Source: an uncultured Ignavibacteria bacterium (GTDB lineage Bacteria; Zixibacteria; MSB-5A5; RBG-16-43-9). From it: a DNA stretch of 64,000 bases. Each line of letters starts with the position of its first letter. The first letter of the stretch is position 1. A model generated the notes under the pieces. The model had not been told where the DNA came from. It made no database searches and saw only the letters and a list, made by a program, of their open reading frames with translations. The translations under genes and the position numbers were made by a program. The stretch covers positions 3,629 to 67,628 of the forward strand of contig CAZMZF010000011.1 in assembly GCA_964570765.1 (NCBI GenBank), given 5' to 3'. Shown here one piece after another: positions 1 through 64,000 of the stretch.

Positions 1-5
1 TCTTT

Positions 6-1085
6 ATGTTAGATGAAGTGGATAAGATCGGGCAGGATTTCAGAGGAGACCCGGCTGCGGCTTTATTAGAGGTATTAGATCCAGAACAGAACCATACCTT
101 TTCAGACCATTATTTAGAAGTTCCATTTGACCTATCCAAGGTTATGTTCATCACCACGGCTAATATCCTGGATCCGATACCAGCGGTGTTAAGAGACAGG
201 ATGGAAGTCTTAGAGCTTCCTGGCTATACTGATTTAGAGAAATTGCAGATTGCCAAAAAATATCTGATACCAAAGGAGTTAGAAAATCATGGTCTGAAAC
301 TTGAGAATCTTTCTTTTCAGGACCAGGCGATGAAAAGGATAATTAATGACTATACCAAAGAATCAGGATTAAGGAATTTGGACCGGGAGATTGCTACCAT
401 CTGCAGAAAGGTAGCTAAGAAGGTTGCCTCAGATGAGGTTAATAAAGTTGATATAACCTCAAACAACCTGCATGAATACCTTGGTCCCCCGAAATTTTTC
501 CAGGAGGTATTAGAAAGGACTTCACAGATTGGGGTTGTGCCAGGTTTAGCCTGGACTTCTACGGGTGGAGAGATCTTATTTGTAGAAGCTACCAAGATGA
601 GAGGAAAGAAATCCTTAACCTTAACCGGTCATCTGGGTGAGGTGATGAAGGAATCTGCTCAAACTGCATTATCCTATGTGCGCTCAACTTCCCACAGATG
701 GGGGATTCCGGAAGATTTCTTTGAGAAATATGATATTCACGTGCATGTGCCAACTGGCTCGATTCCTAAAGATGGACCTTCGGCTGGAATTACTATGGCT
801 ACTGCTATGGTTTCTCTTCTTTCTGAACGGCCGGTCAAGCCCTATCTGGCGATGAGCGGTGAGATCACCTTAAGGGGACAGGTTCTGCCGATCGGAGGGT
901 TAAAAGAGAAAACTTTAGCCGCCTATCGAGCCGGGATTAAGACGGTTATCCTATCCAAACATAATGAGAAAGATTTAGAGGAAGTCCCAGAGGAGATTAA
1001 AAAGAAGATTAAATTTATTTTCGTGGAAACAGTGGATGAGGTTTTAGGGCTGGCGCTGGATAAGAAGAAAAAAATTAAGAAGTAA
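6..1085 (+). CDS. lon: ATP-dependent Lon protease, C-terminal part (5' end lies outside the window)
   Basis: The translation shows a Lon AAA+ C-terminal region and proteolytic domain ('[17 protein letters not shown]', '[16 protein letters not shown]'). The ORF runs off the window start. Confidence 0.9.
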
Positions 1086-1105
1086 GATGTAAGAGGTGAG
1101 ATTTT

Positions 1106-1136
1106 GGGGCGACCCAACGGGTCGCCCCTTTTTTTG
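1106..1136 (+). terminator. Rho-independent terminator after lon
   Basis: GC stem 'ggggcgaccc'/'gggtcgcccc' with a 4-nt loop, followed by a T7 run, about 20 nt after the lon stop. Confidence 0.75.
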
Positions 1137-1358
1137 TCTTTATTTGGAGTGCATTAACCACGTTAATGCCTTGCTCCCAGCAGTAAAATATGCGGATGAT
1201 AACATCCGCTTCGAGCAAGGGTATCGGGTTTTATGCCCGATGAATTAACGGTTCGACAGGCTCACCGTCCTGAGCAAAGCCGAAGGAAAGATTTATTGCT
1301 GGACGTTGGTCTCCTGACCAACGTCTGCCTGAAAACGGAATTAAGCGATTTATTGAAG

Positions 1359-1397
1359 ATTGAATATATAAAGTGAAAAAAGGTTGTTATTATAAAT
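1359..1397 (+). repeat. Family F composite repeat, partial copy ('attgaatatataaagtgaa..ggttgt..ataaatc')
   Basis: Matches the first half of the longer copies at 4554-4640 (same orientation) and 41959-42045 (reverse complement). Confidence 0.7.
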
Positions 1398-1590
1398 CTT
1401 TGGGAAAATCCGGGAAATGAATCCGCAGGATTAGGAGTAAGATATACTTAGGTGAAATGTTTCCGAGCTAACGGTTAAGGCCAAAAGAAGTCCCGCAGGG
1501 CGGGATTTGGATGGTAATCTTTTGGCCTGTGTTAGGCGACGTTTTGGTAAAGCTCTTATGTCATAGAACGGTTGTTTACATTTCATAACT

Positions 1591-3240
1591 CTATAGGTCT
1601 TTTCTTCTTGCACGCCAGCGTTTTACTATTCGGCTCACATCCATGTCTTTAATACCTTTAGCCCAACACTCGGCAAACTTAACATCTGCGCTGTCAGGTT
1701 GAGGGTCAGGAAAATCTACTATAACCCTCGTAGGCATTACTACAGAATCCCCAACAATAAGAGCTTCCCCAGTTCTGAGCGACGGTACCATGTCCATAAG
1801 TCCGGCCAACGAATCGGGAACAAGACGACGAACATAATTCTGGTCGTCAGGATTGGTGAGACGCATCACAATAAAGGTGTTGCACTGTGAAATAACGGTT
1901 TCGGAAAGTTCTTTTGGCCGTTGGCTCACGACCATTATTCCAATTCCATATTTCCGTCCCTCTTTTGCGAGCCGCTCTACCGCTATTTTCGCTGCTGAAA
2001 ACTTAGCTTCTGGGCGGTTAGGAATGTAGTTGTGTGCCTCCTCAAATACCATCAAAATGGGAAATTGTTTCCTGTCTGGATTCCAAAAATTAAACTCATA
2101 AACGACACGAGAAATAACCGACGCTACCACACTGACAGCTTCGAAAGGAATACCACTTAGATCAATCACAGTCATTCTCTTTCCAGTATCAATAGAAAGG
2201 TATTCTTTAAGCAATTGAGGAAGACTGGCGTTCCCAGAGTATCGTTTAGGTGAGAACATAAATCGAAACCTGGGGTCATTGGTCTTACTGTCGAAACGAA
2301 TCAAAAACCGATCAAAAACTCCGTTGAGTGGCCCCTTCTTCTTTCCAGAAGACGTGCCAGGCACCATCTCTGTGTTCCAATCGCGGATTTGCTGGAGCAT
2401 CCCCTGAAGATCAAAGTAAATGGGTGAATCAACGGTAACTGCATTGCCAAGTCCAAGTTTTTCCTCCTTATCAGTATTCTGTCGAGCCTGTAGGAGCGCA
2501 TCTCGGAGACCAGTGATCTGGTTATGAGCAGTAAACTCAGTTATATCAACAGCTAGGTCTTGAAATTCTTCAAAGTTTAGTAGCCAATAGGGCAACTCCA
2601 CTTTGTCGGCTTCAATGAGTTGAGCGTGGTTAGGAAATGCGTTTGCATATTCTCCATGCAAATCTATCACGAGTATATGTGTATCTGGATATTTGTCAAT
2701 TGTGTGCTGGAGGATACTTGCCACCGTGCAAGATTTTCCGCATCCCGTCGTCCCGAGAATGGCTGTATGTCTACCGAAAAAGCGATCTACGTGTATGAAT
2801 GCCCGTTGGTCTTCCGCCTGAGCCAAACAGGCAAAAGAGAATCCCTGACTGACGAATTCTGAGAAGATTTCTTTAAGTTCATCTAAACCAACCATTTTTA
2901 CTTTTTGCCCGACGTTCGGGTATATGGCAACCCCACGACTAAATTGCCCATTGTGACTTAGAGTGCCTATGAGGAGACACTCAGCTACTTTCTTGCTAAT
3001 AGTCTCGCCGGCAGCTTCTTGGCCCGGTTTCATTGAAGGCGTAACATCAAGCATGCGAATGTTCGCCACTGTCCCAATGATATTAAGGTCTCGGAAAGGG
3101 ATTTTTACATGTGAGCCCGGCTGACCTGGATAATAGTCACCGTCTAGTGGAACTGTGGTGTCGACCGTCAATTCGACTATAACACGGTTTCCACTAACCT
3201 CAATGACATAGCCGATTTCTGTTTCTGGAGTCTTTGCCAT
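1591..3240 (-). CDS. HerA-like FtsK/HerA-family ATPase, partner of the SIR2 protein in a SIR2-HerA defense pair
   Basis: An N-terminal HAS-barrel-like region is followed by Walker A 'ILGTTGCGKS' and a C-terminal 'VVSQRPKELSETVISQCNTFIVMRL' motif. The likely start is the ATG at 3240, preceded by a GGGGAG RBS, rather than 3270. The upstream SIR2 gene ends in TAA only 2 nt before it, consistent with translational coupling. Confidence 0.8.
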   Translation of the reverse strand: MAKTPETEIGYVIEVSGNRVIVELTVDTTVPLDGDYYPGQPGSHVKIPFRDLNIIGTVANIRMLDVTPSMKPGQEAAGETISKKVAECLLIGTLSHNGQFSRGVAIYPNVGQKVKMVGLDELKEIFSEFVSQGFSFACLAQAEDQRAFIHVDRFFGRHTAILGTTGCGKSCTVASILQHTIDKYPDTHILVIDLHGEYANAFPNHAQLIEADKVELPYWLLNFEEFQDLAVDITEFTAHNQITGLRDALLQARQNTDKEEKLGLGNAVTVDSPIYFDLQGMLQQIRDWNTEMVPGTSSGKKKGPLNGVFDRFLIRFDSKTNDPRFRFMFSPKRYSGNASLPQLLKEYLSIDTGKRMTVIDLSGIPFEAVSVVASVISRVVYEFNFWNPDRKQFPILMVFEEAHNYIPNRPEAKFSAAKIAVERLAKEGRKYGIGIMVVSQRPKELSETVISQCNTFIVMRLTNPDDQNYVRRLVPDSLAGLMDMVPSLRTGEALIVGDSVVMPTRVIVDFPDPQPDSADVKFAECWAKGIKDMDVSRIVKRWRARRKDL

Positions 3241-3242
3241 GG

Positions 3243-4319
3243 TTATTTCTCCCCCAGAGATGGAAGCCACTTCGCAAATTTTTCAAAAGCCCACAAATCT
3301 GTAACTTCACTTTGGTCGTTGCCATCAATAATCGTTCTTTCTTCATTTATTACACTGAGTTTAGGATGAGTAGACCTACAAGCAAGGGCGTCTATCGGCT
3401 CTTTGGAAAGCACCAAAAGAGAAAGACCCTTGTCGAGACCAGAAAATATATACTGGTTCAAGTGCTCATCCGCAAACCGATAACCAATACATATCAATAG
3501 ATTTGCTTCGTTAACCGCCGCACTAAATCTGCGAAAGAGCCAATCAAAAGGAGGACGGATGGATTCAGCATACTTGAGCCTCGACGGATAAATGATTAAT
3601 GAAGTCCTCTTTGATTCTAACGTTGGTTTTTCTTCGTAGAATTGGCCGTTAGATTCAAACCAACTGATTGATCCATGAAGTTTATATAGTCTAATGTGTT
3701 GAGCAGAGGGCTCAAAACGTGGGGTTTGCGCATGAGTTGTTGCCTTTCCAATGTCATAGTCAAAACAGCACGGATTCCATCGGCGGTGGAAAAAACCTTC
3801 GAACCCATTGATTGCAACTATATGCGATTCCTCACAAGCCAACTCTATCAACAAATCGTAGTTGGTTGTGAAGATTTGTACTGGAGGTGCCTTTTCCGCC
3901 GGTTCTGCCTCCCGACGACTTACTATGCGGAGCATGAAGTCCTTATGGTATTCCGTTGGGCCATCAACCTTCAAGATATTTTGGATACATTGACAAACAT
4001 CCTCGAAGGTCGTCTTAAACCGCTCTTTGTCACGATGTTCCGAACCTGCCCCACTCAAACGATGGTATAATTCAGAAAGAACCTCCTCTATGTTAGGATT
4101 TTCTATACTATTATCAGTCAAGGACCGTATGATCTCGTCAAACGTCGTACTGCGGGATACATTGTATAATTTGGATCGAACCAAATCCCTCAACTCAGAA
4201 ATACTTGGAAGCCCAGCACAGAACGATGCACCACCACCCAGAAGAAAAACAGTATTAGGTTCTCTTATCTTCTGTATTAGAGTTTCTTTCAATGTATGTT
4301 TCTTTGTCACTCCTATCAC
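3243..4319 (-). CDS. SIR2-like (DHS-like NAD-binding) protein, NADase effector of a SIR2-HerA system
   Basis: The N-terminal 'FLLGGGASFCAGLPSISEL' is a Rossmann-like SIR2 signature. At 358 aa it is the right size, and its stop sits directly upstream of the HerA start. Confidence 0.7.
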   Translation of the reverse strand: MIGVTKKHTLKETLIQKIREPNTVFLLGGGASFCAGLPSISELRDLVRSKLYNVSRSTTFDEIIRSLTDNSIENPNIEEVLSELYHRLSGAGSEHRDKERFKTTFEDVCQCIQNILKVDGPTEYHKDFMLRIVSRREAEPAEKAPPVQIFTTNYDLLIELACEESHIVAINGFEGFFHRRWNPCCFDYDIGKATTHAQTPRFEPSAQHIRLYKLHGSISWFESNGQFYEEKPTLESKRTSLIIYPSRLKYAESIRPPFDWLFRRFSAAVNEANLLICIGYRFADEHLNQYIFSGLDKGLSLLVLSKEPIDALACRSTHPKLSVINEERTIIDGNDQSEVTDLWAFEKFAKWLPSLGEK

Positions 4320-4553
4320 CTACTGATTCCCTATAATAATAAAGCCAAAATGTCGCCTAACTCGTTCATATCCGCAATTATTGCGTATATACCCCTGATT
4401 TTGGGGTTGTAGACGAACCTGTTTCGTTTATTCCGATTCTGGCTGAAGTTCCGATCCTACGGATCCGTTTCTCGGAGAAACGGATTTCACATCGTCTCTA
4501 CGAGCCGTAAGGCTTTTATCGGCCTGAGCCTCAGTCTGCCTAAGGCAGACAAA

Positions 4554-4640
4554 ATTGAATATATAAAGTGAACAGGGGTTGTCAATATAAATCCTAAAAT
4601 CAATGACGGATGACGAATTTCGAATAACGAATAAAAACAA
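4554..4640 (+). repeat. Family F composite repeat, full copy
   Basis: A roughly 87-bp element, 'attgaatatataaagtgaacaggggttgtcaatataaatcc...atgacggatgacgaatttcgaataacgaataaaaa'. It recurs at 1359 (partial) and as the reverse complement at 41959-42045. Confidence 0.8.
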
Positions 4641-4686
4641 AAGACTGCAGCCTTGCCACTCCCGTGCCAACGGAAGGTTGTCTTTT

Positions 4687-4782
4687 GTAGTTGCTCGATT
4701 CATCGAGCAAAAAGCCCAATGAATTGGGCAACTACTTTTAGCCTCGCCTTTGGGCGACCCTGAAAGGGTCGCACTACGAAAA
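4687..4782. repeat. Cluster of GC-rich palindromic elements (GTAG-REP family G plus family C hairpin)
   Basis: The outer stem is 'gtagttgc...gcaactac', enclosing the palindromes 'tcgattcatcga' and 'cccaatgaattggg'. It is followed by 'tagcctcgcctttgggcgaccctgaaagggtcgcactacgaa', the family C hairpin with a 3-nt loop. Confidence 0.75.
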
Positions 4783-4937
4783 TTCGTATTCCAGCCTTGC
4801 CCACTCCTAATTTGGACCACATGAAAGGCGGGATACGACTATTTTTATTGACTTCTCTTTCCTTGAGATTTAATTTAACTTTTTGATGGAATATTTATTA
4901 AGTCATTAGGATTTGATCTTTCAGACTGGAGGTTTCT

Positions 4938-6596
4938 ATGGAATATAGACCGATAAAAGCGCCGCGTGGAACAACTTTATCTTGCAAGGGTTGGCATCAG
5001 GAGGCGGCTTTAAGGATGCTTCAGAATAATTTGGATGAAGAGGTGGCGGAAAACCCTCAAGAGCTTATCATCTATGGGGGGAGTGGCAAAGCGGCGCGAA
5101 ACTGGGAGTGTTACTATGCTATTGTTGAGGCTTTGAAAAATTTAGAGAATGATGAGACCCTTTTGGTCCAGTCCGGCAAGCCGGTTGGGATCTTTAAGAC
5201 CCATTCCTATGCCCCCAGAGTATTAATCTCAAATTCGATGATGGTTCCTGCCTGGGCTAACTGGGAGAAGTTCCGGGAGCTTGAAAGATTGGGCTTGATT
5301 ATGTTCGGGCAGATGACTGCTGGCTCCTGGATTTATATAGGGACCCAGGGAATTTTGCAGGGGACTTATGAGACCTTTGCCTCAGTGGCAAAAAAACATT
5401 TTACCGGAGACCTGAAAGGGAAATTTGTTCTAACTGGTGGAATGGGTGGTATGGGTGGAGCTCAACCTTTAGCAGTAACGATGAATGGCGGTGCAGTTCT
5501 TTGTGTAGAGGTGGATAAGAAAAGAATAGAAAGGAGACTTTCCAAAGGTTATTGCGATAAAATGGTGGAAAGCTTGGATGAGGCTCTTGATATTGTTTTA
5601 AAAGCTAAAAATAAAGGAAAAGCTATTTCCGTGGGGTTAGTGGCTAATTGTGCAGATACTCATCCAGAGATCTTAAAAAGAGGGATAATCCCGGATATCG
5701 TAACTGACCAGACCAGTGCGCATGATGAGTTAAATGGTTATGTCCCTGCAGGGATACCCTATGAAGAAGCTTTAAGATTGAGAAAGGAAAATCCAGAAGA
5801 GTATATCAAAAGGTCGATGGAATCTATTGCTAAACATGTTGAATCGATGTTAGGATTTTTAAAAGCTGGCTCAATAGTATTTGATTACGGAAATAATATA
5901 AGGGGTCAGGCAAAAAAGGCTGGAATAGAAAATGCTTTTGATTTCCCTGGATTTGTTGTCGCATATATCAGACCTCTATTCTGTCTGGGCAAGGGTCCTT
6001 TTAGATGGGCGGCTTTGTCTGGAGATCCTGAGGATATAAAGATTACTGACAAAATAGTATTAAGGGAATTCAAAGAAGATGAGCCTTTGTGCAGATGGAT
6101 AAAATTGGCTTCCAAAAAAGTCCAGTTCCAGGGCTTGCCTGCAAGAATCTGCTGGCTGGGTTATGGTGAAAGAGCTCATTTTGGAGATATTATTAACAGA
6201 TTGGTCAAAAGAGGAAGGATAAAAGCTCCGGTGGTTATCGGCAGAGACCATCTGGATTGCGGGTCTGTAGCTTCACCCTACAGGGAAACCGAAGGGATGA
6301 AAGATGGCTCAGATGCAATTGCAGACTGGCCTATCTTAAACGGACTTTTAAATGCGGTTTCAGGTGCCTCCTGGGTCTCAGTTCACCACGGAGGAGGAGT
6401 AGGAATCGGGAACTCGATTCATGCCGGGATGGTGATAGTGGCAGATGGCTCAAAGGAGATGAAGTTGAGATTAGAAAGAGTTTTAACCAATGATCCGGGC
6501 ACAGGAGTTGCAAGGCACGCGGATGCTGGATATGAAGAAGCAATTAAAGTGGCAAAAGAAAAAGGGATAAAGATACCAATGATGAAAGAAAAGTAA
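4938..6596 (+). CDS. hutU: Urocanate hydratase
   Basis: Full-length urocanase-like translation (552 aa) with a GGAGG RBS 7 nt upstream. Confidence 0.93.
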
Positions 6597-6733
6597 GAAG
6601 TGAGACGGGAGACGAGACTTTGTGCCCGCAAGGTCTCCTGACCTTGCGGGGAAACTAATCCAGTCGGGTCAGGGGACCCGACTGGCACAGGTAAGATAAT
6701 AAGTAAGATGTGAGATATGAGACGGAAAAGAAA

Positions 6734-8014
6734 ATGAGAAAAGTTACTCTTCTTATTAAAAACGCCAGACAGTTTTTGACTCTGTCTTCAGATAAAAAAG
6801 GTCCCCGCAGGGGGAGGGAGATGGAGGATCTGGGGTTGATTGAGGACGGGGCAGTGGCGATTTCCGGGAAAAAGATTGTAACAGTAGGAAAGACTAAAGA
6901 TGTTTTAGCTAAAGTCAAGTCCGAATTTGGATCCTGCGGAATAGATAAGAAGACAAAAATCATAAATGCTGAAGACAAAGTCGTTCTTCCCGGATTTGTG
7001 GACTGTCATACTCACCCGGTTTTTGGGGCTACCAGGGAGGAGGAGTTTGAATTAAGGATAAAAGGCAAAAGTTATGAGGAGATTGCCCAGACTGGAGGCG
7101 GAATCAGGTCGAGTGTAAGGTCTGTGCGGGAATTATCAAAGGAAAAGTTAATTAAACTTGCTTTACCTCGCTTAGATAGATTTTTGTCCTATGGCACTAC
7201 CACCATTGAGGCAAAATCAGGTTATGGGCTTTCCCTGAAGGATGAGATAAAGATTCTGGAAGTAATTAAAAAGTTAAATCAAATTCACCCTCTGGATTTA
7301 GTTCCTACTTTTTTGGGGGCACATGAAATCCCGGATGAGTATAGAGAGAGAAGAGAGGAATATATCGATTTATTAGTCAAGCAGATGATTCCGGAGGTGG
7401 CTAAAAGGAAACTGGCTTCCTTCTGTGATGTTTTCTGCGAAAGAGGAGTCTTTAGCTTAGATGAATCCAGAAAAATATTAGAAACAGCTAAAAGTTATTG
7501 GTTAAAGCCAAAACTTCACGCAGATCAATTGACTCCTTCAGGCGGTGGAGAATTAGCTGCCGAAATTCAAGCAATCTCAGCTGACCATTTGGAATTTGTT
7601 TCTGATTCCGGGATTGACAGGATGAAAGAATCTGGAACAATCGCAGTCCTTTTACCGGGCTCAGTTTTCGGATTGGGTAAAGAAAATTACCCTCCCGCAC
7701 GTAAAATGATTGATAAAGAATTGCCTGTGGCTTTAGCAACTGATTTCAATCCGGGTAGTTCTTTTACAGAATCAATGCCTGTTATCTTGAGTTTAGCTTG
7801 TCTCCGGATGAAACTCACTCCAGCAGAGGCTATAACTTCAGCCACTATTAATTCAGCCTATGCCATAGATGAAGGTGATTCGATTGGCAGTTTAGAGCCG
7901 GGTAAGAAAGCAGATATTGTAATCTGGAATGTCAAAAACTATAAAGAGATACCGTATCACTATGGAGTTAATCTGGTGGATAAGGTTATTAAAAACGGAG
8001 AGATAATCAGGTGA
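6734..8014 (+). CDS. hutI: Imidazolonepropionase
   Basis: Contains the 'DCHTHPVFG' metal-binding motif of amidohydrolase-family HutI. The start is uncertain (6710 or 6734). Confidence 0.88.
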   Translation: MRKVTLLIKNARQFLTLSSDKKGPRRGREMEDLGLIEDGAVAISGKKIVTVGKTKDVLAKVKSEFGSCGIDKKTKIINAEDKVVLPGFVDCHTHPVFGATREEEFELRIKGKSYEEIAQTGGGIRSSVRSVRELSKEKLIKLALPRLDRFLSYGTTTIEAKSGYGLSLKDEIKILEVIKKLNQIHPLDLVPTFLGAHEIPDEYRERREEYIDLLVKQMIPEVAKRKLASFCDVFCERGVFSLDESRKILETAKSYWLKPKLHADQLTPSGGGELAAEIQAISADHLEFVSDSGIDRMKESGTIAVLLPGSVFGLGKENYPPARKMIDKELPVALATDFNPGSSFTESMPVILSLACLRMKLTPAEAITSATINSAYAIDEGDSIGSLEPGKKADIVIWNVKNYKEIPYHYGVNLVDKVIKNGEIIR

Positions 8015-8541
8015 AGAAAGGGATTCTCCATTCGCTATTCGCTGTTGGCTATTTGCGTTTTTTTACCCTGTCTACTGTCTCCTGTCTCCTGTCTACTTTT
8101 TTCTCTTGTGGTCCCTATTCTTTTACTGGCTCCGGCTTGCCCGGCATAAAGACCATTGCTATCCCTTTGTTTGAAAACCAGACCCAGGAATACGGGATAA
8201 GAGAGGAATTGACAGAAAAGTTAGTTCAGGGGTTTGTTCAGGATAATACTCTGAAAGTGGTGGGTGAAAAAATCTCAGATTCAATCCTCAGGGGGACGAT
8301 TTTAAAATACGAGAAAGTTGCCCATACCTTTGATGAAAAAGAGAATGTGAAAGAATATATAGTCAGGATTTATGTCAAAGTTGCATTAGAGGATAAGAAA
8401 CATAATAAAAATATCTGGGAGGAGGAAAATCTTCAAGGCTGGGGGATTTATTCAGCAGATTCAACTGAGGTATATGGAAAGACTAAAGCGATTGATAAAT
8501 TAGCTGAAGACATTGTGAATAAAACGGTGAAAGGGTGGTAG
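8011..8541 (+). CDS. Lipoprotein, possibly LptE-like
   Basis: A signal peptide with lipobox 'FFSCG' is followed by 'LPGIKTIAIPLFENQT', reminiscent of LPS-assembly lipoprotein LptE. The ORF overlaps the hutI stop. Confidence 0.45.
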   Translation: MKKGILHSLFAVGYLRFFTLSTVSCLLSTFFSCGPYSFTGSGLPGIKTIAIPLFENQTQEYGIREELTEKLVQGFVQDNTLKVVGEKISDSILRGTILKYEKVAHTFDEKENVKEYIVRIYVKVALEDKKHNKNIWEEENLQGWGIYSADSTEVYGKTKAIDKLAEDIVNKTVKGW

Positions 8542-8688
8542 GTTTTAGGTAGTAGGTGATAGGTAGTAGGTGGTAGGGGAAAACCTATAACCTTCTACCT
8601 GCCACCTATGACCTGCTTTACGAAATTTATTGACAAATCAAGAGAGGTTTAGTAGATTTTAGAAAAGATAGTTTAAAGTGAGGTTAAA

Positions 8689-9636
8689 ATGAGAGAAAAG
8701 AAGATCTTTGCAGGAACAGTTATATTTTTACTGTTACTTTCCTCAATTAGCTGGGGAACAAATTCGAAGGTTGGAACCACTGCTTATCCGTTCTTAAAAG
8801 TTGGTGTAGGAGCCAGGGCTTCTGCTCTGGGTGGTGCTTTTGTGGGTTTATCAGATGATGAGTCAGCCTTATATTTTAACCCGGCTGGTCTTTTGCAGTT
8901 GAAAGGCAATCATTTCATCACCTATTACAACAACTTTATTACTGATATTCAATCTGGCTTTGTGGGTTATATCCATCCCTATTCAGATAAAGTCAACTTA
9001 GGTTTATCTATAAACTATTTCAACTACGGCTCAATGGAGGAGACAGATAGTTCTGGCAAAAGCTTAGGGACTTTTGGAGCGGGGGATTTGTGTTTTGCCT
9101 TCTCCTATGCCAGAAATATTAAGCCCAGACTGGACTTGGGTGCAAATGTAAAATTCATCCTGGAAAATGAGAGCGCTCAGGGTCATTCCTCAGATGCCTT
9201 AGCTTTAGATTTAGGTGGATTTTATCAGCTCAAAGATGAGCGCACCAGATTTGGGGCAGTAGTTCAAAACTTAGGATTTCAGCTTAAAGGATTTACCTCA
9301 AGCCATAAAGACCCTTTGCCCACTATTGTAAAAGCAGGGATCTCACACAACTTAAAAGAGGTTCCTCTCCTGGTGGCAGGTGATGTGTCTTTACCCTTTG
9401 ATAATGATATCTACTTCAGTTTAGGAGGGGAGATAACCTATTTTAAGCCTCTTTTTTTAAGAATAGGTTGGAGCTCTTTTGGTGAAAATTTCAAGACTGG
9501 CTCAGATAAAGATAAATGGGCTGGGGTTTCTTTGGGTTTTGGAGTGCACTGGAGAAAATATAAATTCGATTATGCTTATTCCTCCTATGCAGATTTAGGA
9601 GGGATACACCGGATAACCATAGCCGGTGGGATATAA
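8689..9636 (+). CDS. Outer-membrane beta-barrel protein, PorV/PorQ/FadL-like
   Basis: It has a signal peptide, and the N-terminal motif 'GARASALGGAFVGLSDDESALYFNPAGL' is characteristic of the PorV/PorQ-type OMP family. Confidence 0.5.
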   Translation: MREKKIFAGTVIFLLLLSSISWGTNSKVGTTAYPFLKVGVGARASALGGAFVGLSDDESALYFNPAGLLQLKGNHFITYYNNFITDIQSGFVGYIHPYSDKVNLGLSINYFNYGSMEETDSSGKSLGTFGAGDLCFAFSYARNIKPRLDLGANVKFILENESAQGHSSDALALDLGGFYQLKDERTRFGAVVQNLGFQLKGFTSSHKDPLPTIVKAGISHNLKEVPLLVAGDVSLPFDNDIYFSLGGEITYFKPLFLRIGWSSFGENFKTGSDKDKWAGVSLGFGVHWRKYKFDYAYSSYADLGGIHRITIAGGI

Positions 9637-9661
9637 ACTTTTATATTCAGGAGGGGAAAAG

Positions 9662-9919
9662 ATGCCAGAAGAAGAAATTGGAAAAGTAGCGGATTATTTT
9701 GCCAAAATCGGTGTAGCCGCCATTGATGTTACTAAAGGCATTCTAAAGGTTGGAGACACAATCCATATCAAAGGACATACCACAGATTTTGAACAAACGG
9801 TTGATTCAATCCAGATCGAGCATCAAAGTGTCCCGGAGGCAAAGCCTGGAGATTCTATCGGCATAAAGGTGAAAGATAAGGTCAGAGACCACGATATCGT
9901 GTATAAGGTACTTCCTTAA
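9662..9919 (+). CDS. Small hypothetical protein (translation-factor-like beta-barrel?)
   Basis: ORF with an AGGAGGGG RBS; I recognise no secure motif. Confidence 0.35.
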   Translation: MPEEEIGKVADYFAKIGVAAIDVTKGILKVGDTIHIKGHTTDFEQTVDSIQIEHQSVPEAKPGDSIGIKVKDKVRDHDIVYKVLP

Positions 9920-9928
9920 CTTAGAGAG

Positions 9929-10002
9929 TGTCATTCTGAGGGAGCGTAGCGACTGAAGAATCCGAAGATTCTTCCCCCGCCACTGGCGGGGTCAGAATGA
10001 CA
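9929..10002. repeat. Composite palindromic element (family J)
   Basis: The outer inverted repeat 'tgtcattctga...tcagaatgaca' encloses the hairpins 'gaagaatccgaagattcttc' and 'cccgccactggcggg'. Confidence 0.7.
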
Positions 10003-10079
10003 ATTAATTAGTTCCAGTTTTACAGTGTTACTGAAAGGTCTGACCTGAGAGAAACATTACTAATTAACAAGAGGATAAT

Positions 10080-10571
10080 TTGATAAAAATTCCAGAAGGG
10101 GTGGATTTTAAAGATATTCCATTGGAGGAGAAATATAAAAGCGCAACCACCGGACTTTTACAAAGAGTTCATACTATTTATAAAGGGATTTATAAAAATT
10201 TTGGTCAGCAGGGATTAGACCTGATTAGAGAAGTAAGCGAAACCTACGGAAAGGAGATTGCGGAAAGGGGCAGGAAGAGGGTTAAACCGGGTGATGTGAA
10301 ATCCGCAGGGCTTTTTCTCATGCGGGTTTTTGATATGATTAACTGCGAGGGGGAGGTAACAGAATTTTCAGACGACAAAGTGGTCATTCGCCTTTTCAAA
10401 TGTCCCTACCCTTTTGACGACCCCAAAATATGCGAAGCGCATACCACAATGGAAAAGGCCCTAATAGAATCCTTAGGTGAAAACTTCTCTTATCACATCG
10501 CAGAATCTATTCCCGCAGGTGGCAGATTCTGCGAACATGTGATTAGCTTAAAAAGTAGGGACAGAACATAG
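10080..10571 (+). CDS. Hypothetical protein (probable TTG start)
   Basis: A 163-aa ORF with several Cys/His residues ('KCPYPFDDPKICEAH') and no confident family assignment. A terminator follows it. Confidence 0.4.
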   Translation: MIKIPEGVDFKDIPLEEKYKSATTGLLQRVHTIYKGIYKNFGQQGLDLIREVSETYGKEIAERGRKRVKPGDVKSAGLFLMRVFDMINCEGEVTEFSDDKVVIRLFKCPYPFDDPKICEAHTTMEKALIESLGENFSYHIAESIPAGGRFCEHVISLKSRDRT

Positions 10572-10592
10572 TTCTGTCCTGTTTTATTTTTT
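10558..10592 (+). terminator. Rho-independent terminator
   Basis: Hairpin 'gggacagaacatagttctgtcc' followed by 'tgttttatttttt'. Confidence 0.7.
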
Positions 10593-10600
10593 AGTGTAAA

Positions 10601-10735
10601 AAACGTACAGTCGGGCTTTATGCCCGACGGGTGGCTGGTCGTAGGGCGAACCTTTCAGGTTCGCAATGCGAGGCTCAAAGCCTCGCGCTACGAAATTCAG
10701 AAAGCGGGAGGGGACAAGCCCCTCCCCTACGAAAA
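10601..10735. repeat. Tandem array of four GC-rich hairpins
   Basis: The four hairpins are 'gtcgggctttatgcccgac', 'ggcgaacctttcaggttcgc', 'gcgaggctcaaagcctcgc' and 'ggaggggacaagcccctcc'. The first resembles 'atcgggttttatgcccgat' at 1222. Confidence 0.65.
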
Positions 10736-10807
10736 ATTTTTGTGGGGGCGTATTGTAATTACTTTTTTGTTTTACATTTATACCATTTCCCCCGTAATAA
10801 CAAAAAT

Positions 10808-11551
10808 ATGATCGACACCATAACTTTCGACCTCTGGAATACTCTGATATATTTCTCGCCTGAAGACAATCTCAAATTTAAAAATAAAAGAGTTGAGGGA
10901 TTTATCGAAGTTCTAAAAAATATCGGGGTTAATTTGTCCAGAGAAGAGATGGAGAAAGCCTATGATGAGAGTTCCGAGAGATATAAGCCTATCCGGGAAA
11001 GAGAAGAGGATATCTCTACCCGGGAACAGGTTCAGATAATCTTAGACTGTTTAGGGACTCCTGGTTTTAAAGAATTTGATGAAGAGGTTTTGAATAAATT
11101 AGAGGAGGTTTTAGCAAATCCGATACTTTCAGAATTACCATCCCTGACCGAAGGGTGTGAGGAGATATTAAGTTATTTAGATAGAAAAAATTATAAGATA
11201 GGTCTTATCTGTAATACCGGCAGGACGCCAGGAAAAGTTTTAAGGGAAGTGCTTAAGAGAAGAAATATATTTCAATATTTCAAAGTTATAACTTTCTCGG
11301 ATGAATTAAGGATACGCAAACCGAATCCTGAAATCTTTTTTTCTACACTGGAATCACTTGATAGTTCCCCAGCCTCTTCTTTACACATAGGAGATTTACT
11401 GGAATCTGATATTTTAGGAGCTAAAAGATGCGGGATGATAACGGGCTGGCTTTGCCCGGACCGGGATGGATGCCAGATAGATTTTCTGCCTGAGCAAAGA
11501 CCAGATTTCATTTTGCCTAATCTGACTTCTCTTAAAAAAATTTTAATGTAG
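10808..11551 (+). CDS. HAD-superfamily hydrolase
   Basis: HAD motif I 'FDLWNTL' lies near the N-terminus and a C-terminal 'HIGDLLESDILGA' is motif IV-like. The annotated ORF extends upstream to 10631 through the repeat array, which is probably not translated. Confidence 0.75.
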   Translation: MIDTITFDLWNTLIYFSPEDNLKFKNKRVEGFIEVLKNIGVNLSREEMEKAYDESSERYKPIREREEDISTREQVQIILDCLGTPGFKEFDEEVLNKLEEVLANPILSELPSLTEGCEEILSYLDRKNYKIGLICNTGRTPGKVLREVLKRRNIFQYFKVITFSDELRIRKPNPEIFFSTLESLDSSPASSLHIGDLLESDILGAKRCGMITGWLCPDRDGCQIDFLPEQRPDFILPNLTSLKKILM

Positions 11552-11654
11552 ATAGAGTCTAATTCCTCAAGAAGTATAACCTAATATATTAATTCTGCCG
11601 ATATATTTTATGCGAATATAACTTTAAGGGGGATAGAGGTCTTGGATTATTTTC

Positions 11655-11683
11655 TTGACAGCATCAAGAAAAACTTTATATTA
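11655..11683 (+). promoter_or_regulatory. Sigma70-like promoter for pfk (TTGACA-N16-TATATT)
   Basis: Read directly: 'ttgaca' at 11655-11660 and 'tatatt' at 11677-11682, about 30 nt upstream of the RBS and ATG at 11711. Confidence 0.5.
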
Positions 11684-11710
11684 AAAAACTCTGAAACGAG
11701 GTGAGTTAGA

Positions 11711-12763
11711 ATGAAAATCGGTATTTTAACTGGTGGAGGGGATTGTCCGGGGCTCAATGCAGTTATCCGGGCAGTGGTGAGAAAGTCAATCCTTTTTTAT
11801 AATTCAAGAGTAATCGGGATACTGGAGGGATGGAGAGGTCTTTTAGAGGAGGGATTAACTGAAGACTTAGACTTAAACCAGGTTTCAGGTATTCTGCATC
11901 GCGGTGGGACCATTATCAAAACCTCTCGTACAAATCCTTATAAAGTTGAAGATGGGGAAAGAAGGGTTATAGAGAATAAAAGGAAAATGGGGCTGGATGC
12001 AATTGTAGCAGTAGGGGGAGAGGATACCTTAGGAGTTGCCGCCAAGCTTTATCAGGCAGGGGTGAAGATTGTCGGGGTTCCCAAGACTATAGATAATGAC
12101 CTGGCAATGACAGATTATACTTTTGGATTTGATACTGCAGTGAACATTGCTATGGAGGCTATTGATCGGGTACATACTACTGCAGAATCGCATAACCGGG
12201 TAATGGTGGTTGAGGTTATGGGCAGACATACCGGCTGGATAGCCATTGAGTCCGGTATTGCCGGAGGCGCAGATATTATTCTGATTCCGGAAAAACCGAT
12301 GAATTTAGATAAAGTCTGTGAGAGTATCCGGAAGAGGCATGCGCGGGGTAAAGATTTCAGCATCGTGGTAGTAGCTGAGGGAGCCAGGATAGCTTTAGGG
12401 GAGGAGGATCAAAAGAAAGAAACTTTCATTGTGCAGGACGAGTGTAAGGATGCCTTTGGTCATGTGAGATTGGGAGGAATCGGGAAGATTTTAGCCACCG
12501 AGATAGAGAAGAGAACCGGTTTTGAGAGCAGATTCGTGATCTTAGGTCATATCCAGAGAGGTGGTACGCCCACAGCTTTCGATAGGGTTTTAGGGACCCG
12601 TTTTGGAATAGCGGCCGTAGATTTAGTCCATCAGGGAAGATTCGGAAAGATGGTTAGTTTGCAGGGTAATAAAATTATCCCTGTGGATCTTAAAGAAGCA
12701 GTTGCCAGCACCAAATATGTGGATGAGGAGCTTTATAATATTGCAGATATTTTCTCAGCTTAA
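11711..12763 (+). CDS. pfp: 6-phosphofructokinase, pyrophosphate-dependent type by signature
   Basis: 'GGGDCPGLNAVIRA' is the PFK fold. The residues that fix phosphoryl-donor specificity read 'GGEDTLG' and 'PKTIDND' (E. coli ATP-PFK has GGDGS and PGTIDND), and the Asp and Lys substitutions are the established PPi-PFK determinants. Confidence 0.85.
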   Translation: MKIGILTGGGDCPGLNAVIRAVVRKSILFYNSRVIGILEGWRGLLEEGLTEDLDLNQVSGILHRGGTIIKTSRTNPYKVEDGERRVIENKRKMGLDAIVAVGGEDTLGVAAKLYQAGVKIVGVPKTIDNDLAMTDYTFGFDTAVNIAMEAIDRVHTTAESHNRVMVVEVMGRHTGWIAIESGIAGGADIILIPEKPMNLDKVCESIRKRHARGKDFSIVVVAEGARIALGEEDQKKETFIVQDECKDAFGHVRLGGIGKILATEIEKRTGFESRFVILGHIQRGGTPTAFDRVLGTRFGIAAVDLVHQGRFGKMVSLQGNKIIPVDLKEAVASTKYVDEELYNIADIFSA

Positions 12764-12802
12764 ACCCATAATCCACTTTTTAGACGTATAAAGTTTATAA
12801 AG

Positions 12803-13474
12803 ATGAAAAATTTATTATTCAGGATAGTTTTTTTATCACTTATAACCTTTTTCACAGGTTTGCTCTGGGCTGAGTTCAGTTGGGGAGTTGATCTCAGCTC
12901 TAAAGATTTGATTGGTTTTAGAGGGGGAGTCTGGAAAGTTGAAAAGGCTAAGGAATTGCCCTCAACCATTGAGGCAAAAACTTACACCCCCTATATTGAG
13001 CTTTTTATTTCCCACGGGATAAGAAAAGGTTTTTCCTTAGAATTTGACTTTGGAGCAGGTAACCGGGGGGATACTAAATTTATAATTCCAGAGGGATCTT
13101 ACTGGGAAAACTGGAATTTATACCCCATCTCCGGAAAGGTCAAATACTCCTTCTTGTCAATTTACCCCCATAAGATTTATCAACCCTATTTTGATTTAGG
13201 TGTAACCTTTTTAACCAGCACCAGCACTTATAATGACCCCTATTATCTGGATGTTACCTATGTAAATACAAAAACTACCTTGGGAGCTTTAGCCGGGTGG
13301 GGTTTGGATATTAACCTCTCTTCAAGGATATTATTTAACCTCGATTTTCAATATCGCTGGGTAAGTTTCAATAAGGAGGTTGCCGGGATTAAAAATTATA
13401 GCGGTCCCCAGTTGACTTTTGGCTTGGAATATATTATTAAACATAAAAAAGAAAAAGGTATCAATAAGCCTTAA
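12803..13474 (+). CDS. Hypothetical secreted/outer-membrane beta-barrel protein
   Basis: It has a signal peptide and alternating aromatic/hydrophobic beta-strand patterning, but no named family. Confidence 0.4.
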   Translation: MKNLLFRIVFLSLITFFTGLLWAEFSWGVDLSSKDLIGFRGGVWKVEKAKELPSTIEAKTYTPYIELFISHGIRKGFSLEFDFGAGNRGDTKFIIPEGSYWENWNLYPISGKVKYSFLSIYPHKIYQPYFDLGVTFLTSTSTYNDPYYLDVTYVNTKTTLGALAGWGLDINLSSRILFNLDFQYRWVSFNKEVAGIKNYSGPQLTFGLEYIIKHKKEKGINKP

Positions 13475-13486
13475 GGAGGAAAAGAC

Positions 13487-14494
13487 ATGTCTATAAAAAT
13501 TGGTATCAACGGATTTGGCAGGATCGGGAGGCTGGTTTACCGGGCAGGTTATCAAAATCCCAATCTTGAGTTTGTAGCTACCAACGATGTGACTGATGCA
13601 AAAACCTTAGCTCATCTTTTAAAATATGATTCAGTGCACGGAAAGATGAATGCTGAGATAAAAGTAGAGGGGAACAAGATAATAGTAAATGGTAAAAGCT
13701 TGGAAGTTTATAGCGAGAAAGACCCGTCAACCCTTCCCTGGAGCAAATTGGGAGTGTCGATCGTGGTGGAATCAACTGGTAAATTCACCGATGGTAAGTC
13801 CGCGATGAAACATATCGAAGCTGGTGCTAAAAAGGTTTTAATCTCATCTCCGGCTAAAAAATCTGACGTCCCGGTTCAAACAATTGTTTTAGGTGTAAAT
13901 GATGACAAATTCGACCCGAAGAAATTCCAGATCTTTACTATTGGCTCCTGCACCACCAACTGTCTGGCACCGGTTGCCAAGGTTATCAATGACAACTTTG
14001 GTATAAAGTATGGCTTTATGACCACTATCCACGCCTATACCAATGACCAGCGGATATTAGATACCCCTCATAAGGATTTAAGAAGGGCCAGGGCAGCCGC
14101 TGTGTCTATGATCCCTACTACTACGGGAGCGGCTAAGGCACTTTCTTTGGTCCTGCCGGAATTAGAAGGAAAATTGGATGGGGTAGCAGTCAGGGTCCCG
14201 GTGTGCAACGGCTCCTTAGTAGATCTGGTCTGTGAAACTGAAAAAGAGGTGAGTGTGGAAAGTGTTAATACTGCATTTAAAAAGGCGTCAGAAGGGAAGA
14301 TGAAAAAGTATATCGAGTATTGTGAGGACCCGATTGTCTCCTGCGACGTGATAGGAAATCCTCATTCATCCATCTTCGATGTGGCCTCTACTATGGTCAA
14401 GGGGAAAAATCTTTTGAAGGTCTTTGCCTGGTATGATAACGAATGGGGATTCTCCTTGAGGATGATTGAGATGATGGAGTTGATGGGGGAATAA
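13487..14494 (+). CDS. gap: Glyceraldehyde-3-phosphate dehydrogenase
   Basis: Starts with 'MSIKIGINGFGRIGR' and carries the 'SCTTNCLAP' active site. Confidence 0.95.
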   Translation: MSIKIGINGFGRIGRLVYRAGYQNPNLEFVATNDVTDAKTLAHLLKYDSVHGKMNAEIKVEGNKIIVNGKSLEVYSEKDPSTLPWSKLGVSIVVESTGKFTDGKSAMKHIEAGAKKVLISSPAKKSDVPVQTIVLGVNDDKFDPKKFQIFTIGSCTTNCLAPVAKVINDNFGIKYGFMTTIHAYTNDQRILDTPHKDLRRARAAAVSMIPTTTGAAKALSLVLPELEGKLDGVAVRVPVCNGSLVDLVCETEKEVSVESVNTAFKKASEGKMKKYIEYCEDPIVSCDVIGNPHSSIFDVASTMVKGKNLLKVFAWYDNEWGFSLRMIEMMELMGE

Positions 14495-14592
14495 AAAGAA
14501 AGGTTCAATCCGCCACAGGTGGATAAAGGTTTAAAGGTTCAAGGGAGAAAATAAAGGAAAAGAAAAAAAATATAAGAAGAGGGTGAATAGAT

Positions 14593-15789
14593 ATGAATAA
14601 ATTGACCATAGATGATCTGAAGATGAAAGATAAAAGGGTCCTGGTCAGAGTTGATTTCAATGTGCCTTTGAATGAGAAAAAAGAGGTAGCAGATGATACC
14701 CGTATCGTGGAATCTTTGCCCACGATCAAAAAAATCTTAAATGATGGCGGAAAAGCTATCCTGATGTCCCATTTAGGCAGACCTAAGGGGAAAGACCCTA
14801 ATTTGAGTTTGGCTCCAGTAGCTAAGAGATTGGAGAAGCTTTTAGGCAAACCGGTTAAATTTGTGGATGATTGTATTGGTGAGAAAGTGGAAAAAGCTGT
14901 TTCAGAGCTTAAGAGCTCTGAATGTCTGCTCCTGGAAAATCTGAGGTTTTATCCTCAGGAGGAGAAAAATGATCCGGAATTTGCCAAGAGCTTAGCTAAA
15001 TTAGGTGAGGTTTATATTAATGATGCTTTTGGCACTGCTCACCGTGCTCATGCCTCAACTGAAGGGGTAACTAAATATATTAAAGAATGCGCGGCTGGAT
15101 ATCTTATGCAAAAAGAGCTTAAATATCTGGGTATGGCATTAACCCAGCCCAAAAGACCCTTTATAGCTATCTTAGGAGGGGCAAAGATCTCTGGCAAAAT
15201 AGATGTTATTAAAAACCTTCTGGATAAGGTAGATACCATTTTAATTGGTGGTGGCATGGCTTTCACTTTCTATAAAGCCTTAGGGAAAGAGGTGGGCTCT
15301 TCCCTTTTAGAAGGGGACAAAGTAGAATTAGCCAAGGAGATCTTAGAAGAAGCAGAAAAAAAGAAGGTCGATTTAGAGCTTCCAGATGATTTCATAATTG
15401 CACCTGAAGCTAAGGAGGATACCTCCACCCGGGTGGTGGATAAAGACAATATCCCTGCTGGCTGGAAAGGGTTAGATATAGGTCCTGAAACTCTAAAACT
15501 TTTCAAGGAAAAGATTGAAAATGCCAAAACCGTTGTCTGGAACGGGCCAATGGGTGTTTTTGAAGTGGATAAATTTTCTAAAGGAACCATAGGAATTGCT
15601 GACCAGCTTGCCCGGATAACCAAGAAAGGTGCGACCACAATTGTGGGTGGTGGGGATTCAGTTGCGGCTTTAGCCAGGGTAAATTTAGAAAAGAAGATGA
15701 CTCACGTCTCCACTGGTGGAGGAGCTTCTTTAGAATTCTTAGAGGGAAAGACTCTACCAGGAGTGGCGGCTTTAACTGATAAAAAGTAA
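14593..15789 (+). CDS. pgk: Phosphoglycerate kinase
   Basis: 398 aa with typical PGK motifs ('ILMSHLGRP', 'GGGDS'). Confidence 0.95.
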   Translation: MNKLTIDDLKMKDKRVLVRVDFNVPLNEKKEVADDTRIVESLPTIKKILNDGGKAILMSHLGRPKGKDPNLSLAPVAKRLEKLLGKPVKFVDDCIGEKVEKAVSELKSSECLLLENLRFYPQEEKNDPEFAKSLAKLGEVYINDAFGTAHRAHASTEGVTKYIKECAAGYLMQKELKYLGMALTQPKRPFIAILGGAKISGKIDVIKNLLDKVDTILIGGGMAFTFYKALGKEVGSSLLEGDKVELAKEILEEAEKKKVDLELPDDFIIAPEAKEDTSTRVVDKDNIPAGWKGLDIGPETLKLFKEKIENAKTVVWNGPMGVFEVDKFSKGTIGIADQLARITKKGATTIVGGGDSVAALARVNLEKKMTHVSTGGGASLEFLEGKTLPGVAALTDKK

Positions 15790-15911
15790 ACTATATTCTT
15801 TGTCCGGGAAATGGATCCACAGGAGAGGAGAAAAAAAAGAAATTGAACGAAAAAAACAATCAAAAATCCGAGTCTGGATTTAAGGGACCTAACAATCGCC
15901 ATAATTCAGGG

Positions 15912-16685
15912 ATGAATAAGAAAACCAGACCTCTTTTAATCGCCGGGAACTGGAAGATGTTCAAAGACCATAAGGAAGGTTTCGCTTTGGCTTTTGCTCT
16001 CAAGGAAAGATTAGCTGATATATCCACCATCCAGGTGGTCTTATGTCCACCGTTCACCTCTTTACAAGCAGTATCCTCAGCCATAGAAGGCTCCGCTTTC
16101 TTTTTAGGTGCTCAAAATGTTCACTGGGAAAAGGAGGGTGCTTTTACCGGAGAGATATCCTCTCAGATGCTTTTATCTTTAGGCTGTAAATATGTTATAA
16201 TTGGTCATTCGGAAAGAAGACTTCTCTTTCATGAAAGTAACAAAATAGTCAACCTTAAGCTCAAAACTGCTTTAAAAGAAGGGCTAAACCCGATACTCTG
16301 TATTGGTGAGACCCTGCAGGAAAGGGAAAAGGGGAAAACCGAAGAGATAGTTGAGGAACAGCTCAAAGGAGCTTTTGAGGATTTGACTCCCGAGGATGTA
16401 GGGAAGATAGTTTTAGCTTATGAGCCGGTCTGGGCAATTGGCACAGGTAAGACCGCCACACCCAAGCAAGCCAACGATGTGCACCTTTTCATCCGTAGAA
16501 AACTTGAGGAAAGATATGGTCAGGAGATAGCCGGTAATATGAGAATACTCTATGGTGGCTCGGTAAAACCGGAGAATGCTAAAGACCTTTTAAAGGAACA
16601 AGAGATGGATGGTGCCCTGGTCGGGGGTGCAAGTTTAGATCTGGATTCTTTTGAGAAGATCGTAAGAAGTGGTTTAGATTTGTAG
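15912..16685 (+). CDS. tpiA: Triosephosphate isomerase
   Basis: Contains 'LIAGNWKM', 'IIGHSERR' and 'AYEPVWAIGTG'. The start is placed at the internal ATG at 15912, because the annotated ORF carries an implausible 23-aa N-terminal extension. Confidence 0.9.
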   Translation: MNKKTRPLLIAGNWKMFKDHKEGFALAFALKERLADISTIQVVLCPPFTSLQAVSSAIEGSAFFLGAQNVHWEKEGAFTGEISSQMLLSLGCKYVIIGHSERRLLFHESNKIVNLKLKTALKEGLNPILCIGETLQEREKGKTEEIVEEQLKGAFEDLTPEDVGKIVLAYEPVWAIGTGKTATPKQANDVHLFIRRKLEERYGQEIAGNMRILYGGSVKPENAKDLLKEQEMDGALVGGASLDLDSFEKIVRSGLDL

Positions 16686-16721
16686 CTTTCAATATTCATC
16701 TTTGGTTGAAAAGGAGGTATT

Positions 16722-17129
16722 TTGTACGCTTTTTTGATTCTTTTGCATGTGATTATATGTGCCGCTTTAATAATCACAGTCCTTTTACAGTCGAGCAAAG
16801 GAGAGGGATTAGCTGGTGCTTTTGGTGGCTCAGGGATTACCGGTGCGGTTTTTGGTGGAAGGGGTGCGGCTACATTTCTCTCTAAGGCTACTACAATTTT
16901 AGCGGTCGCCTTTTTTATTAGCTCCATCGCCTTGACTTTTATAACTCCCATTACTGGCACCAGGGGTGGTGGTGCAGGGAAAAGTGCAATTACCCAGGAG
17001 GCACAAAAAGAAAAAGGACAGGGCTCTTTGCCTGCAACCGGGATTCCAGGGACAACTCAGGAAACTCAGCCTCAATCGGACAAACCAGCTGAGCTACCTC
17101 CTCCGCCTCCAGAAGGTCAAGGGAAGTAG
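16722..17129 (+). CDS. secG: Preprotein translocase subunit SecG
   Basis: The N-terminal TM region plus 'LLQSSKGEGLAGAFGG' are typical of SecG, and it occupies the conserved gap-pgk-tpi-secG position. Confidence 0.85.
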   Translation: MYAFLILLHVIICAALIITVLLQSSKGEGLAGAFGGSGITGAVFGGRGAATFLSKATTILAVAFFISSIALTFITPITGTRGGGAGKSAITQEAQKEKGQGSLPATGIPGTTQETQPQSDKPAELPPPPPEGQGK

Positions 17130-17165
17130 TTTTTCTCATCTACTTAAAACTTAAGTGAAAGTTTT

Positions 17166-17248
17166 GCGGAAGTGGTGGAATTGGCAGACACGCTATCTTG
17201 AGGGGGTAGTGGGGTGACCCGTGGGGGTTCAAGTCCCCCCTTCCGCAG
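17166..17248 (+). tRNA. tRNA-Leu (anticodon GAG), long variable arm
   Basis: Hand-folded: acceptor 'gcggaag/cttccgc', D-arm 'gtgg..aattggcaga..cac', anticodon loop 'cttgagg' (GAG), a long variable arm, and T-arm 'ggggg ttcaagt ccccc'. Confidence 0.8.
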
Positions 17249-17311
17249 TTTTGTTATGGAGTGCATCCATTTGGATGCATTTTTTTATTAAAGTATTTTT
17301 AAGAGGAATTT

Positions 17312-17423
17312 TGGAGTGCGAGCCTTTCCTGTGATTCGCTTTTCCGACAAATTTGCTCAAAAAAGTAAAGCTGAAGTCTTCACCAGGATCCTGTGGACAA
17401 AACCTTGAGGCTTTACAATCCAG
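17312..17423. repeat. MITE-like element family A (GGAGTG termini)
   Basis: It begins 'tggagtgcgagccttt' and ends 'ggctttacaatccag'. It shares the core 'aaagctgaagtcttcaccaggatcctgtggacaa[ag]accttga' with the copy at 59745-59881. Confidence 0.75.
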
Positions 17424-18669
17424 TGTCTTTTTCTGTAATCTCTTTAGGACCGATGCGGGCAATTACCTCACTCAATCCCAAAATAAAAAACAGTATCATA
17501 TTATCAATCGCGGCCGTATAATAGCACTGAAATTGTGAGGCTAATAGATATGCGAATAGGGTTAAAATCCCGCCTAAGATTAGAGCTTTTTGGTAACCTT
17601 CCTTTTTCTCTTTATATCTACGGAGAAGGTTTTTCAATAAAATCACCCAGAGGAAAATAAAAGCTAAAAGTCCGATTATCCCGGCATTTACCGCTACATT
17701 TAAAAAGTCGTTATGCGCGTGACCGAAGATCTCAGAAGGTATCTTCAAATAACTCTTGTAAAACTCCTGAAAATTACCAAACCCTATCCCGAAGATGGGA
17801 TGATCTTTGAAGATATTAAAAGAGGTTGACCAGATAACTGACCTTATATCTGCCTGTTGTAAAGAACCGGCCTTAGCTGCCATAATCGACCTGCCCAATA
17901 TTCCTGGATCGATTAAATAGATGGCAATAAAGTAGCCAGTTACTGCTAAACCCTCTTTCAATTTGTGCCTGCTTTTCGAGAAGATAAAAAACAGGATAAA
18001 GGCAAAAATTTGTGCATAAAGAGTACTTCTGGTATAGCTGAACAGGTTTCCGGTTACACAAAGGGCTGAAACTGTAAAATAGAATATTTTCAAGGAGGTT
18101 TTTTTCGTATAAGATGCCAGGCAGAAGCTGACTATACCTATTACCATGGCATAGAAAGCATAAGTCAAAGACAGATCAAAGAAACCCGGGGAGCGGAACT
18201 TTCCATAAGGTAGAAGTTGGTCAAGGGGCTTGTGTCTTATCAGGTCTAACCCGGAATAATGTTGCCAGATAGCGTAAAGCGCTACAATCCCCGAGATCAG
18301 AAAAATCAGGTTAACTAATTTCCTTATGAAATTTTCGTCCTTAAGATTATTGATCAATAAAAATGGGATTACAAGCAGCCATTCATCCCTGAGACTAACA
18401 AGGCTTCGGACCGGATTCTGGGAGAAGATGATCGAAAGAAGATAAGCTCCTAAATAGACTAAAACCGGCAGTTCAAAAAAGGAGCTTTCCCAGTTAAAAC
18501 TTTTTTTAGAGATAATTCTCCAGAACCAGCCTAAAAGGGCAAAACAGAGTCCAGTTTGAGTTCCAGCTATAGAAAAGGGAGAAAAAAATACAAAGAGGAG
18601 AAGTCCAAAATTAACTAAAGCTTGAGGTGAGATAAATTTTTCTTTTTTATCAGAAGATATATCGAGCAT
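17413..18669 (-). CDS. O-antigen ligase family membrane protein (Wzy_C domain)
   Basis: A polytopic membrane protein with 'FGHAHNDFLNVAVNAGIIGLLAFIF', the O-antigen ligase/polymerase signature. Confidence 0.75.
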   Translation of the reverse strand: MLDISSDKKEKFISPQALVNFGLLLFVFFSPFSIAGTQTGLCFALLGWFWRIISKKSFNWESSFFELPVLVYLGAYLLSIIFSQNPVRSLVSLRDEWLLVIPFLLINNLKDENFIRKLVNLIFLISGIVALYAIWQHYSGLDLIRHKPLDQLLPYGKFRSPGFFDLSLTYAFYAMVIGIVSFCLASYTKKTSLKIFYFTVSALCVTGNLFSYTRSTLYAQIFAFILFFIFSKSRHKLKEGLAVTGYFIAIYLIDPGILGRSIMAAKAGSLQQADIRSVIWSTSFNIFKDHPIFGIGFGNFQEFYKSYLKIPSEIFGHAHNDFLNVAVNAGIIGLLAFIFLWVILLKNLLRRYKEKKEGYQKALILGGILTLFAYLLASQFQCYYTAAIDNMILFFILGLSEVIARIGPKEITEKDTGL

Positions 18670-18674
18670 TAGAT

Positions 18675-20237
18675 TTAGTTTCCCGGAGAAAACCTCTTTA
18701 AAATTTCCAAGAACTTACTGAATATCTTATCCAGACCAAAAGGTAGTTTTGCAATATATCTTGAAGCCAGGTCAAAATCAAGTTTTTCCAAGCCCCGGAC
18801 AAAAGCTAAGAAAATCGGATAAAAGATAATTCCAAGCAAGATACAAATAACCAATCCATAAATCCCGGGTAAAAATGAAGAGAGGAAGTAAACTAAAATT
18901 CCCATTAAGACCGAGGCTAAAATAATCTTCAGTATCGGAATTAGCGGAAATTTTTCTTTTAGAAATATTGCATAAACATAAATGATTATCCCTAACCCGA
19001 AAAAAGCCTGAGCAGAAAAACTTACCCAGACCGCCCCCAGGGCTTGATATTTGCGAGTGAAAATAAGATTTAATACCAATTTCAAAAAAACCGAAAGGAT
19101 ATAAAATCTAAGGATTACCTTCTGTTTTTCAAGACTGTAAAGCAAAGAAGATGAAGCCTGGGATAATGCTCCAAATGCTCCGGCTAAAAGGATAATCGAA
19201 AATATAAAAGCGGATGGCAGATACTCTGCACCGTAGATGCTGGTAATAATTCGGGGAGAAAGAAAAATCCCGCCAGCGCACAAAGGTAAAACTAAAAGGG
19301 CTAAATATCTGGTGGAATTATAATGGATACGTATTAATCTATCTTTCTGAGCACCTCCATAGGCTTCTGACATAGTGGGGAGTAATACCCCGGCAAAAGC
19401 ACCTGGCAGAAGCAGGATAACCTTATTGGCTAAATTAAAACCTAAATTATAAAAGGCTACTTGCCTTTCAGTGCTGAAAGCCCCCAGAAATAACAGCTCA
19501 AACCTCTCCCAGAGAAAGGCTTCTAAAAGAAGGATGATGAAAATACTTTTACTATAATCTATCAGCTTATTTTTCAACCCCAGGGGCAAAGCTTCTTTTG
19601 TAAATGGATATTTTTTTGAATGATAGTAATTGAAATAAAGGAACAAACCTAAAAAATTGGAGATAAAACTGATCCAGAAAAGAGATTCCACTTCTCCTTT
19701 TAAAATCATTACCAAAAGGATCAAAAGAAAGGTTAAAGGGGAGAGGATAAAAGTTAAAAAGGCGATAAGGTCATACCTTAAAAATCCGGAGAAACCTGCC
19801 ATATAGATAGCTAAAAGCCCCATAGGGATCATACCCAAAGACCCGATTCTCAGATATAGGGAGAGATATGGTTTTTGATAAAGGTTAGCCAGAAGTGGAG
19901 CAAAAATAAATAATAAAATTGTAAGAATAATTCCAGCCCAGAAGACCCATCTGGAACAATTTCTGAGAATAAGCCCTGTAGATTTATAATCCTTCTTACC
20001 TGAATATTCTGATATATATTTTGTCACTGTAGTGGGTAGACCTAAATTGACTAAAAACCCAACCATAGTTAGAATCCAGAAAGCTAAACTGTATTCACCG
20101 AGCTTTTCCGGACCGAGTATCCTGGCAACAACTATCGAGGTTATAAAACCAAAGAAAAGCCCAGTCCCCCTGAAAAGGAAATTGTAAAGGGTATTTTTTG
20201 CTAAAGAAGGAGTGTAAATATTCTGAGGTATTTCCAA
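18675..20237 (-). CDS. Polysaccharide/O-antigen flippase (Wzx/MOP-family) membrane protein
   Basis: A 520-aa protein with about 12-14 TM helices, as in MOP flippases, encoded next to the O-antigen ligase. Confidence 0.7.
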   Translation of the reverse strand: MEIPQNIYTPSLAKNTLYNFLFRGTGLFFGFITSIVVARILGPEKLGEYSLAFWILTMVGFLVNLGLPTTVTKYISEYSGKKDYKSTGLILRNCSRWVFWAGIILTILLFIFAPLLANLYQKPYLSLYLRIGSLGMIPMGLLAIYMAGFSGFLRYDLIAFLTFILSPLTFLLILLVMILKGEVESLFWISFISNFLGLFLYFNYYHSKKYPFTKEALPLGLKNKLIDYSKSIFIILLLEAFLWERFELLFLGAFSTERQVAFYNLGFNLANKVILLLPGAFAGVLLPTMSEAYGGAQKDRLIRIHYNSTRYLALLVLPLCAGGIFLSPRIITSIYGAEYLPSAFIFSIILLAGAFGALSQASSSLLYSLEKQKVILRFYILSVFLKLVLNLIFTRKYQALGAVWVSFSAQAFFGLGIIIYVYAIFLKEKFPLIPILKIILASVLMGILVYFLSSFLPGIYGLVICILLGIIFYPIFLAFVRGLEKLDFDLASRYIAKLPFGLDKIFSKFLEILKRFSPGN

Positions 20238-20324
20238 ATCCTTTTATCTCCGCAATTCAGTTGAAGAGAGTGGTCGGGTCCAGAATGGATCCAATTGGAC
20301 AAGGGTGCCCAACCTACGTTCTAT

Positions 20325-20445
20325 TCCCTCTCCCCTCTACGAGCCGTAAAGCTCTTATCGGCTTGTGGGAGAGGGTTAGGGATATAGGGGGAAAAAATAA
20401 TTTCACCCTCCCCTTCCCCCCTCCATCAAGGGAGGGGACTCCTAA
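20325..20445. repeat. Family D palindromic element carrying a nested family E module
   Basis: The sequence reads 'ccctctcccct[ctacgagccgtaaagctcttatcggct]tgtgggagagggttaggga ... caccctcccct..ccatcaagggaggggac'. The bracketed module is absent from the 22637-22715 copy but occurs alone at 4495-4530. Confidence 0.75.
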
Positions 20446-20521
20446 ATCCGCGTATGTATTTCTCATAGGCGGGGCTCCCAACCCCGCAGAATGAGTTTTT
20501 CAGAGGTCTCATTTACCTCAC

Positions 20522-21109
20522 TTAATAATTCCTCTCGATCAGATCACAGACTATATGCCCGATAAGAAGATGCACTTCTTGAATCCTCTGGGTCTCAGAA
20601 GAGGGGACAATAATTGAGTAATCCACAATTCGGCTCATCTCTCCCCCTTTTTTACCGGATAAGGCTAAAGTTTTCATTCCGATTTTCCTGGCAGTCTTTA
20701 TGGCTAAATTCACATTAGAGGATTCACCGGAGGTGCTTAAAGCTAAAAGACAATCTCCTTTCTTACCTAAAGCTTCTACCTGGCGGGAAAAAACCTTTTC
20801 AAATCCAAAATCATTTGAGGCTGCAGTTAAGATTGAAGGATTAACTGTAAGGGCAATAGCTGGTAGTGCCTTTCTTTTTGAATCAGACCTTAATCTTACT
20901 ACTAATTCTCCGGCAATATGCTGAGCATCTGCCGCAGAACCACCATTCCCGCAGAGTAAAATCTTTCCACCTTTTTTAAAACAATCATTCAAAATATCTG
21001 CCAGCTTTACAATCTTTTCTGAAAACTCCGATTTAATTTTTTCCTCTAAAGCAATACTCTCCTCAATCTGAGCCTGGACCATTGAAATTTGTTTTGATTT
21101 CTTAGTCAT
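20522..21109 (-). CDS. gmhA: D-sedoheptulose-7-phosphate isomerase (SIS domain)
   Basis: Contains 'LLCGNGGSAADAQHIAGEL' and 'ALSTSGESSNV', the GmhA signatures. Confidence 0.8.
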   Translation of the reverse strand: MTKKSKQISMVQAQIEESIALEEKIKSEFSEKIVKLADILNDCFKKGGKILLCGNGGSAADAQHIAGELVVRLRSDSKRKALPAIALTVNPSILTAASNDFGFEKVFSRQVEALGKKGDCLLALSTSGESSNVNLAIKTARKIGMKTLALSGKKGGEMSRIVDYSIIVPSSETQRIQEVHLLIGHIVCDLIERNY

Positions 21110-21135
21110 AGTTTAGCTCTTTTTATCCAATTCTG

Positions 21136-21782
21136 TCAGACAGGAATGTCTGACTTACTTATAATGCATATTTTTCCACATAATATCTCTTCAAAATCAC
21201 CCCATTGATTTTCGTAAGATTTATCTTGAATATATTCAGGATTTTCCCGGTCATATTGCCATTGTAAAAGATTATACAAGATATATTGCCTGATAAGATT
21301 TAATTCGTTTTCATTTCTAATAACGTGTTCATAATAATTTCGTTGCCAAACAGAGATTCCAGGTGAGTTGTGAATAATATTAATTTGTTTAGTAACTGCA
21401 GATTTGAAAGAGCGTATAATAGTAGGCAATGAACCAATAACAGGTTTTCCGAACCGTTCAACTGGAGGGGCACGGCGCGCCGTGCCCCTACAATCTCGGT
21501 AATCATCACAATTCCGTGAAAATGATTGGGCATTACCATGAAAACATCTATCTTAACATCTTTTCTTAATCTTGCTGTTTTTCTCCATTCCTCTTCAACC
21601 ACATGACCATATTTATTTAACTTCATTACACCGTTAACTACCTTGCCAAAAATATATTCACTATTACGTGTACATATGGTTACAAAATACGCACCTGCCT
21701 GTGAATAATCATAATCCTTTAACCTGATTGAACGGCGGTGATATTTTTGGGGATTATATTTACTATCAGAAATTTTATCCAT
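21136..21782 (-). pseudogene. REP-associated tyrosine transposase (RAYT, IS200-like HuH Y1 transposase), frameshifted
   Basis: The N-terminal ORF carries 'YSQAGAYFVTICT' and the HuH motif 'MPNHFHGIV', then 'VGARRAVPLQ'. A second ORF in another frame carries 'SLPTIIRSFKSAVTKQIN...SVWQRNYYEHVIRNENELNLIRQYI', which includes the catalytic Tyr region. The frame break lies near 21450-21468. The gene is flanked by hairpins at 21133-21155 and 21825-21846. Confidence 0.7.
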
Positions 21783-21845
21783 AGAATTTCCTGATGTAGG
21801 GGCTTGATTTATCAAACCCTATTTGAGGCACGATGAATCGTGCCT

Positions 21846-22586
21846 CTACCTATGTATTGCCCTGGCAAAATCTTTTAAAATCTTATCATTCCCCTTTTCT
21901 TCTAAGGCATTCCCAATCACCACGAAGTTTGCCCCGGCTTTTACCTTAGCTTTAGCGGTTTCCGGGTCTCTTATTCCTCCGCCGATTATCAAAGGAACGG
22001 TGATAAATTTCTTCACCTCTTTTATCAAAGGATCAGGTACAGAACTCTCTGCCCCGGAGCCTGCATCCATAAAGATAAATTTCATCCCTAAATATTCTGC
22101 AGCAAGGGCATGAGCACAGGCAAGATCTGGCTTATTCGAAGGCAAGGGAAGGGTATCAGACATAAACTGAACCGAGGTCATCTTTCCGGATTCGATTAAC
22201 ATATATCCGGTCGGGATCGGTTCTAAACCAAATTCTTTTATCACCGGTGCGGCTTTCACCTGTTCGCCGATCAAAAGGTTTGGGTTTCTGCCGCTGATCA
22301 AGGAAAGAAACAAAACCGCATCTGCATATTTAGAGACCTGGTTGGCATTTCCTGGAAAGATTATTACCGGGAGTTTGACTTTCTCTTTTATCCTTTTAAT
22401 TGCCTCATCAAAATGGGTGGATAAAAGCAAGCTTGAGCCGACCAAGATTCCGTCTGCTCCCCCTTTCTCTGCCCGATAAGCTAATTCCGCAATCTCTTTG
22501 GGGCTTAACCTGTCCGGGTCCAATAGGACTAAGAAGCCTCCTTTTTTATCTTTGATAACCTTTAATAATCTCTGATAAACTTTCAA
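21846..22586 (-). CDS. Geranylgeranylglyceryl-phosphate synthase family protein (PcrB/GGGPS)
   Basis: 'GGADGILVGSS', 'FMDAGSGA' and 'PLIIGGGIRDPETAKA' are the (beta/alpha)8 GGGPS/PcrB signatures. Confidence 0.75.
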   Translation of the reverse strand: MKVYQRLLKVIKDKKGGFLVLLDPDRLSPKEIAELAYRAEKGGADGILVGSSLLLSTHFDEAIKRIKEKVKLPVIIFPGNANQVSKYADAVLFLSLISGRNPNLLIGEQVKAAPVIKEFGLEPIPTGYMLIESGKMTSVQFMSDTLPLPSNKPDLACAHALAAEYLGMKFIFMDAGSGAESSVPDPLIKEVKKFITVPLIIGGGIRDPETAKAKVKAGANFVVIGNALEEKGNDKILKDFARAIHR

Positions 22587-22636
22587 GTTCCCCTCGTTTT
22601 TATTTTGGAGTGCATCGTCCGTGTCGCTGTGTGACA

Positions 22637-22715
22637 GTTCCCTCTCCCCTTGTGGGAGAGGGTTAGGGAGAGGGGTTCACCCTCCCCTAACCCCTCCCAT
22701 CAAGGGAGGGGAAGT
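22637..22715. repeat. Family D palindromic element (un-interrupted copy)
   Basis: 'ccctctccccttgtgggagagggttagggagaggggttcaccctcccctaacccctcccatcaagggaggggaagt'. Confidence 0.75.
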
Positions 22716-22747
22716 ATGCATTGACACGGTTAATACACTCCAAATAT

Positions 22748-25360
22748 TTATTTTAGCATATTTTTAATTATCTCCGGCACCTGGGATAAGGCAAAATCTA
22801 ATTTAGTTATATCCTTTCCTCCTGCCTGGGCTAAATGGGGTTTTCCTCCACCACTCCCACCGGTAAGTTTTGCCACTTCTTTGATTATTTCACCTGCCTT
22901 AATTCCCTTTTTTATTAAATCATCTGTTACCGTAGCAACAAAAGAGATTTTATCCTCTGAAACCGTTGCGAAAACCCCGACTGAGGATTTAAGATTTTCC
23001 CTGAGCGCATCTGCTAAGCTCAATAAGTATTCTCTGTTCCCATTTTGATCGCGATATGAAATTATCTTTATTCCATCTAAGTCAAAAGCAACCTGATATA
23101 GCTCTTTTATCTTTTCTTTGGCGCTCCCTGCGTCAGCGATTTTTACTTTCTTCTCCATCTCTTTACTGGATTCTAAAAGTTTAGTCACCTTTGTCCCTAA
23201 ATCCTCTTTGTTAACCTTGAGGATAGCGGAGAGCTCCTCTAATGTTTTCTTTTCTTTTTTAATCAGCTCATAAGCACCTTTACCGGTAACTGCCTCAATT
23301 CTCCTCATCCCTGCAGCAATACTACTTTCTGAGATTATCCTGAACAAGCCAATTTCACCTGTGGCTTTAACATGAGTTCCACCGCAGAGCTCTCTAGAAT
23401 AATCATTAATCTGAACTACTCTCACCGTATCCTCATATTTCTCCCCGAACAAAGCCATTGCCCCGAGCTTTTTTGCCTCTTCTAAACTGGTATTGAAAGT
23501 CATAACCTCGAAATTCTCCCAGATTTTCCGATTAACCTTTTCTTCTATCTGTATTAATTCTTCCTCAGTTAAATCCTTAAAATGAGTGAAATCGAACCTG
23601 AATCCATCTTGACTTACCAAAGACCCAGCCTGATTAACGTGTTCCCCTAAGGTTTCCCTTAGAGCTTTATGCAGAAGATGAGTTGCAGTATGGTTTCGCA
23701 TAGTGGATTTGCGTCTTTCTATATCCACCTGTGCAGTTACCTTTTTCCCGGCTAGATCAAAGACATCCTTAGGTTCACGTACAAATTCACCTATATGAAT
23801 AATAACATTCTGTTCCTTTACAACTTCCTTAACCACAAATTCAAAGTCATTGGAATAGATTTTACCAATGTCGCTTATTTGACCACCAGATTCAGCATAA
23901 AATGGTGACTTGTCTAAGACAATAGCCTGAAGATAAGTAGAAACTACTTGTAATACAATGGCTTCGATTTCAAAAGAGTAAATAAACTCAGTTTTCCTCT
24001 TCTCAAAATCTTCTACCCTCAATATCCCTTCTATGGCTGGTTCAAATGATTTTGTAGCTTTGCGAGATTTTATCTGTTGTTTCTCCATTTGTTGATTAAA
24101 TCCATCTAGGTCTACTGTCAATCCCTTTTCATCTGCCATTACCTGAGTTAAGTCCAGTGGAAAGCCGAAAGTATCATAAAGCTTGAATGCTTCCTCACCT
24201 GGTATAACTTTTTCTCCCTTCTTTATAACTTTCCCTGCAACTTCTTCAAAAAGCTCAATCCCTGAATCCAGGGTTTCACCGAACCTTTCCTCTTCGGATT
24301 TTATCACCAGAGAGATATGTTCTTTTTTGGCTTTAAGCTCAGGATAGACTTTTCCCATTAAATCCACCACTATGCTTGAAAGCTTAAAAAGGAAAGGTTT
24401 ATGCAAATCTAAAAGCCTGCCGTGCCTGGATGCTCTTCTCAATATCCTTCTTATTACATAGCCTCTACCTTCATTTGAAGGGATGGTTCCATCTGCAATG
24501 GCAAAGCTTAAAGTCCTTATATGGTCAGCTATGACTCTGAAGGACTTTGCATGAATGGGATCTTTATATTTTCGTTTAGAAATCTCCTCCGTCTTTTTGA
24601 TTATGGATAAAAAAAGATCGGTATCGTAATTTGAATCTACATTTTGCAAAATTGCTACCAACCTTTCAAAACCCATCCCGGTATCTACATTCTTGGACGG
24701 AAGATCAGACAATTTTCCATTTTCATCTCTGAAGTATTGCATAAAAACCAAATTCCAGATCTCGATCACCCTGCCGCAGCCGCAGTTCACTCCGCAGTCT
24801 GGCTTGGAACAGCTATATTCTTCACCCCGATCATAATGTATCTCCGAGCAGGGACCACAGGGACCCACCTCTGCCATTTCCCAGAAATTCTCTTTTTCAT
24901 CGAACTTTAAAACTCTCCCTTTTTTGATATCCGTATTTTCATACCATAATCTTTCAGCCTCATCATCCTCCCTGAAAACCGTTGCCCAGAGTCTATCTTT
25001 TTGTAGTTTGTACACCTCAGTTAAAAGCTCCCAGGCATAGATTATGGCTTCTTTTTTGAAATAATCACCAAAAGACCAGTTGCCCAGCATCTCAAAAAAG
25101 GTATGATGAAATGTATCCTTTCCCACCTCTTCCAAATCGTTATGTTTCCCTGAAATCCTTATACATTTCTGGGAAGAGGCCACTTTATTATAATCTTTTT
25201 TCTCCAATCCCAAAATGAGCTTCTTGAACTGGTTCATCCCCGCATTGGCAAAAAGCAAAGTGGGGTCATCCTCCGGAATCAAGGATGAACTGGGAACAAT
25301 TTTATGATCTTTGTCTTCAAAATATTTCAAAAATTTTTCTCTGATCTCTGTGCTTTTCAT
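22748..25360 (-). CDS. alaS: Alanine--tRNA ligase
   Basis: 870 aa with the class II core, the editing-domain motif 'HTATHLLH...CGGTH' and a C-terminal DHHA1-like region. Confidence 0.95.
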   Translation of the reverse strand: MKSTEIREKFLKYFEDKDHKIVPSSSLIPEDDPTLLFANAGMNQFKKLILGLEKKDYNKVASSQKCIRISGKHNDLEEVGKDTFHHTFFEMLGNWSFGDYFKKEAIIYAWELLTEVYKLQKDRLWATVFREDDEAERLWYENTDIKKGRVLKFDEKENFWEMAEVGPCGPCSEIHYDRGEEYSCSKPDCGVNCGCGRVIEIWNLVFMQYFRDENGKLSDLPSKNVDTGMGFERLVAILQNVDSNYDTDLFLSIIKKTEEISKRKYKDPIHAKSFRVIADHIRTLSFAIADGTIPSNEGRGYVIRRILRRASRHGRLLDLHKPFLFKLSSIVVDLMGKVYPELKAKKEHISLVIKSEEERFGETLDSGIELFEEVAGKVIKKGEKVIPGEEAFKLYDTFGFPLDLTQVMADEKGLTVDLDGFNQQMEKQQIKSRKATKSFEPAIEGILRVEDFEKRKTEFIYSFEIEAIVLQVVSTYLQAIVLDKSPFYAESGGQISDIGKIYSNDFEFVVKEVVKEQNVIIHIGEFVREPKDVFDLAGKKVTAQVDIERRKSTMRNHTATHLLHKALRETLGEHVNQAGSLVSQDGFRFDFTHFKDLTEEELIQIEEKVNRKIWENFEVMTFNTSLEEAKKLGAMALFGEKYEDTVRVVQINDYSRELCGGTHVKATGEIGLFRIISESSIAAGMRRIEAVTGKGAYELIKKEKKTLEELSAILKVNKEDLGTKVTKLLESSKEMEKKVKIADAGSAKEKIKELYQVAFDLDGIKIISYRDQNGNREYLLSLADALRENLKSSVGVFATVSEDKISFVATVTDDLIKKGIKAGEIIKEVAKLTGGSGGGKPHLAQAGGKDITKLDFALSQVPEIIKNMLK

Positions 25361-25387
25361 CTTATTTTTAGTTAGGCCAATCTATAT

Positions 25388-25442
25388 TGGAGTACAAACC
25401 TTAAGGTTTATGAAAAAGTAAAGCTAAAGCTTTACACTCCAG
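25388..25442. repeat. MITE-like element family A (short copy)
   Basis: 'tggagtacaaaccttaaggtttatgaaaaagtaaagctaaagctttacactccag'. The terminal inverted repeats are 'tggagtRYaaa'/'tttRYactcca'. Confidence 0.8.
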
Positions 25443-26088
25443 TATTTTCTTCTGAAACCTCCACATCTTTTATTTTCAAAACCTGTTTAACAATCTCATA
25501 CGAAAATCCTCTTCTTAATAAGAAACTCATCATTCTTCTTTTAGCCATATTTTTATCCAGGTTCTCATATCTTTTCTTTCTTTTCTCTAAAAGATTTTTA
25601 GCTAAATTTAACTCCTCTTCTTCGTCTTCAAAATATTCCTGCAGGACTTTTTCAATCGTCTCATCTTTTATCCCTTTTTTCCACAATTCCTGCTTTAAAA
25701 GAATCTTTCCCTGAGGCTTATTGGAGATTTTATCTCTGACAAAAGTAGAGGCGAAGTTAGAGTCATCTATAAGATTTATCCTTTTTAAATCTTTTATCAC
25801 CTCATCTATTAAGTCATTTGCAAATTCTTTTTTCTTTAACTTATCCCTGACCTCCTTTTCGCTTCTCATCCGGTAAGATAAGAATTTCAGTGCTGCATCT
25901 TTCGATTCTTTTTTTACCTCAGACTCAAGTATCTGGTCAATTTTCTTCTGGTCAAGCTCCTCCCCAATTTTTAACCCATATTTATATAAAACCTCTTCAT
26001 CCAGACCAAAGGCAAACTCTCCATCTAAAAAAATTGACCTTCTTTTCGGGTTTTTCTTCTGTGATTCTATTTTGGTTATGCGAGGCAT
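25432..26088 (-). CDS. recX: Recombination regulator RecX
   Basis: RecX-like three-helix repeats in a K/E-rich protein. It sits in the conserved recA-recX-alaS arrangement. Confidence 0.8.
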   Translation of the reverse strand: MPRITKIESQKKNPKRRSIFLDGEFAFGLDEEVLYKYGLKIGEELDQKKIDQILESEVKKESKDAALKFLSYRMRSEKEVRDKLKKKEFANDLIDEVIKDLKRINLIDDSNFASTFVRDKISNKPQGKILLKQELWKKGIKDETIEKVLQEYFEDEEEELNLAKNLLEKRKKRYENLDKNMAKRRMMSFLLRRGFSYEIVKQVLKIKDVEVSEENTGV

Positions 26089-26117
26089 CCTGCAAAAGTT
26101 TTAAGGATAATCCAGTC

Positions 26118-27173
26118 TTATTTCCCTTTATGTTTTACAATCTCCTCCGGTTCTTTTTCTTCAACTTTGGTTTTGAAACCCAATTTCTCCCTTATCTCCT
26201 TCTCTATTTTTTGGGCAATATCCGGATTATTCTTTAAGAGCTGTTTAGCATTATCTCTTCCCTGACCTAATCTTTCATCTTTATAGGAGAGCCAGGTTCC
26301 GCTTTTCTCTAAGACTTTATGTTCTACACCCAAATCGATCAACTCACCTTCTTTAGAAATACCTTTACCATAGATTATATCAAACTCTGCCTCTTTAAAA
26401 GGTGGGGCGACTTTGTTTTTTACAACCCGGACTCTGGTTCTGGAGCCGGTTATGTCTTCTCCTTCTTTTATGGAGGCGATCTTCCTTATATCAAGCCTGA
26501 TTGAGGAATAAAATTTCAAGGCGATTCCGCCAGTGGTAGTTTCCGGGTTTCCGAACATAACCCCTATCTTCATCCTGATCTGGTTTATAAAGGTCACACA
26601 GGTTCTGGATTTGCTTATTGTTCCAGTAAGTTTCCTTAAAGCCTGAGACATTAGTCTTGCTTGCAGGCCCATATGTGAATCTCCCATCTCCCCTTCAATT
26701 TCTGCTTTGGGGACTAAGGCGGCTACAGAGTCGATGACTATCAGGTCAACAGCTCCGCTACGGACTAAAGTCTCAGTGATCTCTAAAGATTGTTCACCAG
26801 TATCAGGCTGGGAAATTAAAAGGTTATCAATATCCACACCTAAGGCCTTGGCATAATTCGGGTCTAAAGCATGTTCTGCATCGACGAAAGCGGCAACCCC
26901 GCCTGCTCTCTGAGCCTCAGCTAAGATATGCAGAGCTAAAGTAGTTTTACCAGATGCTTCCGGGCCGAAAATCTCTACCACCCTACCTCGTGGAACACCT
27001 CCCACACCCAAAGCAGAATCTAAGGCGATTGAGCCGGTGGAAATCACCGGAATAGATATCCCTAAGCTCTCGCTTCCTAATCTCATTATGGAGCCTTTGC
27101 CAAATTGTCTTTCTATCTGGGTAACAGCCTGATCTAAAGCTTTTTTCTTCTCATCTGATGGCTGTATTGTCAT
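26118..27173 (-). CDS. recA: Recombinase RecA
   Basis: Walker A '[12 protein letters not shown]' and canonical RecA sequence throughout. Confidence 0.97.
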
Positions 27174-27193
27174 ATTTACCTCACTTTCTATAT

Positions 27194-27751
27194 TCAGGTT
27201 AAAAGAGCTATTTTTTTCAGAGGGGTGTAGATTGCCCCGGCTGGATGAAGCTCGGATTTCATCATCACCACCTCTTTGATTTCGATCTCCCCGGTTTGGA
27301 AATTTATATTTTTAATAAGTTCAGTTAATTTCTCAATATTTTTAGGGGATTTAACCCTGCCGATGGTCAGATGAGGGGAGAACTCCCTATCTTCTTTTGG
27401 AAAACCTATCTTCCCCATCTCATCTTCAATTTTTTTCTGCATCAGGGATAATTCCTGTTTCCCTTTATCAACCCCTATCCAGATCACCCTGGGTCTCCTC
27501 AAATTGGGGAAACAGCCTAAATCTTTTAAACTCAATTTAAAAACTTTTATCCCTTCCAAAGCTAATTTTGTTCCTTCAAAAACCTTTTCGATTTTATCTT
27601 CGGGGACCTCTCCTAAGAATTTTAAGGTTGCATGAATATTTCCTGGTTTTACCCAGGATACATCTGCATTAATCTTCTTAAGAGGGTTCTGGAGCTCCTC
27701 GATTTTTTTCTTTAGGTCTGCTATAAGCTCAACTGCTATAAAGGTACGCAT
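27194..27751 (-). CDS. thpR: RNA 2',3'-cyclic phosphodiesterase (2H family, LigT/ThpR)
   Basis: Two H-x-T/S-x motifs ('HATLKF', 'HLTIGR'). The start is placed at the internal Met 'MRTFIAV'. Confidence 0.75.
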
Positions 27752-27856
27752 TTTATTTAACCTTTGGAATGCATTGACCGAGCCAATGCTTTTATTCTCT
27801 ATGGTGGTTCCTTTTATAGGGGCGTATTGCAATACGCCCCTACCGCTCTAAAATTT

Positions 27857-29092
27857 TTATTTTAACATAAAAAGTCTCACCAAATTCAAAGCCGCCTGAG
27901 CGGTTCTCTCTCTTATCGCCTGTCTGTCTCCTCCGAAAACGAATTTTTTAGCAAAAGAATCGTTCTCATGAGCAAACCCGATATATACTAAGCCAACCGG
28001 TTTTTCCTCTGTTCCGCCAGTGGGCCCTGCAATTCCGGTAGCAGATAAACCGTAATCCGTGTTGGAGATTTTCTTTACCCCCTCTGCCATCAGGATGGCT
28101 ACCTGTTCGCTAACTGCCCCATATTTTTCTATAATCTCTTTTGGGATCTTTAAAAGCTCGATTTTAGCTTCATTGCTATAGGTTATCACCCCGTTTATGA
28201 AATAGTTTGAGCTTCCAGAGACATTGGTGAACCTTGCCCCGATCAACCCTCCAGTGCAGGATTCAGCCACGGAGATGGTCTTCTCCTTATTCTGGAGTAA
28301 TTTTCCTAAAACTTCTTCTAAGGTCTCCTGGTCTATTCCATAAATATATTCATTCAAAATTTCCCTGACCTTTTGTTCTATTTCCAAAATAATTTTATGG
28401 GCTAAATCATCAGACTCGGATATAATTCTTAGTTTGAGGTCTACTCCGGAAAAACTAGGTAAAAAGCCAATTTTTACCGGGCTTTTAAATTTTAAAATCG
28501 GTTCTATTTTCTCATGTATAGCTGACTCAACTATACCTGTGGTTCTTAAGACCTTTTGAAGGGTGAATTTCTTAGAGGACTTTGATTTCAAAAAGGGTAA
28601 AATCTCATTTTCAAAAATAGTTTTCATCTCCAGGGGGACACCGGGAAGAGCAAAGAATAGTCTTTTCCCTTCCTGGATAAATATCCCCGGGGCTGAGCCA
28701 TATTGATTAGACAGAGCCTTTGCTCCCTGTGGCAGAAGGGCTTGATTCTGGTTGATCTTGGGCATCTCGATCCCCCTTCTTTTGAACCCTTCCTCCACTT
28801 TCTTTAAGATATCCTCGTGAAAGACTAAATTCCTTTTGAAAGCCTTAACGATTCCCTTTTTAGTCAAATCATCATTGGTTGGTCCCAATCCTCCGGTAGC
28901 AATTACCAGATCAACCCTTTCCAGACTGAGCTTAATAGCCTCGATTATCCTTTTTAAATCATCCCCCACAGAAGTCTTAAAAGCTACCTCAATCCCTAAA
29001 CCAGAAAGTCTATCTCCAATATAGGCTGCGTTGGAATCTAATATCTCCCCGTGGATTATCTCATCTCCAATCGTGATTATCTCTGCTTTCAT
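27857..29092 (-). CDS. cinA: CinA-family competence/damage-inducible protein (NMN deamidase domain)
   Basis: N-terminal MoCF-binding-like 'MKAEIITIGDEIIHGEILDSNAAYI' plus a C-terminal CinA domain. Confidence 0.85.
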   Translation of the reverse strand: MKAEIITIGDEIIHGEILDSNAAYIGDRLSGLGIEVAFKTSVGDDLKRIIEAIKLSLERVDLVIATGGLGPTNDDLTKKGIVKAFKRNLVFHEDILKKVEEGFKRRGIEMPKINQNQALLPQGAKALSNQYGSAPGIFIQEGKRLFFALPGVPLEMKTIFENEILPFLKSKSSKKFTLQKVLRTTGIVESAIHEKIEPILKFKSPVKIGFLPSFSGVDLKLRIISESDDLAHKIILEIEQKVREILNEYIYGIDQETLEEVLGKLLQNKEKTISVAESCTGGLIGARFTNVSGSSNYFINGVITYSNEAKIELLKIPKEIIEKYGAVSEQVAILMAEGVKKISNTDYGLSATGIAGPTGGTEEKPVGLVYIGFAHENDSFAKKFVFGGDRQAIRERTAQAALNLVRLFMLK

Positions 29093-29538
29093 AGTTTTAA
29101 AATCCTCAAGTAGATTAAAACATGCATAATGATATTAGTATAAATCCCGGCTACAACATCATCTAAGGTTACCCCTAAACCACCTTTAAGTTTTTGACAG
29201 GCATTAGCTGGAGGTGGCTTTACAATATCCAATAACCTGAAAATTACAAAAGCTAATATATATAAAAAAGGTCTCTTTGGCAAAAACAAAAAAGAAATTA
29301 ACATCCCACAGCTTTCATCGATTACTATCCTTCGATCATCCTCCCCGAAAAATCTTTCCACCTCAGTTGCAGACCATAAGCTGATAATGAAAACTATAAG
29401 AGTGATCCCGCCTAAAAGATAAAAGTTCTCAGGGATAAAAAACCATACCAGAATAATGGTCAAAAGGCTTCCCCAGGTTCCAGGGAATGGGGGTAAATAT
29501 CCTGTTCCAAAAAGTGTAGCGAAAAGAATCTGGACCAA
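29089..29538 (-). CDS. pgpA: Phosphatidylglycerophosphatase A
   Basis: 'FGTGYLPPFPGTWGSL' is the PgpA signature. Confidence 0.8.
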   Translation of the reverse strand: MVQILFATLFGTGYLPPFPGTWGSLLTIILVWFFIPENFYLLGGITLIVFIISLWSATEVERFFGEDDRRIVIDESCGMLISFLFLPKRPFLYILAFVIFRLLDIVKPPPANACQKLKGGLGVTLDDVVAGIYTNIIMHVLIYLRILKL

Positions 29539-29570
29539 TTGAATTGGTCTTAGAGTGATTTTGTTAGACT

Positions 29571-30158
29571 CTATTTTAACACCCCCTTCAGTAACGGAAT
29601 ATTCTTAATTAAATAATCTATTCCGGTTCCTAAAGTTAAAAGCATACTGATAAAGACTAAAAGGTCAAATATCTTAAAAACCATCGGGCTGGTGAAAATA
29701 CTCCAGTTATACCCTAAGGGAACCAGGGTAGTTTTCAAATTGGTGAAGATTAAGATTATGCTAATAACTAACATCTGAGAGAAGGTCTTCACCTGTGCCA
29801 GAATAGTAGGCATAATCACCATCCCTTTGTAAGCGGCTAAGCTCCGCAGTCCGGTAATAAAAAACTCCCTGACGATTATCACCAAAATCATCCAGGCTTT
29901 AACGTAACCTAAAGCCACAAAAGAGATAAAAGCAGTTGAGACCAGGATTTTATCAGCTAAGGGATCCATAAACTTCCCGAAACCGGTTACCACACCATAT
30001 TTTCTGGCAATATACCCATCATAAAGATCAGTTAATGCCGCAAATAAGAATATAAGAGTGGCAAAATAGCGGGAATAGACATTGTTTACCAGAAAGAAGA
30101 CCATAAAGACCGGGGAAAGCAAAATCCGGGCTAAGGTAAGTTTATTAGGCAAGTTCAT
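29571..30158 (-). CDS. pgsA: CDP-diacylglycerol--glycerol-3-phosphate 3-phosphatidyltransferase
   Basis: CDP-alcohol phosphatidyltransferase motif 'DLYDGYIARK...G...DPLADK'. Confidence 0.85.
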   Translation of the reverse strand: MNLPNKLTLARILLSPVFMVFFLVNNVYSRYFATLIFLFAALTDLYDGYIARKYGVVTGFGKFMDPLADKILVSTAFISFVALGYVKAWMILVIIVREFFITGLRSLAAYKGMVIMPTILAQVKTFSQMLVISIILIFTNLKTTLVPLGYNWSIFTSPMVFKIFDLLVFISMLLTLGTGIDYLIKNIPLLKGVLK

Positions 30159-30464
30159 CTTCCAATCCTTAATGTTCCGTTTTCACAAAGTCATTGCAAG
30201 GAGGTCATTTGACCGACGAAGCAATCCACCTAAAATTAAAAGGATTGCTTAGCTGAATTCCTTCCATCTTAATCAGACTCAAAATCGGCTTCGTAAATTT
30301 AACCTTCTAAAAGTTATCAGTCAATAAAAAACGAATATAGGGGAATAATCCGCTTGAGGTGGATTCTGTCCCTATTATTCTAACGACCTTGGAAGGATTA
30401 CCCTGCAAAAGGATAATGCAGCTGAAAGGTTTCAACCTTCTAAAAAAACTTTACGGGGTTCAAA

Positions 30465-30486
30465 ATTTTGAACCCCTACCATAATG
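30465..30486. terminator. Palindromic hairpin, probable terminator of the PAP2 gene
   Basis: 'ggggttcaaaattttgaacccc' is a perfect palindrome with flanking A/T runs, just 3' of the minus-strand PAP2 gene. Confidence 0.6.
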
Positions 30487-30541
30487 GTGATTTAAAAACT
30501 TTCTCTTCATTTAAATTTCTGGACAGAACAACATCCTGTAC

Positions 30542-31120
30542 CTACGTTTTTTGTTGACCGAAAAGGGTTATACCTGGAAACATTACTTTGACAATTAGCA
30601 ACGCCAGAACCCCCCACAAAATCCCATAAAAAGCCCCGCATAGAACATCAAAAGGATAATGCACTCCCACATAGATGCGGGAGAAAGAAACTAAAAGTGC
30701 AATAGATAGCCAGATAATCCAGACCCTCCTGTAAAAAAAAGTCAGAATTGTACCAGCTCCGAAGATATTAGCCGCATGAGAGGAGGGGAAGGAGCCGGAG
30801 TGGGAACATCCGGTTAAAAGATGAACTTCTGAAAAAACATTGCAGGGTCTGACTCTGCCAATCCAGGATTTGAGCCAGAAATTTACCGTGGCATCAGTTA
30901 TACCCAGGATTATCAAAATTAAAATCGCTACTATTCTGTCTTTTTTCTTTCCAAAGATAAGCATGGCCAGAATAATCAAGAAAAATGGAATTCTCCAGTA
31001 TTTAAACTCAGTTAAAATTGGCATCAAGAAGTCGAAAAAGCCATTTTGTAGTTTCAGGTTGATAAAGAGAAAAAGCTCTTTATCTAGTTTGATTATGAAA
31101 TTTAAAAGTTCAGCAACCAT
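30542..31120 (-). CDS. PAP2-family phosphatase (membrane)
   Basis: The PAP2 motifs 'KSWIGRVRP', 'PSSHA' and 'SRIYVGVHYPFDV' are all present. Confidence 0.7.
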   Translation of the reverse strand: MVAELLNFIIKLDKELFLFINLKLQNGFFDFLMPILTEFKYWRIPFFLIILAMLIFGKKKDRIVAILILIILGITDATVNFWLKSWIGRVRPCNVFSEVHLLTGCSHSGSFPSSHAANIFGAGTILTFFYRRVWIIWLSIALLVSFSRIYVGVHYPFDVLCGAFYGILWGVLALLIVKVMFPGITLFGQQKT

Positions 31121-31169
31121 AATCGTATCGTGGAGTTCGTAGTGCGAGGCCTCAAGGTCTTGAGACTTT

Positions 31170-31250
31170 TAGCCTCGCCTAAGCGACCCTGTCCTACGGT
31201 GGCTACGCCAGACGTAGTCTCCGTTATTAGGAAAAGGGTCGCGCAACGAA
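31170..31250. repeat. Family C hairpin with GTAG-REP (family B) nested in its loop
   Basis: 'tagcctcgcctaagcgaccct[gtcctacggtggctacgccagacgtagtctccgttattaggaaaa]gggtcgcgcaacgaa'. The 4737-4782 copy has only 'gaa' in the loop. Confidence 0.8.
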
Positions 31251-31316
31251 AACTTTCGCTCTCAGTTGGTCTCCAGACCAACTGAGTCACTTCTCGCGGA
31301 CACCTTTCTTTGATTT

Positions 31317-32240
31317 TTAAAAATTCTCCACCTCTTTTAAACTCGGAATTCCTTCTCTGCCACCCAACTTTCTGCATTTTAAAGCAGCGCAGGCAGAGGC
31401 ATACTCGATAATATTTGCCATTTTCCATTTTCTTAATAGTCCGAAAATAAAAGCTCCATGAAAGACATCCCCTGCTCCGGTGGTATCAACCACATCGATT
31501 TTAAATCCCGGGAAATAATTTATCTTATGGGAGTCTGTCCATAAACATCCTTTTTCGGACAAAGTGATAACCACACATTTGAATCCAATCTTTTTCAACT
31601 CTAAACAGGCCTGGCTTAAATCTTTGAGCTTAGTATAATCATAAGCGAATTTTTTAGAGACAACTAAATAATCCACATAAGGGAAAAGGTTTTCGATATT
31701 TTCTCTTAAACTTCCCAAATCCAAAACCACCTCTGAACCATCCTTTTTCGCCTTTTTAGCTAAGTAGATATTGGCCTCAATATCTCTGCTATCTAAGTGC
31801 AGATACCTGAACGAAACCTTTTTCAAAAAGGAAAGCTCTTCAGGTGTAATCGGTCTCATCTTTGTTCTATCCAAAGCTACAGTCCTTTTGCCACTATTTT
31901 TGTCCACCCAGATGAAAGCCTTTAAGCTTTTTACTTTTTTATCAATGATTAAGTAATCTGTATTGATTTTAAACTTTTCCAACTCAGAACGGATGAGTTT
32001 ACCTTCGTAATCATCTCCGACCTTACCCACGAAAGCCACCTTTGCACCTAACTTTGACAGAATTGCCATAGCTGTAGGAACTGGACCACCTCCCTGGATT
32101 GAAGAGGCTATAATATCTACTTTCTCGTCTAATCCCGGATAAGGGTCTAAAATCGAAAGGTAATCTAAGGCACAGATTCCCACGCCCAGGCAGTCCCATA
32201 AGGGATCTGCAGGATCAAAATCAAACTTTTTCAAACTCAA
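31317..32240 (-). CDS. PfkB-family carbohydrate kinase
   Basis: 'DTTGAGDVFHGAF' is the PfkB motif 2, with a ribokinase-like fold. Confidence 0.75.
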   Translation of the reverse strand: MSLKKFDFDPADPLWDCLGVGICALDYLSILDPYPGLDEKVDIIASSIQGGGPVPTAMAILSKLGAKVAFVGKVGDDYEGKLIRSELEKFKINTDYLIIDKKVKSLKAFIWVDKNSGKRTVALDRTKMRPITPEELSFLKKVSFRYLHLDSRDIEANIYLAKKAKKDGSEVVLDLGSLRENIENLFPYVDYLVVSKKFAYDYTKLKDLSQACLELKKIGFKCVVITLSEKGCLWTDSHKINYFPGFKIDVVDTTGAGDVFHGAFIFGLLRKWKMANIIEYASACAALKCRKLGGREGIPSLKEVENF

Positions 32241-32859
32241 TCTCTCCTCTGGTATTGTCCTTTAATTCATCTTGTAGTCTTGAAAAGACTCCTTTATTAA
32301 AATCTATTTCCATTCTTACTCTGTCTCCAAAAGCTAATTTTTTGACTTTGACTTTTTCTCTATTTAAAATTTTTTGAACCTGGTCAAAATATTCTTTTGG
32401 GAAAATTAGGGTGAGTCTTTCTCTATTTTCTTTTTTAACCTGAATACAGCTTTTTAAAACTTTTAAGGTGCTTTCATAATATGCTTTAGAAAGACCGCCG
32501 GTGCCTAATTTGACTCCACCAAAATAACGGGTGACTATTACTAAAATATCTTTCAAATTCTGAGACCTTATTGCCGATAGGATTTGCCTTCCAGCAGTTC
32601 CAGAAGGTTCACGGTCATCGCTGGATTTTGAAATCTCTCCTTCTGAAATGACATAGGCATAGGGATTATGAGTAGCATCGTAAAATTCTTTTTTTATCTT
32701 TTCAAGAAAGACCTTAGCTTCTTTTTCTGAATTTACTGGTAGGGCAGTGGCAATAAATTTAGAGCCCTTAATTAACAGTTTATCTCTTCTAGATTCCTTG
32801 ATACTAAGATATTCATTCTGCATTTGGATCTGTAAGACCTGATTTTTTATTCCCCCCAA
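32221..32859 (-). CDS. YigZ/IMPACT-family protein
   Basis: 'REPSGTAG' and 'VIVTRYFGGVKLG' are UPF0029 signatures. Confidence 0.75.
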   Translation of the reverse strand: MGGIKNQVLQIQMQNEYLSIKESRRDKLLIKGSKFIATALPVNSEKEAKVFLEKIKKEFYDATHNPYAYVISEGEISKSSDDREPSGTAGRQILSAIRSQNLKDILVIVTRYFGGVKLGTGGLSKAYYESTLKVLKSCIQVKKENRERLTLIFPKEYFDQVQKILNREKVKVKKLAFGDRVRMEIDFNKGVFSRLQDELKDNTRGEIEFEKV

Positions 32860-33089
32860 TTTTTTTTCTCCACATACTGCTGAATTAACCTTTTAAGTCT
32901 GTTACCATAGATTAAATCGAATTTCTCCATATCATCTGGTATTAGAGATTCTGCTTTTAACCTGACCAGAGCCGCTTCCTTTTTAGCCTCCCCTAAAGTC
33001 AACTCTCCACTTTTGATTTTTTCACAGGCTTGATCCACGATCTTTTTAAGTTTTTTTAACTTCTCCTCAGAATTAAGATATTCTTTCAT
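32847..33089 (-). CDS. Hypothetical small protein
   Basis: An 80-aa ORF translationally coupled (ATGA overlaps) between dprA and the yigZ-like gene. Confidence 0.35.
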   Translation of the reverse strand: MKEYLNSEEKLKKLKKIVDQACEKIKSGELTLGEAKKEAALVRLKAESLIPDDMEKFDLIYGNRLKRLIQQYVEKKNWGE

Positions 33090-33955
33090 AGATATTTCGA
33101 AACTAAATCTAAATCCCCGGACCCATTAATCGGGATAGCACCAATCCTGACCAGTTCATCTAAGTTTTTGCTCTCCTCTCTCATAACCGCAAAAAGAGGC
33201 TTCCCCTGGTCAATAGCTTTTTTAGCCGTATCCATTGTGCCTGAGGTATTATCTTCAGTTTCCACCACTATCACAGCTTGAGAAAGACCTACAACTATTC
33301 GGTTTCTTGCCATAAGCTGACCCACATTCACCCTGGCATTCAGAGGATATTCAGTTATAAGAGCACCATTCTTGCTAATCTCAACTGAGAGGTTAAGATT
33401 TTCTTTAGGATAGATATTATTCAAACCAAAACCTAAGACCGCATAGGTTTTTCCTTTTTTAGCGATTGCTCCCATATGTGCGCCAGTATCAATTCCCCGG
33501 GCTAAACCACTTACTACTACACCATTTTTTTCTGCCAACTTTTTCCCGATCTCAGTTGCATCTTTAATGCCTTCATAGGTAGCATTATGTGTGCCAACTA
33601 CTGCTACGAATACAGTATCAGATAACGGGAATTCACCTTTAAAATAAAGCAAAGGGGGCGGATCATCAATCTCTCTTAAGCTTTGTGGGAATTCCTCGTC
33701 TAATATGGTCTTGATCCCGATACCCTGTTCCTCCAAGAAAGATATATGCTCTTCGATTTCAGCAAATTTCTCCTGAGAATCAAATATCTCCTTAGCCTTC
33801 TCTGGACTCATTCTGGGAAGTTTAGAAATCTGTTCTAAGGTAGCTTTGAAGATATTCTCCGGAGAGCCAAAAGCAAAAAGGAGCTGTTGAAATCTTTTAG
33901 GTCCAATTTTCGCCACTTTTCTTAAAGCTATGATGTATTTTCGATAGTCCAACAC
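33086..33955 (-). CDS. dprA: DNA-processing protein DprA
   Basis: 'VVSGLARGIDTGAHMGAI' is the Rossmann-fold DprA core. Confidence 0.75.
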   Translation of the reverse strand: MLDYRKYIIALRKVAKIGPKRFQQLLFAFGSPENIFKATLEQISKLPRMSPEKAKEIFDSQEKFAEIEEHISFLEEQGIGIKTILDEEFPQSLREIDDPPPLLYFKGEFPLSDTVFVAVVGTHNATYEGIKDATEIGKKLAEKNGVVVSGLARGIDTGAHMGAIAKKGKTYAVLGFGLNNIYPKENLNLSVEISKNGALITEYPLNARVNVGQLMARNRIVVGLSQAVIVVETEDNTSGTMDTAKKAIDQGKPLFAVMREESKNLDELVRIGAIPINGSGDLDLVSKYL

Positions 33956-33998
33956 TTCATATCCTTTTAACTAATATACATTATTTTTTAAATCAAAA

Positions 33999-34076
33999 AA
34001 GTAAATTTTGGAGTATAAACCTTTAAGTTTATCAGAATGAATCTTCTGTTAATGGATTAAAGTAAAGCTAAAGCTT
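33999..34076. repeat. MITE-like element family A
   Basis: 'tggagtataaaccttt...aaagtaaagctaaagctttacactccag'. Its termini match those of 25388-25442. Confidence 0.8.
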
Positions 34077-34086
34077 TACACTCCAG

Positions 34087-35196
34087 TCATTCTTCCCAGG
34101 AGTTATAATTTTTCGGAGATCCCTCAGGAAATTGTATAAATCCTCTTCCCTCGAAAAAAATAAGCTCCATTCCGAAGATGGATGAATCGAAATTTAATCT
34201 ATTCAATATCTCCTGAGCCATCTTCCCTTCAGCCACCTTAGGAGATCGGAGGAAGGTTACCAGCTCAATCGGAATTATCTCCGCTTGAAGAAGATTTTTA
34301 CCCCGCAGGGTAATTTTTAACATAATGCTCTGGTTATTCTTTAAGTCTTTCTGGTCAAATACAAAATTTCCCAGGCTATAGGCGATTAGTTTTCCTTTAT
34401 ATAATTCTATCCCCTGAAACGTATGAGGATGATGTCCCACCACAATATCTGCACCGCAGTCAATTACCATACGGGCTAAGCTTTTCTGATATTCTGAGGG
34501 GAAATCTTCATATTCAATCCCCCAGTGAAAAGAGACTACAACCAAATTCACATCCTTTTTCGCTTTTTCTATATCTTCTATTATCCAGGAAGATTTAATT
34601 TTTGCAACTCCAGGACTATCTTTTCCTGCATAGACAGCACCAGGAGATAAATCGTAACCCAGGAAAGCAATCTTAAGATCACCTAAATCAAAGATAGCAG
34701 GTTTTCTGGCTTCTCTTATATTTTCCCCTGCACCGATAATCTGGAAATTATTTTGTTCTAAAAGTTTGAGTGTCTCCTCAAAAGCCTTTCTGCCATAATC
34801 ATAAGAATGGTTATTAGCCAAGTTGAGCACATCAAATCCAGCATATTTTAATCCTTTTATCGACTCAGGGTTCCCCCGGAAAGCATAGATCTGGTCTCCT
34901 TTCATCCCTCTTTTGGAAATAGGAGATTCCAGATTTCCGAAAGTAATCTCTGCAGAATTGGTTATATTAGCGATATTTTTAAAAGGATAAAGGTATCCTT
35001 CTTTTTTCATATACAAATCTACACCCCGGGAAAGCATAATATCACCAGTGAAAATTAAACTGTGTTCTCTGGGAAAAAAGATATTTTCCTGCCCGGAAGA
35101 ATTTTCTATCTGGGGGTTGAAAGGTGATAGAAAAAAGAGTAAGAGGAAAAAAGAGAGAAGAAAGAACTTTTTAAACGGATGTTTTGTAGAAGCCAT
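34087..35196 (-). CDS. CapA-family (PGA-synthesis-type) metallophosphatase
   Basis: It has a signal peptide and calcineurin-like motifs ('GNLE', 'NNHSYD', 'VVGHHPH'). Confidence 0.75.
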   Translation of the reverse strand: MASTKHPFKKFFLLSFFLLLFFLSPFNPQIENSSGQENIFFPREHSLIFTGDIMLSRGVDLYMKKEGYLYPFKNIANITNSAEITFGNLESPISKRGMKGDQIYAFRGNPESIKGLKYAGFDVLNLANNHSYDYGRKAFEETLKLLEQNNFQIIGAGENIREARKPAIFDLGDLKIAFLGYDLSPGAVYAGKDSPGVAKIKSSWIIEDIEKAKKDVNLVVVSFHWGIEYEDFPSEYQKSLARMVIDCGADIVVGHHPHTFQGIELYKGKLIAYSLGNFVFDQKDLKNNQSIMLKITLRGKNLLQAEIIPIELVTFLRSPKVAEGKMAQEILNRLNFDSSIFGMELIFFEGRGFIQFPEGSPKNYNSWEE

Positions 35197-35215
35197 TCTC
35201 GGGAGAAATATTATG

Positions 35216-35396
35216 TAGGGACAGGGCTTGTCCCTGTCCTAATGCTAATAAGGACAGCCACACGCTTCGACGATTCGACAAGCTCATCGTCCCGAGCAAA
35301 GTCGAGGGACAAGCTCCCTTCGATCTTACTCAGGGACAGTGAGAGGAATCGAACTGTCACCGTCCTGAGCAGGGTCGAAGGAAGGGCTGTCCCTAC
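35216..35396. repeat. BIME-like unit: GTAG-REP, internal family H repeats, inverted REP
   Basis: 'gtagggacagggcttgtccctgtcc' at the 5' end and 'gggctgtccctac' at the 3' end lie in inverted orientation. Between them are 'catcgtcccgagcaaagtcgaggga' and 'caccgtcctgagcagggtcgaagga'. The latter is also found at 1261-1290. Confidence 0.7.
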
Positions 35397-35446
35397 ATTT
35401 TTTTCTATGTTTTTAAACAATTCCAAACATTAACCTAAGAATATTT

Positions 35447-36694
35447 CTATTCTACAGAGGCAAAGAAAAGTCTGCCGGTTAGAAGCTCTAAAGCATAAAG
35501 GAGATTTTCGCTTTTGGTTTTGAAATCAGATAGGTAGATTTCTTTAACCGGCTCGGCTGAAGGGAAGTTCATCTTCAAAGGATTCACATACCTTCCGCCC
35601 ATTTTACATCTATAATCTAAATGAGGACCTGTAGCCAGACCAGTTGCCCCCACCCTGCCGATCATCTCTCCCTGGTTAACCCTTTCCCCTTTTCTTATCC
35701 CATCTGTAAAAGCGGAAAGGTGCCCGTAGGAAGTTATCAGCCCGTTGGAGTGCTTTATCTCCACGGTATTACCCAGACCTTTTTTCCAGCCGGCGAAGAT
35801 TACTATTCCATGTGAAGATGATACCACTGGAGTCCCATAGGGTGCGGAATAATCTACCCCGTAATGGGGTTTGTAGGTCTTAAACACTGGATGAAACCGG
35901 GAAAAAGAAAATCTTGACGAAATCCTCCGGTAATTCAAAGGGGATTTTAAGAAGGCTTTTCGCAAAGACTTGCCTGAAGGGTCGTAATAATCTTTATGTC
36001 CGGAATTATCCTGGTATAATACGGCATTATATTTTGTTCCGGAAGCCTCATACTCAGCCGCCAGGATCTCACCATAACTTACAAATTTTCCCTCCCTCTC
36101 AAATACTTCATAAATTAATTTAAAACTGTCCCCTTTTTTGGGCTCGTTCAAAAAGTCTATCTGCCAGGCAAAGATATCGGAGAATTTCATTATTAACTCT
36201 GGACTTTCTCCTTTATCTTTTATCTCCTCCCACAGGGAATTTTCTATCTTCCCTTCTAACCCTTTCACCATTCGGGTGAGTTTAACTGGCACAGAATAGG
36301 CAACTAAGTCTCCTTCTTTATTTACAACCTTATATTTCTCCAGAAACCCCTTATGGTATTCGAAAGAGAGAAGGGAGTGGTCTGCAGTAGCTAAGAGGGT
36401 GAAAAAATCTCCGGGCTTACACTTCCTTAGATCCAGAACTTTTGAAAGAGATTGGGTCAGATCAAAAATTAATTCTGAGGGAAGACCTTTCTTAAAAAGG
36501 GAAAGGGCTAAAGTTTGATTCTTTTCGATTGTCCCGGAAGTTATACATCCCAAGGTAAGGTCTGAAGAAAAAACTTTCTTCTCTTCTGCTGTGGGGAGCA
36601 CGCAGGACTTAGTGAAAAAAAGATTTAAAAGATAAAATAGCCCTGCTGATAAAACTAAACTTCTTATAATTTTTATGACCCTTTTCAAAACCAC
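35447..36694 (-). CDS. M23-family peptidoglycan metalloendopeptidase
   Basis: 'HYGVDYSAPYGTPV' and 'SYGHL' are the LytM/M23 motifs. Confidence 0.8.
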   Translation of the reverse strand: MVLKRVIKIIRSLVLSAGLFYLLNLFFTKSCVLPTAEEKKVFSSDLTLGCITSGTIEKNQTLALSLFKKGLPSELIFDLTQSLSKVLDLRKCKPGDFFTLLATADHSLLSFEYHKGFLEKYKVVNKEGDLVAYSVPVKLTRMVKGLEGKIENSLWEEIKDKGESPELIMKFSDIFAWQIDFLNEPKKGDSFKLIYEVFEREGKFVSYGEILAAEYEASGTKYNAVLYQDNSGHKDYYDPSGKSLRKAFLKSPLNYRRISSRFSFSRFHPVFKTYKPHYGVDYSAPYGTPVVSSSHGIVIFAGWKKGLGNTVEIKHSNGLITSYGHLSAFTDGIRKGERVNQGEMIGRVGATGLATGPHLDYRCKMGGRYVNPLKMNFPSAEPVKEIYLSDFKTKSENLLYALELLTGRLFFASVE

Positions 36695-36724
36695 TCCTTT
36701 TATCCTATGGATCCGCTTTCGGAT

Positions 36725-38221
36725 TTAAAAAACCTCTGCAGAGAATATATAGATTTCCGTATCTTTATCCTTCCAGCAATCTTTATTGTAAATACCAGCC
36801 TTGAAGCAGGTCTGTTCCAGAAAAGTTTTTCGGTCCCAGTTATTTTCCGTGGCAACCTGGGGCAAAAGCAAGCCGGAATTATATCCATTCCGAATCAGAA
36901 TCCCATGTGTTCCTACTTGAATTTGATTCACATCCGTTATCTTTTTCAAAGGGGTTAAGGCCGAGATCTCTATCTCTAAGTCTTTTAACTCTTCTTTGGT
37001 AACCGGAGAAAACCTTGGGTCACTCAAAGCTGCGGCTTCTGCCATCTCCTGAACTGTTTGATAAAGTGGCTTGATCGCCTGAATATATCCGATACATCCC
37101 CGGAGCATCCCCTGTTTTTTTATGGTTACAAAAGCGCCACGATTTTCCTTGAGTATTTGTGAGGTTACATTATAATCAGGGCATTTTACACCCTTAACCT
37201 TGCACTCTATAGTTTCCCTGGCAATCTTTAGTAGAAGAGCCTTATCCTTAGCTGAAAGTTCTGATTCTGCCCCTTTCTTTTCTTCATTTTCTTTTTCATC
37301 TTTGTTTTTTGAAGAACTGCCTGGATTTTTCCTGGTGTCGACTTTGACCTTGGGGCTGTAAAAAACTGCTGACATATAGCCTACCACTTGAGATTTATCT
37401 CCGGTTACATCCCCAGAGTTAGCATATTTGACCACTTTTGATTGGTCAGCTCCTAATTCCTTAGCTGCGATTATAGTCGCTATAATAGGACCTCCGCCAC
37501 AGGCTTCACACCGGTCAGAAGAGAGGTCTTCAAAAAGTGCCTCTGGATTAAAGGAGTTCACATCTTTTATGACCACACTGTCTAATTTAACTGCCTCTGC
37601 ATAAGGATGAAAATGTGAAAGGTCCGAGCTGGCAACGATTAAAGCATCTTTATCTTTCAAAACTTTACCCAGAGCTTTTCCTAACGCTTCATAGGTTTCA
37701 TAGCTATCATCGGGCCCAAGGACTATGGGGATAAGATTAAACTTCCCCAGGACAACCTGCAAAAAGGGCAACTGAACCTCTAAGGAATGCTCTGCTCTTG
37801 TCCCGGAGGAGGTATGCCCTACATCTGAGAGATGAATCCTATTGTCCATTTTAGAAAGCTCCAACGCTAACTCCTTATCCACTGAGATTGTTCCTAAAGG
37901 GGTCTGGTAAGCTTTTCCGTTATAGACTGAAGCGCCTTGAAAGTAAGCCGCATGGGAAGGGGAGATGACAACTACCGTCCGATATTTTAAACCTTCTAAA
38001 GTTTTATAGCCATAGGCTGCTACCTGCCCGGAATAAAAATACCCGGCGTGAGGTGAGATCAAGGCAACTATTTTTCCGGGGATCTCTTCTATCTTTGCCT
38101 TGTTATAGAAATCGGCAATTTCTTTAGTTAACTTTACAGGGTCTGAGGTATAAAAACCTCTTATTGGATCTGCATAGGCAGGTTTCCTTATCTCCTCAGT
38201 CTGAACTCCTTCTTTTTTCAT
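36725..38221 (-). CDS. Fused MEMO1-family (AmmeMemoRadiSam system protein B) and AMMECR1 (protein A) protein
   Basis: The N-terminal half has 'ISPHAGYFYSGQVAAYGY' (MEMO1/UPF0103) and the C-terminal half has 'LRGCIGYIQAIKPLYQ' (AMMECR1), joined by a K/E/S-rich linker. The start is placed at 38221 ('MKKEGVQ', GGAGGG RBS 8 nt upstream). The 5' extension to 38323 has no RBS. Confidence 0.7.
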   Translation of the reverse strand: MKKEGVQTEEIRKPAYADPIRGFYTSDPVKLTKEIADFYNKAKIEEIPGKIVALISPHAGYFYSGQVAAYGYKTLEGLKYRTVVVISPSHAAYFQGASVYNGKAYQTPLGTISVDKELALELSKMDNRIHLSDVGHTSSGTRAEHSLEVQLPFLQVVLGKFNLIPIVLGPDDSYETYEALGKALGKVLKDKDALIVASSDLSHFHPYAEAVKLDSVVIKDVNSFNPEALFEDLSSDRCEACGGGPIIATIIAAKELGADQSKVVKYANSGDVTGDKSQVVGYMSAVFYSPKVKVDTRKNPGSSSKNKDEKENEEKKGAESELSAKDKALLLKIARETIECKVKGVKCPDYNVTSQILKENRGAFVTIKKQGMLRGCIGYIQAIKPLYQTVQEMAEAAALSDPRFSPVTKEELKDLEIEISALTPLKKITDVNQIQVGTHGILIRNGYNSGLLLPQVATENNWDRKTFLEQTCFKAGIYNKDCWKDKDTEIYIFSAEVF

Positions 38222-38339
38222 ATTATTACCCTCCGCCTTAAGGTTAGAGAAATCCTTAAAGCAAAACAAAAAAATAAAGAAAATTGAAAAAACGCAAAAG
38301 AATTTTTTAAAATATGATTTCATCTAAATCCCATTTATT

Positions 38340-40799
38340 TCAAAGAAAATTTAATTGCACAGAGCCCTTAGGGTTAGCTTTGGGGATTCTATAAAGGTTT
38401 TCTATATGTGAAGGCTCTATTCCTTTTTTTCTTTTATTGTCTTCAAAAATTGTTTCAAGAGCATGATATAATATAAATTTCCAATTATACTTAGTTATTT
38501 GTTCTTGTAAGATAGGTTCCTGTAATCGTCTATTCAATAACCTCTCTCTTTCATTTGGAATAATGATTACTCTTTTCACATCTAGGTTTGGTATACTTGT
38601 GCCTCTTATTATTGCTTCTGTTATACCCGTTGTATTCTCGACTTCAAATTCCCAATACACTTTACCCTGCTTATACCATATGCAATCAATATTTTTTACT
38701 CTATCCAATCTTTCCGGTAAGATATTAACTAATTTAAAATCTTTTTCATCACATAAATCTGCTAATTTTTCTCCATCGTAAGTTTCGTTTTGCTCTTTTA
38801 AACCGACCCAGATTTTAAACCCCATTTTTTTACCAAGAACTGCCAGGTAATATATAAACTTACCATGCTCCTTCGCACGTCGGACTACACTTTGCCGTAA
38901 TCTCCACTTTCCATCTGAGGTCTTCTCAGCATATTCACCTAAAATATCCTTCACATTCTGAGTATCTGGCGTTAGAGCATTAGGAAAATTAATAAGTATC
39001 TCTTGTAAAGCATCATCGAAAGTCACTTTAATTTGTCGATTCAAAACATTTATTACAGCCTTTTCTACTCTTTCGCGTAAAGGAATTTTTTCTAAATGCG
39101 GAACACTCGAAGGATCTTTAAACCACCATTCATACCCTTTGATTTTACTTCTTTCATCTTTGACCGGGATTAATACAAACTCCTTATCAAGATGTTCTTT
39201 AAGGATCTGGTCAAATTTTCTTTGCCCAGCAAGCAGAACTCCATGTTGGTTTAGAACAGGATATATACCATTTAAAATATATGTATAAGCTGTAGGCTCA
39301 CCTCTCTCTGCAATTATTTTTGTAGTAGTATTTACTACTACTTTCTCATACAGCTCGACGCTGGCATTATTATTCTCTTGGATCTCCATCCGTTTCTCAG
39401 GTTTTCTGAATCTCAAATAATAATCACCTACAGCGCTTCCGTAAGGCCTTAATAAGGCAAGATTGGAGGCTCTTGCAGGCGGCTGGTATATAATTTTCTC
39501 TAAGTTAAATCCGGCTAAGACAATGGCTTGAATAATGCTATTAAAAATCTTAATGTCAGTACTATGGAATGTAACTGTGAGATATTTCGCGGGTTTTAAG
39601 ACTTCATAGATTCTAGAGAAGGCCGCATAAAGCATTTTATGATAATATTCAAAATCCTTTTTTTGCCATTTGTTTATTGTTATCTCGTCTCCAAACTCTA
39701 ATTCAAAATCTTCATCCTTAGGACCTTTTAACCAAGAAGTCCATAATACGCTTAATTCAAAATATTGAATAGCTCCTCCATAAGGGGGATCGGTAAAACA
39801 ATAATCTATACTTCCCTTTGGAATGTATTCATCAAGTTCCAAGGCAGATTTTGTAAGTAAAAAGATATTTCTGTCCTTCTTAAGTTCTGCAAAGTTTTTT
39901 GCTTCCTTATATACTCGTATAACTTCTTGAGAATCTGATTTCCCCCTTAGAATACCTTGTCTTCCCTCAATTGAGCTTTCAAATAAATTCCAAACATTTG
40001 ATTCCATATATAAAGGAGGCACCCAAAAACTATTCATAGCCCAGAATGAACTAAATTGTCTACTCGGTCTAACAGGTGTTAATTTGCTGGCTAAATGAAG
40101 TATAGAGCTAAAGGAAAAAAGAAAGATATCTTTCATTTTTCTTGATTTAATCTTACTTATTTGATTAAATAAAATAGAAAGTGCTAAAAGATTTCTTTTA
40201 GTAAACAAATCTGCTATGGATTCGCCGGCTTTTCTCGCCTGATTAAATGTTATACCTTTTGGAAACTGGTATTTTGGATACCAAAATTTTATTCGTTGAC
40301 CTTCAACTTCTGAATATTTCTTGAAATCTTCTTTTCTCGGTTTTTTCGAACCTTTTAAACCACATTTTGGGCACTCAAACATTATTCTGCTGATTTTATT
40401 CTTATTCCAATGACAACAGATTATTGTTACTGCATTCTTACACTTTGGACATGAGGTAGCATATAATACATCAATCTGGTGTTTTATATTTTTTCTAATA
40501 TGCTCGTATGTAGCTTCTATCTCTCGGAGATCAGTTGGCTGAGATGTCATCTTAGTTATGAAAATAGCCATTGGATCTAAATCTATAGCTACAGCTTTTC
40601 TATTTAATCTCAGAGACTCAATAGCAGTTACACCTGAACCAACAAAAGGGTCTAAAACAATGTCTCCTTTTTTGGAATATGTTTTGATATATTCCGCAAC
40701 CACATTATGTGGTTTTCTCGCCCACCACTTATGCATCAAGTACATTGGAGTATGGGCTTTAGAAACTAAAGCATGATTTATTTGTTGTACTTCAGACAT
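38340..40799 (-). CDS. N6-adenine/N4-cytosine DNA methyltransferase with a large C-terminal extension
   Basis: 'YLMHKWWARKPHNV' plus 'LDPFVGSGVT' (AdoMet motif I) lie near the N-terminus, and 'CFTDPPYG' (motif IV) is about 290 aa further on. Roughly 400 aa of unassigned sequence follow. No cognate restriction endonuclease gene is adjacent. Confidence 0.8.
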   Translation of the reverse strand: MSEVQQINHALVSKAHTPMYLMHKWWARKPHNVVAEYIKTYSKKGDIVLDPFVGSGVTAIESLRLNRKAVAIDLDPMAIFITKMTSQPTDLREIEATYEHIRKNIKHQIDVLYATSCPKCKNAVTIICCHWNKNKISRIMFECPKCGLKGSKKPRKEDFKKYSEVEGQRIKFWYPKYQFPKGITFNQARKAGESIADLFTKRNLLALSILFNQISKIKSRKMKDIFLFSFSSILHLASKLTPVRPSRQFSSFWAMNSFWVPPLYMESNVWNLFESSIEGRQGILRGKSDSQEVIRVYKEAKNFAELKKDRNIFLLTKSALELDEYIPKGSIDYCFTDPPYGGAIQYFELSVLWTSWLKGPKDEDFELEFGDEITINKWQKKDFEYYHKMLYAAFSRIYEVLKPAKYLTVTFHSTDIKIFNSIIQAIVLAGFNLEKIIYQPPARASNLALLRPYGSAVGDYYLRFRKPEKRMEIQENNNASVELYEKVVVNTTTKIIAERGEPTAYTYILNGIYPVLNQHGVLLAGQRKFDQILKEHLDKEFVLIPVKDERSKIKGYEWWFKDPSSVPHLEKIPLRERVEKAVINVLNRQIKVTFDDALQEILINFPNALTPDTQNVKDILGEYAEKTSDGKWRLRQSVVRRAKEHGKFIYYLAVLGKKMGFKIWVGLKEQNETYDGEKLADLCDEKDFKLVNILPERLDRVKNIDCIWYKQGKVYWEFEVENTTGITEAIIRGTSIPNLDVKRVIIIPNERERLLNRRLQEPILQEQITKYNWKFILYHALETIFEDNKRKKGIEPSHIENLYRIPKANPKGSVQLNFL

Positions 40800-40828
40800 A
40801 ATCTACTCAATCTGGAGCCTATTATCCC

Positions 40829-41517
40829 CTACATCAAATTCCTTTCCCTCAAACTCACATAACTTTCATTTCCGATGATTATATGATCCAAGACATCTAT
40901 CTCCATTAATTTCCCGACCTCTACTATTTTGCGAGTAACTTTCAGGTCATTTTCAGAAGGGTCCGGGTCGCCAGAGGGATGATTATGTGCTAAAATCAAA
41001 GCAGCAGCCCCATATTCGATTGCCGGGCGAAAAACCTCTCTGGGTTGAACTATATTAAAAGTCAAACTGCCGATGGAGATAACCTCATCGTGGATTAAGC
41101 GATTTCTGATATTTAAGTATAATCCCCGGAAATGTTCCTTCTGCAGTTTTCTCATCTCCTCTAAATATTTATACACATCCTCGGTGTCCTTATAGTTGGA
41201 ATTCTACCTTTATCCTCAAGGAAAAATCTCCTGCCCAGTTCAAACACAGCCACTATCTGGCAGGCTTTTACCTGAGGAATCCCTAAGGTATTCATCAGCC
41301 TGCCTACATCTTTTTCCTGGGCAATCGCTTTTGAGCCATAGTCTTTGATTATCCTCTCAGATAGCTCGATTACATTTAAGCCCTTATACCCGGTGTTCAA
41401 AATAATAGAAAGAAGCTCACTATTCCTCAGAACATCCGGACCATATTTTATTAACTTTTCCCTGGGCTTCTGATCCTCGGGTAGCTCTTTTATTCTGATC
41501 TGATAATTATCTTCCAT
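40829..41517 (-). pseudogene. radC: radC (JAB/MPN-domain protein), split by a frameshift
   Basis: ORF 41161-41517 encodes the RadC N-terminal HhH-type region. ORF 40829-41176 encodes the JAMM motif 'HNHPSGDPDPS'. The two overlap in different frames near 41161-41176. Confidence 0.7.
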
Positions 41518-41842
41518 GACTATATCTTCTAATGCAAAGCTTCAACAAAGTTAATAAATAATTTGGGAAAAGGAAAGAAAAAAATCATTCACAGCAGATA
41601 AAACTGATTAAGCTGATTTTTCGAGCGGATTATCTGCTTAATTAAACTAATCAGCTGTGAGGAATTTTTAGTTATAGGGAGGGGCTTGTTCCCTCCCGAA
41701 ATTTGGGAGTTCCCAAGGAACTCCACTACAAAACTTGTTGTCACATTGTAGTTACCCAATTCATTGGGTAATTTATTTTCGGTAGGTCGGACATTCCTAT
41801 CTGACCCTGGCGAACAGACAAGAATGTCTGTTCTACCAGTTT

Positions 41843-41935
41843 TTGCTCGATGAATTGAGCAACTACAAAACATCCATCCGTTGCCATCCTAGAAACGGAG
41901 ACTACGTCTGGCGTAGCCACCGTAGTCTAGGACAG
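41843..41935. repeat. Reverse-orientation copies of GTAG-REP families G and B
   Basis: 'ttgctcgatgaattgagcaactac' is followed by 'cggagactacgtctggcgtagccaccgtag', the reverse complement of 'ctacggtggctacgccagacgtagtctccg'. Confidence 0.75.
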
Positions 41936-41958
41936 GAGTTGTAACGCTACAGTCATTT

Positions 41959-42045
41959 TATTTTTTATTCGTTATTCAAAATTCGTCATCGGTCATTTAG
42001 TTTAAGATTTATATTGACAATCTTTTACTACCTCATATATTCAAT
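41959..42045 (-). repeat. Family F composite repeat, reverse-complement copy
   Basis: The reverse complement reads 'attgaatatatgaggtagtaaaagattgtcaatataaatcttaaa...atgaccgatgacgaattttgaataacgaataaaaaataa', matching 4554-4640. Confidence 0.8.
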
Positions 42046-42293
42046 CTTCAATAAATCGCCTAACCCCGCTTAGGCGGGGGCGGAGGAACCATAAAATTCT
42101 AGGGCGAATTTTTCCTAAATGGGAGATAGGGTTAACTCTTGACCCGAGCCTTTAAGCTAACTCCGCAGGCGTAAAGAGAGGAGTGAAGATCTGAATAGTA
42201 TAGACCACTGGGTTTTCATTGGTCTTTTTTCTTTGATTATATTTTTTCATTGTAGTTGTCTAATTTATGGGGCTATTTAAACTGCTGGAATTG

Positions 42294-42356
42294 AGGACAG
42301 AATCCGCCTGAGGCGGATTCTGTCCCTACAGAGCTCCGATGAATCGAGCAACTACC
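42294..42356. repeat. Perfect hairpin (family I) plus a family G REP
   Basis: 'ggacagaatccgcctgaggcggattctgtcc' is a 14-bp stem (family I is also at 30349-30374). It is followed by 'gagctccgatgaatcgagcaactacc'. Confidence 0.75.
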
Positions 42357-42376
42357 TTTTAATGATTTAGAAAGAG

Positions 42377-43942
42377 ATGGAGCAGGTTCAGACAAAAGAA
42401 AAAATAGAGCTTCGACGGGATGTTTCGGTCTGGGGTTCATTTACCTGGGGATATGCGGATGTGGGCGCAGATATCTATGTGGCATTAGGCCTGGTTATGG
42501 CTTATGCGCAAGGGGCTGCCAGCCTGGTCTTTGCCTTAGCCGGGATTGTTTATATAATGATCGGGCTTGCCTATACTGAGCTTGCCTCCGCCTATCCTGT
42601 AGCAGGAGGAGGTCCTTACTTCACCTTAAGAGGCTTAGGGGATTTCTGGGGATTTGTAGGGGGATCAGCTCTGCTTTTAGATTACACCATAGATATTGCT
42701 CTCTTCGCAGTTGGTTCAGCCGGTTATATTAACTTTTTTATGCCTTATCTGCTGGGAAGAAGTATTGAGAGTTTCGCCATCACTTTAGGTCCACTGCATA
42801 ATATAAACCCGGTCTGGTGTCTGGAAACCCTTGTCCTCATTGGGATTTTGATCCTGGTAAATATTAGGGGTATAAGGGAATCATCCCTTTTGAATTCGAT
42901 AATAGGAGCAGTTGATCTTTTAGCTGAAGGGAGTATCATAATTTTTGGCTTTCTGTTTGCCTGGAAGCCTGAACTTCTTGCCCATCAATGGCATACTCAG
43001 TTCCCAACGCTACATAATTTTATGTATGGCTCTTCTCTGGCAATCATCTCCTTTGTCGGTTTAGAGTCGATCTCTCAGGCAGCTCAGGAAACCAAAAGGC
43101 CAGCTACTATAATCCCTCGCACTTCTCTAACTTTAATCTTGACCGTCTTCATCTTCGCAGTATCCTTCTCTACTCTGGGTTTAGGAGTATTGCCCTGGCA
43201 GGTTTTTGCAGACCATATAGGGGATCCTGTGGCTAAACTTGCCAGCACTATTCCATATATCGGATTAATCGCTGGACCTTTTGCTGCCATCTTAGGTGCT
43301 ACTATCCTTTTTATCTCTTCCAATGCTGGAGTTATGGGAGCCTCAAGGTTAACTTATTCTTTGAGCCAGTTCGGGATAATCAGTCCCTGGTTTTATTCAG
43401 TTCATCCGAAATTTCACACCCCGGTGAGGACTATAGTTATTTTTTCTATGGTCGCAGTGCTCCAAACTATTTTATCGTTTCTAACTCCTAAAGCTATGGA
43501 TACTTTAGGGAATATGTATGCCTTCGGTGCTACCTTAGGGTACACTTTAGTCTTTATCGCTTTGATAAAACTCAGGTTCTCAGATCCTTACACTCCCAGA
43601 CCTTATAAGATGCCTCTAAATTTAAAATTAAATTATAAGGGAAGAAAAGTCTATTTTCCTATACTTGGAGTTATCGGGATGTTAGGCGTGGCTACTATTC
43701 TTTTTGAGGTAATCCTGACTCATACTATTGGAAGAATAGCAGGCCCTTCCTGGGTTTTATTGTGTTTTATCTATTATGCCTGGTATAGGAAAAAAGAAGG
43801 ACTTCCCCTATTTAAAAGCATCAAACATAACTGGGAGAAAGAGCAGATAGAGGTTTTAACCTCAGCCGAAGAATTTGATTCATTAGAACAGTATAAGAAT
43901 GCTTTGGCTGAAAGGGATAAAAAGAGAATGGGGATAAAATGA
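42377..43942 (+). CDS. APC-superfamily permease (amino-acid/cation transporter)
   Basis: A 521-aa protein with about 12 TM helices. The 'GSFTWGYADVGADIYVALG' N-terminal segment is typical of the AA_permease_2 family. Confidence 0.8.
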   Translation: MEQVQTKEKIELRRDVSVWGSFTWGYADVGADIYVALGLVMAYAQGAASLVFALAGIVYIMIGLAYTELASAYPVAGGGPYFTLRGLGDFWGFVGGSALLLDYTIDIALFAVGSAGYINFFMPYLLGRSIESFAITLGPLHNINPVWCLETLVLIGILILVNIRGIRESSLLNSIIGAVDLLAEGSIIIFGFLFAWKPELLAHQWHTQFPTLHNFMYGSSLAIISFVGLESISQAAQETKRPATIIPRTSLTLILTVFIFAVSFSTLGLGVLPWQVFADHIGDPVAKLASTIPYIGLIAGPFAAILGATILFISSNAGVMGASRLTYSLSQFGIISPWFYSVHPKFHTPVRTIVIFSMVAVLQTILSFLTPKAMDTLGNMYAFGATLGYTLVFIALIKLRFSDPYTPRPYKMPLNLKLNYKGRKVYFPILGVIGMLGVATILFEVILTHTIGRIAGPSWVLLCFIYYAWYRKKEGLPLFKSIKHNWEKEQIEVLTSAEEFDSLEQYKNALAERDKKRMGIK

Positions 43943-44160
43943 AAAGCCTATCCTTAAATTCATCTAAAAATTTAACCCGTCTGGACTATTACCAGATTAT
44001 AACCAGCATACTGATGACCGTTTTGGGCGGGATAATTCTTCTGAGAACTTTTACCTTTGGCATTTTTATCCCTTCAATTTTAGTGGGTGGGGGTCTTTTG
44101 GGTTTAGGGATTTATAGATTGAGCTTTATCTACAAATATCTAAAGGAAAGAAAAAGTTAA
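43939..44160 (+). CDS. Small membrane protein
   Basis: A 73-aa ORF with two predicted TM segments, translationally coupled to its neighbours. Confidence 0.35.
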   Translation: MKSLSLNSSKNLTRLDYYQIITSILMTVLGGIILLRTFTFGIFIPSILVGGGLLGLGIYRLSFIYKYLKERKS

Positions 44161-44723
44161 TGCAAGTTCAAGTCTCTTTATTGGGAATAGTAATCGCTAT
44201 AGCTTTCTTCCTTTCTATGGGCGGGATTCTGTGGTGGATGCTTCATCCTCCACCTCAGATAAAGCCAGAGGTAGCTAAGGCTCGCAGGTCAGTTGAGGCC
44301 TTGAAAAGGATTCTGGTCCCTACTTCCGGGATGCCTTATTCTGAAAGAGGGATTGAGCTTGCCTGTCGGTTGGGGGTGGAACATCAGGCAGAGATCGTAT
44401 TGACCTATGTTATAGAGATCCCTCGTACATTACCTTTGGATGCGCCTATGCCTGAGGCTGAGGAGAAAGCTAATCAGGCTCTGAATCGCGGAAAAGAGAT
44501 TGTAAAGCTTCATAATCTTTCTCCAGTTCCCCTAATTGAAAGGGCGCGGGAAGCAGGGGAGGGGATAATACGAGCAGCCAAGGATAATCAGGTAGATGCA
44601 ATCGTTTTAGGTATGCGTACTGATTTACGGGGTGTTCAAGCACTCTGGGGAAGGACAACTGATATCTTGATCCGAAAAGCTCCGTGTGAAGTTATTTTAG
44701 ATAAACTTCCAGAAGGAAGTTGA
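44160..44723 (+). CDS. Universal stress protein (UspA-domain) with an N-terminal TM helix
   Basis: The pattern 'RILVPTSG...VLTYVIEIP...DAIVLGMR...VILDK' is Usp-like. Confidence 0.6.
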   Translation: MQVQVSLLGIVIAIAFFLSMGGILWWMLHPPPQIKPEVAKARRSVEALKRILVPTSGMPYSERGIELACRLGVEHQAEIVLTYVIEIPRTLPLDAPMPEAEEKANQALNRGKEIVKLHNLSPVPLIERAREAGEGIIRAAKDNQVDAIVLGMRTDLRGVQALWGRTTDILIRKAPCEVILDKLPEGS

Positions 44724-44746
44724 TTCATTTGGATAAGGAGTAAAAT

Positions 44747-45154
44747 ATGAAAGTGGTAATTTTAGGATGTAGTCTGGTGGGCTCATTGCTGGCCAATCAG
44801 CTTATGGCAAAGGGGGATGAGGTTTCCGTTGTAGACCAGAACCCAAGCTCGTTTAAAAGACTGGATAGAGAGTTCATGGGTAAAACCATCTTAGGGATAG
44901 GGATAGATGAGGAGGCTTTAAAAAGTGCTGGGATAGAAAAAGCTGAAGCCTTTATTGCCGTGACCAATGACGATAATACTAATCTAATGGCAGCTCAACT
45001 GGTGAGAGAAAAATTCAAAACCCCTAAGATATTATTAAGAGTTTACGATTCCAAAAGGGCTCAGGCTTTTAGAGAATTAGGTTTAAATATAATCTGTCCA
45101 ACCATAGATTCAACTGAAAAAATTAAAAGTCTTCTTTTAGAAAACCTTGAATGA
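44747..45154 (+). CDS. TrkA-N (RCK, NAD-binding) domain protein
   Basis: 'KVVILGCSLVGSLLANQL' is a Rossmann GxGxxG-type motif, and the protein shows RCK-N topology. Confidence 0.7.
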   Translation: MKVVILGCSLVGSLLANQLMAKGDEVSVVDQNPSSFKRLDREFMGKTILGIGIDEEALKSAGIEKAEAFIAVTNDDNTNLMAAQLVREKFKTPKILLRVYDSKRAQAFRELGLNIICPTIDSTEKIKSLLLENLE

Positions 45155-45178
45155 TATCTAAAGGTAGGTGAAATCAAG

Positions 45179-45832
45179 ATGTATGTTATCATAGTAGGTG
45201 GAGGTCAGGTAGGTCATAGTCTTGCCCGGATGCTTATCTCAGAGAAATATGAGATATTGCTGGTGGAAAAAGATCCAGCCAGATATAGTAAACTCTCAGA
45301 GGAATTAGGGGAACAAGTGATCTTAGGAGATGGGACTGAGCTTGGCACTCTGATGGATATGGGGGTCAATCGGGCGGATGTATTAGTGGCTGTAACTGGT
45401 ACAGATCAGGATAATTTGATCATCTGCCAGATGGCTAAAATATTATATATTATACCCAGGACCATTGCCCGGGTGAATGACCCAAAAAATGAGGAGGTCT
45501 TTCAAACTTTAGGGGTGGATGCAACTGTTTCTGCAACCAGGATAATCGGCTCGCTAATCGAGGAGAAGATCGATGCCGGAATGTTTATCCCTCTTTTAGC
45601 CTTAAAAGGAGGTGAAGTTGAAATCTTCCAGACCCAGTTATCTTCGGATTCTCCTTTAATCGATAAGAAAATTTCCAAACTAACCCTTCCTCAGGATTGT
45701 ATAATTATAGCGGCCTTAAGGGAGAACCAGATAATCATCCCTAAAGGGGATACAATCCTTAAGGAAAATGATACCATAATCACCTTAGTGGGAAAAGAAG
45801 CCAAGGATACCTTTAAAAAACTTTTCTTGTAA
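45179..45832 (+). CDS. TrkA/KtrA-like RCK protein (TrkA-N plus TrkA-C)
   Basis: 'MYVIIVGGGQVGHSLARML' is followed by a C-terminal TrkA-C-like segment. Confidence 0.75.
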   Translation: MYVIIVGGGQVGHSLARMLISEKYEILLVEKDPARYSKLSEELGEQVILGDGTELGTLMDMGVNRADVLVAVTGTDQDNLIICQMAKILYIIPRTIARVNDPKNEEVFQTLGVDATVSATRIIGSLIEEKIDAGMFIPLLALKGGEVEIFQTQLSSDSPLIDKKISKLTLPQDCIIIAALRENQIIIPKGDTILKENDTIITLVGKEAKDTFKKLFL

Positions 45833-45875
45833 ATAAAGATAAAAAACATATATTAGCACAGGAAAAAGGAGGATT

Positions 45876-46418
45876 TTGATGTTAAAAAAAGTGATATGTC
45901 TTTTCGGGTTTTTGCTTTTAGTGTCAGTTCCTTTATCTAAAGCACTTCTAGCTCAGCAACCCAAGATTGGTTATGTGGATGTGGAAAGGCTTAAAGTAGA
46001 ATATAAGGAGTTTCAGGATGCTCAGGAGAGGTTCAACCGGCAATTAGCTATATGGCAGAGCCAGGCGGATACTATGCAAAAAGAGGTTGCGGTTTTGCAG
46101 GATGAGTTAGAAAGACAGGGTTCACTTTTGACTGAAGCCAAGAGAAAAGAAAAACAACAGCAGATTATAGCCAAACAAAAGCAATATCAGGAGTTCGCTA
46201 CCAAGATATTAGGACCTGAAGGTGAAGCCGCCAGAAGGGAAAGGGAGCTTTCCAAACCCCTTATAGATAAGATCAATGCGGTTATCCAGTTAGTGGCAAT
46301 CCGAGATGGCTATTCCTTGATTTTAGATTCATCTGGAGGTAATGTGCTCTATGCTAAAGAGGATATGGATTTGACTGCGGTAATTTTAGAAGAATTGAAT
46401 AAAAGCAAGACCAAATAA
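45876..46418 (+). CDS. skp: OmpH/Skp-family periplasmic chaperone
   Basis: A signal peptide followed by a coiled-coil Q/E/K-rich body, as in Skp. Confidence 0.7.
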   Translation: MMLKKVICLFGFLLLVSVPLSKALLAQQPKIGYVDVERLKVEYKEFQDAQERFNRQLAIWQSQADTMQKEVAVLQDELERQGSLLTEAKRKEKQQQIIAKQKQYQEFATKILGPEGEAARRERELSKPLIDKINAVIQLVAIRDGYSLILDSSGGNVLYAKEDMDLTAVILEELNKSKTK

Positions 46419-46602
46419 ATGTTTTTTGTTCCGTCAGATTTTGAACCTGATAAGAGATCAAAAAGTTCGCTTTTTCAACCAATGACAAGGTTATATTGTG
46501 GTATAATCTTCTAAACGCATATAGATCAATGAACTTTATTCTTCAGAGTGTAGTTGGAGTTAGCATATATATTGTCGATACTGAAAATAAAGAAGGATAA
46601 TC

Positions 46603-46629
46603 TTGACAAATTGTTTTTTTACATATAAT
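46603..46629 (+). promoter_or_regulatory. Candidate sigma70 promoter (TTGACA-N15-TATAAT) in the AT-rich leader of the three-gene island
   Basis: 'ttgaca' at 46603-46608 and 'tataat' at 46624-46629, about 130 nt upstream of the ATG at 46757. Confidence 0.4.
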
Positions 46630-46756
46630 TTAGATAAGTTGCTGAGACTAATATTTTATTAAATATTATTATTACTGATTAGTATACATTTTAGCGAAGA
46701 ATAGCTGAATTTGAAAAGTTGATTCAGATCAAACCAGTTGAAATGACTCACTTTTA

Positions 46757-47491
46757 TTGGCACACTTAAAAAAGATACCACTAATGGAGCCCAAACAAGA
46801 AATATACCCCAACTCTCCTCTTGTGGAGGTAGTATTTGAAATTCGCTTCTCTGGGGAACCAATGATTGAATGCCGAAGACATGAACTTTATGCTAGTGTC
46901 AGAAATAACTACCCAAAGGTTCTTGTCCCTCAAGTTCAAGCAGAAGGTTTCCCCGCTTTGGCACCGTATCGATTCGAAAGATCTGATGGTGCTGCCGGTA
47001 TAATGCTTGCTATAGATAAATTTAGTTACTATGCCCGTAAATATCCTGGATACATTGAATTTAAAAGAGAATTCTTAGAACTGGCATCAATATTTAACAT
47101 CCTATTTCCTTTAGAAAAATTGAAACGAGTGGGGTGGCGATATGTCAATGTTATCCCTTTTACCAGAGAAAGTGGAAGTATTCCATTAAAGAGATTTCTC
47201 AATTTTGGTCTATATTTGGGAAAAGAGACTTCAGACAAATACGAAAACCTCAGTGTCACGCTAATATCAAAAACAAATGATTGTTCAATTACTACCAGAC
47301 TTGAATCTATGATATCATCTGATACTAGCCGGGAAGCTTTATTACTTGATTTCGATTGTGCTAAAGAAAAAGAGCTTTCGTTTTCCAAAACAGAAACGTA
47401 CATAGAGGAGACCCATCAAGTGGCCAGAAATTTGTTTGAAGAGCTAATCACTGATAATTATAGAAAATATCTCAGAGATGAGGTAATATGA
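46757..47491 (+). CDS. Uncharacterised protein, TIGR04255-like by its N-terminal motif
   Basis: 'YPNSPLVEVVFEIRF' near the N-terminus matches my recollection of the TIGR04255 family start. 244 aa, encoded in a low-GC region. Confidence 0.45.
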   Translation: MAHLKKIPLMEPKQEIYPNSPLVEVVFEIRFSGEPMIECRRHELYASVRNNYPKVLVPQVQAEGFPALAPYRFERSDGAAGIMLAIDKFSYYARKYPGYIEFKREFLELASIFNILFPLEKLKRVGWRYVNVIPFTRESGSIPLKRFLNFGLYLGKETSDKYENLSVTLISKTNDCSITTRLESMISSDTSREALLLDFDCAKEKELSFSKTETYIEETHQVARNLFEELITDNYRKYLRDEVI

Positions 47492-47916
47492 ATACTTCAA
47501 CTATAAATGAAAGCTATGAAGAGATAAAAAGAAGACAAAAATATTTTCCAGAATATTTGGATATGAAGAGTTCCCTTATTGGAAAAGACATTGGTGTCTC
47601 TTTGGAGGAACGTTTCAGACGAGATCAAGAAATTTTTAAAGACGCCCCTCTATGGGCTGTGCACACCGAAGTAAAAAAATTTAGAACATCAAAACCCATA
47701 AAGGTCCACATCTTCAAAGATGCTGACTTCTTTTTCGCAGAAAACGAAACCTTAATGGTTTATGGAAGTGGGGAATCTATCAGCGAAGCAGTTGAAGACC
47801 TAGGATTACACATCATCCACTTCTGGGAGTACTACAATAATTTATCTTGGGATCGTGTTATTGGAGAGGCAGAAAGACTTAAACATCTCTATGAGAATCT
47901 ATTGATTGAAGAATAA
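47488..47916 (+). CDS. Putative HicB-like antitoxin with an N-terminal extension
   Basis: 'LMVYGSGESISEAVEDLGLHIIHF' resembles the HicB 'G.T.eEA..nl.eai' region. Its start overlaps the previous stop (ATGA). Confidence 0.35.
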   Translation: MNTSTINESYEEIKRRQKYFPEYLDMKSSLIGKDIGVSLEERFRRDQEIFKDAPLWAVHTEVKKFRTSKPIKVHIFKDADFFFAENETLMVYGSGESISEAVEDLGLHIIHFWEYYNNLSWDRVIGEAERLKHLYENLLIEE

Positions 47917-47918
47917 TA

Positions 47919-48209
47919 ATGCAAATCGATAGAGACATTATCGAGTCCTCGCTGTCAAAGAAAGGATTTGTTCGAGAGGACTCACATCATAGATATTTTT
48001 ATCATGAGTATGAAGGTAAGAGAACTGGGCTTTACACTTACACATCTCACGGTAGTAAACACAAAACTTACCCTGAAGCTCTACTTAAACAAATGAAGAA
48101 ACAGCTTCGTTTAGACCGATTAAAACAAGTAGAGGAACTTTTTCTATGCCCGATAAATGGTGAGGGCTACAATCAAATTCTAAAGGAAAAGGGCTTCTTA
48201 ACCGAATAG
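47919..48209 (+). CDS. Putative HicA-family toxin (mRNA interferase)
   Basis: 'LSKKGFVREDSHHRYFYHE...GLYTYTSHGSKHKTYPEALLKQMKKQLRL' parallels the HicA consensus 'lkk.Gf..vrq.GSHh.f.h...g..vtvP.H..kel..gtl.sIlkqagl'. Confidence 0.5.
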   Translation: MQIDRDIIESSLSKKGFVREDSHHRYFYHEYEGKRTGLYTYTSHGSKHKTYPEALLKQMKKQLRLDRLKQVEELFLCPINGEGYNQILKEKGFLTE

Positions 48210-48298
48210 TGTCAAACAAAAACTTGGAAGTCTATAACCTTGCCTATTCCTCTTTTCTCCCTAACATTCTAAAGTCGAAAGATACATTAAAAAATCTA

Positions 48299-49156
48299 CT
48301 AATAATTAATCACCTGGTCGATCTTCCCCTTTTTCCGGGCAACATATTCGATCGATTTGTAGATATAATCGGAGAACAGGGCTAATAGAACTGTTGTTCC
48401 AAGCATAATCAGAAGGAGCTGGAAATCAGAATATTTAGCCAGTGTATTGCTTAAGCTTTTACCCAGAATAGATCTTCTCAGAAGCTCTAACCAGTAAGTT
48501 AAAGGTAAAGCCTTGGAGATATATTGTAGCCAATTAGGTAACAAGTCAATCTGGAAGATCGCTCCACAGGCTAAATAGAATATCCCTCCTAAGCCCTCGG
48601 TCAAAGCAAAACTGTGATGAGCAGTTAGCATAGTTATCCCGGCTAAGAGGATTCCAAGACAGGTTATCACAAATAGTCCTACTATAAAGGTGATAAAGAA
48701 TAGTGGATAATTTACCTTTAACAAATCGATAGGTATCTTCAAGACAATCATACCGAAGGCTAAAGTGATTATAATCGCAATGGTAGTGGTAATAAGTTTG
48801 GCTATCCCTCTGCCAAAAAGATAATAATACATCCTGATCGGGGCGATATAGATGTATCTCAACATCTCATAATGCTCCCGGTCTTCGTGAATCACCCAGG
48901 AGATACCGAATAAAACGTTATAGACATACATAAAGAATGTATTCCCCAGAAATATGTAGGCGAAAAGGTCAAATGAGGTCTTCCCCCGGGTAACCACTAA
49001 ATACATAAAGACCAGAATCAAAGATGAGGCAATAGGACGGATTATAGAATAGATTGCAAACAAAAATGGGTCTGCCCAATTTGCCTCCATTGCCCACCCT
49101 AATTTGCCAGCTAATCGGGTGGTTCTTAAATTATCTTTTAATTTCTGCACGAACAT
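48299..49156 (-). CDS. ABC-2-type transporter permease
   Basis: A 6-TM ABC-2 permease pattern. Confidence 0.7.
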   Translation of the reverse strand: MFVQKLKDNLRTTRLAGKLGWAMEANWADPFLFAIYSIIRPIASSLILVFMYLVVTRGKTSFDLFAYIFLGNTFFMYVYNVLFGISWVIHEDREHYEMLRYIYIAPIRMYYYLFGRGIAKLITTTIAIIITLAFGMIVLKIPIDLLKVNYPLFFITFIVGLFVITCLGILLAGITMLTAHHSFALTEGLGGIFYLACGAIFQIDLLPNWLQYISKALPLTYWLELLRRSILGKSLSNTLAKYSDFQLLLIMLGTTVLLALFSDYIYKSIEYVARKKGKIDQVINY

Positions 49157-49298
49157 AAAATTACCTTTTTCTTATCCTAAATTTGTAGTGGAAGGCTTTA
49201 GCCTTCCATTTATTTTATGGAGGTCTAATCCGCCTTCGGCGGACCGCTACATTTAAAGCGACCCTGATCCCGCCGATGGCGGGGCAATCTGGGTTGCG

Positions 49299-50084
49299 CT
49301 ACGATAATACTTTCTTCGCCACAAAAATCATAAATGGGCTTTTTGCCTCAAAAGAAGATTTGTCATAGTCACCAAATAGCTTCTCTTTTTCAAATCCATT
49401 GGAAATAAGCATCCTCTCAAACTCAGCCGGGAAAAAATACCTCATCTTCAAGTCTATAGTCTTGCGAAAAAACCTGCCATCTGGTTTGTTGGTTTCCACA
49501 AAGAGTCTGACCTTCAAAATCTGCTTGGGTTTATCATAAAATTGATTGGAGTAAATTTGAGTTAAGTCCTCTTTTTCCGGATAGCCCTCTAAAATATCTC
49601 CTTCACTTCTTAACACCCCTTCTGCCCTGGTCAGGTCTGGATGAAACACACTGATCATTAACCTCCCCTGAGAAGTAAGGTGTTTATGAACTGAGCGAAG
49701 ACAGTTATTCTGTTCCTCAATTGAAAGAAGGACCTGAAAAGAGTTAAAAGGGATAAAGATTAAATTAAACTCCTTTTTCAGATGAAAATTTCTCATATCG
49801 CCCTGAAGCAGAGTCACTCTTTTTTTGATCTCTTCTGATTCTTTGTTCAATTTCTCCCTGGCTTTATCTAACATTTTCTCTGATATATCTAAACCAGTAA
49901 TCTCTATCCCTTCTTTAGCTAAAGGAAAAAGAATCCTACCAGTTCCACAGCATAGTTCTAAAACTGGAGAACCATATCTTTTAGCGTATTCTAACCATAG
50001 AGGAATATCTGAGACAAAGCTCTGATTCCACTTATCATAAAAATCAGCATAGAGATCGAATTCATTTTTCATAGATTCTGCCAT
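49299..50084 (-). CDS. Class I SAM-dependent methyltransferase
   Basis: 'VLELCCGTGRILFPLA' is motif I, with a post-I acidic residue in 'TGLDISEKM'. Confidence 0.8.
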   Translation of the reverse strand: MAESMKNEFDLYADFYDKWNQSFVSDIPLWLEYAKRYGSPVLELCCGTGRILFPLAKEGIEITGLDISEKMLDKAREKLNKESEEIKKRVTLLQGDMRNFHLKKEFNLIFIPFNSFQVLLSIEEQNNCLRSVHKHLTSQGRLMISVFHPDLTRAEGVLRSEGDILEGYPEKEDLTQIYSNQFYDKPKQILKVRLFVETNKPDGRFFRKTIDLKMRYFFPAEFERMLISNGFEKEKLFGDYDKSSFEAKSPFMIFVAKKVLS

Positions 50085-50126
50085 CCAGAATTAACCGTAG
50101 AGACGCATTGCAATGCGTCTCTACCC

Positions 50127-50945
50127 TTATTGCCATCTCAGTGTTAATCTCCCTTCTTTCTTACCCATATTCTCCATATACTTTAAAGCATAATGGGAAG
50201 CAATAAGGAAAAGTATCGAAAGTATTACCAAAGCTCCAATCTCTAAATTGACATTCAAAAATCCAAACTCTTTCCCTCCTTTGAAAGCTAACTGCCTCAT
50301 TCCATCTAAACCCAGGGTCAAAGGGATAAAAGATGCAACCAGTCCGATGGTAAGCCCTAAGCTTTTTATGGGGAAATAGAAGCCGGATAAAAGATAAATC
50401 GGCTCCTGAAAAAGATTGGTGGTATGCCAGGCTTCCCTGCCAAAAAGCATAAATAAAGATGAGAACATCATACCTAAGCCGTAAAGGGATACCTGAGTCA
50501 GAAAGAATATCAAAGCTAATTTACCCCAGCTAATCAAAGCGAAATTTACTTTAAAGATTAAACTTCCTATCACAAAGACGAAGATCGCTCTGGTGCTTGC
50601 CAGATAAAACCCACCCGTTGCCATTCCTAAAAGGATTGCCATTCGAGATATGGGTGCGACTAAATAAAGCTCTAAATTCCCCATCTCCTTTTCCCAGTAG
50701 AACTGAGCGGCCATAGACCATAGAACGTTCATCCAGTAAGCGGTCATTGCCCCACCCAATACTACAAAACCGGTGAACTCCTCAGGTGCTTTTAAAGCTT
50801 TATAGACATAGACAAAAGCGGCTGTTGAAAGTAAAGGCAAAAGCGCCTCTGAGATAAGCCAGCTCGGTTCACGGTGAGCCCCAACCAATCTCACATAACT
50901 TCTGCCAAAGATAGCTTTTAAGTTAGTTTTCAGCTCTGTTTTCAT
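50127..50945 (-). CDS. ABC-2-type transporter permease
   Basis: A 6-TM permease. The start is placed at Met13 (AAGGA RBS), which reduces the overlap with the ATPase gene to 23 nt. Confidence 0.7.
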   Translation of the reverse strand: MKTELKTNLKAIFGRSYVRLVGAHREPSWLISEALLPLLSTAAFVYVYKALKAPEEFTGFVVLGGAMTAYWMNVLWSMAAQFYWEKEMGNLELYLVAPISRMAILLGMATGGFYLASTRAIFVFVIGSLIFKVNFALISWGKLALIFFLTQVSLYGLGMMFSSLFMLFGREAWHTTNLFQEPIYLLSGFYFPIKSLGLTIGLVASFIPLTLGLDGMRQLAFKGGKEFGFLNVNLEIGALVILSILFLIASHYALKYMENMGKKEGRLTLRWQ

Positions 50946-51942
50946 TTTCCAATCCTTTACCACATAGGGAAACAAAGACATCTTCTAAGGTTGGCTCAGT
51001 TTTGGATAGACTCAATATCTCTGAGCCATTATTACTTATCGCCTCAGTTACCCCGGAGATATAAGAATCGTTCTCCAGGATGAATTTTAAATCGGTTCTG
51101 CCAATGTGGGGTTTATGCTCAAAGGCAAACTTTATCACCCCGGGTATATTTATGAATCTATCTAAATTCTCTAACATCAAATTCACCTCGATATGGAAAA
51201 CTGCATCCTGCTTTAAGGATTTCTTAAGATTAAAAGGTGAATCACAGGCCAGGACTTTTCCATTGTCGATTATAGCTACCCGGTCGCAAAGCTCATCTGC
51301 CTCTGCCATATAATGAGTGGTGAGTAACACGGTTTTTTCCTGATTCTCCTTCACCCAGGATTTTATATATTTTCTTACCTCCCGGGAGATCTGCACATCT
51401 AATCCCAGGGTTGGCTCATCTAAGAATAATATTTGTGGATCGCAGACAAAACCACGGATGATATTCATCTTCTGTCTCATCCCGGTGGAAAGCTTGGAGA
51501 TTTTGAGCCGGGCATACTCCTCCATACCCAAGAATTTCAATAGTTCATCGATTCTCTGTAAGGCTAATTTAGTGTTCATACCATACAATTGAGAGAAAAG
51601 CCATAAATTTTCCCTTACAGTTAAGATACCATATCCGGAATGTTCCCCGCCTGAGACCATATTTATCTTTTTCCTCACCTTTTCTGGATATTTTGCCACA
51701 TCGATATTATCCACTAAGGCGATTCCAGAGGTAGGCAGAAGAAGAGTCGATAATATCTTTATTAAAGTGGTCTTGCCAGCCCCGTTTGGACCTAAAACTC
51801 CAAAAAGCTCACCCGGGTTTATGGTCAGGGTAACCTTATCCAATGCCATTATCAGGTTAGTCTGTTTGGAATTGGAATTGTTTTTCTTTTTACCCTTTTT
51901 AAAAGTCCGGGTCAAATCCAAAGTTTCTACGGCGTAACTCAT
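50923..51942 (-). CDS. ABC transporter ATP-binding protein
   Basis: Walker A 'GPNGAGKTT', the signature 'LSTGMRQKMNI' and Walker B 'ILFLDEPT'. Confidence 0.9.
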   Translation of the reverse strand: MSYAVETLDLTRTFKKGKKKNNSNSKQTNLIMALDKVTLTINPGELFGVLGPNGAGKTTLIKILSTLLLPTSGIALVDNIDVAKYPEKVRKKINMVSGGEHSGYGILTVRENLWLFSQLYGMNTKLALQRIDELLKFLGMEEYARLKISKLSTGMRQKMNIIRGFVCDPQILFLDEPTLGLDVQISREVRKYIKSWVKENQEKTVLLTTHYMAEADELCDRVAIIDNGKVLACDSPFNLKKSLKQDAVFHIEVNLMLENLDRFINIPGVIKFAFEHKPHIGRTDLKFILENDSYISGVTEAISNNGSEILSLSKTEPTLEDVFVSLCGKGLENENRAEN

Positions 51943-51975
51943 ATTTTAAATCCTTTATAGTTATTTTCATAAATT

Positions 51976-52014
51976 AAAAAACCGTGACCTACTCTGGATA
52001 AGTCACGGTTTTAA
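51976..52014 (-). promoter_or_regulatory. Terminator-like hairpin in the 5' leader of the ABC exporter operon (possible attenuator)
   Basis: 'aaccgtgacctactctggataagtcacggtt' has a 9-bp stem. On the transcribed minus strand it is followed by a U-run, about 35 nt upstream of the ATPase start codon. Confidence 0.4.
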
Positions 52015-52352
52015 TAAACCTTATTTTTCCTTATCTCATTTCAGCCTTTTACCCTTTGAAGCGGGCAGAGTTATCCCTGTGCAAAAATCTTTATTAATTC
52101 TAAGTCTCACTCCATTCACCTCCGAACAAAAGACTACAATTTTTATAATTATACGTTGATATTTTATTTTGTCAAGGAAAATTTTTGAATTTTATCATAC
52201 TTTAAAGATAGATTTTATCTCTAATTGATCCATTCTGGATAATAATTTTATGAATAGGCTAACCTAAAAAGAAATCTTTTTATAAAATTAATAAATAATC
52301 GTTCAAAACCGTATTATTTTAAAACCTTTTTTAACCACTAAGGAGGTGATAT

Positions 52353-52952
52353 ATGAAGAAGGTTAGTTTAGTAATGAGCTTGACTTCCCTTTTCATCCTT
52401 CTGGTTTTCACCTGGTCCTTTGCCCAGATGGAGATGGGTAAGGGTTGTTCTCATGAGATGAAGATGATGGGTGAGGAAAAGATGATGTCCCCGGAGAAAT
52501 ACGGACAGCATCAGGAAGGGATGATGTCTCAAATGGGATGCTCTAAAAAGGGTATGGAGATGGGGATGGGGATGAAGATGTGCGGGATGATGGGTGAGGG
52601 AGAGGAGATGGGATGTTGTAAAATGGAGTTTTTCCTCTGCTGTAAAGATGAATTAGGTCTCACTGATAAACAGATCGAAAGCTTAAAATCCATGAAAATG
52701 GACTTTATGAAGACGAAAATCAAGATGGGAGCCGATCTGCAGATAGCCCAGTTGGAGCTAAAAGCCCTTATGGGTGATGACAAAGCCAGCTTGAAAGATA
52801 TAGAGGCTAAATTAAGGGCAGTGGAAAAGATGAAAACAGATATGAAGATTACCCATCTGAAAGCTTTCAGAGATGCCAAAGCGCTTTTGACTCCGGAGCA
52901 GAAGGAAAAGATGATGAAGTGTGATAAAATGAAATCAGAAGAAGAAAAATAA
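52353..52952 (+). CDS. Met/Cys-rich periplasmic protein with LTXXQ motifs (Spy/CpxP/ZraP 'Metal_resist'-type)
   Basis: A signal peptide, then Met-rich repeats 'MGMGMKMCGMMGEGEEMGCC', then two LTXXQ motifs ('LGLTDKQIESL', 'LLTPEQKEKM'). Confidence 0.7.
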   Translation: MKKVSLVMSLTSLFILLVFTWSFAQMEMGKGCSHEMKMMGEEKMMSPEKYGQHQEGMMSQMGCSKKGMEMGMGMKMCGMMGEGEEMGCCKMEFFLCCKDELGLTDKQIESLKSMKMDFMKTKIKMGADLQIAQLELKALMGDDKASLKDIEAKLRAVEKMKTDMKITHLKAFRDAKALLTPEQKEKMMKCDKMKSEEEK

Positions 52953-52992
52953 AGAATTCCTTTTGTCATAGAGAGGCGCGGTAGTTTTAAAA

Positions 52993-53025
52993 AATCGGTC
53001 AGGTTTCACCTGGCCGATTTTTTTG
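52993..53025 (+). terminator. Rho-independent terminator
   Basis: 'atcggtcaggtttcacctggccgat' followed by 'ttttttg'. Confidence 0.7.
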
Positions 53026-53187
53026 TGCAACCAGGAAGGAAATCTCACAATTCGATTAACGTATCTGTCCCCGCAAATTCCTCTCAAAAGAGATTGACTT
53101 TTAAAATGAAATTGGATAAGCTATATTAGGTTTAATTGACTTAAGAGACAAGTTTCATTTTTACCACCCTGTAGGGAGCAGACTTAT

Positions 53188-56142
53188 ATGGGCACACAAA
53201 AAGACCAGATACCTCGCCTAACTCTCTTTTTCCGCTATCTTGTTCTCACGGTGATGACCCTTGTTCTTACCGCAATGGTAATTGCCTCCTTTTGGATGGT
53301 TCATCAGTGGGTACGTTATATGGACGTTCACCCCGGACTCTGGGTATACAATATCGACAACTATGGAAATTTGTGGAGCGTTTTTGACATTCGGGAGAGA
53401 GGGCATGTGGTTGTTTCGGGAGTGGATTCTACGAGCGCGGCGGAAAAGGCGGGGATTCAAGCCGGGGACTCGATCCTTGCTGTTAACGGTGTAAGACTTA
53501 AAGAGAAGCCGCAAGCTTTTTTCGGCGCCTTTGTAGGAGCAGTTCCGGGCAAGGAAATTAAACTTGAGTTTATTAGAAACGGCATTACCGAGCATCGGGT
53601 TTTGGTTTTGGAAGTTAACAATATCCTCACCTCTCCAATAGGTTATCTGGGTGTTTATTATCGTTGGTTGACTCCGGACATAGCCGATAGTTTGGGTCTG
53701 AAATCTACCACGGGGGTACTGGTGGATCGGGTCGAATCCGGAACCGCGGCGGATAAAGCCGGGCTAAAAGCTGGGGATGTTCTTTTGGGGTTCGATGGAA
53801 AGCTGTTCACAACACCCGACGATTTCAGTCGTCTAGTAGATGCTAAACCCGGTAAGAAAGTAGAAATCGAACTGCTAAGAAACGGCGATACGTTAACAGC
53901 AGACGCCACACTGGGGAAAAGGCCTCCCCTGGGTTGGAACTACCTGGGTTTCCAGTTCCGAGGAACTGCGCGTACACTTGCGCTGGCCTTCTACTTACCC
54001 CTCTTACTACTCACACTTCTTTTTCTCGTAGTAGGAGCGTCGATCGGCTGGCTCAAACCCCGGGACCCAGTCGCTTTCCAATGCTCCCTCTGGTTCTTAT
54101 GCTGGGTGGCACCGTGTGTTATGTTCTTCATAAATATGCCTCTTCAGGCCTCCTGGCCCGATTGGGCCTTAGCAGGAGTTTTCTGCGGTGGTATCCTCTC
54201 GGTCGGACTGATGGCCCCGTTGACTCTGCGTGTATTTTCCATCTTTCCCACCCGTTCAAGCCTGGGTAAGGTGCTCTGGAAGTGGCAATGGGCTGCTTTT
54301 CTGTTCTCAGGTCTCTACTCTTTCTCATCGTCTGCAGACTTTCTCACCGGGCTTTACGGCTGGAAATCAACCTGGCTTTTTGCTAACCCGTTGGCCCAGT
54401 TTTTCGTGAACATGGAGGAAGGGTTCGTTTCAGTTGTTGTGTTGCTTATGGGTTCACTTCTTATTGCCCAACGGATTGAGACCCGTCACCGCCCTCAGAC
54501 CCGACTCAAGATCATCGAATTTAGCCTTGTTCTGGGTCTACTGGGGATGATCGTCTATCTGGTCCCACGGACGATGTTTGGAATTACGTCTGAATCCTGG
54601 CGTCCCGCACACGGCTTTTTGAGTTTGTATCTCCCCATAGTCTTGTTTAGCGCTATTCCGCTCTCTTTTGCCTATTCTATTCTTGCCCGCAAGGTTTTTG
54701 GTATTCGCTTCATTATCCGGAAAGGTCTCCAGCATCTTCTTTTATCAAAAGGAGCACTTTTGCTCGAAGGGATAATTATCTTTCTCATCGTCTGGCAGGC
54801 TATTGGGAAAGGAGGCTCTCGTCTGGCTGGCTCACCCATTGCTGCAAGCGGCGTGGCTGTGGCGAGTGCGGTTTTAATGATGGGAACTTTGAGTCGGGTT
54901 AATCGCAAGATTATGCCCGCCATTGACCGCAGATTTTTTAGGGAAACTTTAGATGTGAGGCACCTGCTTTTAAAGCTAGGCGATCAGTTGTCTGAGTTTC
55001 GAGAGAAGGAAAAGATTCTGAAGCGGACAGCAGTAACGGTGCTAAAAGCTTTACATCCTTTAAGGGTTGTCTTGCTTTTAAAAGAAGCACAGACCAGGGA
55101 TATAAAATGTGTTCTGGACTTGAAAAATGGCACAAGTCGGTTGGCTTCCATTGAAGACTTGGAAAAAGAGGTAGTGTCTAATCCATCCCTTGAGCTTAAG
55201 TCTAAAGATTCGGTGATTAAGCAGATGGAACAAGGCAAGTCGTGGTTAGCTGTTTACCCTGAGAAACTTGACCCTGAGAATGAAGAAGAGAGAAAGTTAC
55301 TTGAGCTTAACTGTGAGCTATTGATTGGACTTCAGGGAAGCTCAGGTCTTATTGGGGTAATGGGCTTGGGAGCTAAGCTTTCAGAAGAGCCTTTCAGTGG
55401 GGAGGATAAGGAGCTTTTGCTTACTGTTGCCAGACAGATGGGGATGGCTTTAGAGAATGCAGAGCTATTAGAGGTGGCAAAACGAGAAGCAGAGCTTTCC
55501 CGAGACTTAGAGATAGCCAAACAGGTTCAGCAGAACCTTTTCCCTAAGAAGTTACCCTCAGTCCCTGGTTGGGAGTTTGCCGGGATTTGTCGCTCAGCTC
55601 GTGCAGTAGGAGGGGATTATTACGACATCTTTGAGGTTGTTCCAGGCAAGGTTCTTTTAGCCTTAGGAGATGTCTCAGGAAAAGGTTTAGGAGCTTCACT
55701 CCTTATGGCAAGTGTCCATTCTGCCATTCGCAGTCGGTCTGGGATCTCTTTAGATGACCCCTCAAAGCTGATTGTAGAACTAAACCACCATCTTTTATCC
55801 TCAACTTCACCTGAAACATTTGTCACCCTGTTTTTGGGTTTGATTGATCTTGAAACCGGAAAGCTTCAATATGTGAACTGCGGACACCCAGCCCCTATAC
55901 TGCTGTGCCAGGAAGGAAAAAAACAGGAAAGGCTTACCATAGGTGGCCCGATTTTAGGCATTTTAGATGGAGTTCCTTATATAAAAGGCGAGCATTACCT
56001 GAGGGATGGGGATGTTTTAGTCTTATTCAGCGATGGGGTAACTGAGGCTACCAATCAGAAAGAAGAGATGTTTGAGGAGGAAAGACTTTTGCAGGTGGTA
56101 AGTGATACAGCTATTTCAGAACCTCAGCTATTCTGGATATGA
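53188..56142 (+). CDS. Multidomain membrane sensor: 2 PDZ, multi-TM, GAF, PP2C (SpoIIE/RsbU-type) Ser/Thr phosphatase. The 3' end is out of frame.
   Basis: The PDZ motifs are 'AAEKAGIQAGDSILAVNG' and 'AADKAGLKAGDVLLGFDG'. About 8 TM helices follow, then a GAF-like 'LIGLQGSSGLIGVMGLGA', then PP2C motifs 'GGDYYDIF', 'ALGDVSGKG' and 'LVLFSDGVTEA'. The expected C-terminal 'FATGCEQADDISAVVIHRL' is encoded at 56150-56220 in a different frame. Confidence 0.8.
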   Translation: MGTQKDQIPRLTLFFRYLVLTVMTLVLTAMVIASFWMVHQWVRYMDVHPGLWVYNIDNYGNLWSVFDIRERGHVVVSGVDSTSAAEKAGIQAGDSILAVNGVRLKEKPQAFFGAFVGAVPGKEIKLEFIRNGITEHRVLVLEVNNILTSPIGYLGVYYRWLTPDIADSLGLKSTTGVLVDRVESGTAADKAGLKAGDVLLGFDGKLFTTPDDFSRLVDAKPGKKVEIELLRNGDTLTADATLGKRPPLGWNYLGFQFRGTARTLALAFYLPLLLLTLLFLVVGASIGWLKPRDPVAFQCSLWFLCWVAPCVMFFINMPLQASWPDWALAGVFCGGILSVGLMAPLTLRVFSIFPTRSSLGKVLWKWQWAAFLFSGLYSFSSSADFLTGLYGWKSTWLFANPLAQFFVNMEEGFVSVVVLLMGSLLIAQRIETRHRPQTRLKIIEFSLVLGLLGMIVYLVPRTMFGITSESWRPAHGFLSLYLPIVLFSAIPLSFAYSILARKVFGIRFIIRKGLQHLLLSKGALLLEGIIIFLIVWQAIGKGGSRLAGSPIAASGVAVASAVLMMGTLSRVNRKIMPAIDRRFFRETLDVRHLLLKLGDQLSEFREKEKILKRTAVTVLKALHPLRVVLLLKEAQTRDIKCVLDLKNGTSRLASIEDLEKEVVSNPSLELKSKDSVIKQMEQGKSWLAVYPEKLDPENEEERKLLELNCELLIGLQGSSGLIGVMGLGAKLSEEPFSGEDKELLLTVARQMGMALENAELLEVAKREAELSRDLEIAKQVQQNLFPKKLPSVPGWEFAGICRSARAVGGDYYDIFEVVPGKVLLALGDVSGKGLGASLLMASVHSAIRSRSGISLDDPSKLIVELNHHLLSSTSPETFVTLFLGLIDLETGKLQYVNCGHPAPILLCQEGKKQERLTIGGPILGILDGVPYIKGEHYLRDGDVLVLFSDGVTEATNQKEEMFEEERLLQVVSDTAISEPQLFWI

Positions 56143-56424
56143 TATTCAAATCAGTTGATAGTTTTGCCACTGGATGTGAGCAGGCTGATGATATCTCGGC
56201 AGTTGTGATCCATAGGCTATAGTTTATCAGTTTAGGAGGGGCTTTTATGTTATATCTATCTACCTATCCAAGAAAAAAGGGGTTCTGCCTTCCGGGCAAA
56301 AGAAAGTTTTTACTCCTGTTTGTGATTCCATTTATTATTCTTTTATTGAAACGTGGGGATACTAATGCCGGTGCATTTGTAAAAGGAGAGGGGATATGTA
56401 GTGCGTCCCGCGCCGGCGGCGGGA

Positions 56425-56530
56425 TTAGCCTCGCTTAAGCGACCCTGTCCTACGGTGGCTACGAGCCAGCCCGCCCGTAGGGCGCCAGACGTAGTCTCCG
56501 TTATTAGGAAAAGGGTCGCACTACGAATCC
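56425..56530. repeat. Family C hairpin carrying GTAG-REP (family B) plus a further nested palindrome
   Basis: 'tagcctcgcttaagcgaccct[gtcctacggtggctacga{gccagcccgcccgtagggcgc}cagacgtagtctccgttattaggaaaa]gggtcgcactacgaa'. Confidence 0.8.
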
Positions 56531-56583
56531 TAATCGTTATATGATATCCGTAATCCGTCATTTTTTTACAATATATGAATTGA

Positions 56584-56647
56584 TCGGAGTGCAAGAGCTT
56601 GCTCTTGCATTCTATCTAATATGCATCAGCAAGCTGATGCACTCCAT
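56584..56647. repeat. Hairpin element with GGAGTGCA/TGCACTCC termini
   Basis: 'ggagtgcaagagcttgctcttgcattctatctaatatgcatcagcaagctgatgcactcc'. The GGAGTGCA start is also seen at 1147, 17260 and 22603. Confidence 0.6.
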
Positions 56648-56657
56648 CTTTGTCTAT

Positions 56658-58055
56658 TTATAAGACATGAATTGGTCTTCCAGCGGTTTTTAGAGCGCTT
56701 TCCCGAACTGCTTCGGCTAAGGTGGGATGGGCATGGATGGTTTCAATCAGGTCTTTTAGTTTAGTCCCCATCTTTATTCCCAGGGCAAGCTCAGCTATAA
56801 GGTCTGTGCCTCGATTGCCCATTATTATACATCCTAAAATTTTATCAGATTTCTCATCTGCTATTATTTTTACCATCCCTTCGGTCTCATCCTCGGCTAA
56901 GGCTCTTCCGTTGGCTATGAAGGGGAATCGGCCGGTTTTTATTTTAAAACCTTTATCTAAAGCTTCCTTTTCGGTCAAACCTGCTCCACCGATCTCCGGA
57001 TAGGTAAAGATGCATCTGGGCACCGCGGTATAGTCCATCTTTAAATTCCCACCTAAGGCATTCTCAACTGCACATTCTGCTTCCATTGAGGCTACATGAG
57101 CTAAAAGGTAGCCTCCGATGCAATCCCCGGCTGAATATATACCTTTGAGGTTGGTTCTTAAATATTCATCTACTTTTATTTTATCATTTTCCTGCTCTAT
57201 ACCAATCCCTTTCAGATTTAATCCGGAGGTATAAGCCTTTCGACCTACGGAAATTAGTACTTTTTTAGATAAGATTTCGAGTTCCCCTTTCGGAGTTGAG
57301 ATTTTCACTTTCCTGGTTTCAGCATCTTTTGAGTAGATACCAGTAACTTTGGATTCCGTATAGATTTTTATCCCTTCTTTTTCCCATTTCCTTCGGAGCA
57401 AAGAGACTATCTCCTCATCCTCGCCGGGAAGTATCTGGGGGAGCATCTCCACAATGGTTACCTTAGTGCCGAAGGAATGATAGAGTGAGGCAAATTCACA
57501 ACCGATATATCCACCTCCCACGATCAGAAGGGTTTTTGGCACTTCCTCAAAGGATAAAGCTTTAGTGCTGTCAACCACACCATCTAAATCTGTTCCTGAA
57601 ATGGGCAGATCGATTGGAACCGAGCCGGTTGAGATCAGAATTTTATCTGCTTGTAGCTTTTCTATCCCCCCATCGGCTTTTTTTATCAATAATGTTTTCT
57701 CATCTAAGAATGATGCAGAACCTGAGATTAGATTTACCTTTCTTTCCTTCAGAAGAAATTTTACTCCATTGACCAATCTTCTCACTACCTGTTCTTTTCT
57801 CCTCATCACCTGATCCCAGTTTAAACTAGTGAAACCGGAATCTATGCCCCAGCTTGAAGATTTCTTCATAAGGGTATAAAGGTGAGCGGTAGAGGTTAAG
57901 GTTTTAGTAGGGATACAGCCGACATTTAAGCAAGTGCCGCCAACCTCCTTTTTCTCAATCAGAGTGACTTCTGCACCCAATTGAGCTCCCCTTATAGCCC
58001 CCACATACCCGGCCGGTCCTCCCCCGATTATGGCTAATTTTTCCCGATTGGACAT
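56658..58055 (-). CDS. lpdA: Dihydrolipoyl dehydrogenase
   Basis: Contains 'IIGGGPAGY' and the redox-active disulfide 'GGTCLNVGCIPTK'. Confidence 0.9.
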   Translation of the reverse strand: MSNREKLAIIGGGPAGYVGAIRGAQLGAEVTLIEKKEVGGTCLNVGCIPTKTLTSTAHLYTLMKKSSSWGIDSGFTSLNWDQVMRRKEQVVRRLVNGVKFLLKERKVNLISGSASFLDEKTLLIKKADGGIEKLQADKILISTGSVPIDLPISGTDLDGVVDSTKALSFEEVPKTLLIVGGGYIGCEFASLYHSFGTKVTIVEMLPQILPGEDEEIVSLLRRKWEKEGIKIYTESKVTGIYSKDAETRKVKISTPKGELEILSKKVLISVGRKAYTSGLNLKGIGIEQENDKIKVDEYLRTNLKGIYSAGDCIGGYLLAHVASMEAECAVENALGGNLKMDYTAVPRCIFTYPEIGGAGLTEKEALDKGFKIKTGRFPFIANGRALAEDETEGMVKIIADEKSDKILGCIIMGNRGTDLIAELALGIKMGTKLKDLIETIHAHPTLAEAVRESALKTAGRPIHVL

Positions 58056-58279
58056 TTAGTTCTCCTTTGATTTTTTTATCCATTCAAGAAAATAGTATGA
58101 GATAATTTTAAGTCAAGTTAAAAAGTTCAAGTTTTTTAAAAGTGCTTTGAAGATAACTCTCTTTCACTTTTTCAGATCGGTGTCGGTTTGAGTTTAATCC
58201 TTGACCGCAAAAATAAAGATGGTTATATTGATAATAAATTTCTTATGTGATTTAAAAAGAAAAAAATCCAGAGGGGAAA

Positions 58280-59710
58280 ATGGAAAAGGAATATAAGATG
58301 TTGATAGGGGACAAATGGGTCTCCGGGGAGAAATTTTTTGAGGTTAAAAACAAATACAATCAAGAGGTGATCGGAAAAGTTCCGGAAACAAATAAGGAAA
58401 ACTTTGAAAAAGCGGTTTTATCTTCGCTCGCAGGATTTAAAACCATATCAACTCTTCCAGCTCACCAGAGAGCAAAGATTTTACAGAATACCTCAGAGTT
58501 AATTGAGAAGAATAAGGAAGAGTTCACCCGGATAATCTGTCTGGAGGCTGGTAAAGCCTGGAAACATTCTTTAGTTGAGGTGGAAAGGTCTGTTCAGACC
58601 TTTAAGTTTGCCTCTGAAGAGGCAAAGGATATTTGTGGTCATACCGTTCCTTTAGATGCCTCAGTTGGGGGAGAGAAAAGGATTGGTTTTTTTATGAGGT
58701 TTCCAGTAGGGGTGGTCGGAGCTATCTCCCCGTTCAATTTTCCCTTGAACTTAGTGGCGCATAAAGTTGCACCAGCCATTGCAGCTGGCTGTTCAGTAAT
58801 TTTAAAACCAGCCTCATTAACCCCTTTGACCTCGATAAAATTAGGGGAGATAATGCTGGAGGCAGGGCTATGCCCAGGTGGTTTGAACATAATCTTTGGC
58901 TCAGGAGGAACAGTAGGTGATTGGCTGGTTACCGATGAAAGGGTTTCTATGATAACTTTTACTGGAAGCCCGCCAGTGGGAAGAAGGATTAAAGAAAAAT
59001 CCGGGCTTAAAAAAGTTACCTTGGAGTTAGGCTCCAATTCTGCAGTGATAGTTGACCAGGATGCGGATTTAAACTTGGCTGTGGAAAGGTCTGTTATGGG
59101 AAGCTTTGCTTATGCCGGACAGATCTGCATATCGGTTCAGAGGATTTTTCTGCATAAGAAAATCTATGAAAAATTTAAAAAAGATTTCTTGGATAAAACC
59201 TCAAAGCTTAAATTGGGTGATCCCTTAGATAAGACAATAGATGTCGGACCGATGATCACAGAAGAAGATGCTAAGAGGACTGAATCCTGGGTAAATGAGG
59301 CTGTAAAAGAGGGAGCGAAAATTTTAATCGGAGGGAAAAGGGATGGGGCTTTCTTTTATCCAACTGTTTTAGAGAATGTCAAGCCGGAGATGAAAGTAAT
59401 GGTTTTGGAGGTCTTTGCCCCGGTGGTCTGCTTTTGCCAGTTTGAAGATTTTTCAGAGGCAGTCAAGATGGTGGACAATTCGATCTACGGGCTTCAGGCA
59501 GGGGTTTTTACAGATAATATCGAAAATGCATTTCAGGCTATCAAAGGGATAAAAGTTGGTGGAGTGATAATCAATGATGTGCCAACCTATAGAGCAGATA
59601 ATATGCCTTATGGCGGGGTTAAGGAAAGCGGGATCGGAAGAGAAGGGGTAAAATTTGCGATCGAGGAGATGACCGATATTAAAATGGTCTGCTTTAACTT
59701 GAGAAAATAA
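58280..59710 (+). CDS. NAD(P)-dependent aldehyde dehydrogenase family protein
   Basis: The ALDH catalytic motifs 'LELGSNSA' and 'GQICISVQR' (Cys nucleophile) are present. 476 aa. Confidence 0.9.
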   Translation: MEKEYKMLIGDKWVSGEKFFEVKNKYNQEVIGKVPETNKENFEKAVLSSLAGFKTISTLPAHQRAKILQNTSELIEKNKEEFTRIICLEAGKAWKHSLVEVERSVQTFKFASEEAKDICGHTVPLDASVGGEKRIGFFMRFPVGVVGAISPFNFPLNLVAHKVAPAIAAGCSVILKPASLTPLTSIKLGEIMLEAGLCPGGLNIIFGSGGTVGDWLVTDERVSMITFTGSPPVGRRIKEKSGLKKVTLELGSNSAVIVDQDADLNLAVERSVMGSFAYAGQICISVQRIFLHKKIYEKFKKDFLDKTSKLKLGDPLDKTIDVGPMITEEDAKRTESWVNEAVKEGAKILIGGKRDGAFFYPTVLENVKPEMKVMVLEVFAPVVCFCQFEDFSEAVKMVDNSIYGLQAGVFTDNIENAFQAIKGIKVGGVIINDVPTYRADNMPYGGVKESGIGREGVKFAIEEMTDIKMVCFNLRK

Positions 59711-59744
59711 TTAGGTTATAGGTGGTAGGTAGTAGCTTAACAGA

Positions 59745-59881
59745 TAGATAATCTGGAGTGTAAACCTTTCCTACGGTGGCTACGCCAGACGTAGTCTCCG
59801 CTTATAGAACAGGTTTACCAGATAAAGCTAAAGTCTTCACCAGGATCCTGTGGACAAGACCTTGATGGCTTTATATTCCAG
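59745..59881. repeat. MITE-like family A element with a GTAG-REP (family B) inserted
   Basis: 'tggagtgtaaacctttc[ctacggtggctacgccagacgtagtctccg]cttatagaac...aaagctaaagtcttcaccaggatcctgtggacaagaccttgatggctttatattccag'. Compare 17312-17423, which lacks the insert. Confidence 0.8.
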
Positions 59882-59907
59882 AGATTATCTTCAAACTGGG
59901 AAAATCA

Positions 59908-62679
59908 ATGCCTGAACTATTTTTCAAAAAGATGGTAGTTTTAGGTAAGAATGACTCAGCTTCTGAAAAAGATACAGTAGAAGTTTCAGCAGTCAAACTG
60001 GTTGATTTGAAAATAGAAAACAAATTGAATTCCCCTGTCAGTTTAAAAAAGATAAAACCCAAGGAGATTGAAGCACTTGATGATTTCTTAGAAGAGGGCA
60101 ATTTAGTTATTTTTGGCTTTGAAGATTGGCAGAAAATCCTGAAAAAACTATCCATTCAACCAGAAAATGTTTTAGACCTGAAAGAATTATCTAAAATACT
60201 TTTACCCCGCTTAAAAGAATTTAAGTTAGAAACGGTTGCTCAGTATTTCAATTTAGATTCGACTTATTCCAGAAAAGAAGCTGAGTCGGTTAATCAGATT
60301 TTATTAGCCTTACTTCATAGACTCCAGAAATTAAGCCCATCTGTTTTTCAGCAACTTTTGAGCCTTTCTTTCGGGGCAAAAGATAGCTGTTCAAAGTTTC
60401 TTATAGAGGGAAGGAAAATAGAGCTTAAAGATTTCGTGCCTTTTGAAGAAAATGAAAAGCTTCTGCTCGATTTCCAGGGCAGTCGAGGTGAGAAAGAGAC
60501 AGGCTCAAAGAAAAATTATAGTTTCATCTGGCTGAAAGAGGAAAAGGTTTTAGAATATTACCAGAGCGATGGGTTGATTTCCACACAGATGGAGAGATTT
60601 GAACAAAGGGAAGAACAGAAAAAGATGGCTCAGAAAGTGGCTTCAGCTTTTAACCAGGGTGAATTCCTTTTAGTTGAAGCCGGGGCAGGTGTGGGGAAAT
60701 CTTTAGCCTATCTGGTGCCTGCTTTATTATGGGCAGAAAAAAATAATGAAAAAAGTATTATCTCAACCAATACCAAGAATCTTCAGGAGCAGCTTTTCTT
60801 TAAGGACCTTCCGCTTTTAGAAAAAGCGCTCCCCTTTAAATTCAAAGTTACCCTGCTTAAAGGGAAAAGAAATTATCTTTGTCTTTACCGGCTTTATGAC
60901 TGGATAAATAAAGCCGAATACGAGCTTCCCCTTGAAGACCAGAAAAGCCTGGCAAATTTAGCAGTCTGGGCTTCAGAGACCAAATCCGGAGATGTTGCTG
61001 AAAATAGTGGATTTGACCTATCTAAAGATATCTCTGTGTGGAACAGAGTCCTGTGTGATGGGAGCTTTTGTCTGAACCAGGAATGTCCATATTATCAAAG
61101 ATGCTTCTATTTTAAAATCAGAAGGGAGGCACAAAGATCAGACCTGTTAGTGATCAATCATTCCCTTTTATTCTCAGACCTTTTAGCCGAAGGGAGGATT
61201 TTAGTAGCAGATAATTTGATTTTGGATGAAGCTCATAACTTAGAAAATGTGGCAACCCAGTTTTTAGGAAAAGAGCTTTCCTTCTGGAGAATAAAAGAGG
61301 TCTTGGACAGGGTTTATCATAGAAAGCTTGAAGCAGAATGGGGAGTTTTAGGGGAAATTAAATTAAGGTTTAAGCAAGGATCTTTGAAAAAAGTTGAAAG
61401 GGTCTGGTCAGAGGAGAAGCTGAAAAAAGGGATAGAGGAGGTTATTAAAACTTATAAATTCTCTGAAGAGTTTTTCAAAAAAGTTCCTTCCCGCTTAAGA
61501 GGATATTCTTCCACTGATAGCTTTAAACTTAGATATAAAAAGGATGAGCCCTTGATTTCAGAGTTAAAAGAGGAAGGTGAAAAGCTTTTAAATCATTTTA
61601 AGAAATTGAAGGATAGTTTAGAAGCAATCTCAACCGGATTAGAGGAATTTAAAAGCTCAAAGTTGGAGGGAAAATATGAAAACCTTCAACAGCTTCAAGC
61701 CGATATAGCGGAAATTCAGTCTCTGATCGACACAGCTAAAGCTTTGTTTTCAGCCGAGGACCAAGAGTTTGTCTTCTGGATAGAGTTTTCAGCTCAAAAG
61801 GATGGGATTGATTCTAAATTCTATATGGCTCCCTTAGAGGTTGGGGAAAGTTTAAATCAGCTTTTGTATGCCAATCTACGAACGGCTATATTTACTTCGG
61901 CTACTCTTTCAGTTAATGGAGATTTCTCTTATATAAAAGAAAGATTAGGTTTAAATATCTTAGAAGAAGAAAGGGTTAAAACCCTTTGCCTGGGATCTGC
62001 TTTTGCTTTTGAAAAGCAGGCCAAGGTTTTAATCCCCTCATTCATACCCTCTCCTAAGGAAGAAGGTTATGTAAAAGTTGCAAAAGAGTTAATAGAGGAA
62101 TGTGGTAAAAAATATAGAAAAAATATTCTGGCTTTGTTCACCTCCTATGAGATGTTGGATGAAGTATATAAAAGCCTTAAATCAGGTTTTGAAGAAGATG
62201 GAATCGTATTTTTAGCCCAGGGAAAAGATGGGCAGAGTACTAATCTATTTGAGAGGTTTAAAGGTGAAAAGGGTGCCATCCTTTTAGGAACATCTTCTTT
62301 CTGGGAAGGAGTAGATGCCCCGGGTAAAGCTTTGGAAATTCTAATCCTGGTAAAATTGCCTTTTGCAGTGCCAACTGAGCCTTTAGTAAGTGCCCGGATG
62401 GAGAAGTTAGAAAGTGCCGGAGAAAACCCATTTTTGAGCTACTCTTTGCCTGAGGCGGTAATAAAGTTCAAGCAAGGTTTTGGAAGGCTTATCCGGAAAA
62501 AGGACGATTATGGATTGGTGATAATCCTGGATAGCCGGGTTCTAACCCAGAGGTATGGGAGATTTTTTTTAGATTCGCTCCCGGTAAAGAGTGGGGTAGT
62601 TAAAAACAAAAAGGAGCTTTTAGATGAGATATCCAGATGGTTTGGAAAAGAAACAAAATTAACCCAGTTAAAAAACTGA
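59908..62679 (+). CDS. dinG: DinG-family ATP-dependent DNA helicase (Rad3/XPD-like FeS) with a degenerate N-terminal exonuclease-like domain
   Basis: Walker A 'AGAGVGKS', the FeS cysteines 'CDGSFCLNQECPYYQRC' and 'LILDEAHNL' (DEAH). The N-terminal 200 aa lack a recognisable DEDD motif. Confidence 0.85.
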   Translation: MPELFFKKMVVLGKNDSASEKDTVEVSAVKLVDLKIENKLNSPVSLKKIKPKEIEALDDFLEEGNLVIFGFEDWQKILKKLSIQPENVLDLKELSKILLPRLKEFKLETVAQYFNLDSTYSRKEAESVNQILLALLHRLQKLSPSVFQQLLSLSFGAKDSCSKFLIEGRKIELKDFVPFEENEKLLLDFQGSRGEKETGSKKNYSFIWLKEEKVLEYYQSDGLISTQMERFEQREEQKKMAQKVASAFNQGEFLLVEAGAGVGKSLAYLVPALLWAEKNNEKSIISTNTKNLQEQLFFKDLPLLEKALPFKFKVTLLKGKRNYLCLYRLYDWINKAEYELPLEDQKSLANLAVWASETKSGDVAENSGFDLSKDISVWNRVLCDGSFCLNQECPYYQRCFYFKIRREAQRSDLLVINHSLLFSDLLAEGRILVADNLILDEAHNLENVATQFLGKELSFWRIKEVLDRVYHRKLEAEWGVLGEIKLRFKQGSLKKVERVWSEEKLKKGIEEVIKTYKFSEEFFKKVPSRLRGYSSTDSFKLRYKKDEPLISELKEEGEKLLNHFKKLKDSLEAISTGLEEFKSSKLEGKYENLQQLQADIAEIQSLIDTAKALFSAEDQEFVFWIEFSAQKDGIDSKFYMAPLEVGESLNQLLYANLRTAIFTSATLSVNGDFSYIKERLGLNILEEERVKTLCLGSAFAFEKQAKVLIPSFIPSPKEEGYVKVAKELIEECGKKYRKNILALFTSYEMLDEVYKSLKSGFEEDGIVFLAQGKDGQSTNLFERFKGEKGAILLGTSSFWEGVDAPGKALEILILVKLPFAVPTEPLVSARMEKLESAGENPFLSYSLPEAVIKFKQGFGRLIRKKDDYGLVIILDSRVLTQRYGRFFLDSLPVKSGVVKNKKELLDEISRWFGKETKLTQLKN

Positions 62680-62689
62680 GGAGTAAAAT

Positions 62690-64000
62690 ATTAAATATAT
62701 TACAATCGACGGGGAAAATCTAAAATTAGAACAGATCGAGGAAGTGGCTTTTGGAAAAGCTTTGGTCAGGCTTTCCCAAAAAGCTATTCCAAAAATTAAC
62801 CGCTGTAGAAGATATGTGGAAGAGATAGTTAAAAAAGGGGAGACAGTTTACGGGATAAATACAGGCTTTGGAAAGCTCTGTCGGGTCAAAATCAGCCCAG
62901 TGGAGATAGAAAAGTTACAGAAGAATTTAATCTTGAGCCATGCAATTGGGGTTGGTCCAGTCTTCTGTGAGGAAGAGGTTAGAGCCGCAATCCTTCTGCA
63001 GGCGAATGTCTTAGCCAAAGGTTATTCAGGAGTGAGAGTAGAGGTAATTGAAAGTCTGATCAAATTATTAAACTCCGGAATTACCCCTATGGTTCCGGAA
63101 AAAGGCTCGGTTGGAGCATCTGGAGATTTAGCCCCTCTATCTTTTATAGCTCTGGTCTTAATTGGAGAGGGATGGGCTTTTTATCCGAATTTGGATCCTT
63201 GGGATAAGAAAAGATTAGTTTCAGGTAAACAGGCATTGAAGAAAGCTGGAATAAAACCTTTGAAACTTTCTGCAAAGGAAGGCATTGCTTTAATTAATGG
63301 TACCGAGATGATGACCGGCTTAGGGGTCTTAACCTTACTTAAGGGAGAGAGATTGGCTGAGTTAGCGGATATGGCTGGAGCATTAAGCTGTGAGGCGGCT
63401 TTAGCTACTCCAGTGGCATTTGACGAGGATTTGCAAAAGGTAAGAGCGCATAAAGGACAGAAAATCTCTGCTTATAATTTAGTGCAGCTTATGAAAAATA
63501 GCCAGATCCGGGAGTTCCATAAAGCCTGTCCCAAAGTGCAAGACCCTTACTCTTTTCGCTGTATGCCCCAGGTTCACGGCGCAGTCAGGGATGTATTAGG
63601 TTATGTCCGCTCGGTCTTAGAGGTGGAAATAAATTCAGCCACAGATAACCCTTTAATCTTTCCGGAGAAGAATAAAATCATCTCTGGTGGGAACTTTCAC
63701 GGAGAACCAGTAGCATTAGCCTTAGATTTCTTAGGGATAGCATTAGCTGAGCTTGCCAGTATCTCCGAAAGAAGAATAGCCGCGATGATGGACCCGAATA
63801 TCACCGACCTGCCAGCTTTTCTTATCTCTGAGCCAGGAATAAACTCAGGCTTGATGATGGCTCAGACTACAGCCGCGGCCTTGGTCTCAGAGAATAAAAT
63901 CTTAGCTCATCCAGCCTCAGTTGACTCTATCCCCACCTCTTTAAATCAGGAAGACCATGTGAGTATGGGGACGATTTCTTCAAGAAAAGCAAGGGAAATA
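62690..64000 (+). CDS. hutH: Histidine ammonia-lyase (3' end lies outside the window)
   Basis: Contains 'GSVGASGDLAPLS', the Ala-Ser-Gly MIO-forming motif. The conserved N-terminus 'ITIDGENLKLEQIEEVAFG' has no in-frame ATG, GTG or TTG. A GAGGAG RBS at 62678-62683 is followed by an ATT at 62690. Confidence 0.8.
   Translation, partial: MKYITIDGENLKLEQIEEVAFGKALVRLSQKAIPKINRCRRYVEEIVKKGETVYGINTGFGKLCRVKISPVEIEKLQKNLILSHAIGVGPVFCEEEVRAAILLQANVLAKGYSGVRVEVIESLIKLLNSGITPMVPEKGSVGASGDLAPLSFIALVLIGEGWAFYPNLDPWDKKRLVSGKQALKKAGIKPLKLSAKEGIALINGTEMMTGLGVLTLLKGERLAELADMAGALSCEAALATPVAFDEDLQKVRAHKGQKISAYNLVQLMKNSQIREFHKACPKVQDPYSFRCMPQVHGAVRDVLGYVRSVLEVEINSATDNPLIFPEKNKIISGGNFHGEPVALALDFLGIALAELASISERRIAAMMDPNITDLPAFLISEPGINSGLMMAQTTAAALVSENKILAHPASVDSIPTSLNQEDHVSMGTISSRKAREI

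Follow-up and report, generated by a model that had tools for sequence, protein, structure and literature searches.

The described systems that come closest to the locus studied here are toxin–antitoxin modules. In HicAB modules (PF07927; structures 6hpb, 4c26/6g26 and 1whz), the operon is mobile and compact, and canonical hicA lies before hicB. One product is small and basic, adopts a dsRBD-like fold (alpha-beta-beta-beta-alpha) and has a conserved His at the junction of beta1 and beta2; the other is acidic, and its conserved core can be read as beta-beta-beta-helix carrying a G.G.S/T..EA motif. Three-gene modules such as omega-epsilon-zeta and PaaR2-PaaA2-ParE2 are ordered accessory protein, antitoxin and toxin, and omega is the first gene of its operon. 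The PHD_like antitoxins of PF12910 (3k6q, ~139 aa) are described with RelE/ParE partner toxins. The chaperone-addicted TAC systems, including HicAB-SecB of Methylomonas methanica, also have three genes with a HicAB-type core; the third protein is SecB-like and encoded last. These tripartite HicAB-SecB systems depend on an aromatic extension of the antitoxin, which is C-terminal, and grafting an extension onto the N terminus is also effective (PMC5105189).

The locus reported here lies in a window of 64,000 nt, the whole stretch of DNA that was analysed, and consists of three genes, A, B and C. Like HicAB, it pairs a small basic protein of HicA-like predicted fold, with a His at the same junction (C), with an acidic partner (B) whose sequence pattern likewise contains G.G.S..EA, in a compact and mobile operon. 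Unlike HicAB, it has the antitoxin-like gene before the toxin-like one; C, of 96 aa, falls short of the HicA threshold and carries a conserved two-helix extension with an invariant Cys77; B is extended at its N terminus by 68 aa, has no DNA-binding domain and finds no match among the HicB models; and a third gene is conserved. With the TAC systems the locus shares three genes, the HicAB-type core and an extra antitoxin segment that could tie the antitoxin to the third protein, but this third protein is a TIGR04255 member with TBP-like repeats that is encoded first, and the extension of B is N-terminal. The gene order is that of omega-epsilon-zeta and PaaR2-PaaA2-ParE2, whose proteins are unrelated to those found here, A being 235 aa long, not basic and without an RHH or HTH domain. 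Finally, B is close in size (~140 aa) to the PF12910 antitoxins and matches them weakly at colinear positions, but scores only 13-18 bits against a threshold of 27 and is followed by a HicA-like protein rather than RelE/ParE. A sequence-only reading of the window had held that such an arrangement was, as far as known, undescribed; in agreement with this, no paper in the searchable literature mentions TIGR04255, and the cassette is unannotated.

Results

Gene organization of the inserted segment

The list of open reading frames and the sequence itself place three co-directional genes on the + strand of the window, within the following features:

46431..48299, no strand assigned: window-specific insertion of leader and A-B-C, flanked by the convergent 3' ends of skp and the ABC-2 permease gene
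46431..46783, + strand: AT-rich leader with a promoter-like site (from composition; hexamers read directly from the sequence)
46784..47491, + strand: gene A, TIGR04255-family protein of 235 aa, ATG start
47488-47916, + strand: gene B, whole
47488..47691, + strand: N-terminal extension of B, residues 1-68 (from alignment)
47692..47916, + strand: C-terminal domain of B, residues 69-142 plus stop (from a sub-threshold PF12910 match)
47919-48209, + strand: gene C, whole, 96 aa
47919..48110, + strand: putative HicA-like core of C, residues 1-64 (from the AF2 model, Foldseek and a sub-threshold Pfam match)
48111..48209, + strand: family-specific C-terminal extension of C plus stop (from model helices and conservation)

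Genes A and B overlap by ATGA and genes B and C are separated by 2 nt, the coupling described in the sequence-only reading, and the peptide strings quoted there for A, B and C are all found in the translations. The length of 244 aa given there for A is corrected to 235 aa, since the ATG at 46784 is favoured by homologues and gene callers; an alternative start is the TTG at 46757. The drop in GC content that had been claimed is real but modest, the trio having 36.8% GC, which is the 10th percentile of equal-sized windows, against 40.4% for the window; 46420-48300 has 34.9% (2nd percentile) and the leader ~27.5% over 338 nt (46419-46756). The piece at 47041-47100, put at 32% GC, measured 26.7%. 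In the leader, TTGACA (46603-46608) and TATAAT (46624-46629), with a 15-nt spacer, form a promoter-like site that may drive the cassette; a consensus promoter scan left these hexamers unlisted because of the length of the spacer. The suggested search for att-like repeats, and searches for target-site duplications, terminators and RNA families, gave nothing above chance in 46300-48450, and no Rfam family matched. A 58-aa ORF at 48209-48385 was taken to be spurious, because it crosses the insertion boundary and overlaps the conserved 3' end of the ABC-2 gene.

Conservation and co-inheritance of the trio

A search for conserved gene neighbourhoods, which had been proposed with the earlier reading, found A, B and C in this order in 36 of 44 species-level genomes (~14 bacterial phyla), an arrangement far beyond chance. 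In all 33 complete cassettes, A and B are spaced by -4 or -1, and the B/C spacing lies between -14 and +6 in 32 of these 33, the exception being +95 in L057, a copy with a frameshifted C gene. Purifying selection acts on each of the genes (dN/dS ~0.15 for A, 0.20 for B and 0.13 for C), and C, the putative toxin, is more conserved than B, the putative antitoxin. The pairwise distances of A, B and C are correlated with rho 0.55-0.75, most tightly between A and B (rho 0.75). The trio is a conserved, strictly co-inherited unit. In two copies, L027 and L029, an intact C gene adjoins a destroyed B, which sits awkwardly with constitutive toxicity of C; the two copies may be recent or silent. Two other copies, L028 and L043, are reduced, with A and the N-terminal part of B deleted and the C-terminal domain of B kept together with C.

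Acquisition of the cassette

The cassette has been acquired horizontally, since in 10 close relatives skp and the ABC-2 gene are adjacent and the trio is absent from the same site. The closest relative with an empty site, L066, has identities of 98% for ABC-2, 94% for skp and 99% for TrkA, and its homology to the window ends at 46430 and resumes at 48300. At this site, four of the close relatives have a gap of 150-190 nt and six have unrelated cargo. The GC content of the cassette is below that of its host in 26 of 26 loci. The mobile or defence-island origin suggested from composition is therefore borne out in its first part by the 10 relatives without the trio and the consistently AT-richer cassettes, but not in its second: the flanks in the window are housekeeping genes, which puts the cassette outside a defence island, and among the 126 ORFs closest to the cassette at 40 loci there are 122 different Pfam families, mostly housekeeping, so that a defence-island origin is not supported. 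Defence genes are not enriched near the cassette at these 40 loci, and no defence or toxin–antitoxin neighbours occur within the window. IMG/VR viral contigs scanned with the C family gave no relative of this clade, and 33 leaders shared no operator-like k-mer or motif above shuffled controls.

Gene A is a member of TIGR04255

The product of gene A matches the NCBIfam model TIGR04255 over profile positions 2-249 of 252 (E 7.9e-29, 101.2 bits against a cutoff of 30), just as had been recognized from the start of the protein, and its homologues carry the same name in JGI and NCBI. The AF2 model (pLDDT 90.5, pTM 0.87) has two tandem TBP-like beta-alpha-beta4-alpha repeats. Foldseek returned topological matches only, to AdoMetDC/prozyme and TBPs (probability 0.9-1.0, TM 0.24-0.38), and with a best TM of 0.38 the fold points to no function. 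Our alignment shows that the invariant residues of A include E15, E19, R115, R119, D189 and D191; the median pI of the family is 6.4 and that of the window protein 5.7. A SecB-like identity was rejected because of the TBP-like double repeat; A has no SecB match in Pfam, and SecB is absent from its top 50 Foldseek matches in the PDB. A PD-(D/E)xK nuclease, as 'D189-x-D191-x-x-K' might suggest, was rejected as well, because the Lys is missing in distant TIGR04255 members. PADLOC-DB v2.0.0 has no match for A or B, and sequence-profile searches of the PDB returned no significant relative for A, B or C, and no HicA for C.

Gene B is weakly antitoxin-like

The N-terminal extension of about 70 aa noted in the sequence-only reading corresponds to residues 1-68 in our alignment, where it is variable, with a mean pairwise identity of 22% against 45% for the C-terminal half, and contains the short conserved motifs Y..I.ER..Y.PENY and P-L/I-W. 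The C-terminal domain is acidic (the window B has a pI of 5.2) and follows the pattern FFAENE..L.V.G.G.S..EA..D...HI.HF..YY, which is PHD_like/HicB-N-like. PF12910 matches below threshold in 9 of 25 B members and in their consensus (E 0.003, 18 bits), with residues 74-116 aligned to profile positions 63-103 of 141, and 3k6q, a relative of PF12910 in the PDB, gives a plausible alignment at E 0.19. No HicB family was found in the window B and its 25 relatives with E up to 1, and no RHH or HTH domain of Pfam; a DNA-binding domain for autoregulation was found in none of A, B and C. When the B profile was compared with a single E. coli HicB by hhalign, the expected helix (G.G.S..EA...) was aligned, but with P 0.03 and a probability of 1.6%; this comparison, and that of the C profile with a single E. 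coli HicA, gave no useful information. The proposal that B is HicB-like is therefore weak, as no HicB model matches and no DNA-binding domain was found; the sub-threshold PF12910 match and 3k6q weakly suggest an antitoxin-like protein.

Gene C belongs to a large HicA-like family

C matches Pfam HicA_toxin (PF07927) with E 0.0038 and 17.8 bits over profile positions 6-57 of 58, below the gathering threshold of 27 bits. This is the only recurrent Pfam match among the relatives of C, being found, although below threshold, in 10 of 28 and 18 of 61, with a best E of 1.4e-5. Pfam searches with B and C, as had been recommended, give only sub-threshold matches, to HicA_toxin for C and to PF12910 for B. 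The AF2 model of C (pLDDT 88.8) has the dsRBD-like HicA fold, alpha1-beta1-beta2-beta3-alpha2 (H5-14, E17-21, E25-31, E34-42 and H53-62). The top Foldseek match in the PDB is the HicA-type 1whz (probability 0.99, TM on target 0.72, rmsd 2.7), and B. pseudomallei HicA 6g26_F and 4c26 were also returned with TM on target 0.50, although the Foldseek E-values are weak (0.06-1.8). His24 (codon 47988-47990) does not vary among 28 close and 61 distant relatives and is placed by the model at the junction of beta1 and beta2, a position that suggests it may be the equivalent of the HicA catalytic His; K15, too, is invariant across the wide family. The earlier assignment of C as HicA-like is thus supported by fold and invariant His, with a score that stays below the Pfam threshold. 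The 30-aa extension, with model helices at 68-76 and 81-90, an invariant Cys77 and conserved Pro78 and Tyr84, is full-length in the best 150 of 1323 representative relatives. C is basic, with a pI of 9.0 in the window and a family median of 9.4. PADLOC listed only HEPN_IX for C (E 0.0025, 15.9 bits), a reading that we rejected on two grounds: the region matched forms beta-strand in the model, which is a confident one, and R-x3-H differs in spacing from the R-x4-6-H motif.

TIGR04255 heads other three-gene cassettes

TIGR04255 members also head at least two other overlapping three-gene cassettes on conjugative plasmids and P2-like phages. They adjoin integrases or IS elements and were seen in Burkholderia P2-like phages and on plasmids of Chroococcidiopsis, Rhizobium etli, Acinetobacter baumannii, Paenarthrobacter and Rhizobium sp. 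CB3060. As in our cassette, the TIGR04255 gene comes first and is followed by an overlapping middle gene and a third gene, all uncharacterised, but the second and third genes bear no relation to B and C. One type combines an HTH protein with a TQxCD-motif protein and is found on conjugative plasmids of four phyla; in another, the third gene matches phrog_11836, and this type occurs on a Rhizobium plasmid and in an accessory region of Burkholderia P2-like prophages.

Discussion

The gene structure, the translational coupling and the family and fold assignments of A and C are established by this analysis, as are the strict co-inheritance of the genes under purifying selection, their horizontal acquisition and the modularity of the core. 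Our preferred reading is that this mobile, self-contained three-gene operon operates as a type II-like toxin–antitoxin module to which a control subunit has been added, and we consider it somewhat more likely to be right than wrong. According to this reading, C would be a small basic HicA-like toxin of the RNase type, with a dsRBD-like fold and His24, and the acidic C-terminal domain of B would bind and neutralise it. A, with its two TBP-like repeats and conserved polar patch, would decide whether B keeps C silenced, acting through the N-terminal extension of B as a proposed docking region, and might do so as a sensor of some trigger (infection or stress, for example) or by making B more stable. 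A role of the cassette in phage defence may also be envisaged. In favour of the preferred reading are the conservation of the cassette, with its correlated distances and low dN/dS, the toxin–antitoxin character of basic C (pI 9.0) and acidic B (pI 5.2), the core with its varying front ends, the recurrence of TIGR04255 as a first gene, and mobility. Against it stand the sub-threshold HicA score and weak Foldseek E-values of C, the profile search of the PDB that returned no HicA, the lack of a significant family match for B and of a DNA-binding domain in all three proteins, the intact C beside a destroyed B in L027 and L029, a fold of A that points to no function, and the results on defence: no enrichment of such genes nearby, no PADLOC match for A or B and no relative of this clade in IMG/VR.

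Several other explanations have to be weighed against this reading. That the genes are adjacent by chance, or are spurious ORFs in an AT-rich spacer, is so improbable that we give it almost no weight, as only the low GC content speaks for it, whereas A and C each have hundreds of homologues and the conserved gene order and dN/dS of 0.13-0.20 already refute it. It is unlikely, but deserves some consideration, that the cassette works like a TAC system, with A as a dedicated chaperone or stabiliser of the B extension that senses nothing; the extension would then make the antitoxin unstable, so that A would be needed to keep C silenced. The conserved aromatic motifs (PENY, P-L/I-W) in the ~68-aa extension, the translational coupling of A and B in 33 of 33 cassettes and the tight correlation of their distances all agree with such a role. 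However, A does not resemble SecB in Pfam, fold or top 50 structural matches, its many invariant charged residues are more suggestive of a catalytic or ligand site than of the surface of a chaperone, and the copies without A and the N-terminal part of B (L028 and L043) appear viable.

We regard it as very unlikely that A is a transcriptional regulator, as in omega-epsilon-zeta or PaaR-PaaA-ParE, whose TBP-like saddle binds the operator in place of the DNA-binding domain that is usual in HicB and lacking in B. Such a regulator would fit the position of A as first gene of the operon, like omega, its TBP-like topology (Foldseek probability 0.9-0.99) and the lack of an HTH or RHH domain in B, but A is near neutral or slightly acidic whereas TBPs are basic, its TM to TBP is only 0.24-0.38 with an rmsd above 10 Å, the 33 leaders have no conserved upstream motif above shuffled controls, and the second gene of other TIGR04255 cassettes already has an HTH. 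A further explanation, to which we give a small probability, is that there is no toxin–antitoxin module at all, but a non-toxic complex that binds or processes RNA, or two small partner proteins of an enzyme, A, in a unit that is mobile by chance. The intact orphan C beside a destroyed B in L027 and L029, the scores of B and C below all curated HMM thresholds, a conserved charged patch in A that is compatible with catalysis, and a window in which no neighbour belongs to defence or to another toxin–antitoxin system all speak for this explanation. Nevertheless, the cassette behaves like selfish toxin–antitoxin modules, being patchy over ~14 phyla, always lower in GC than its host and inserted between housekeeping genes, and the pairing of basic C with acidic B, the invariant His in a HicA-type fold and the recurrent decay that leaves the C-terminal domain of B together with C also argue against it.

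If A senses a trigger, as one form of the preferred reading has it, the cassette would provide a compact switch, 1.45 kb long and independent of phylum, of relevance to phage defence, plasmid addiction and synthetic kill-switches, in which the activation of toxin–antitoxin systems would be directly testable. Independently of this, the result gives TIGR04255, a curated family absent from the searchable literature, its first functional context. We further speculate that TIGR04255 proteins may be widespread, unrecognised input subunits for sensing or control that plug into interchangeable two-gene outputs, of which three have been seen, and so form a new modular tripartite family of abortive-infection or addiction systems, and that the 95-aa HicA-like proteins and their partners with the C-terminal domain of B may be a new major branch of the HicAB type that recruits diverse sensor domains; this joint reading is tentative, and we think it clearly more likely to fail than to hold.

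The relatives of C define a large unannotated HicA-like branch, with 1323 representative clusters (50% identity) of ~95-aa proteins that are called 'hypothetical protein' wherever they are named. The C-terminal domain of B and C form a conserved core that takes different front ends. This suggests an architectural rule in which the output, neutraliser domain plus toxin, stays constant and the front end can be exchanged: TIGR04255 as a subunit of its own, other small proteins, or fused domains of 260 aa. Upstream of distant C-like genes there is always a protein with an end like the C-terminal domain of B and a different front, as in L063 and L064, where this domain stands behind other fronts, and as on a Geminocystis plasmid (E 5e-12) and in the Methanocaldococcus virus MFTV1 (E 2e-14). 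In P0328, the B-like and C-like parts are fused into one protein.

Results

The sequence-only reading of three co-directional genes between skp and an ABC-2 gene agrees with both the ORF list and the sequence. The features of the locus are as follows; A is a TIGR04255 protein, B is antitoxin-like and C is HicA-like.

45876-46418, + strand: skp, left flank of the trio (ORF list)
46603-46608 and 46624-46629, leader: promoter-like TTGACA and TATAAT, perfect hexamers with a 15-nt spacer (read from sequence)
46757 (TTG) or 46784 (ATG) to 47491, + strand: gene A (ORF list, sequence)
47488-47916, + strand: gene B (ORF list, sequence)
47919-48209, + strand: gene C (ORF list, sequence)
48299-49156, - strand: ABC-2 permease gene, right flank of the trio (ORF list)

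An ATGA overlap joins A to B, and B is followed by C after a gap of 2 nt. Homologues and gene callers place the start of A at the ATG at 46784, giving a protein of 235 aa. Judged by its sequence, the TTGACA/TATAAT pair in the leader may act as the promoter. Around the trio there was no excess of terminators or promoters, no Rfam match, and no flanking repeat above chance, including repeats of att type. The lower GC content reported earlier is real but modest: the trio has 36.8% GC (10th percentile among equal-sized windows) against 40.4% for the window, the region 46420-48300 has 34.9% (2nd percentile) and the leader 27.5%, while the stretch 47041-47100, previously put at about 32%, is 26.7% when computed. 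A 58-aa ORF (48209-48385, + strand) begins at the C stop codon, spans the insertion boundary and enters the ABC-2 gene, which lies on the opposite strand, at its 3' end; this ORF is unlikely to be a real gene.

In this lineage, the skp/ABC-2 intergenic site (46419-48299 in the window; comparison loci L066-L086) is a hotspot for cargo. Close relatives of the window genome, with ABC-2 92-98% identical, retain the order methyltransferase, ABC-2, skp, TrkA, and none of them has A, B or C there. The site is a spacer of 150-190 nt in four of these relatives and holds 1-4.7 kb of unrelated cargo, again free of A, B and C, in six; this cargo includes genes for FG-GAP/dockerin-like secreted proteins with repeats, for a membrane protein and for a cupin-like protein. 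Homology to the closest relative breaks off at 46430 and restarts at 48300, which sets the limits of the window-specific segment. In 26 of 26 loci from different phyla, the cassette has a higher AT content than the flanking host sequence (mean GC difference -8 points, largest -27). The 126 nearest flanking ORFs at 40 loci gave 122 Pfam families, mostly housekeeping; SLFN/AlbA_2, HEPN/NTase and IS200 genes were few, and the clade was not found in IMG/VR. Of the mobile or defense-island origin proposed from the sequence, these results therefore support the mobile origin but lend no support to the defense island. Repeated GC-rich hairpin units (TTTGTAGGGGA...TCCC) occur in the spacer at the empty site of the closest relative (L066, about 2908-3096); they are REP-like elements and are absent from the window.

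The A-B-C trio is a conserved unit whose members are inherited together. A scan for the C family over one genome per GTDB species yielded 44 loci with about 14 phylum labels: Sumerlaeota, Clostridia, Omnitrophota, Thermodesulfobacteriota, Planctomycetota, Aminicenantes/Acidobacteria, Atribacterota, Gemmatimonadota, Nitrospirota, Bacteroidota, Calditrichota, Elusimicrobiota, Actinomycetota and 'delta proteobacteria'. Of these 44, 36 have A, B and C in colinear order according to HMMs built in this analysis, and independent gene calls give the same trio in L005, L009, L011 and L013-L016. In all 33 complete cassettes, A and B are spaced by -4 or -1; the B/C spacing lies between -14 and +6 in 32 of the 33, the sole exception (+95, L057) being a copy with a frameshifted C gene. 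All three genes are under selection (dN/dS 0.15 for A, 0.20 for B and 0.13 for C), and their pairwise distances are correlated (rho 0.55-0.75). In L047, L049 and L054 (cassettes at about 4870-6320), A is near-identical (dS 0.14-0.15) with dS of 0.4-1.6 for B and about 0.7 for C, a mosaic which suggests recombination exchanging the B-C part.

Protein A is an unambiguous TIGR04255 member, as had been recognised from its first residues, with a score of 101 bits where the cutoff is 30. Neither Pfam nor PADLOC gives a match for it, and its phrog_5464 match is of unknown function; neither TIGR04255 nor its InterPro names are mentioned in any paper of the searchable library. The confident AF2 model (pLDDT 90.5, pTM 0.87) consists of two beta-alpha-beta4-alpha repeats in tandem. 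Its Foldseek relatives, AdoMetDC/prozyme and TATA-box-binding proteins (TBP), are related in topology only (probability 0.9-1.0, TM 0.24-0.38), as are those from a viral structure library; therefore no function can be read from the fold. Invariant residues group on strands (E15 with E19, R115 with R119, D189 with D191), and the R.G.RY and D.D motifs are kept in TIGR04255 proteins of 22-32% identity.

The model of protein C is also confident (pLDDT 88.8), with an alpha1-beta1-beta2-beta3-alpha2 fold plus two additional helices. With a probability of 0.99 and a TM on target of 0.72, the Thermus HicA-type protein 1whz is the top PDB match; HicA of B. pseudomallei is matched as well, and the E-values are weak. 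Close and distant relatives all share His24, which lies at the beta1/beta2 junction, as well as K15 and C77. The fold and the invariant His agree with the proposed HicA likeness; in Pfam, HicA_toxin covers its whole profile at 17.8 bits, below the threshold of 27. HicA_toxin is the sole recurrent family match among relatives (10 of 28 close, 18 of 61 distant, best E 1.4e-5). A profile search against 1.84 billion representatives returned 1323 clusters at E <= 1e-3; the best 150 of these are mostly about 95 aa long and almost all aligned over nearly the entire profile, and every source that names C relatives calls them 'hypothetical protein'. C is basic (pI 9.0 in the window, family median 9.4), and some homologues (P0093; P0099, L011:6001-6363; P0353) add an Arg/Lys-rich C-terminal tail such as RKKGKRRRRS.

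For protein B, which is acidic in the window (pI 5.2), no significant family was found. Its C-terminal 75 residues (B-CTD) are conserved (FFAENE..L.V.G.G.S..EA..D...HI.HF..YY...L.....G.A.RLK.LY.), whereas the N-terminal 68 (B-NTD) vary save for two short motifs; mean identity is 45% in the C-terminal half versus 22% in the N-terminal half. Below threshold, the conserved half of 9 of 25 members, and that of the family consensus, matches the PHD_like antitoxin family PF12910; this half also aligns sensibly with the PF12910 relative 3k6q (PDB; E 0.19). Against E. coli HicB, hhalign aligned the expected helix without significance.

In four decayed copies, A and the N-terminal part of B have been lost repeatedly. 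A(1-20) and B(68-142) are fused in frame ahead of C in L043; in L028, C comes after A(1-33) joined to a B(70-142) that has its own ATG; and L027 (5745-6285) and L029 (807-1194) keep an intact C beside the last ~40 codons of B, startless or out of frame. The gene before distant C-like genes always encodes a product ending in a B-CTD-like domain behind a different front. The genes of L063 encode 113, 152 and 98 aa, and L064 is similar; plasmid pGM3709_06 of the cyanobacterium Geminocystis (10 kb; L097/L099) and the archaeal Methanocaldococcus fervens tailed virus 1 (L098:1492-2785) carry pairs of 358 and 96 aa (B HMM E 5e-12) and of 345 and 108 aa (2e-14), the larger partners having the B-CTD-like part in their last ~90 residues. 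P0328 is a single B-like::C-like polypeptide. Taken together, the decayed copies and distant loci identify B-CTD and C as the constant core, with A and B-NTD as one among several alternative front ends.

Discussion

Among known kinds, the trio comes closest to HicAB type II toxin–antitoxin systems. C has a HicA-like fold and an invariant His in the position expected of the catalytic residue; however, the trio proteins miss the Pfam HicA and HicB thresholds, and the trio departs from HicAB in gene order, size, an extra gene and the lack of a DNA-binding domain. Three-gene toxin–antitoxin systems have precedents in the toxin–antitoxin–chaperone (TAC) and omega-epsilon-zeta systems. We class the trio as a large, unannotated, putative HicA-like toxin–antitoxin branch, coupled here to a TIGR04255 subunit. 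In the proposed mechanism, the AT-rich leader drives transcription of the operon, whose three genes are translationally coupled. C is predicted to be a HicA-like RNase toxin sequestered by B-CTD, and A to act on B through the N-terminal extension of B; C would then be set free by a trigger or when A or B is lost, presumably for addiction or abortive infection.

Alternatively, A may be a dedicated stabiliser, for which TAC systems offer a precedent (PMC5105189). That A is instead a DNA-binding regulator is made less likely by its pI of ~6 and the poor TBP superposition. The trio might also form a non-toxic complex, for which the sole support is that L027 and L029 each carry an orphan C gene; a C left intact beside a destroyed B would not be expected of a toxin that is constitutively active.

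Besides the putative toxin–antitoxin trio, TIGR04255 heads other overlapping three-gene operons. In the second cassette (L093:3477-5786; L095:3474-5752; L096:3474-5650; L094:3495-5866), the middle gene encodes an Xre-like HTH protein extended by ~70 aa at its N terminus, and the third gene a protein of 270-330 aa in which a TQ(T/S)CD motif is invariant and for which no PDB relative was found. This cassette resides on plasmids of Chroococcidiopsis, Rhizobium etli, Acinetobacter baumannii and Paenarthrobacter, from four phyla, between which all three genes are homologous; three of these plasmids are typed as conjugative and that of A. baumannii as non-mobilizable. A bolder possibility is that TIGR04255 defines input subunits used generally in modular three-gene systems. 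A third cassette (L061:4971-7144; L062:4971-7001) is common to a Rhizobium plasmid, where it adjoins a multiubiquitin/ThiF/DUF6527 gene cluster and IS elements, and Burkholderia P2-like phages, where it sits between integrase and portal genes, adjacent to a toxin/antidote pair; its third genes are homologous (E 7e-18), match phrog_11836 and share a GLTC(A/S)T motif.

Follow-up and report, generated by a model that had tools for sequence, protein, structure and literature searches.

An LTXXQ-type secreted protein gene beside a probably exchangeable membrane sensor phosphatase gene with a divergent sensory half in a Zixibacteria genome

In a 64-kb stretch of a Zixibacteria genome (the whole stretch of DNA that was analysed, here called the window), a gene for a small secreted protein rich in methionine lies just upstream of a gene for a large membrane-bound phosphatase. 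Both open reading frames lie where a first-pass annotation of the DNA had placed them, and every peptide string that it quoted was found. The features of the locus are as follows.

48299 to 51942, minus strand: ABC-2 exporter operon, comprising an ATPase, two ABC2 membrane proteins and a methyltransferase (open reading frames)
52353 to 52952, plus strand: secreted Met/Cys/Gly-rich protein of 199 aa (open reading frame; Pfam LTXXQ and Metal_resist matches, sub-threshold)
52989 to 53026, plus strand: intrinsic terminator ending the LTXXQ gene, with a GC-rich hairpin and a U7 run (folding energy)
53082 to 53187, plus strand: upstream region of the phosphatase gene; TTTAAA-16-TATATT at 53100-53127 resembles a promoter (consensus scan only)
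53188 to 56222, plus strand: PDZ-PDZ-9TM-GAF-PP2C sensor phosphatase gene (as given, a 984-aa open reading frame ending at 56142)
53221 to 53298, plus strand: TM1 (aa 12-37), N-terminus inside (hydropathy; helix 10-46 in the model)
53256 to 54690, plus strand: hypervariable GC3-rich sensory segment with the PDZ domains and TM2-TM8 (nucleotide identity, GC3, dS)
53374 to 53913, plus strand: tandem periplasmic PDZ domains, PDZ1 at about aa 63-140 and PDZ2 at about aa 153-242 (Pfam, NCBIfam, Foldseek)
53968 to 54936, plus strand: nine-helix membrane domain, aa 261-583 (hydropathy, model)
55006 to 55539, plus strand: GAF-like domain (aa 607-730), then the long helix (aa 738-784) that links it to the phosphatase domain (weak Pfam match, model)
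55585 to 56219, plus strand: SpoIIE-type PP2C (PPM) domain (Pfam SpoIIE, Foldseek)
56120 to 56121, plus strand: site of a one-base (G) deletion, with a premature stop at 56140-56142 (alignment with the related loci L006, L097 and L098)
56445 to 56515, plus strand: one copy of a palindromic repeat dispersed among intergenic regions, core CCTACGGTGGCTACGCCAGACGTAGTCTCCGTT, with a 21-nt insertion

The product of the smaller gene begins with a signal peptide (aa 1-25) ending in FAQ, continues with a Met/Cys-rich region (aa 26-96) in which MGCC...FFLCC is conserved, and ends in a Spy/CpxP/ZraP-type LTXXQ domain (aa 98-187) with the motifs LTDKQ and LTPEQ. Within its family of 24 proteins, LTXXQ is matched in 20 and Metal_resist in 11, and the family profile matches Spy (3o39) at E 7e-6 and CpxP at E 6e-3, which bears out the initial description of a secreted Met-rich protein with a Spy/CpxP-type domain. 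Its function, we infer, is probably that of a chaperone or a binder of soft metals in the periplasm. With Spy, CpxP, ZraP and the CnrX-type metal sensors it shares the signal peptide, the two LTXXQ motifs, a helical domain of about 90 residues, the profile matches to Spy and CpxP, and distant relatives that match Metal_resist. Unlike Spy, CpxP and ZraP, however, its N-terminal part is a long stretch rich in Met, Cys and Gly, in which Cys pairs are conserved; it is itself slightly under the Pfam cut-off (23.5 bits vs 24.3 for LTXXQ, E 9.6e-5; Metal_resist, E 4.4e-4, also under its cut-off); and its gene adjoins an ABC-2 exporter, with no two-component system as a conserved neighbour. The exporter operon is transcribed divergently from the LTXXQ gene, the same exporter gene order lies beside LTXXQ homologues in L088 and L092-L096 at 88-91% nucleotide identity, and it is this operon that is the conserved partner of the LTXXQ gene.

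A functional pairing of the LTXXQ protein with the phosphatase downstream, as first proposed, was not supported. Under such a pairing the two would act together in envelope or metal stress; the PDZ domains might, for example, read the state or the C-terminus of the Met-rich protein, as CpxP modulates CpxA. Both products do face the periplasm, and the two genes adjoin one another, about 240 nt apart, in the window and L088 as well as in L097 and L098. Between them, however, stands a strong terminator, whose hairpin folds at -23.3 kcal/mol (z -5.96), a value equalled by 0 of 200 shuffled sequences, and which is kept in L100 despite changes in both arms (CAGCCAGG/CCTGGCTG vs CGGTCAGG/CCTGGCCG). 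Homology to the orthologous phosphatase locus L006 begins only past this terminator, at 53082 (74-88% nucleotide identity), with none further upstream. Either gene is also found without the other: the LTXXQ gene stands with its divergent exporter operon and no phosphatase downstream in L092, L095 and L096, and in L100 its terminator is joined directly to lpdA, on a lpdA side that is 99.9% identical to the window; the phosphatase gene has different upstream neighbours in L001, L004 and L006, lacks the LTXXQ gene in these three and in L007, and in L006 is syntenic with lpdA, aldh and dinG. A functional tie between the two genes is accordingly not supported, and a stress pair appears very doubtful to us, although a lineage-specific link is conceivable because the adjacency recurs in two relatives, L097 and L098. 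We favour, with moderate confidence, two independent transcription units, the LTXXQ gene followed by an exchangeable membrane sensor phosphatase gene.

Restoring one G to the phosphatase gene gives a protein of 1011 aa that ends at 56219, with its stop codon at 56220-56222, in keeping with full-length homologues of 1010-1021 aa. Its topology is N-in and C-in with K/R-rich cytoplasmic loops and 10 TM helices, TM1 plus nine, so that the earlier reading of a multi-TM protein stands and its count of about eight does not. The two periplasmic PDZ domains, the GAF-like module and the C-terminal PP2C domain, all proposed at the outset, were confirmed by Pfam, topology and an AlphaFold model (pLDDT 79) that contains both PDZ folds, a GAF-like alpha/beta domain and a PP2C fold. 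PDZ_2 and PDZ_6 score 75.5 and 75.4 bits (gathering cut-off 27), partial NCBIfam matches over the PDZ regions are to DegP/DegQ/DegS/RseP, and Foldseek places this part with DegP, DegQ and the PDZ tandem of RseP; PDZ2 resembles HtrA PDZ1 and carries the carboxylate-binding-loop motif YLGV. The GAF domain is weak in Pfam (GAF_3/GAF_2, E 0.004), and the nine-helix membrane domain matches no Pfam or NCBIfam model and no PDB fold at E <= 1e-3. Pfam SpoIIE scores 144.5 bits, covering profile positions 3-159 of 192 only, and Foldseek matches to the PP2C domains of RssB and Rv1364c likewise agree with the RsbU/SpoIIE-type output that had been suggested. Of the phosphatase motifs, GGDYYD, GDVSGKG and SDGVTEA can be read in frame, whereas the final one, QADDIS, cannot; their Asp residues vary little or not at all, and the DD motif is kept in at least 90% of the family.

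The phosphatase falls within a family of membrane-bound PPM sensor phosphatases that is itself uncharacterised. Its nine-helix membrane domain is shared by 453 representative clusters (50% identity), mostly 9TM-GAF-PP2C, and the full architecture is conserved in about 15 proteins at 40-73% identity. A published census of bacterial PDZ proteins lists no PDZ-PP2C proteins (PMC6411480), and this, with a membrane domain that no Pfam or NCBIfam model describes, upholds the earlier impression that the architecture is not a characterised one. Tandem phosphatase paralogues occur in the relative L098.

Like the RsbU/RsbP/SpoIIE-type PPM phosphatases, including the GAF-linked RsbZ of C. difficile, the protein has a SpoIIE-family PP2C domain with conserved Asp motifs, preceded by a sensor domain and a long helical linker; its fold matches to RssB and Rv1364c, and the STAS/RsbW-like operons of distant members, are further points in common with partner-switching phosphatases. 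Unlike them, it takes its input through tandem periplasmic PDZ domains and an undescribed nine-helix membrane domain, has no STAS or RsbW partner found nearby and, in the window copy, is frameshifted. With DegS and RseP of the sigma-E pathway it shares periplasmic PDZ domains of HtrA/RseP type, placed as in RseP between TM1 and the next TM helices, but it has neither a protease domain nor HExxH, and its output is a cytoplasmic phosphatase, not proteolysis.

In an intact copy, a periplasmic or membrane signal would be sensed either by the HtrA-like PDZ2, as a peptide or protein C-terminus, or by the nine-helix bundle, and would then run from the membrane domain through the GAF domain and the linker to the regulatory switch of the PP2C domain; published work on PPM phosphatases linked to GAF, PAS or receiver domains describes a coiled-coil linker mechanism (PMC12143880). 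The phosphatase would then remove the phosphate from a Ser/Thr-phosphorylated protein, for which a STAS anti-anti-sigma factor is the likeliest candidate, and we infer only that the ligand might be one of envelope stress. A low-sensitivity HMM made from three sequences found no STAS or RsbW-like open reading frame in the 64-kb window, and neither the window nor the loci of close relatives showed a STAS, RsbW-like or sigma-factor gene. STAS and RsbW-like genes adjoin only distant homologues (24-25% identity), and three Ignavibacteria loci hold an operon of STAS, RsbW-like, GAF-SpoIIE and PDZ-TM-GAF-SpoIIE genes. Primary sensing may lie elsewhere than in the PDZ domains, because only about one-third of the sampled family has a detectable PDZ: among 53 representatives SpoIIE was found in 50, GAF in 47 and PDZ in 17, with the 9TM-GAF-SpoIIE core in 50. 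PDZ2 is also absent from the close relatives P0010 and P0012, and the best-conserved segments are cytoplasmic juxtamembrane loops. On this evidence the nine-helix domain could be the real sensor (of a lipid, the membrane state or a small molecule), with the PDZ domains as an accessory tether or modulator. We think this possible but unlikely, given that most members keep a periplasmic segment of 130-250 residues ahead of the membrane domain and that the carboxylate-loop motif of PDZ2 is conserved within the clade. That segment may be a PDZ domain too diverged for Pfam.

At the 3' end of the gene, L006, L097 and L098 read GAAGCCTCAG where the window has GAA-CCTCAG; one G is missing relative to these three relatives, so the last 36 residues, the DD metal motif included, are out of frame. 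A frame break had been noted before at 56135-56145; it is present in the given sequence, about 15-20 nt further upstream. Taken as written, this copy would be catalytically dead, without the last 36 residues and the conserved DD metal-binding motif. A conserved gene in the same 64 kb, radC, is likewise split by one missing G, and the frameshift may for that reason be a sequencing or assembly error, the organism having an intact, active phosphatase of 1011 aa. In agreement with an error, the out-of-frame tail of 100 nt (to 56222) shows no decay and matches L006 and L097 at 100% identity, and co-existing alleles tangle the assembly graph, with Logan contigs breaking at 53208, 53484, 54756 and 56490. 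Against it, the deletion lies outside any homopolymer; the assembly is otherwise accurate, since 3757 nt of the contig L088, which comes from a different assembly, match the window at 100% identity; the gene is dispensable, as its absence from L100 indicates, which makes a recent inactivating mutation plausible; and the protein collection holds the neighbour's product but none identical to the 984-aa open reading frame. We rate an error at just short of an even chance. The missing 984-aa entry would, in our reading, fit a pseudogene call in the depositor's annotation.

The 5' half of the gene has a different composition and history from the rest. The rise in GC noted earlier from two 60-nt windows, which measure 58.3% and 41.7%, persists in 300-nt windows (0.48-0.54 across 53250-54900, against a window mean of 0.404) and in GC3, which is 0.50-0.59 at about aa 200-500, 0.44-0.54 before and 0.36-0.47 after (window median 0.40); with 0.478, the gene has the highest GC of the 52 open reading frames in the window. 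Over 53256-54690, nucleotide identity to the syntenic orthologue is 52-80%, against 95-97% in the flanking genes. Relative to L006, dS is 1.07 over aa 1-480, 0.33-0.71 in the rest of the gene and 0.10-0.22 in the flanking genes; relative to L001 the pattern is reversed, rising from 0.46 in the 5' half to 1.16 at the 3' end. The sensory half (53256-54690) and the output half are of different allele classes. The earlier claim that the sensory half was acquired separately is supported as to its separate origin, to which GC3 and dS point, but not as a new domain fusion, since the full architecture is conserved in other family members: the sensory half most likely came by allelic (homologous) replacement within the phosphatase family.

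The same mosaic might also arise as an artefact, if the metagenome assembly joined alleles or paralogues that exist side by side. The 5'/3' join is known from one metagenome assembly, L088 (an independent Logan contig) stops at 54756, just where sequence in common with other alleles sets in, exact matches to L006 begin at 54757, and no retrieved independent contig spans 54757-56183; exact stretches of 60-83 nt at 55098-55180 are common to all alleles, and the tandem paralogues of L098 also fit. Yet identity switches block by block among 12 phosphatase homologues, independently assembled and from different samples; the GC3 profile within the gene recurs in L001, on a 48-kb contig that was assembled twice (JGI, ENA); and L097 independently carries the LTXXQ gene, the phosphatase gene and lpdA on a single contig. 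We hold an assembly chimera to be improbable and retain allelic replacement. AgrC and ComP are strain-variable receptors with a divergent sensor half and a conserved output half, whose alleles are exchanged by recombination. The phosphatase resembles them in its divergent membrane and extracytoplasmic sensor half on a conserved output half; unlike theirs, its output is a phosphatase, and no cognate signal gene co-varies with it.

Because it has the top GC in the window, is missing from a 99.9%-identical haplotype and combines mixed allele classes, we place the phosphatase gene in the flexible genome, as an exchangeable accessory gene with a sensory half that was swapped in. The palindromic repeat at 56445-56515 sits on the downstream border of the variable segment: the Logan contigs L099 and L101 begin at 56490, within the repeat, and identity between L100 and the window resumes at 56510.

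The two adjacent genes lie where the first-pass annotation had placed them, one encoding a secreted protein of 199 aa (window 52353-52952, +; the LTXXQ gene) and the other a protein of 984 aa (window 53188-56142, +; the phosphatase gene). The second is a PPM phosphatase whose sensor input, formed by PDZ domains and nine transmembrane (TM) helices, is unusual and uncharacterised. Phosphatases of this RsbU/SpoIIE type set off programmes of stress response and of development, and to our knowledge the signal that most of them sense is not known. PDZ domains are classic readers of the C-termini of misfolded envelope proteins. In Pfam, PDZ_2 and PDZ_6 match two stretches of the protein above threshold, at about 75 bits each, GAF matches weakly, and SpoIIE (PF07228, cut-off 25) scores 144.5 bits, with only positions 3-159 of the 192 in the profile found in frame. 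An AlphaFold2 model with 37 homologues as input (mean pLDDT 79) gives the following order.

Domain order of the phosphatase in the AlphaFold2 model (residues)
10-46: first transmembrane helix (TM1)
about 63-140 and 153-242: two PDZ folds, of strands and helices
between 261 and 583: nine long helices, the membrane domain
about 607-730: GAF-like alpha/beta domain
738-784: a helix of 47 residues
C-terminal, after helix 738-784: PP2C fold

Searched against the PDB with Foldseek, the PDZ tandem matches those of DegP, DegQ and RseP, and the PP2C fold matches the phosphatase domain of P. aeruginosa RssB (target-normalised TM-score 0.65-0.74) and M. tuberculosis Rv1364c (rmsd 3.3-3.4 Å). The two PDZ domains and the C-terminal PP2C domain that had been proposed are thus borne out, as is a membrane protein, for which the proposed "about 8" helices was a slight undercount: hydropathy and the spread of Lys and Arg across the loops give 10 TM segments with both termini inside. 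Judged by hydropathy, the positive-inside rule and the model, the PDZ domains probably lie outside the cytoplasm, and a YLGV motif in PDZ2 is a putative peptide-binding carboxylate loop. Only the PDZ parts of the DegS and RseP models match this protein, and whereas DegS and RseP have a protease domain (trypsin-like or M50 HExxH), Pfam detects none here. The family ties its PDZ domains to a cytoplasmic phosphatase in place of a protease, and if the intact protein works as its domains suggest, it would provide a non-proteolytic path from envelope signals to partner switching.

The whole architecture is common to about 15 metagenome proteins (40-73% identity), whose names, where given, are generic: "RsbU" or "SpoIIE family protein phosphatase". 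The earlier impression that it was uncharacterised holds, since a census of bacterial PDZ proteins has PDZ-protease families and a ComP-type kinase with no PDZ-phosphatase entry (PMC6411480), and our literature search found no paper on a characterised PDZ-PP2C sensor. The nine-helix membrane domain belongs to no described family and has no solved relative: no Pfam or NCBIfam model matches it, nor does any PDB fold at E <= 1e-3. A weak NCBIfam match (E 0.0016), to the PrsK histidine kinase, is confined to the juxtamembrane and GAF parts and was rejected as evidence of membrane-domain homology. Relatives of the domain number 453 at E <= 1e-3, 102 at E <= 1e-10 and 21 at E <= 1e-30 in a full HMMER scan of 1.84 billion cluster representatives. 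Among sampled family representatives, SpoIIE is present in 50 of 53, GAF in 47 of 53 and a detectable PDZ in 17 of 53; a Ser/Thr kinase is present in 2 and a histidine kinase in 1, and a word-based search found PDZ-TM-GAF modules on PAS-HisKA-HATPase kinases too. What is conserved as a core is therefore 9TM-GAF-PP2C, and proteins with tandem PDZ domains make up a small subclade. PDZ2 has been lost in two close relatives, P0010 and P0012. In a scan of species-representative genomes the wider family is found chiefly in MAGs of Acidobacteriota, Eisenbacteria, Ignavibacteria and Bacteroidota; the GTDB genome scan turned up no close relative of the phosphatase gene, the best having 37% identity in Eisenbacteria, and was therefore uninformative on synteny. 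If the envelope-to-phosphatase route is real, the poorly studied phyla that have it would be Zixibacteria, Eisenbacteria, Acidobacteriota and Ignavibacteria.

Support for a partner-switching output of the family comes from three loci of distant Ignavibacteria homologues (L037, at 6475-11599, L042 and L057), in which a row of genes encodes STAS, an RsbW-like HATPase_c_2 protein, a GAF-SpoIIE protein and lastly a PDZ-TM-GAF-SpoIIE protein, the single-PDZ homologue. In these operons a single partner-switch module seems to take its input from two phosphatases. An HMM of low sensitivity, built from these three loci, found no STAS or RsbW-like ORF in the 64-kb window or in the relatives' loci L001, L004, L006, L007, L092, L095, L097 and L098. 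A coiled-coil linker mechanism has been described in RsbU, and the same mechanism is predicted to operate in PPM phosphatases linked to GAF, PAS, HAMP or receiver domains (PMC12143880). The GAF domain and long helix of our protein fit this mechanism, which explains how a single sensor module can serve both phosphatases and kinases (PMC12143880).

The history of the gene appears to be that of a mosaic. At 47.8% GC it is the GC-richest of the 52 ORFs in the window (mean 40.4%), and its GC3 is 0.44-0.54 before about residue 200, 0.50-0.59 over about 200-500 and 0.36-0.47 after, against a median of 0.40 and a maximum of 0.49 for the other genes, leaving aside the Met-rich LTXXQ gene, whose GC3 is inflated by its ATG codons. 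The GC shift noticed at first reading therefore persists in a proper window analysis. The GC3-rich 5' half is shared by the homologue in the relative's locus L001, and the syntenic orthologue in L006 is flat at about 0.39. Divergence is likewise uneven between the sensory half (the PDZ and TM part) and the output half (the rest), with dS calculated by the Nei-Gojobori method.

Divergence of the window from two relatives' loci
Nucleotide identity to L006, flanking genes: lpdA/aldh block 94.8%, dinG block 96.6%
Nucleotide identity to L006, 53256-54690: 52-80%
Nucleotide identity to L006, 55890 onward: 88-100%
dS to L006, lpdA, aldh and dinG: 0.10-0.22
dS to L006, aa 1-480: 1.07 (dN 0.33)
dS to L006, aa 481-600: 0.39
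dS to L006, aa 601-800: 0.71
dS to L006, aa 801-1011: 0.33
dS to L001, aa 1-480: 0.46
dS to L001, aa 801-1011: 1.16

The pattern against L001 is the reverse of that against L006. Because synonymous divergence is 5-10 times that of the flanks, old alleles must have been joined by recombination, as opposed to rapid evolution in place. The dN/dS ratio is 0.31-0.48 in the sensory half, 0.12-0.19 in the output half and about 0.1 in the flanks. Among 12 close homologues, identity to the window is 40-79% over the first 480 residues and 57-100% over the rest, and the closest homologue changes block by block along the gene. The suggestion that the sensory half had been acquired separately is supported, on dS and identity; the data point to a homologous swap inside an existing architecture and not to a new fusion.

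We consider it unlikely, though worth weighing, that the mosaic is partly an assembly chimera. All sequences compared are metagenome assemblies, and in Logan contigs of the same study the breaks fall at 53208, 53484, 54756 and 56490, where alleles converge or repeats start, so several alleles co-exist in the samples. One of these contigs, L088, independently confirms the window at 100%, but only over 49852-54756, short of the sensory-output join and of lpdA. Against a chimera, comparable arrangements and profiles occur independently in L097 and L001. A second gene about 140 nt 3' of the PDZ-PP2C gene in L098 (3935-4250; 71% to window 53088-53304, the family's 5' end) suggests tandem paralogues, which could feed gene conversion. 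In L001, a 443-aa ORF with no Pfam match and then a 76-aa ORF lie 3' of the PDZ-PP2C homologue (11179-12926); the smaller matches only the SpoIIE C-terminal end, at 72% to window 55957-56207, and a further phosphatase paralogue, split or degraded, may lie here.

The gene is also absent from a very close relative. From window position 56510 through lpdA, the Logan contig L100, which comes from run ERR4334734, matches the window at 99.9% identity; leftward it has 246 nt and then the 3' end of an LTXXQ gene with its terminator (88% to the window, 94% to L097), so that this terminator is joined to lpdA without the phosphatase gene. The matched parts of the window are 52944-53024 and 56510-58917, and among very close relatives the segment 53025-56509 is thus found in some and missing from others. 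The 246-nt spacer is homologous to sequence 3' of the LTXXQ gene in L095; it also carries a second short repeat, with an inverted copy in the intergenic region of the ABC operon in L092 and L095. The downstream edge of the variable segment falls on a palindromic repeat that is dispersed through intergenic sequence; its core, CCTACGGTGGCTACGCCAGACGTAGTCTCCGTT, is invariant, and assembly contigs tend to break at it.

Copies of the dispersed palindromic repeat
window 56445-56515, with a 21-nt insertion
window 31190-31250
window 41887-41923 (-)
window 59765-59805
L006 6066-6149

Rfam had no relevant match over 51800-56800, a range that takes in the 56445 copy alone. The phosphatase gene is thus accessory in status and recombinant in history; its presence or absence and the exchange of its sensory half place this sensor in the flexible genome.

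The gene as assembled is broken at its 3' end. Its frame ends in ...DTAISEPQLFWI; SAILDMIFKSVDSFATGCEQADDISAVVIHRL is encoded in the adjacent frame, which runs to 56222. Full-length homologues have 1010-1021 aa, with a C-terminal end ...ISEASAILDMI(F/L)KSVD.F..GCEQADDIS... Where L006, L097 and L098 have GAAGCCTCAG, the window has GAA-CCTCAG, lacking one G between 56120 and 56121; for about 100 nt past this point it is 100% identical to L006 and L097. The frame break proposed earlier is thereby confirmed in the sequence. The metal-binding Asp motifs GGDxxD, GDxxGxG and SDG are in frame, and the C-terminal DD (QADDIS), a motif that at least 90% of the family retains, is in the shifted frame. This DD motif supplies a metal-binding Asp in PPM enzymes, so the product as written should be inactive; with the G restored the set would be complete. 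A programmed ribosomal frameshift is unlikely, since the frame runs on unbroken in the three relatives, which have one G more, and no slippery heptamer X XXY YYZ was seen in 56103-56139. The 63-aa ORF downstream of the phosphatase frame has no match on record. Two readings are left. One is assembly error, to which a second single-base frameshift within the same 64 kb points: radC (40832-41517, -) is split into overlapping ORFs for UPF0758_N (41164-41517) and the RadC JAB domain (40832-41176), apparently by one missing G in CCGGAG. The other is that the gene has possibly been inactivated in this genome, a recent event of this kind being plausible since the gene is dispensable in the near-identical haplotype L100. 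No retrieved contig of another assembly covers 56121, including the Logan contigs reached via lpdA; L088 ends at 54756.

Perhaps the PDZ and nine-helix half acts as a module for strain-specific recognition (of a peptide, the C-terminus of a protein or a cue from a neighbour, for example), its diversity kept by selection, swapped by recombination among co-existing Zixibacteria and accompanied by presence/absence polymorphism; we regard this as a long shot. It would be analogous to the specificity groups of AgrC and ComP, but with the module wired to a PPM phosphatase, and if true would make partner-switch inputs that sense periplasmic peptides through an undescribed nine-helix domain a class of their own, and a new one. 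The population data are useful for picking alleles to express and test. A radical SAM/SPASM gene adjoins the PDZ-PP2C homologue upstream in L001 (6632-7771), next to an 85-aa ORF that looks spurious; as a maturase of a peptide signal it was rejected, having generic family matches only and no conservation in other loci.

The LTXXQ protein was soundly described at the outset. It has a signal peptide, a Met/Cys/Gly-rich region (with a conserved MGCC...FFLCC) and a C-terminal domain with LTDKQ and LTPEQ; it scores 23.5 bits against PF07813, just below the cut-off of 24.3, which 20 of 24 homologues pass, and the family profile matches Spy at E 7e-6 and CpxP at E 6e-3. Its Met/Cys-rich composition and the matches of distant relatives to Metal_resist suggest a chaperone or metal-binding activity. 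The proposal that it forms a functional pair with the phosphatase finds no support. Between the two genes lies a hairpin (52989-53026; -23.3 kcal/mol, z -5.96) followed by U7, a terminator kept in haplotype L100 through changes on both arms, and homology of the phosphatase locus to L006 starts past it, at 53082. Each gene occurs without the other. In L092, L095 and L096 the LTXXQ gene stands with a divergent ABC-2 exporter/methyltransferase operon (window 48299-51942) and then unrelated genes. L006 has the phosphatase gene with lpdA, aldh and dinG downstream and an SBBP/dockerin gene upstream; the upstream neighbour of the homologue is a radical SAM gene in L001 and a response regulator in L004. 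The two genes are found side by side again only in L097 and L098. As a neighbour the LTXXQ gene is ordinary, and its conserved partner is a different one, the ABC-2 exporter operon.

The closest named RecA matches are Zixibacteria (84-87% identity), and the 90% cluster of the LTXXQ protein includes a member from a Zixibacteria MAG. After a 141-aa ORF without a family, a small ORF at 47919-48209 (+) has a weak match to a HicA toxin (E 0.004).
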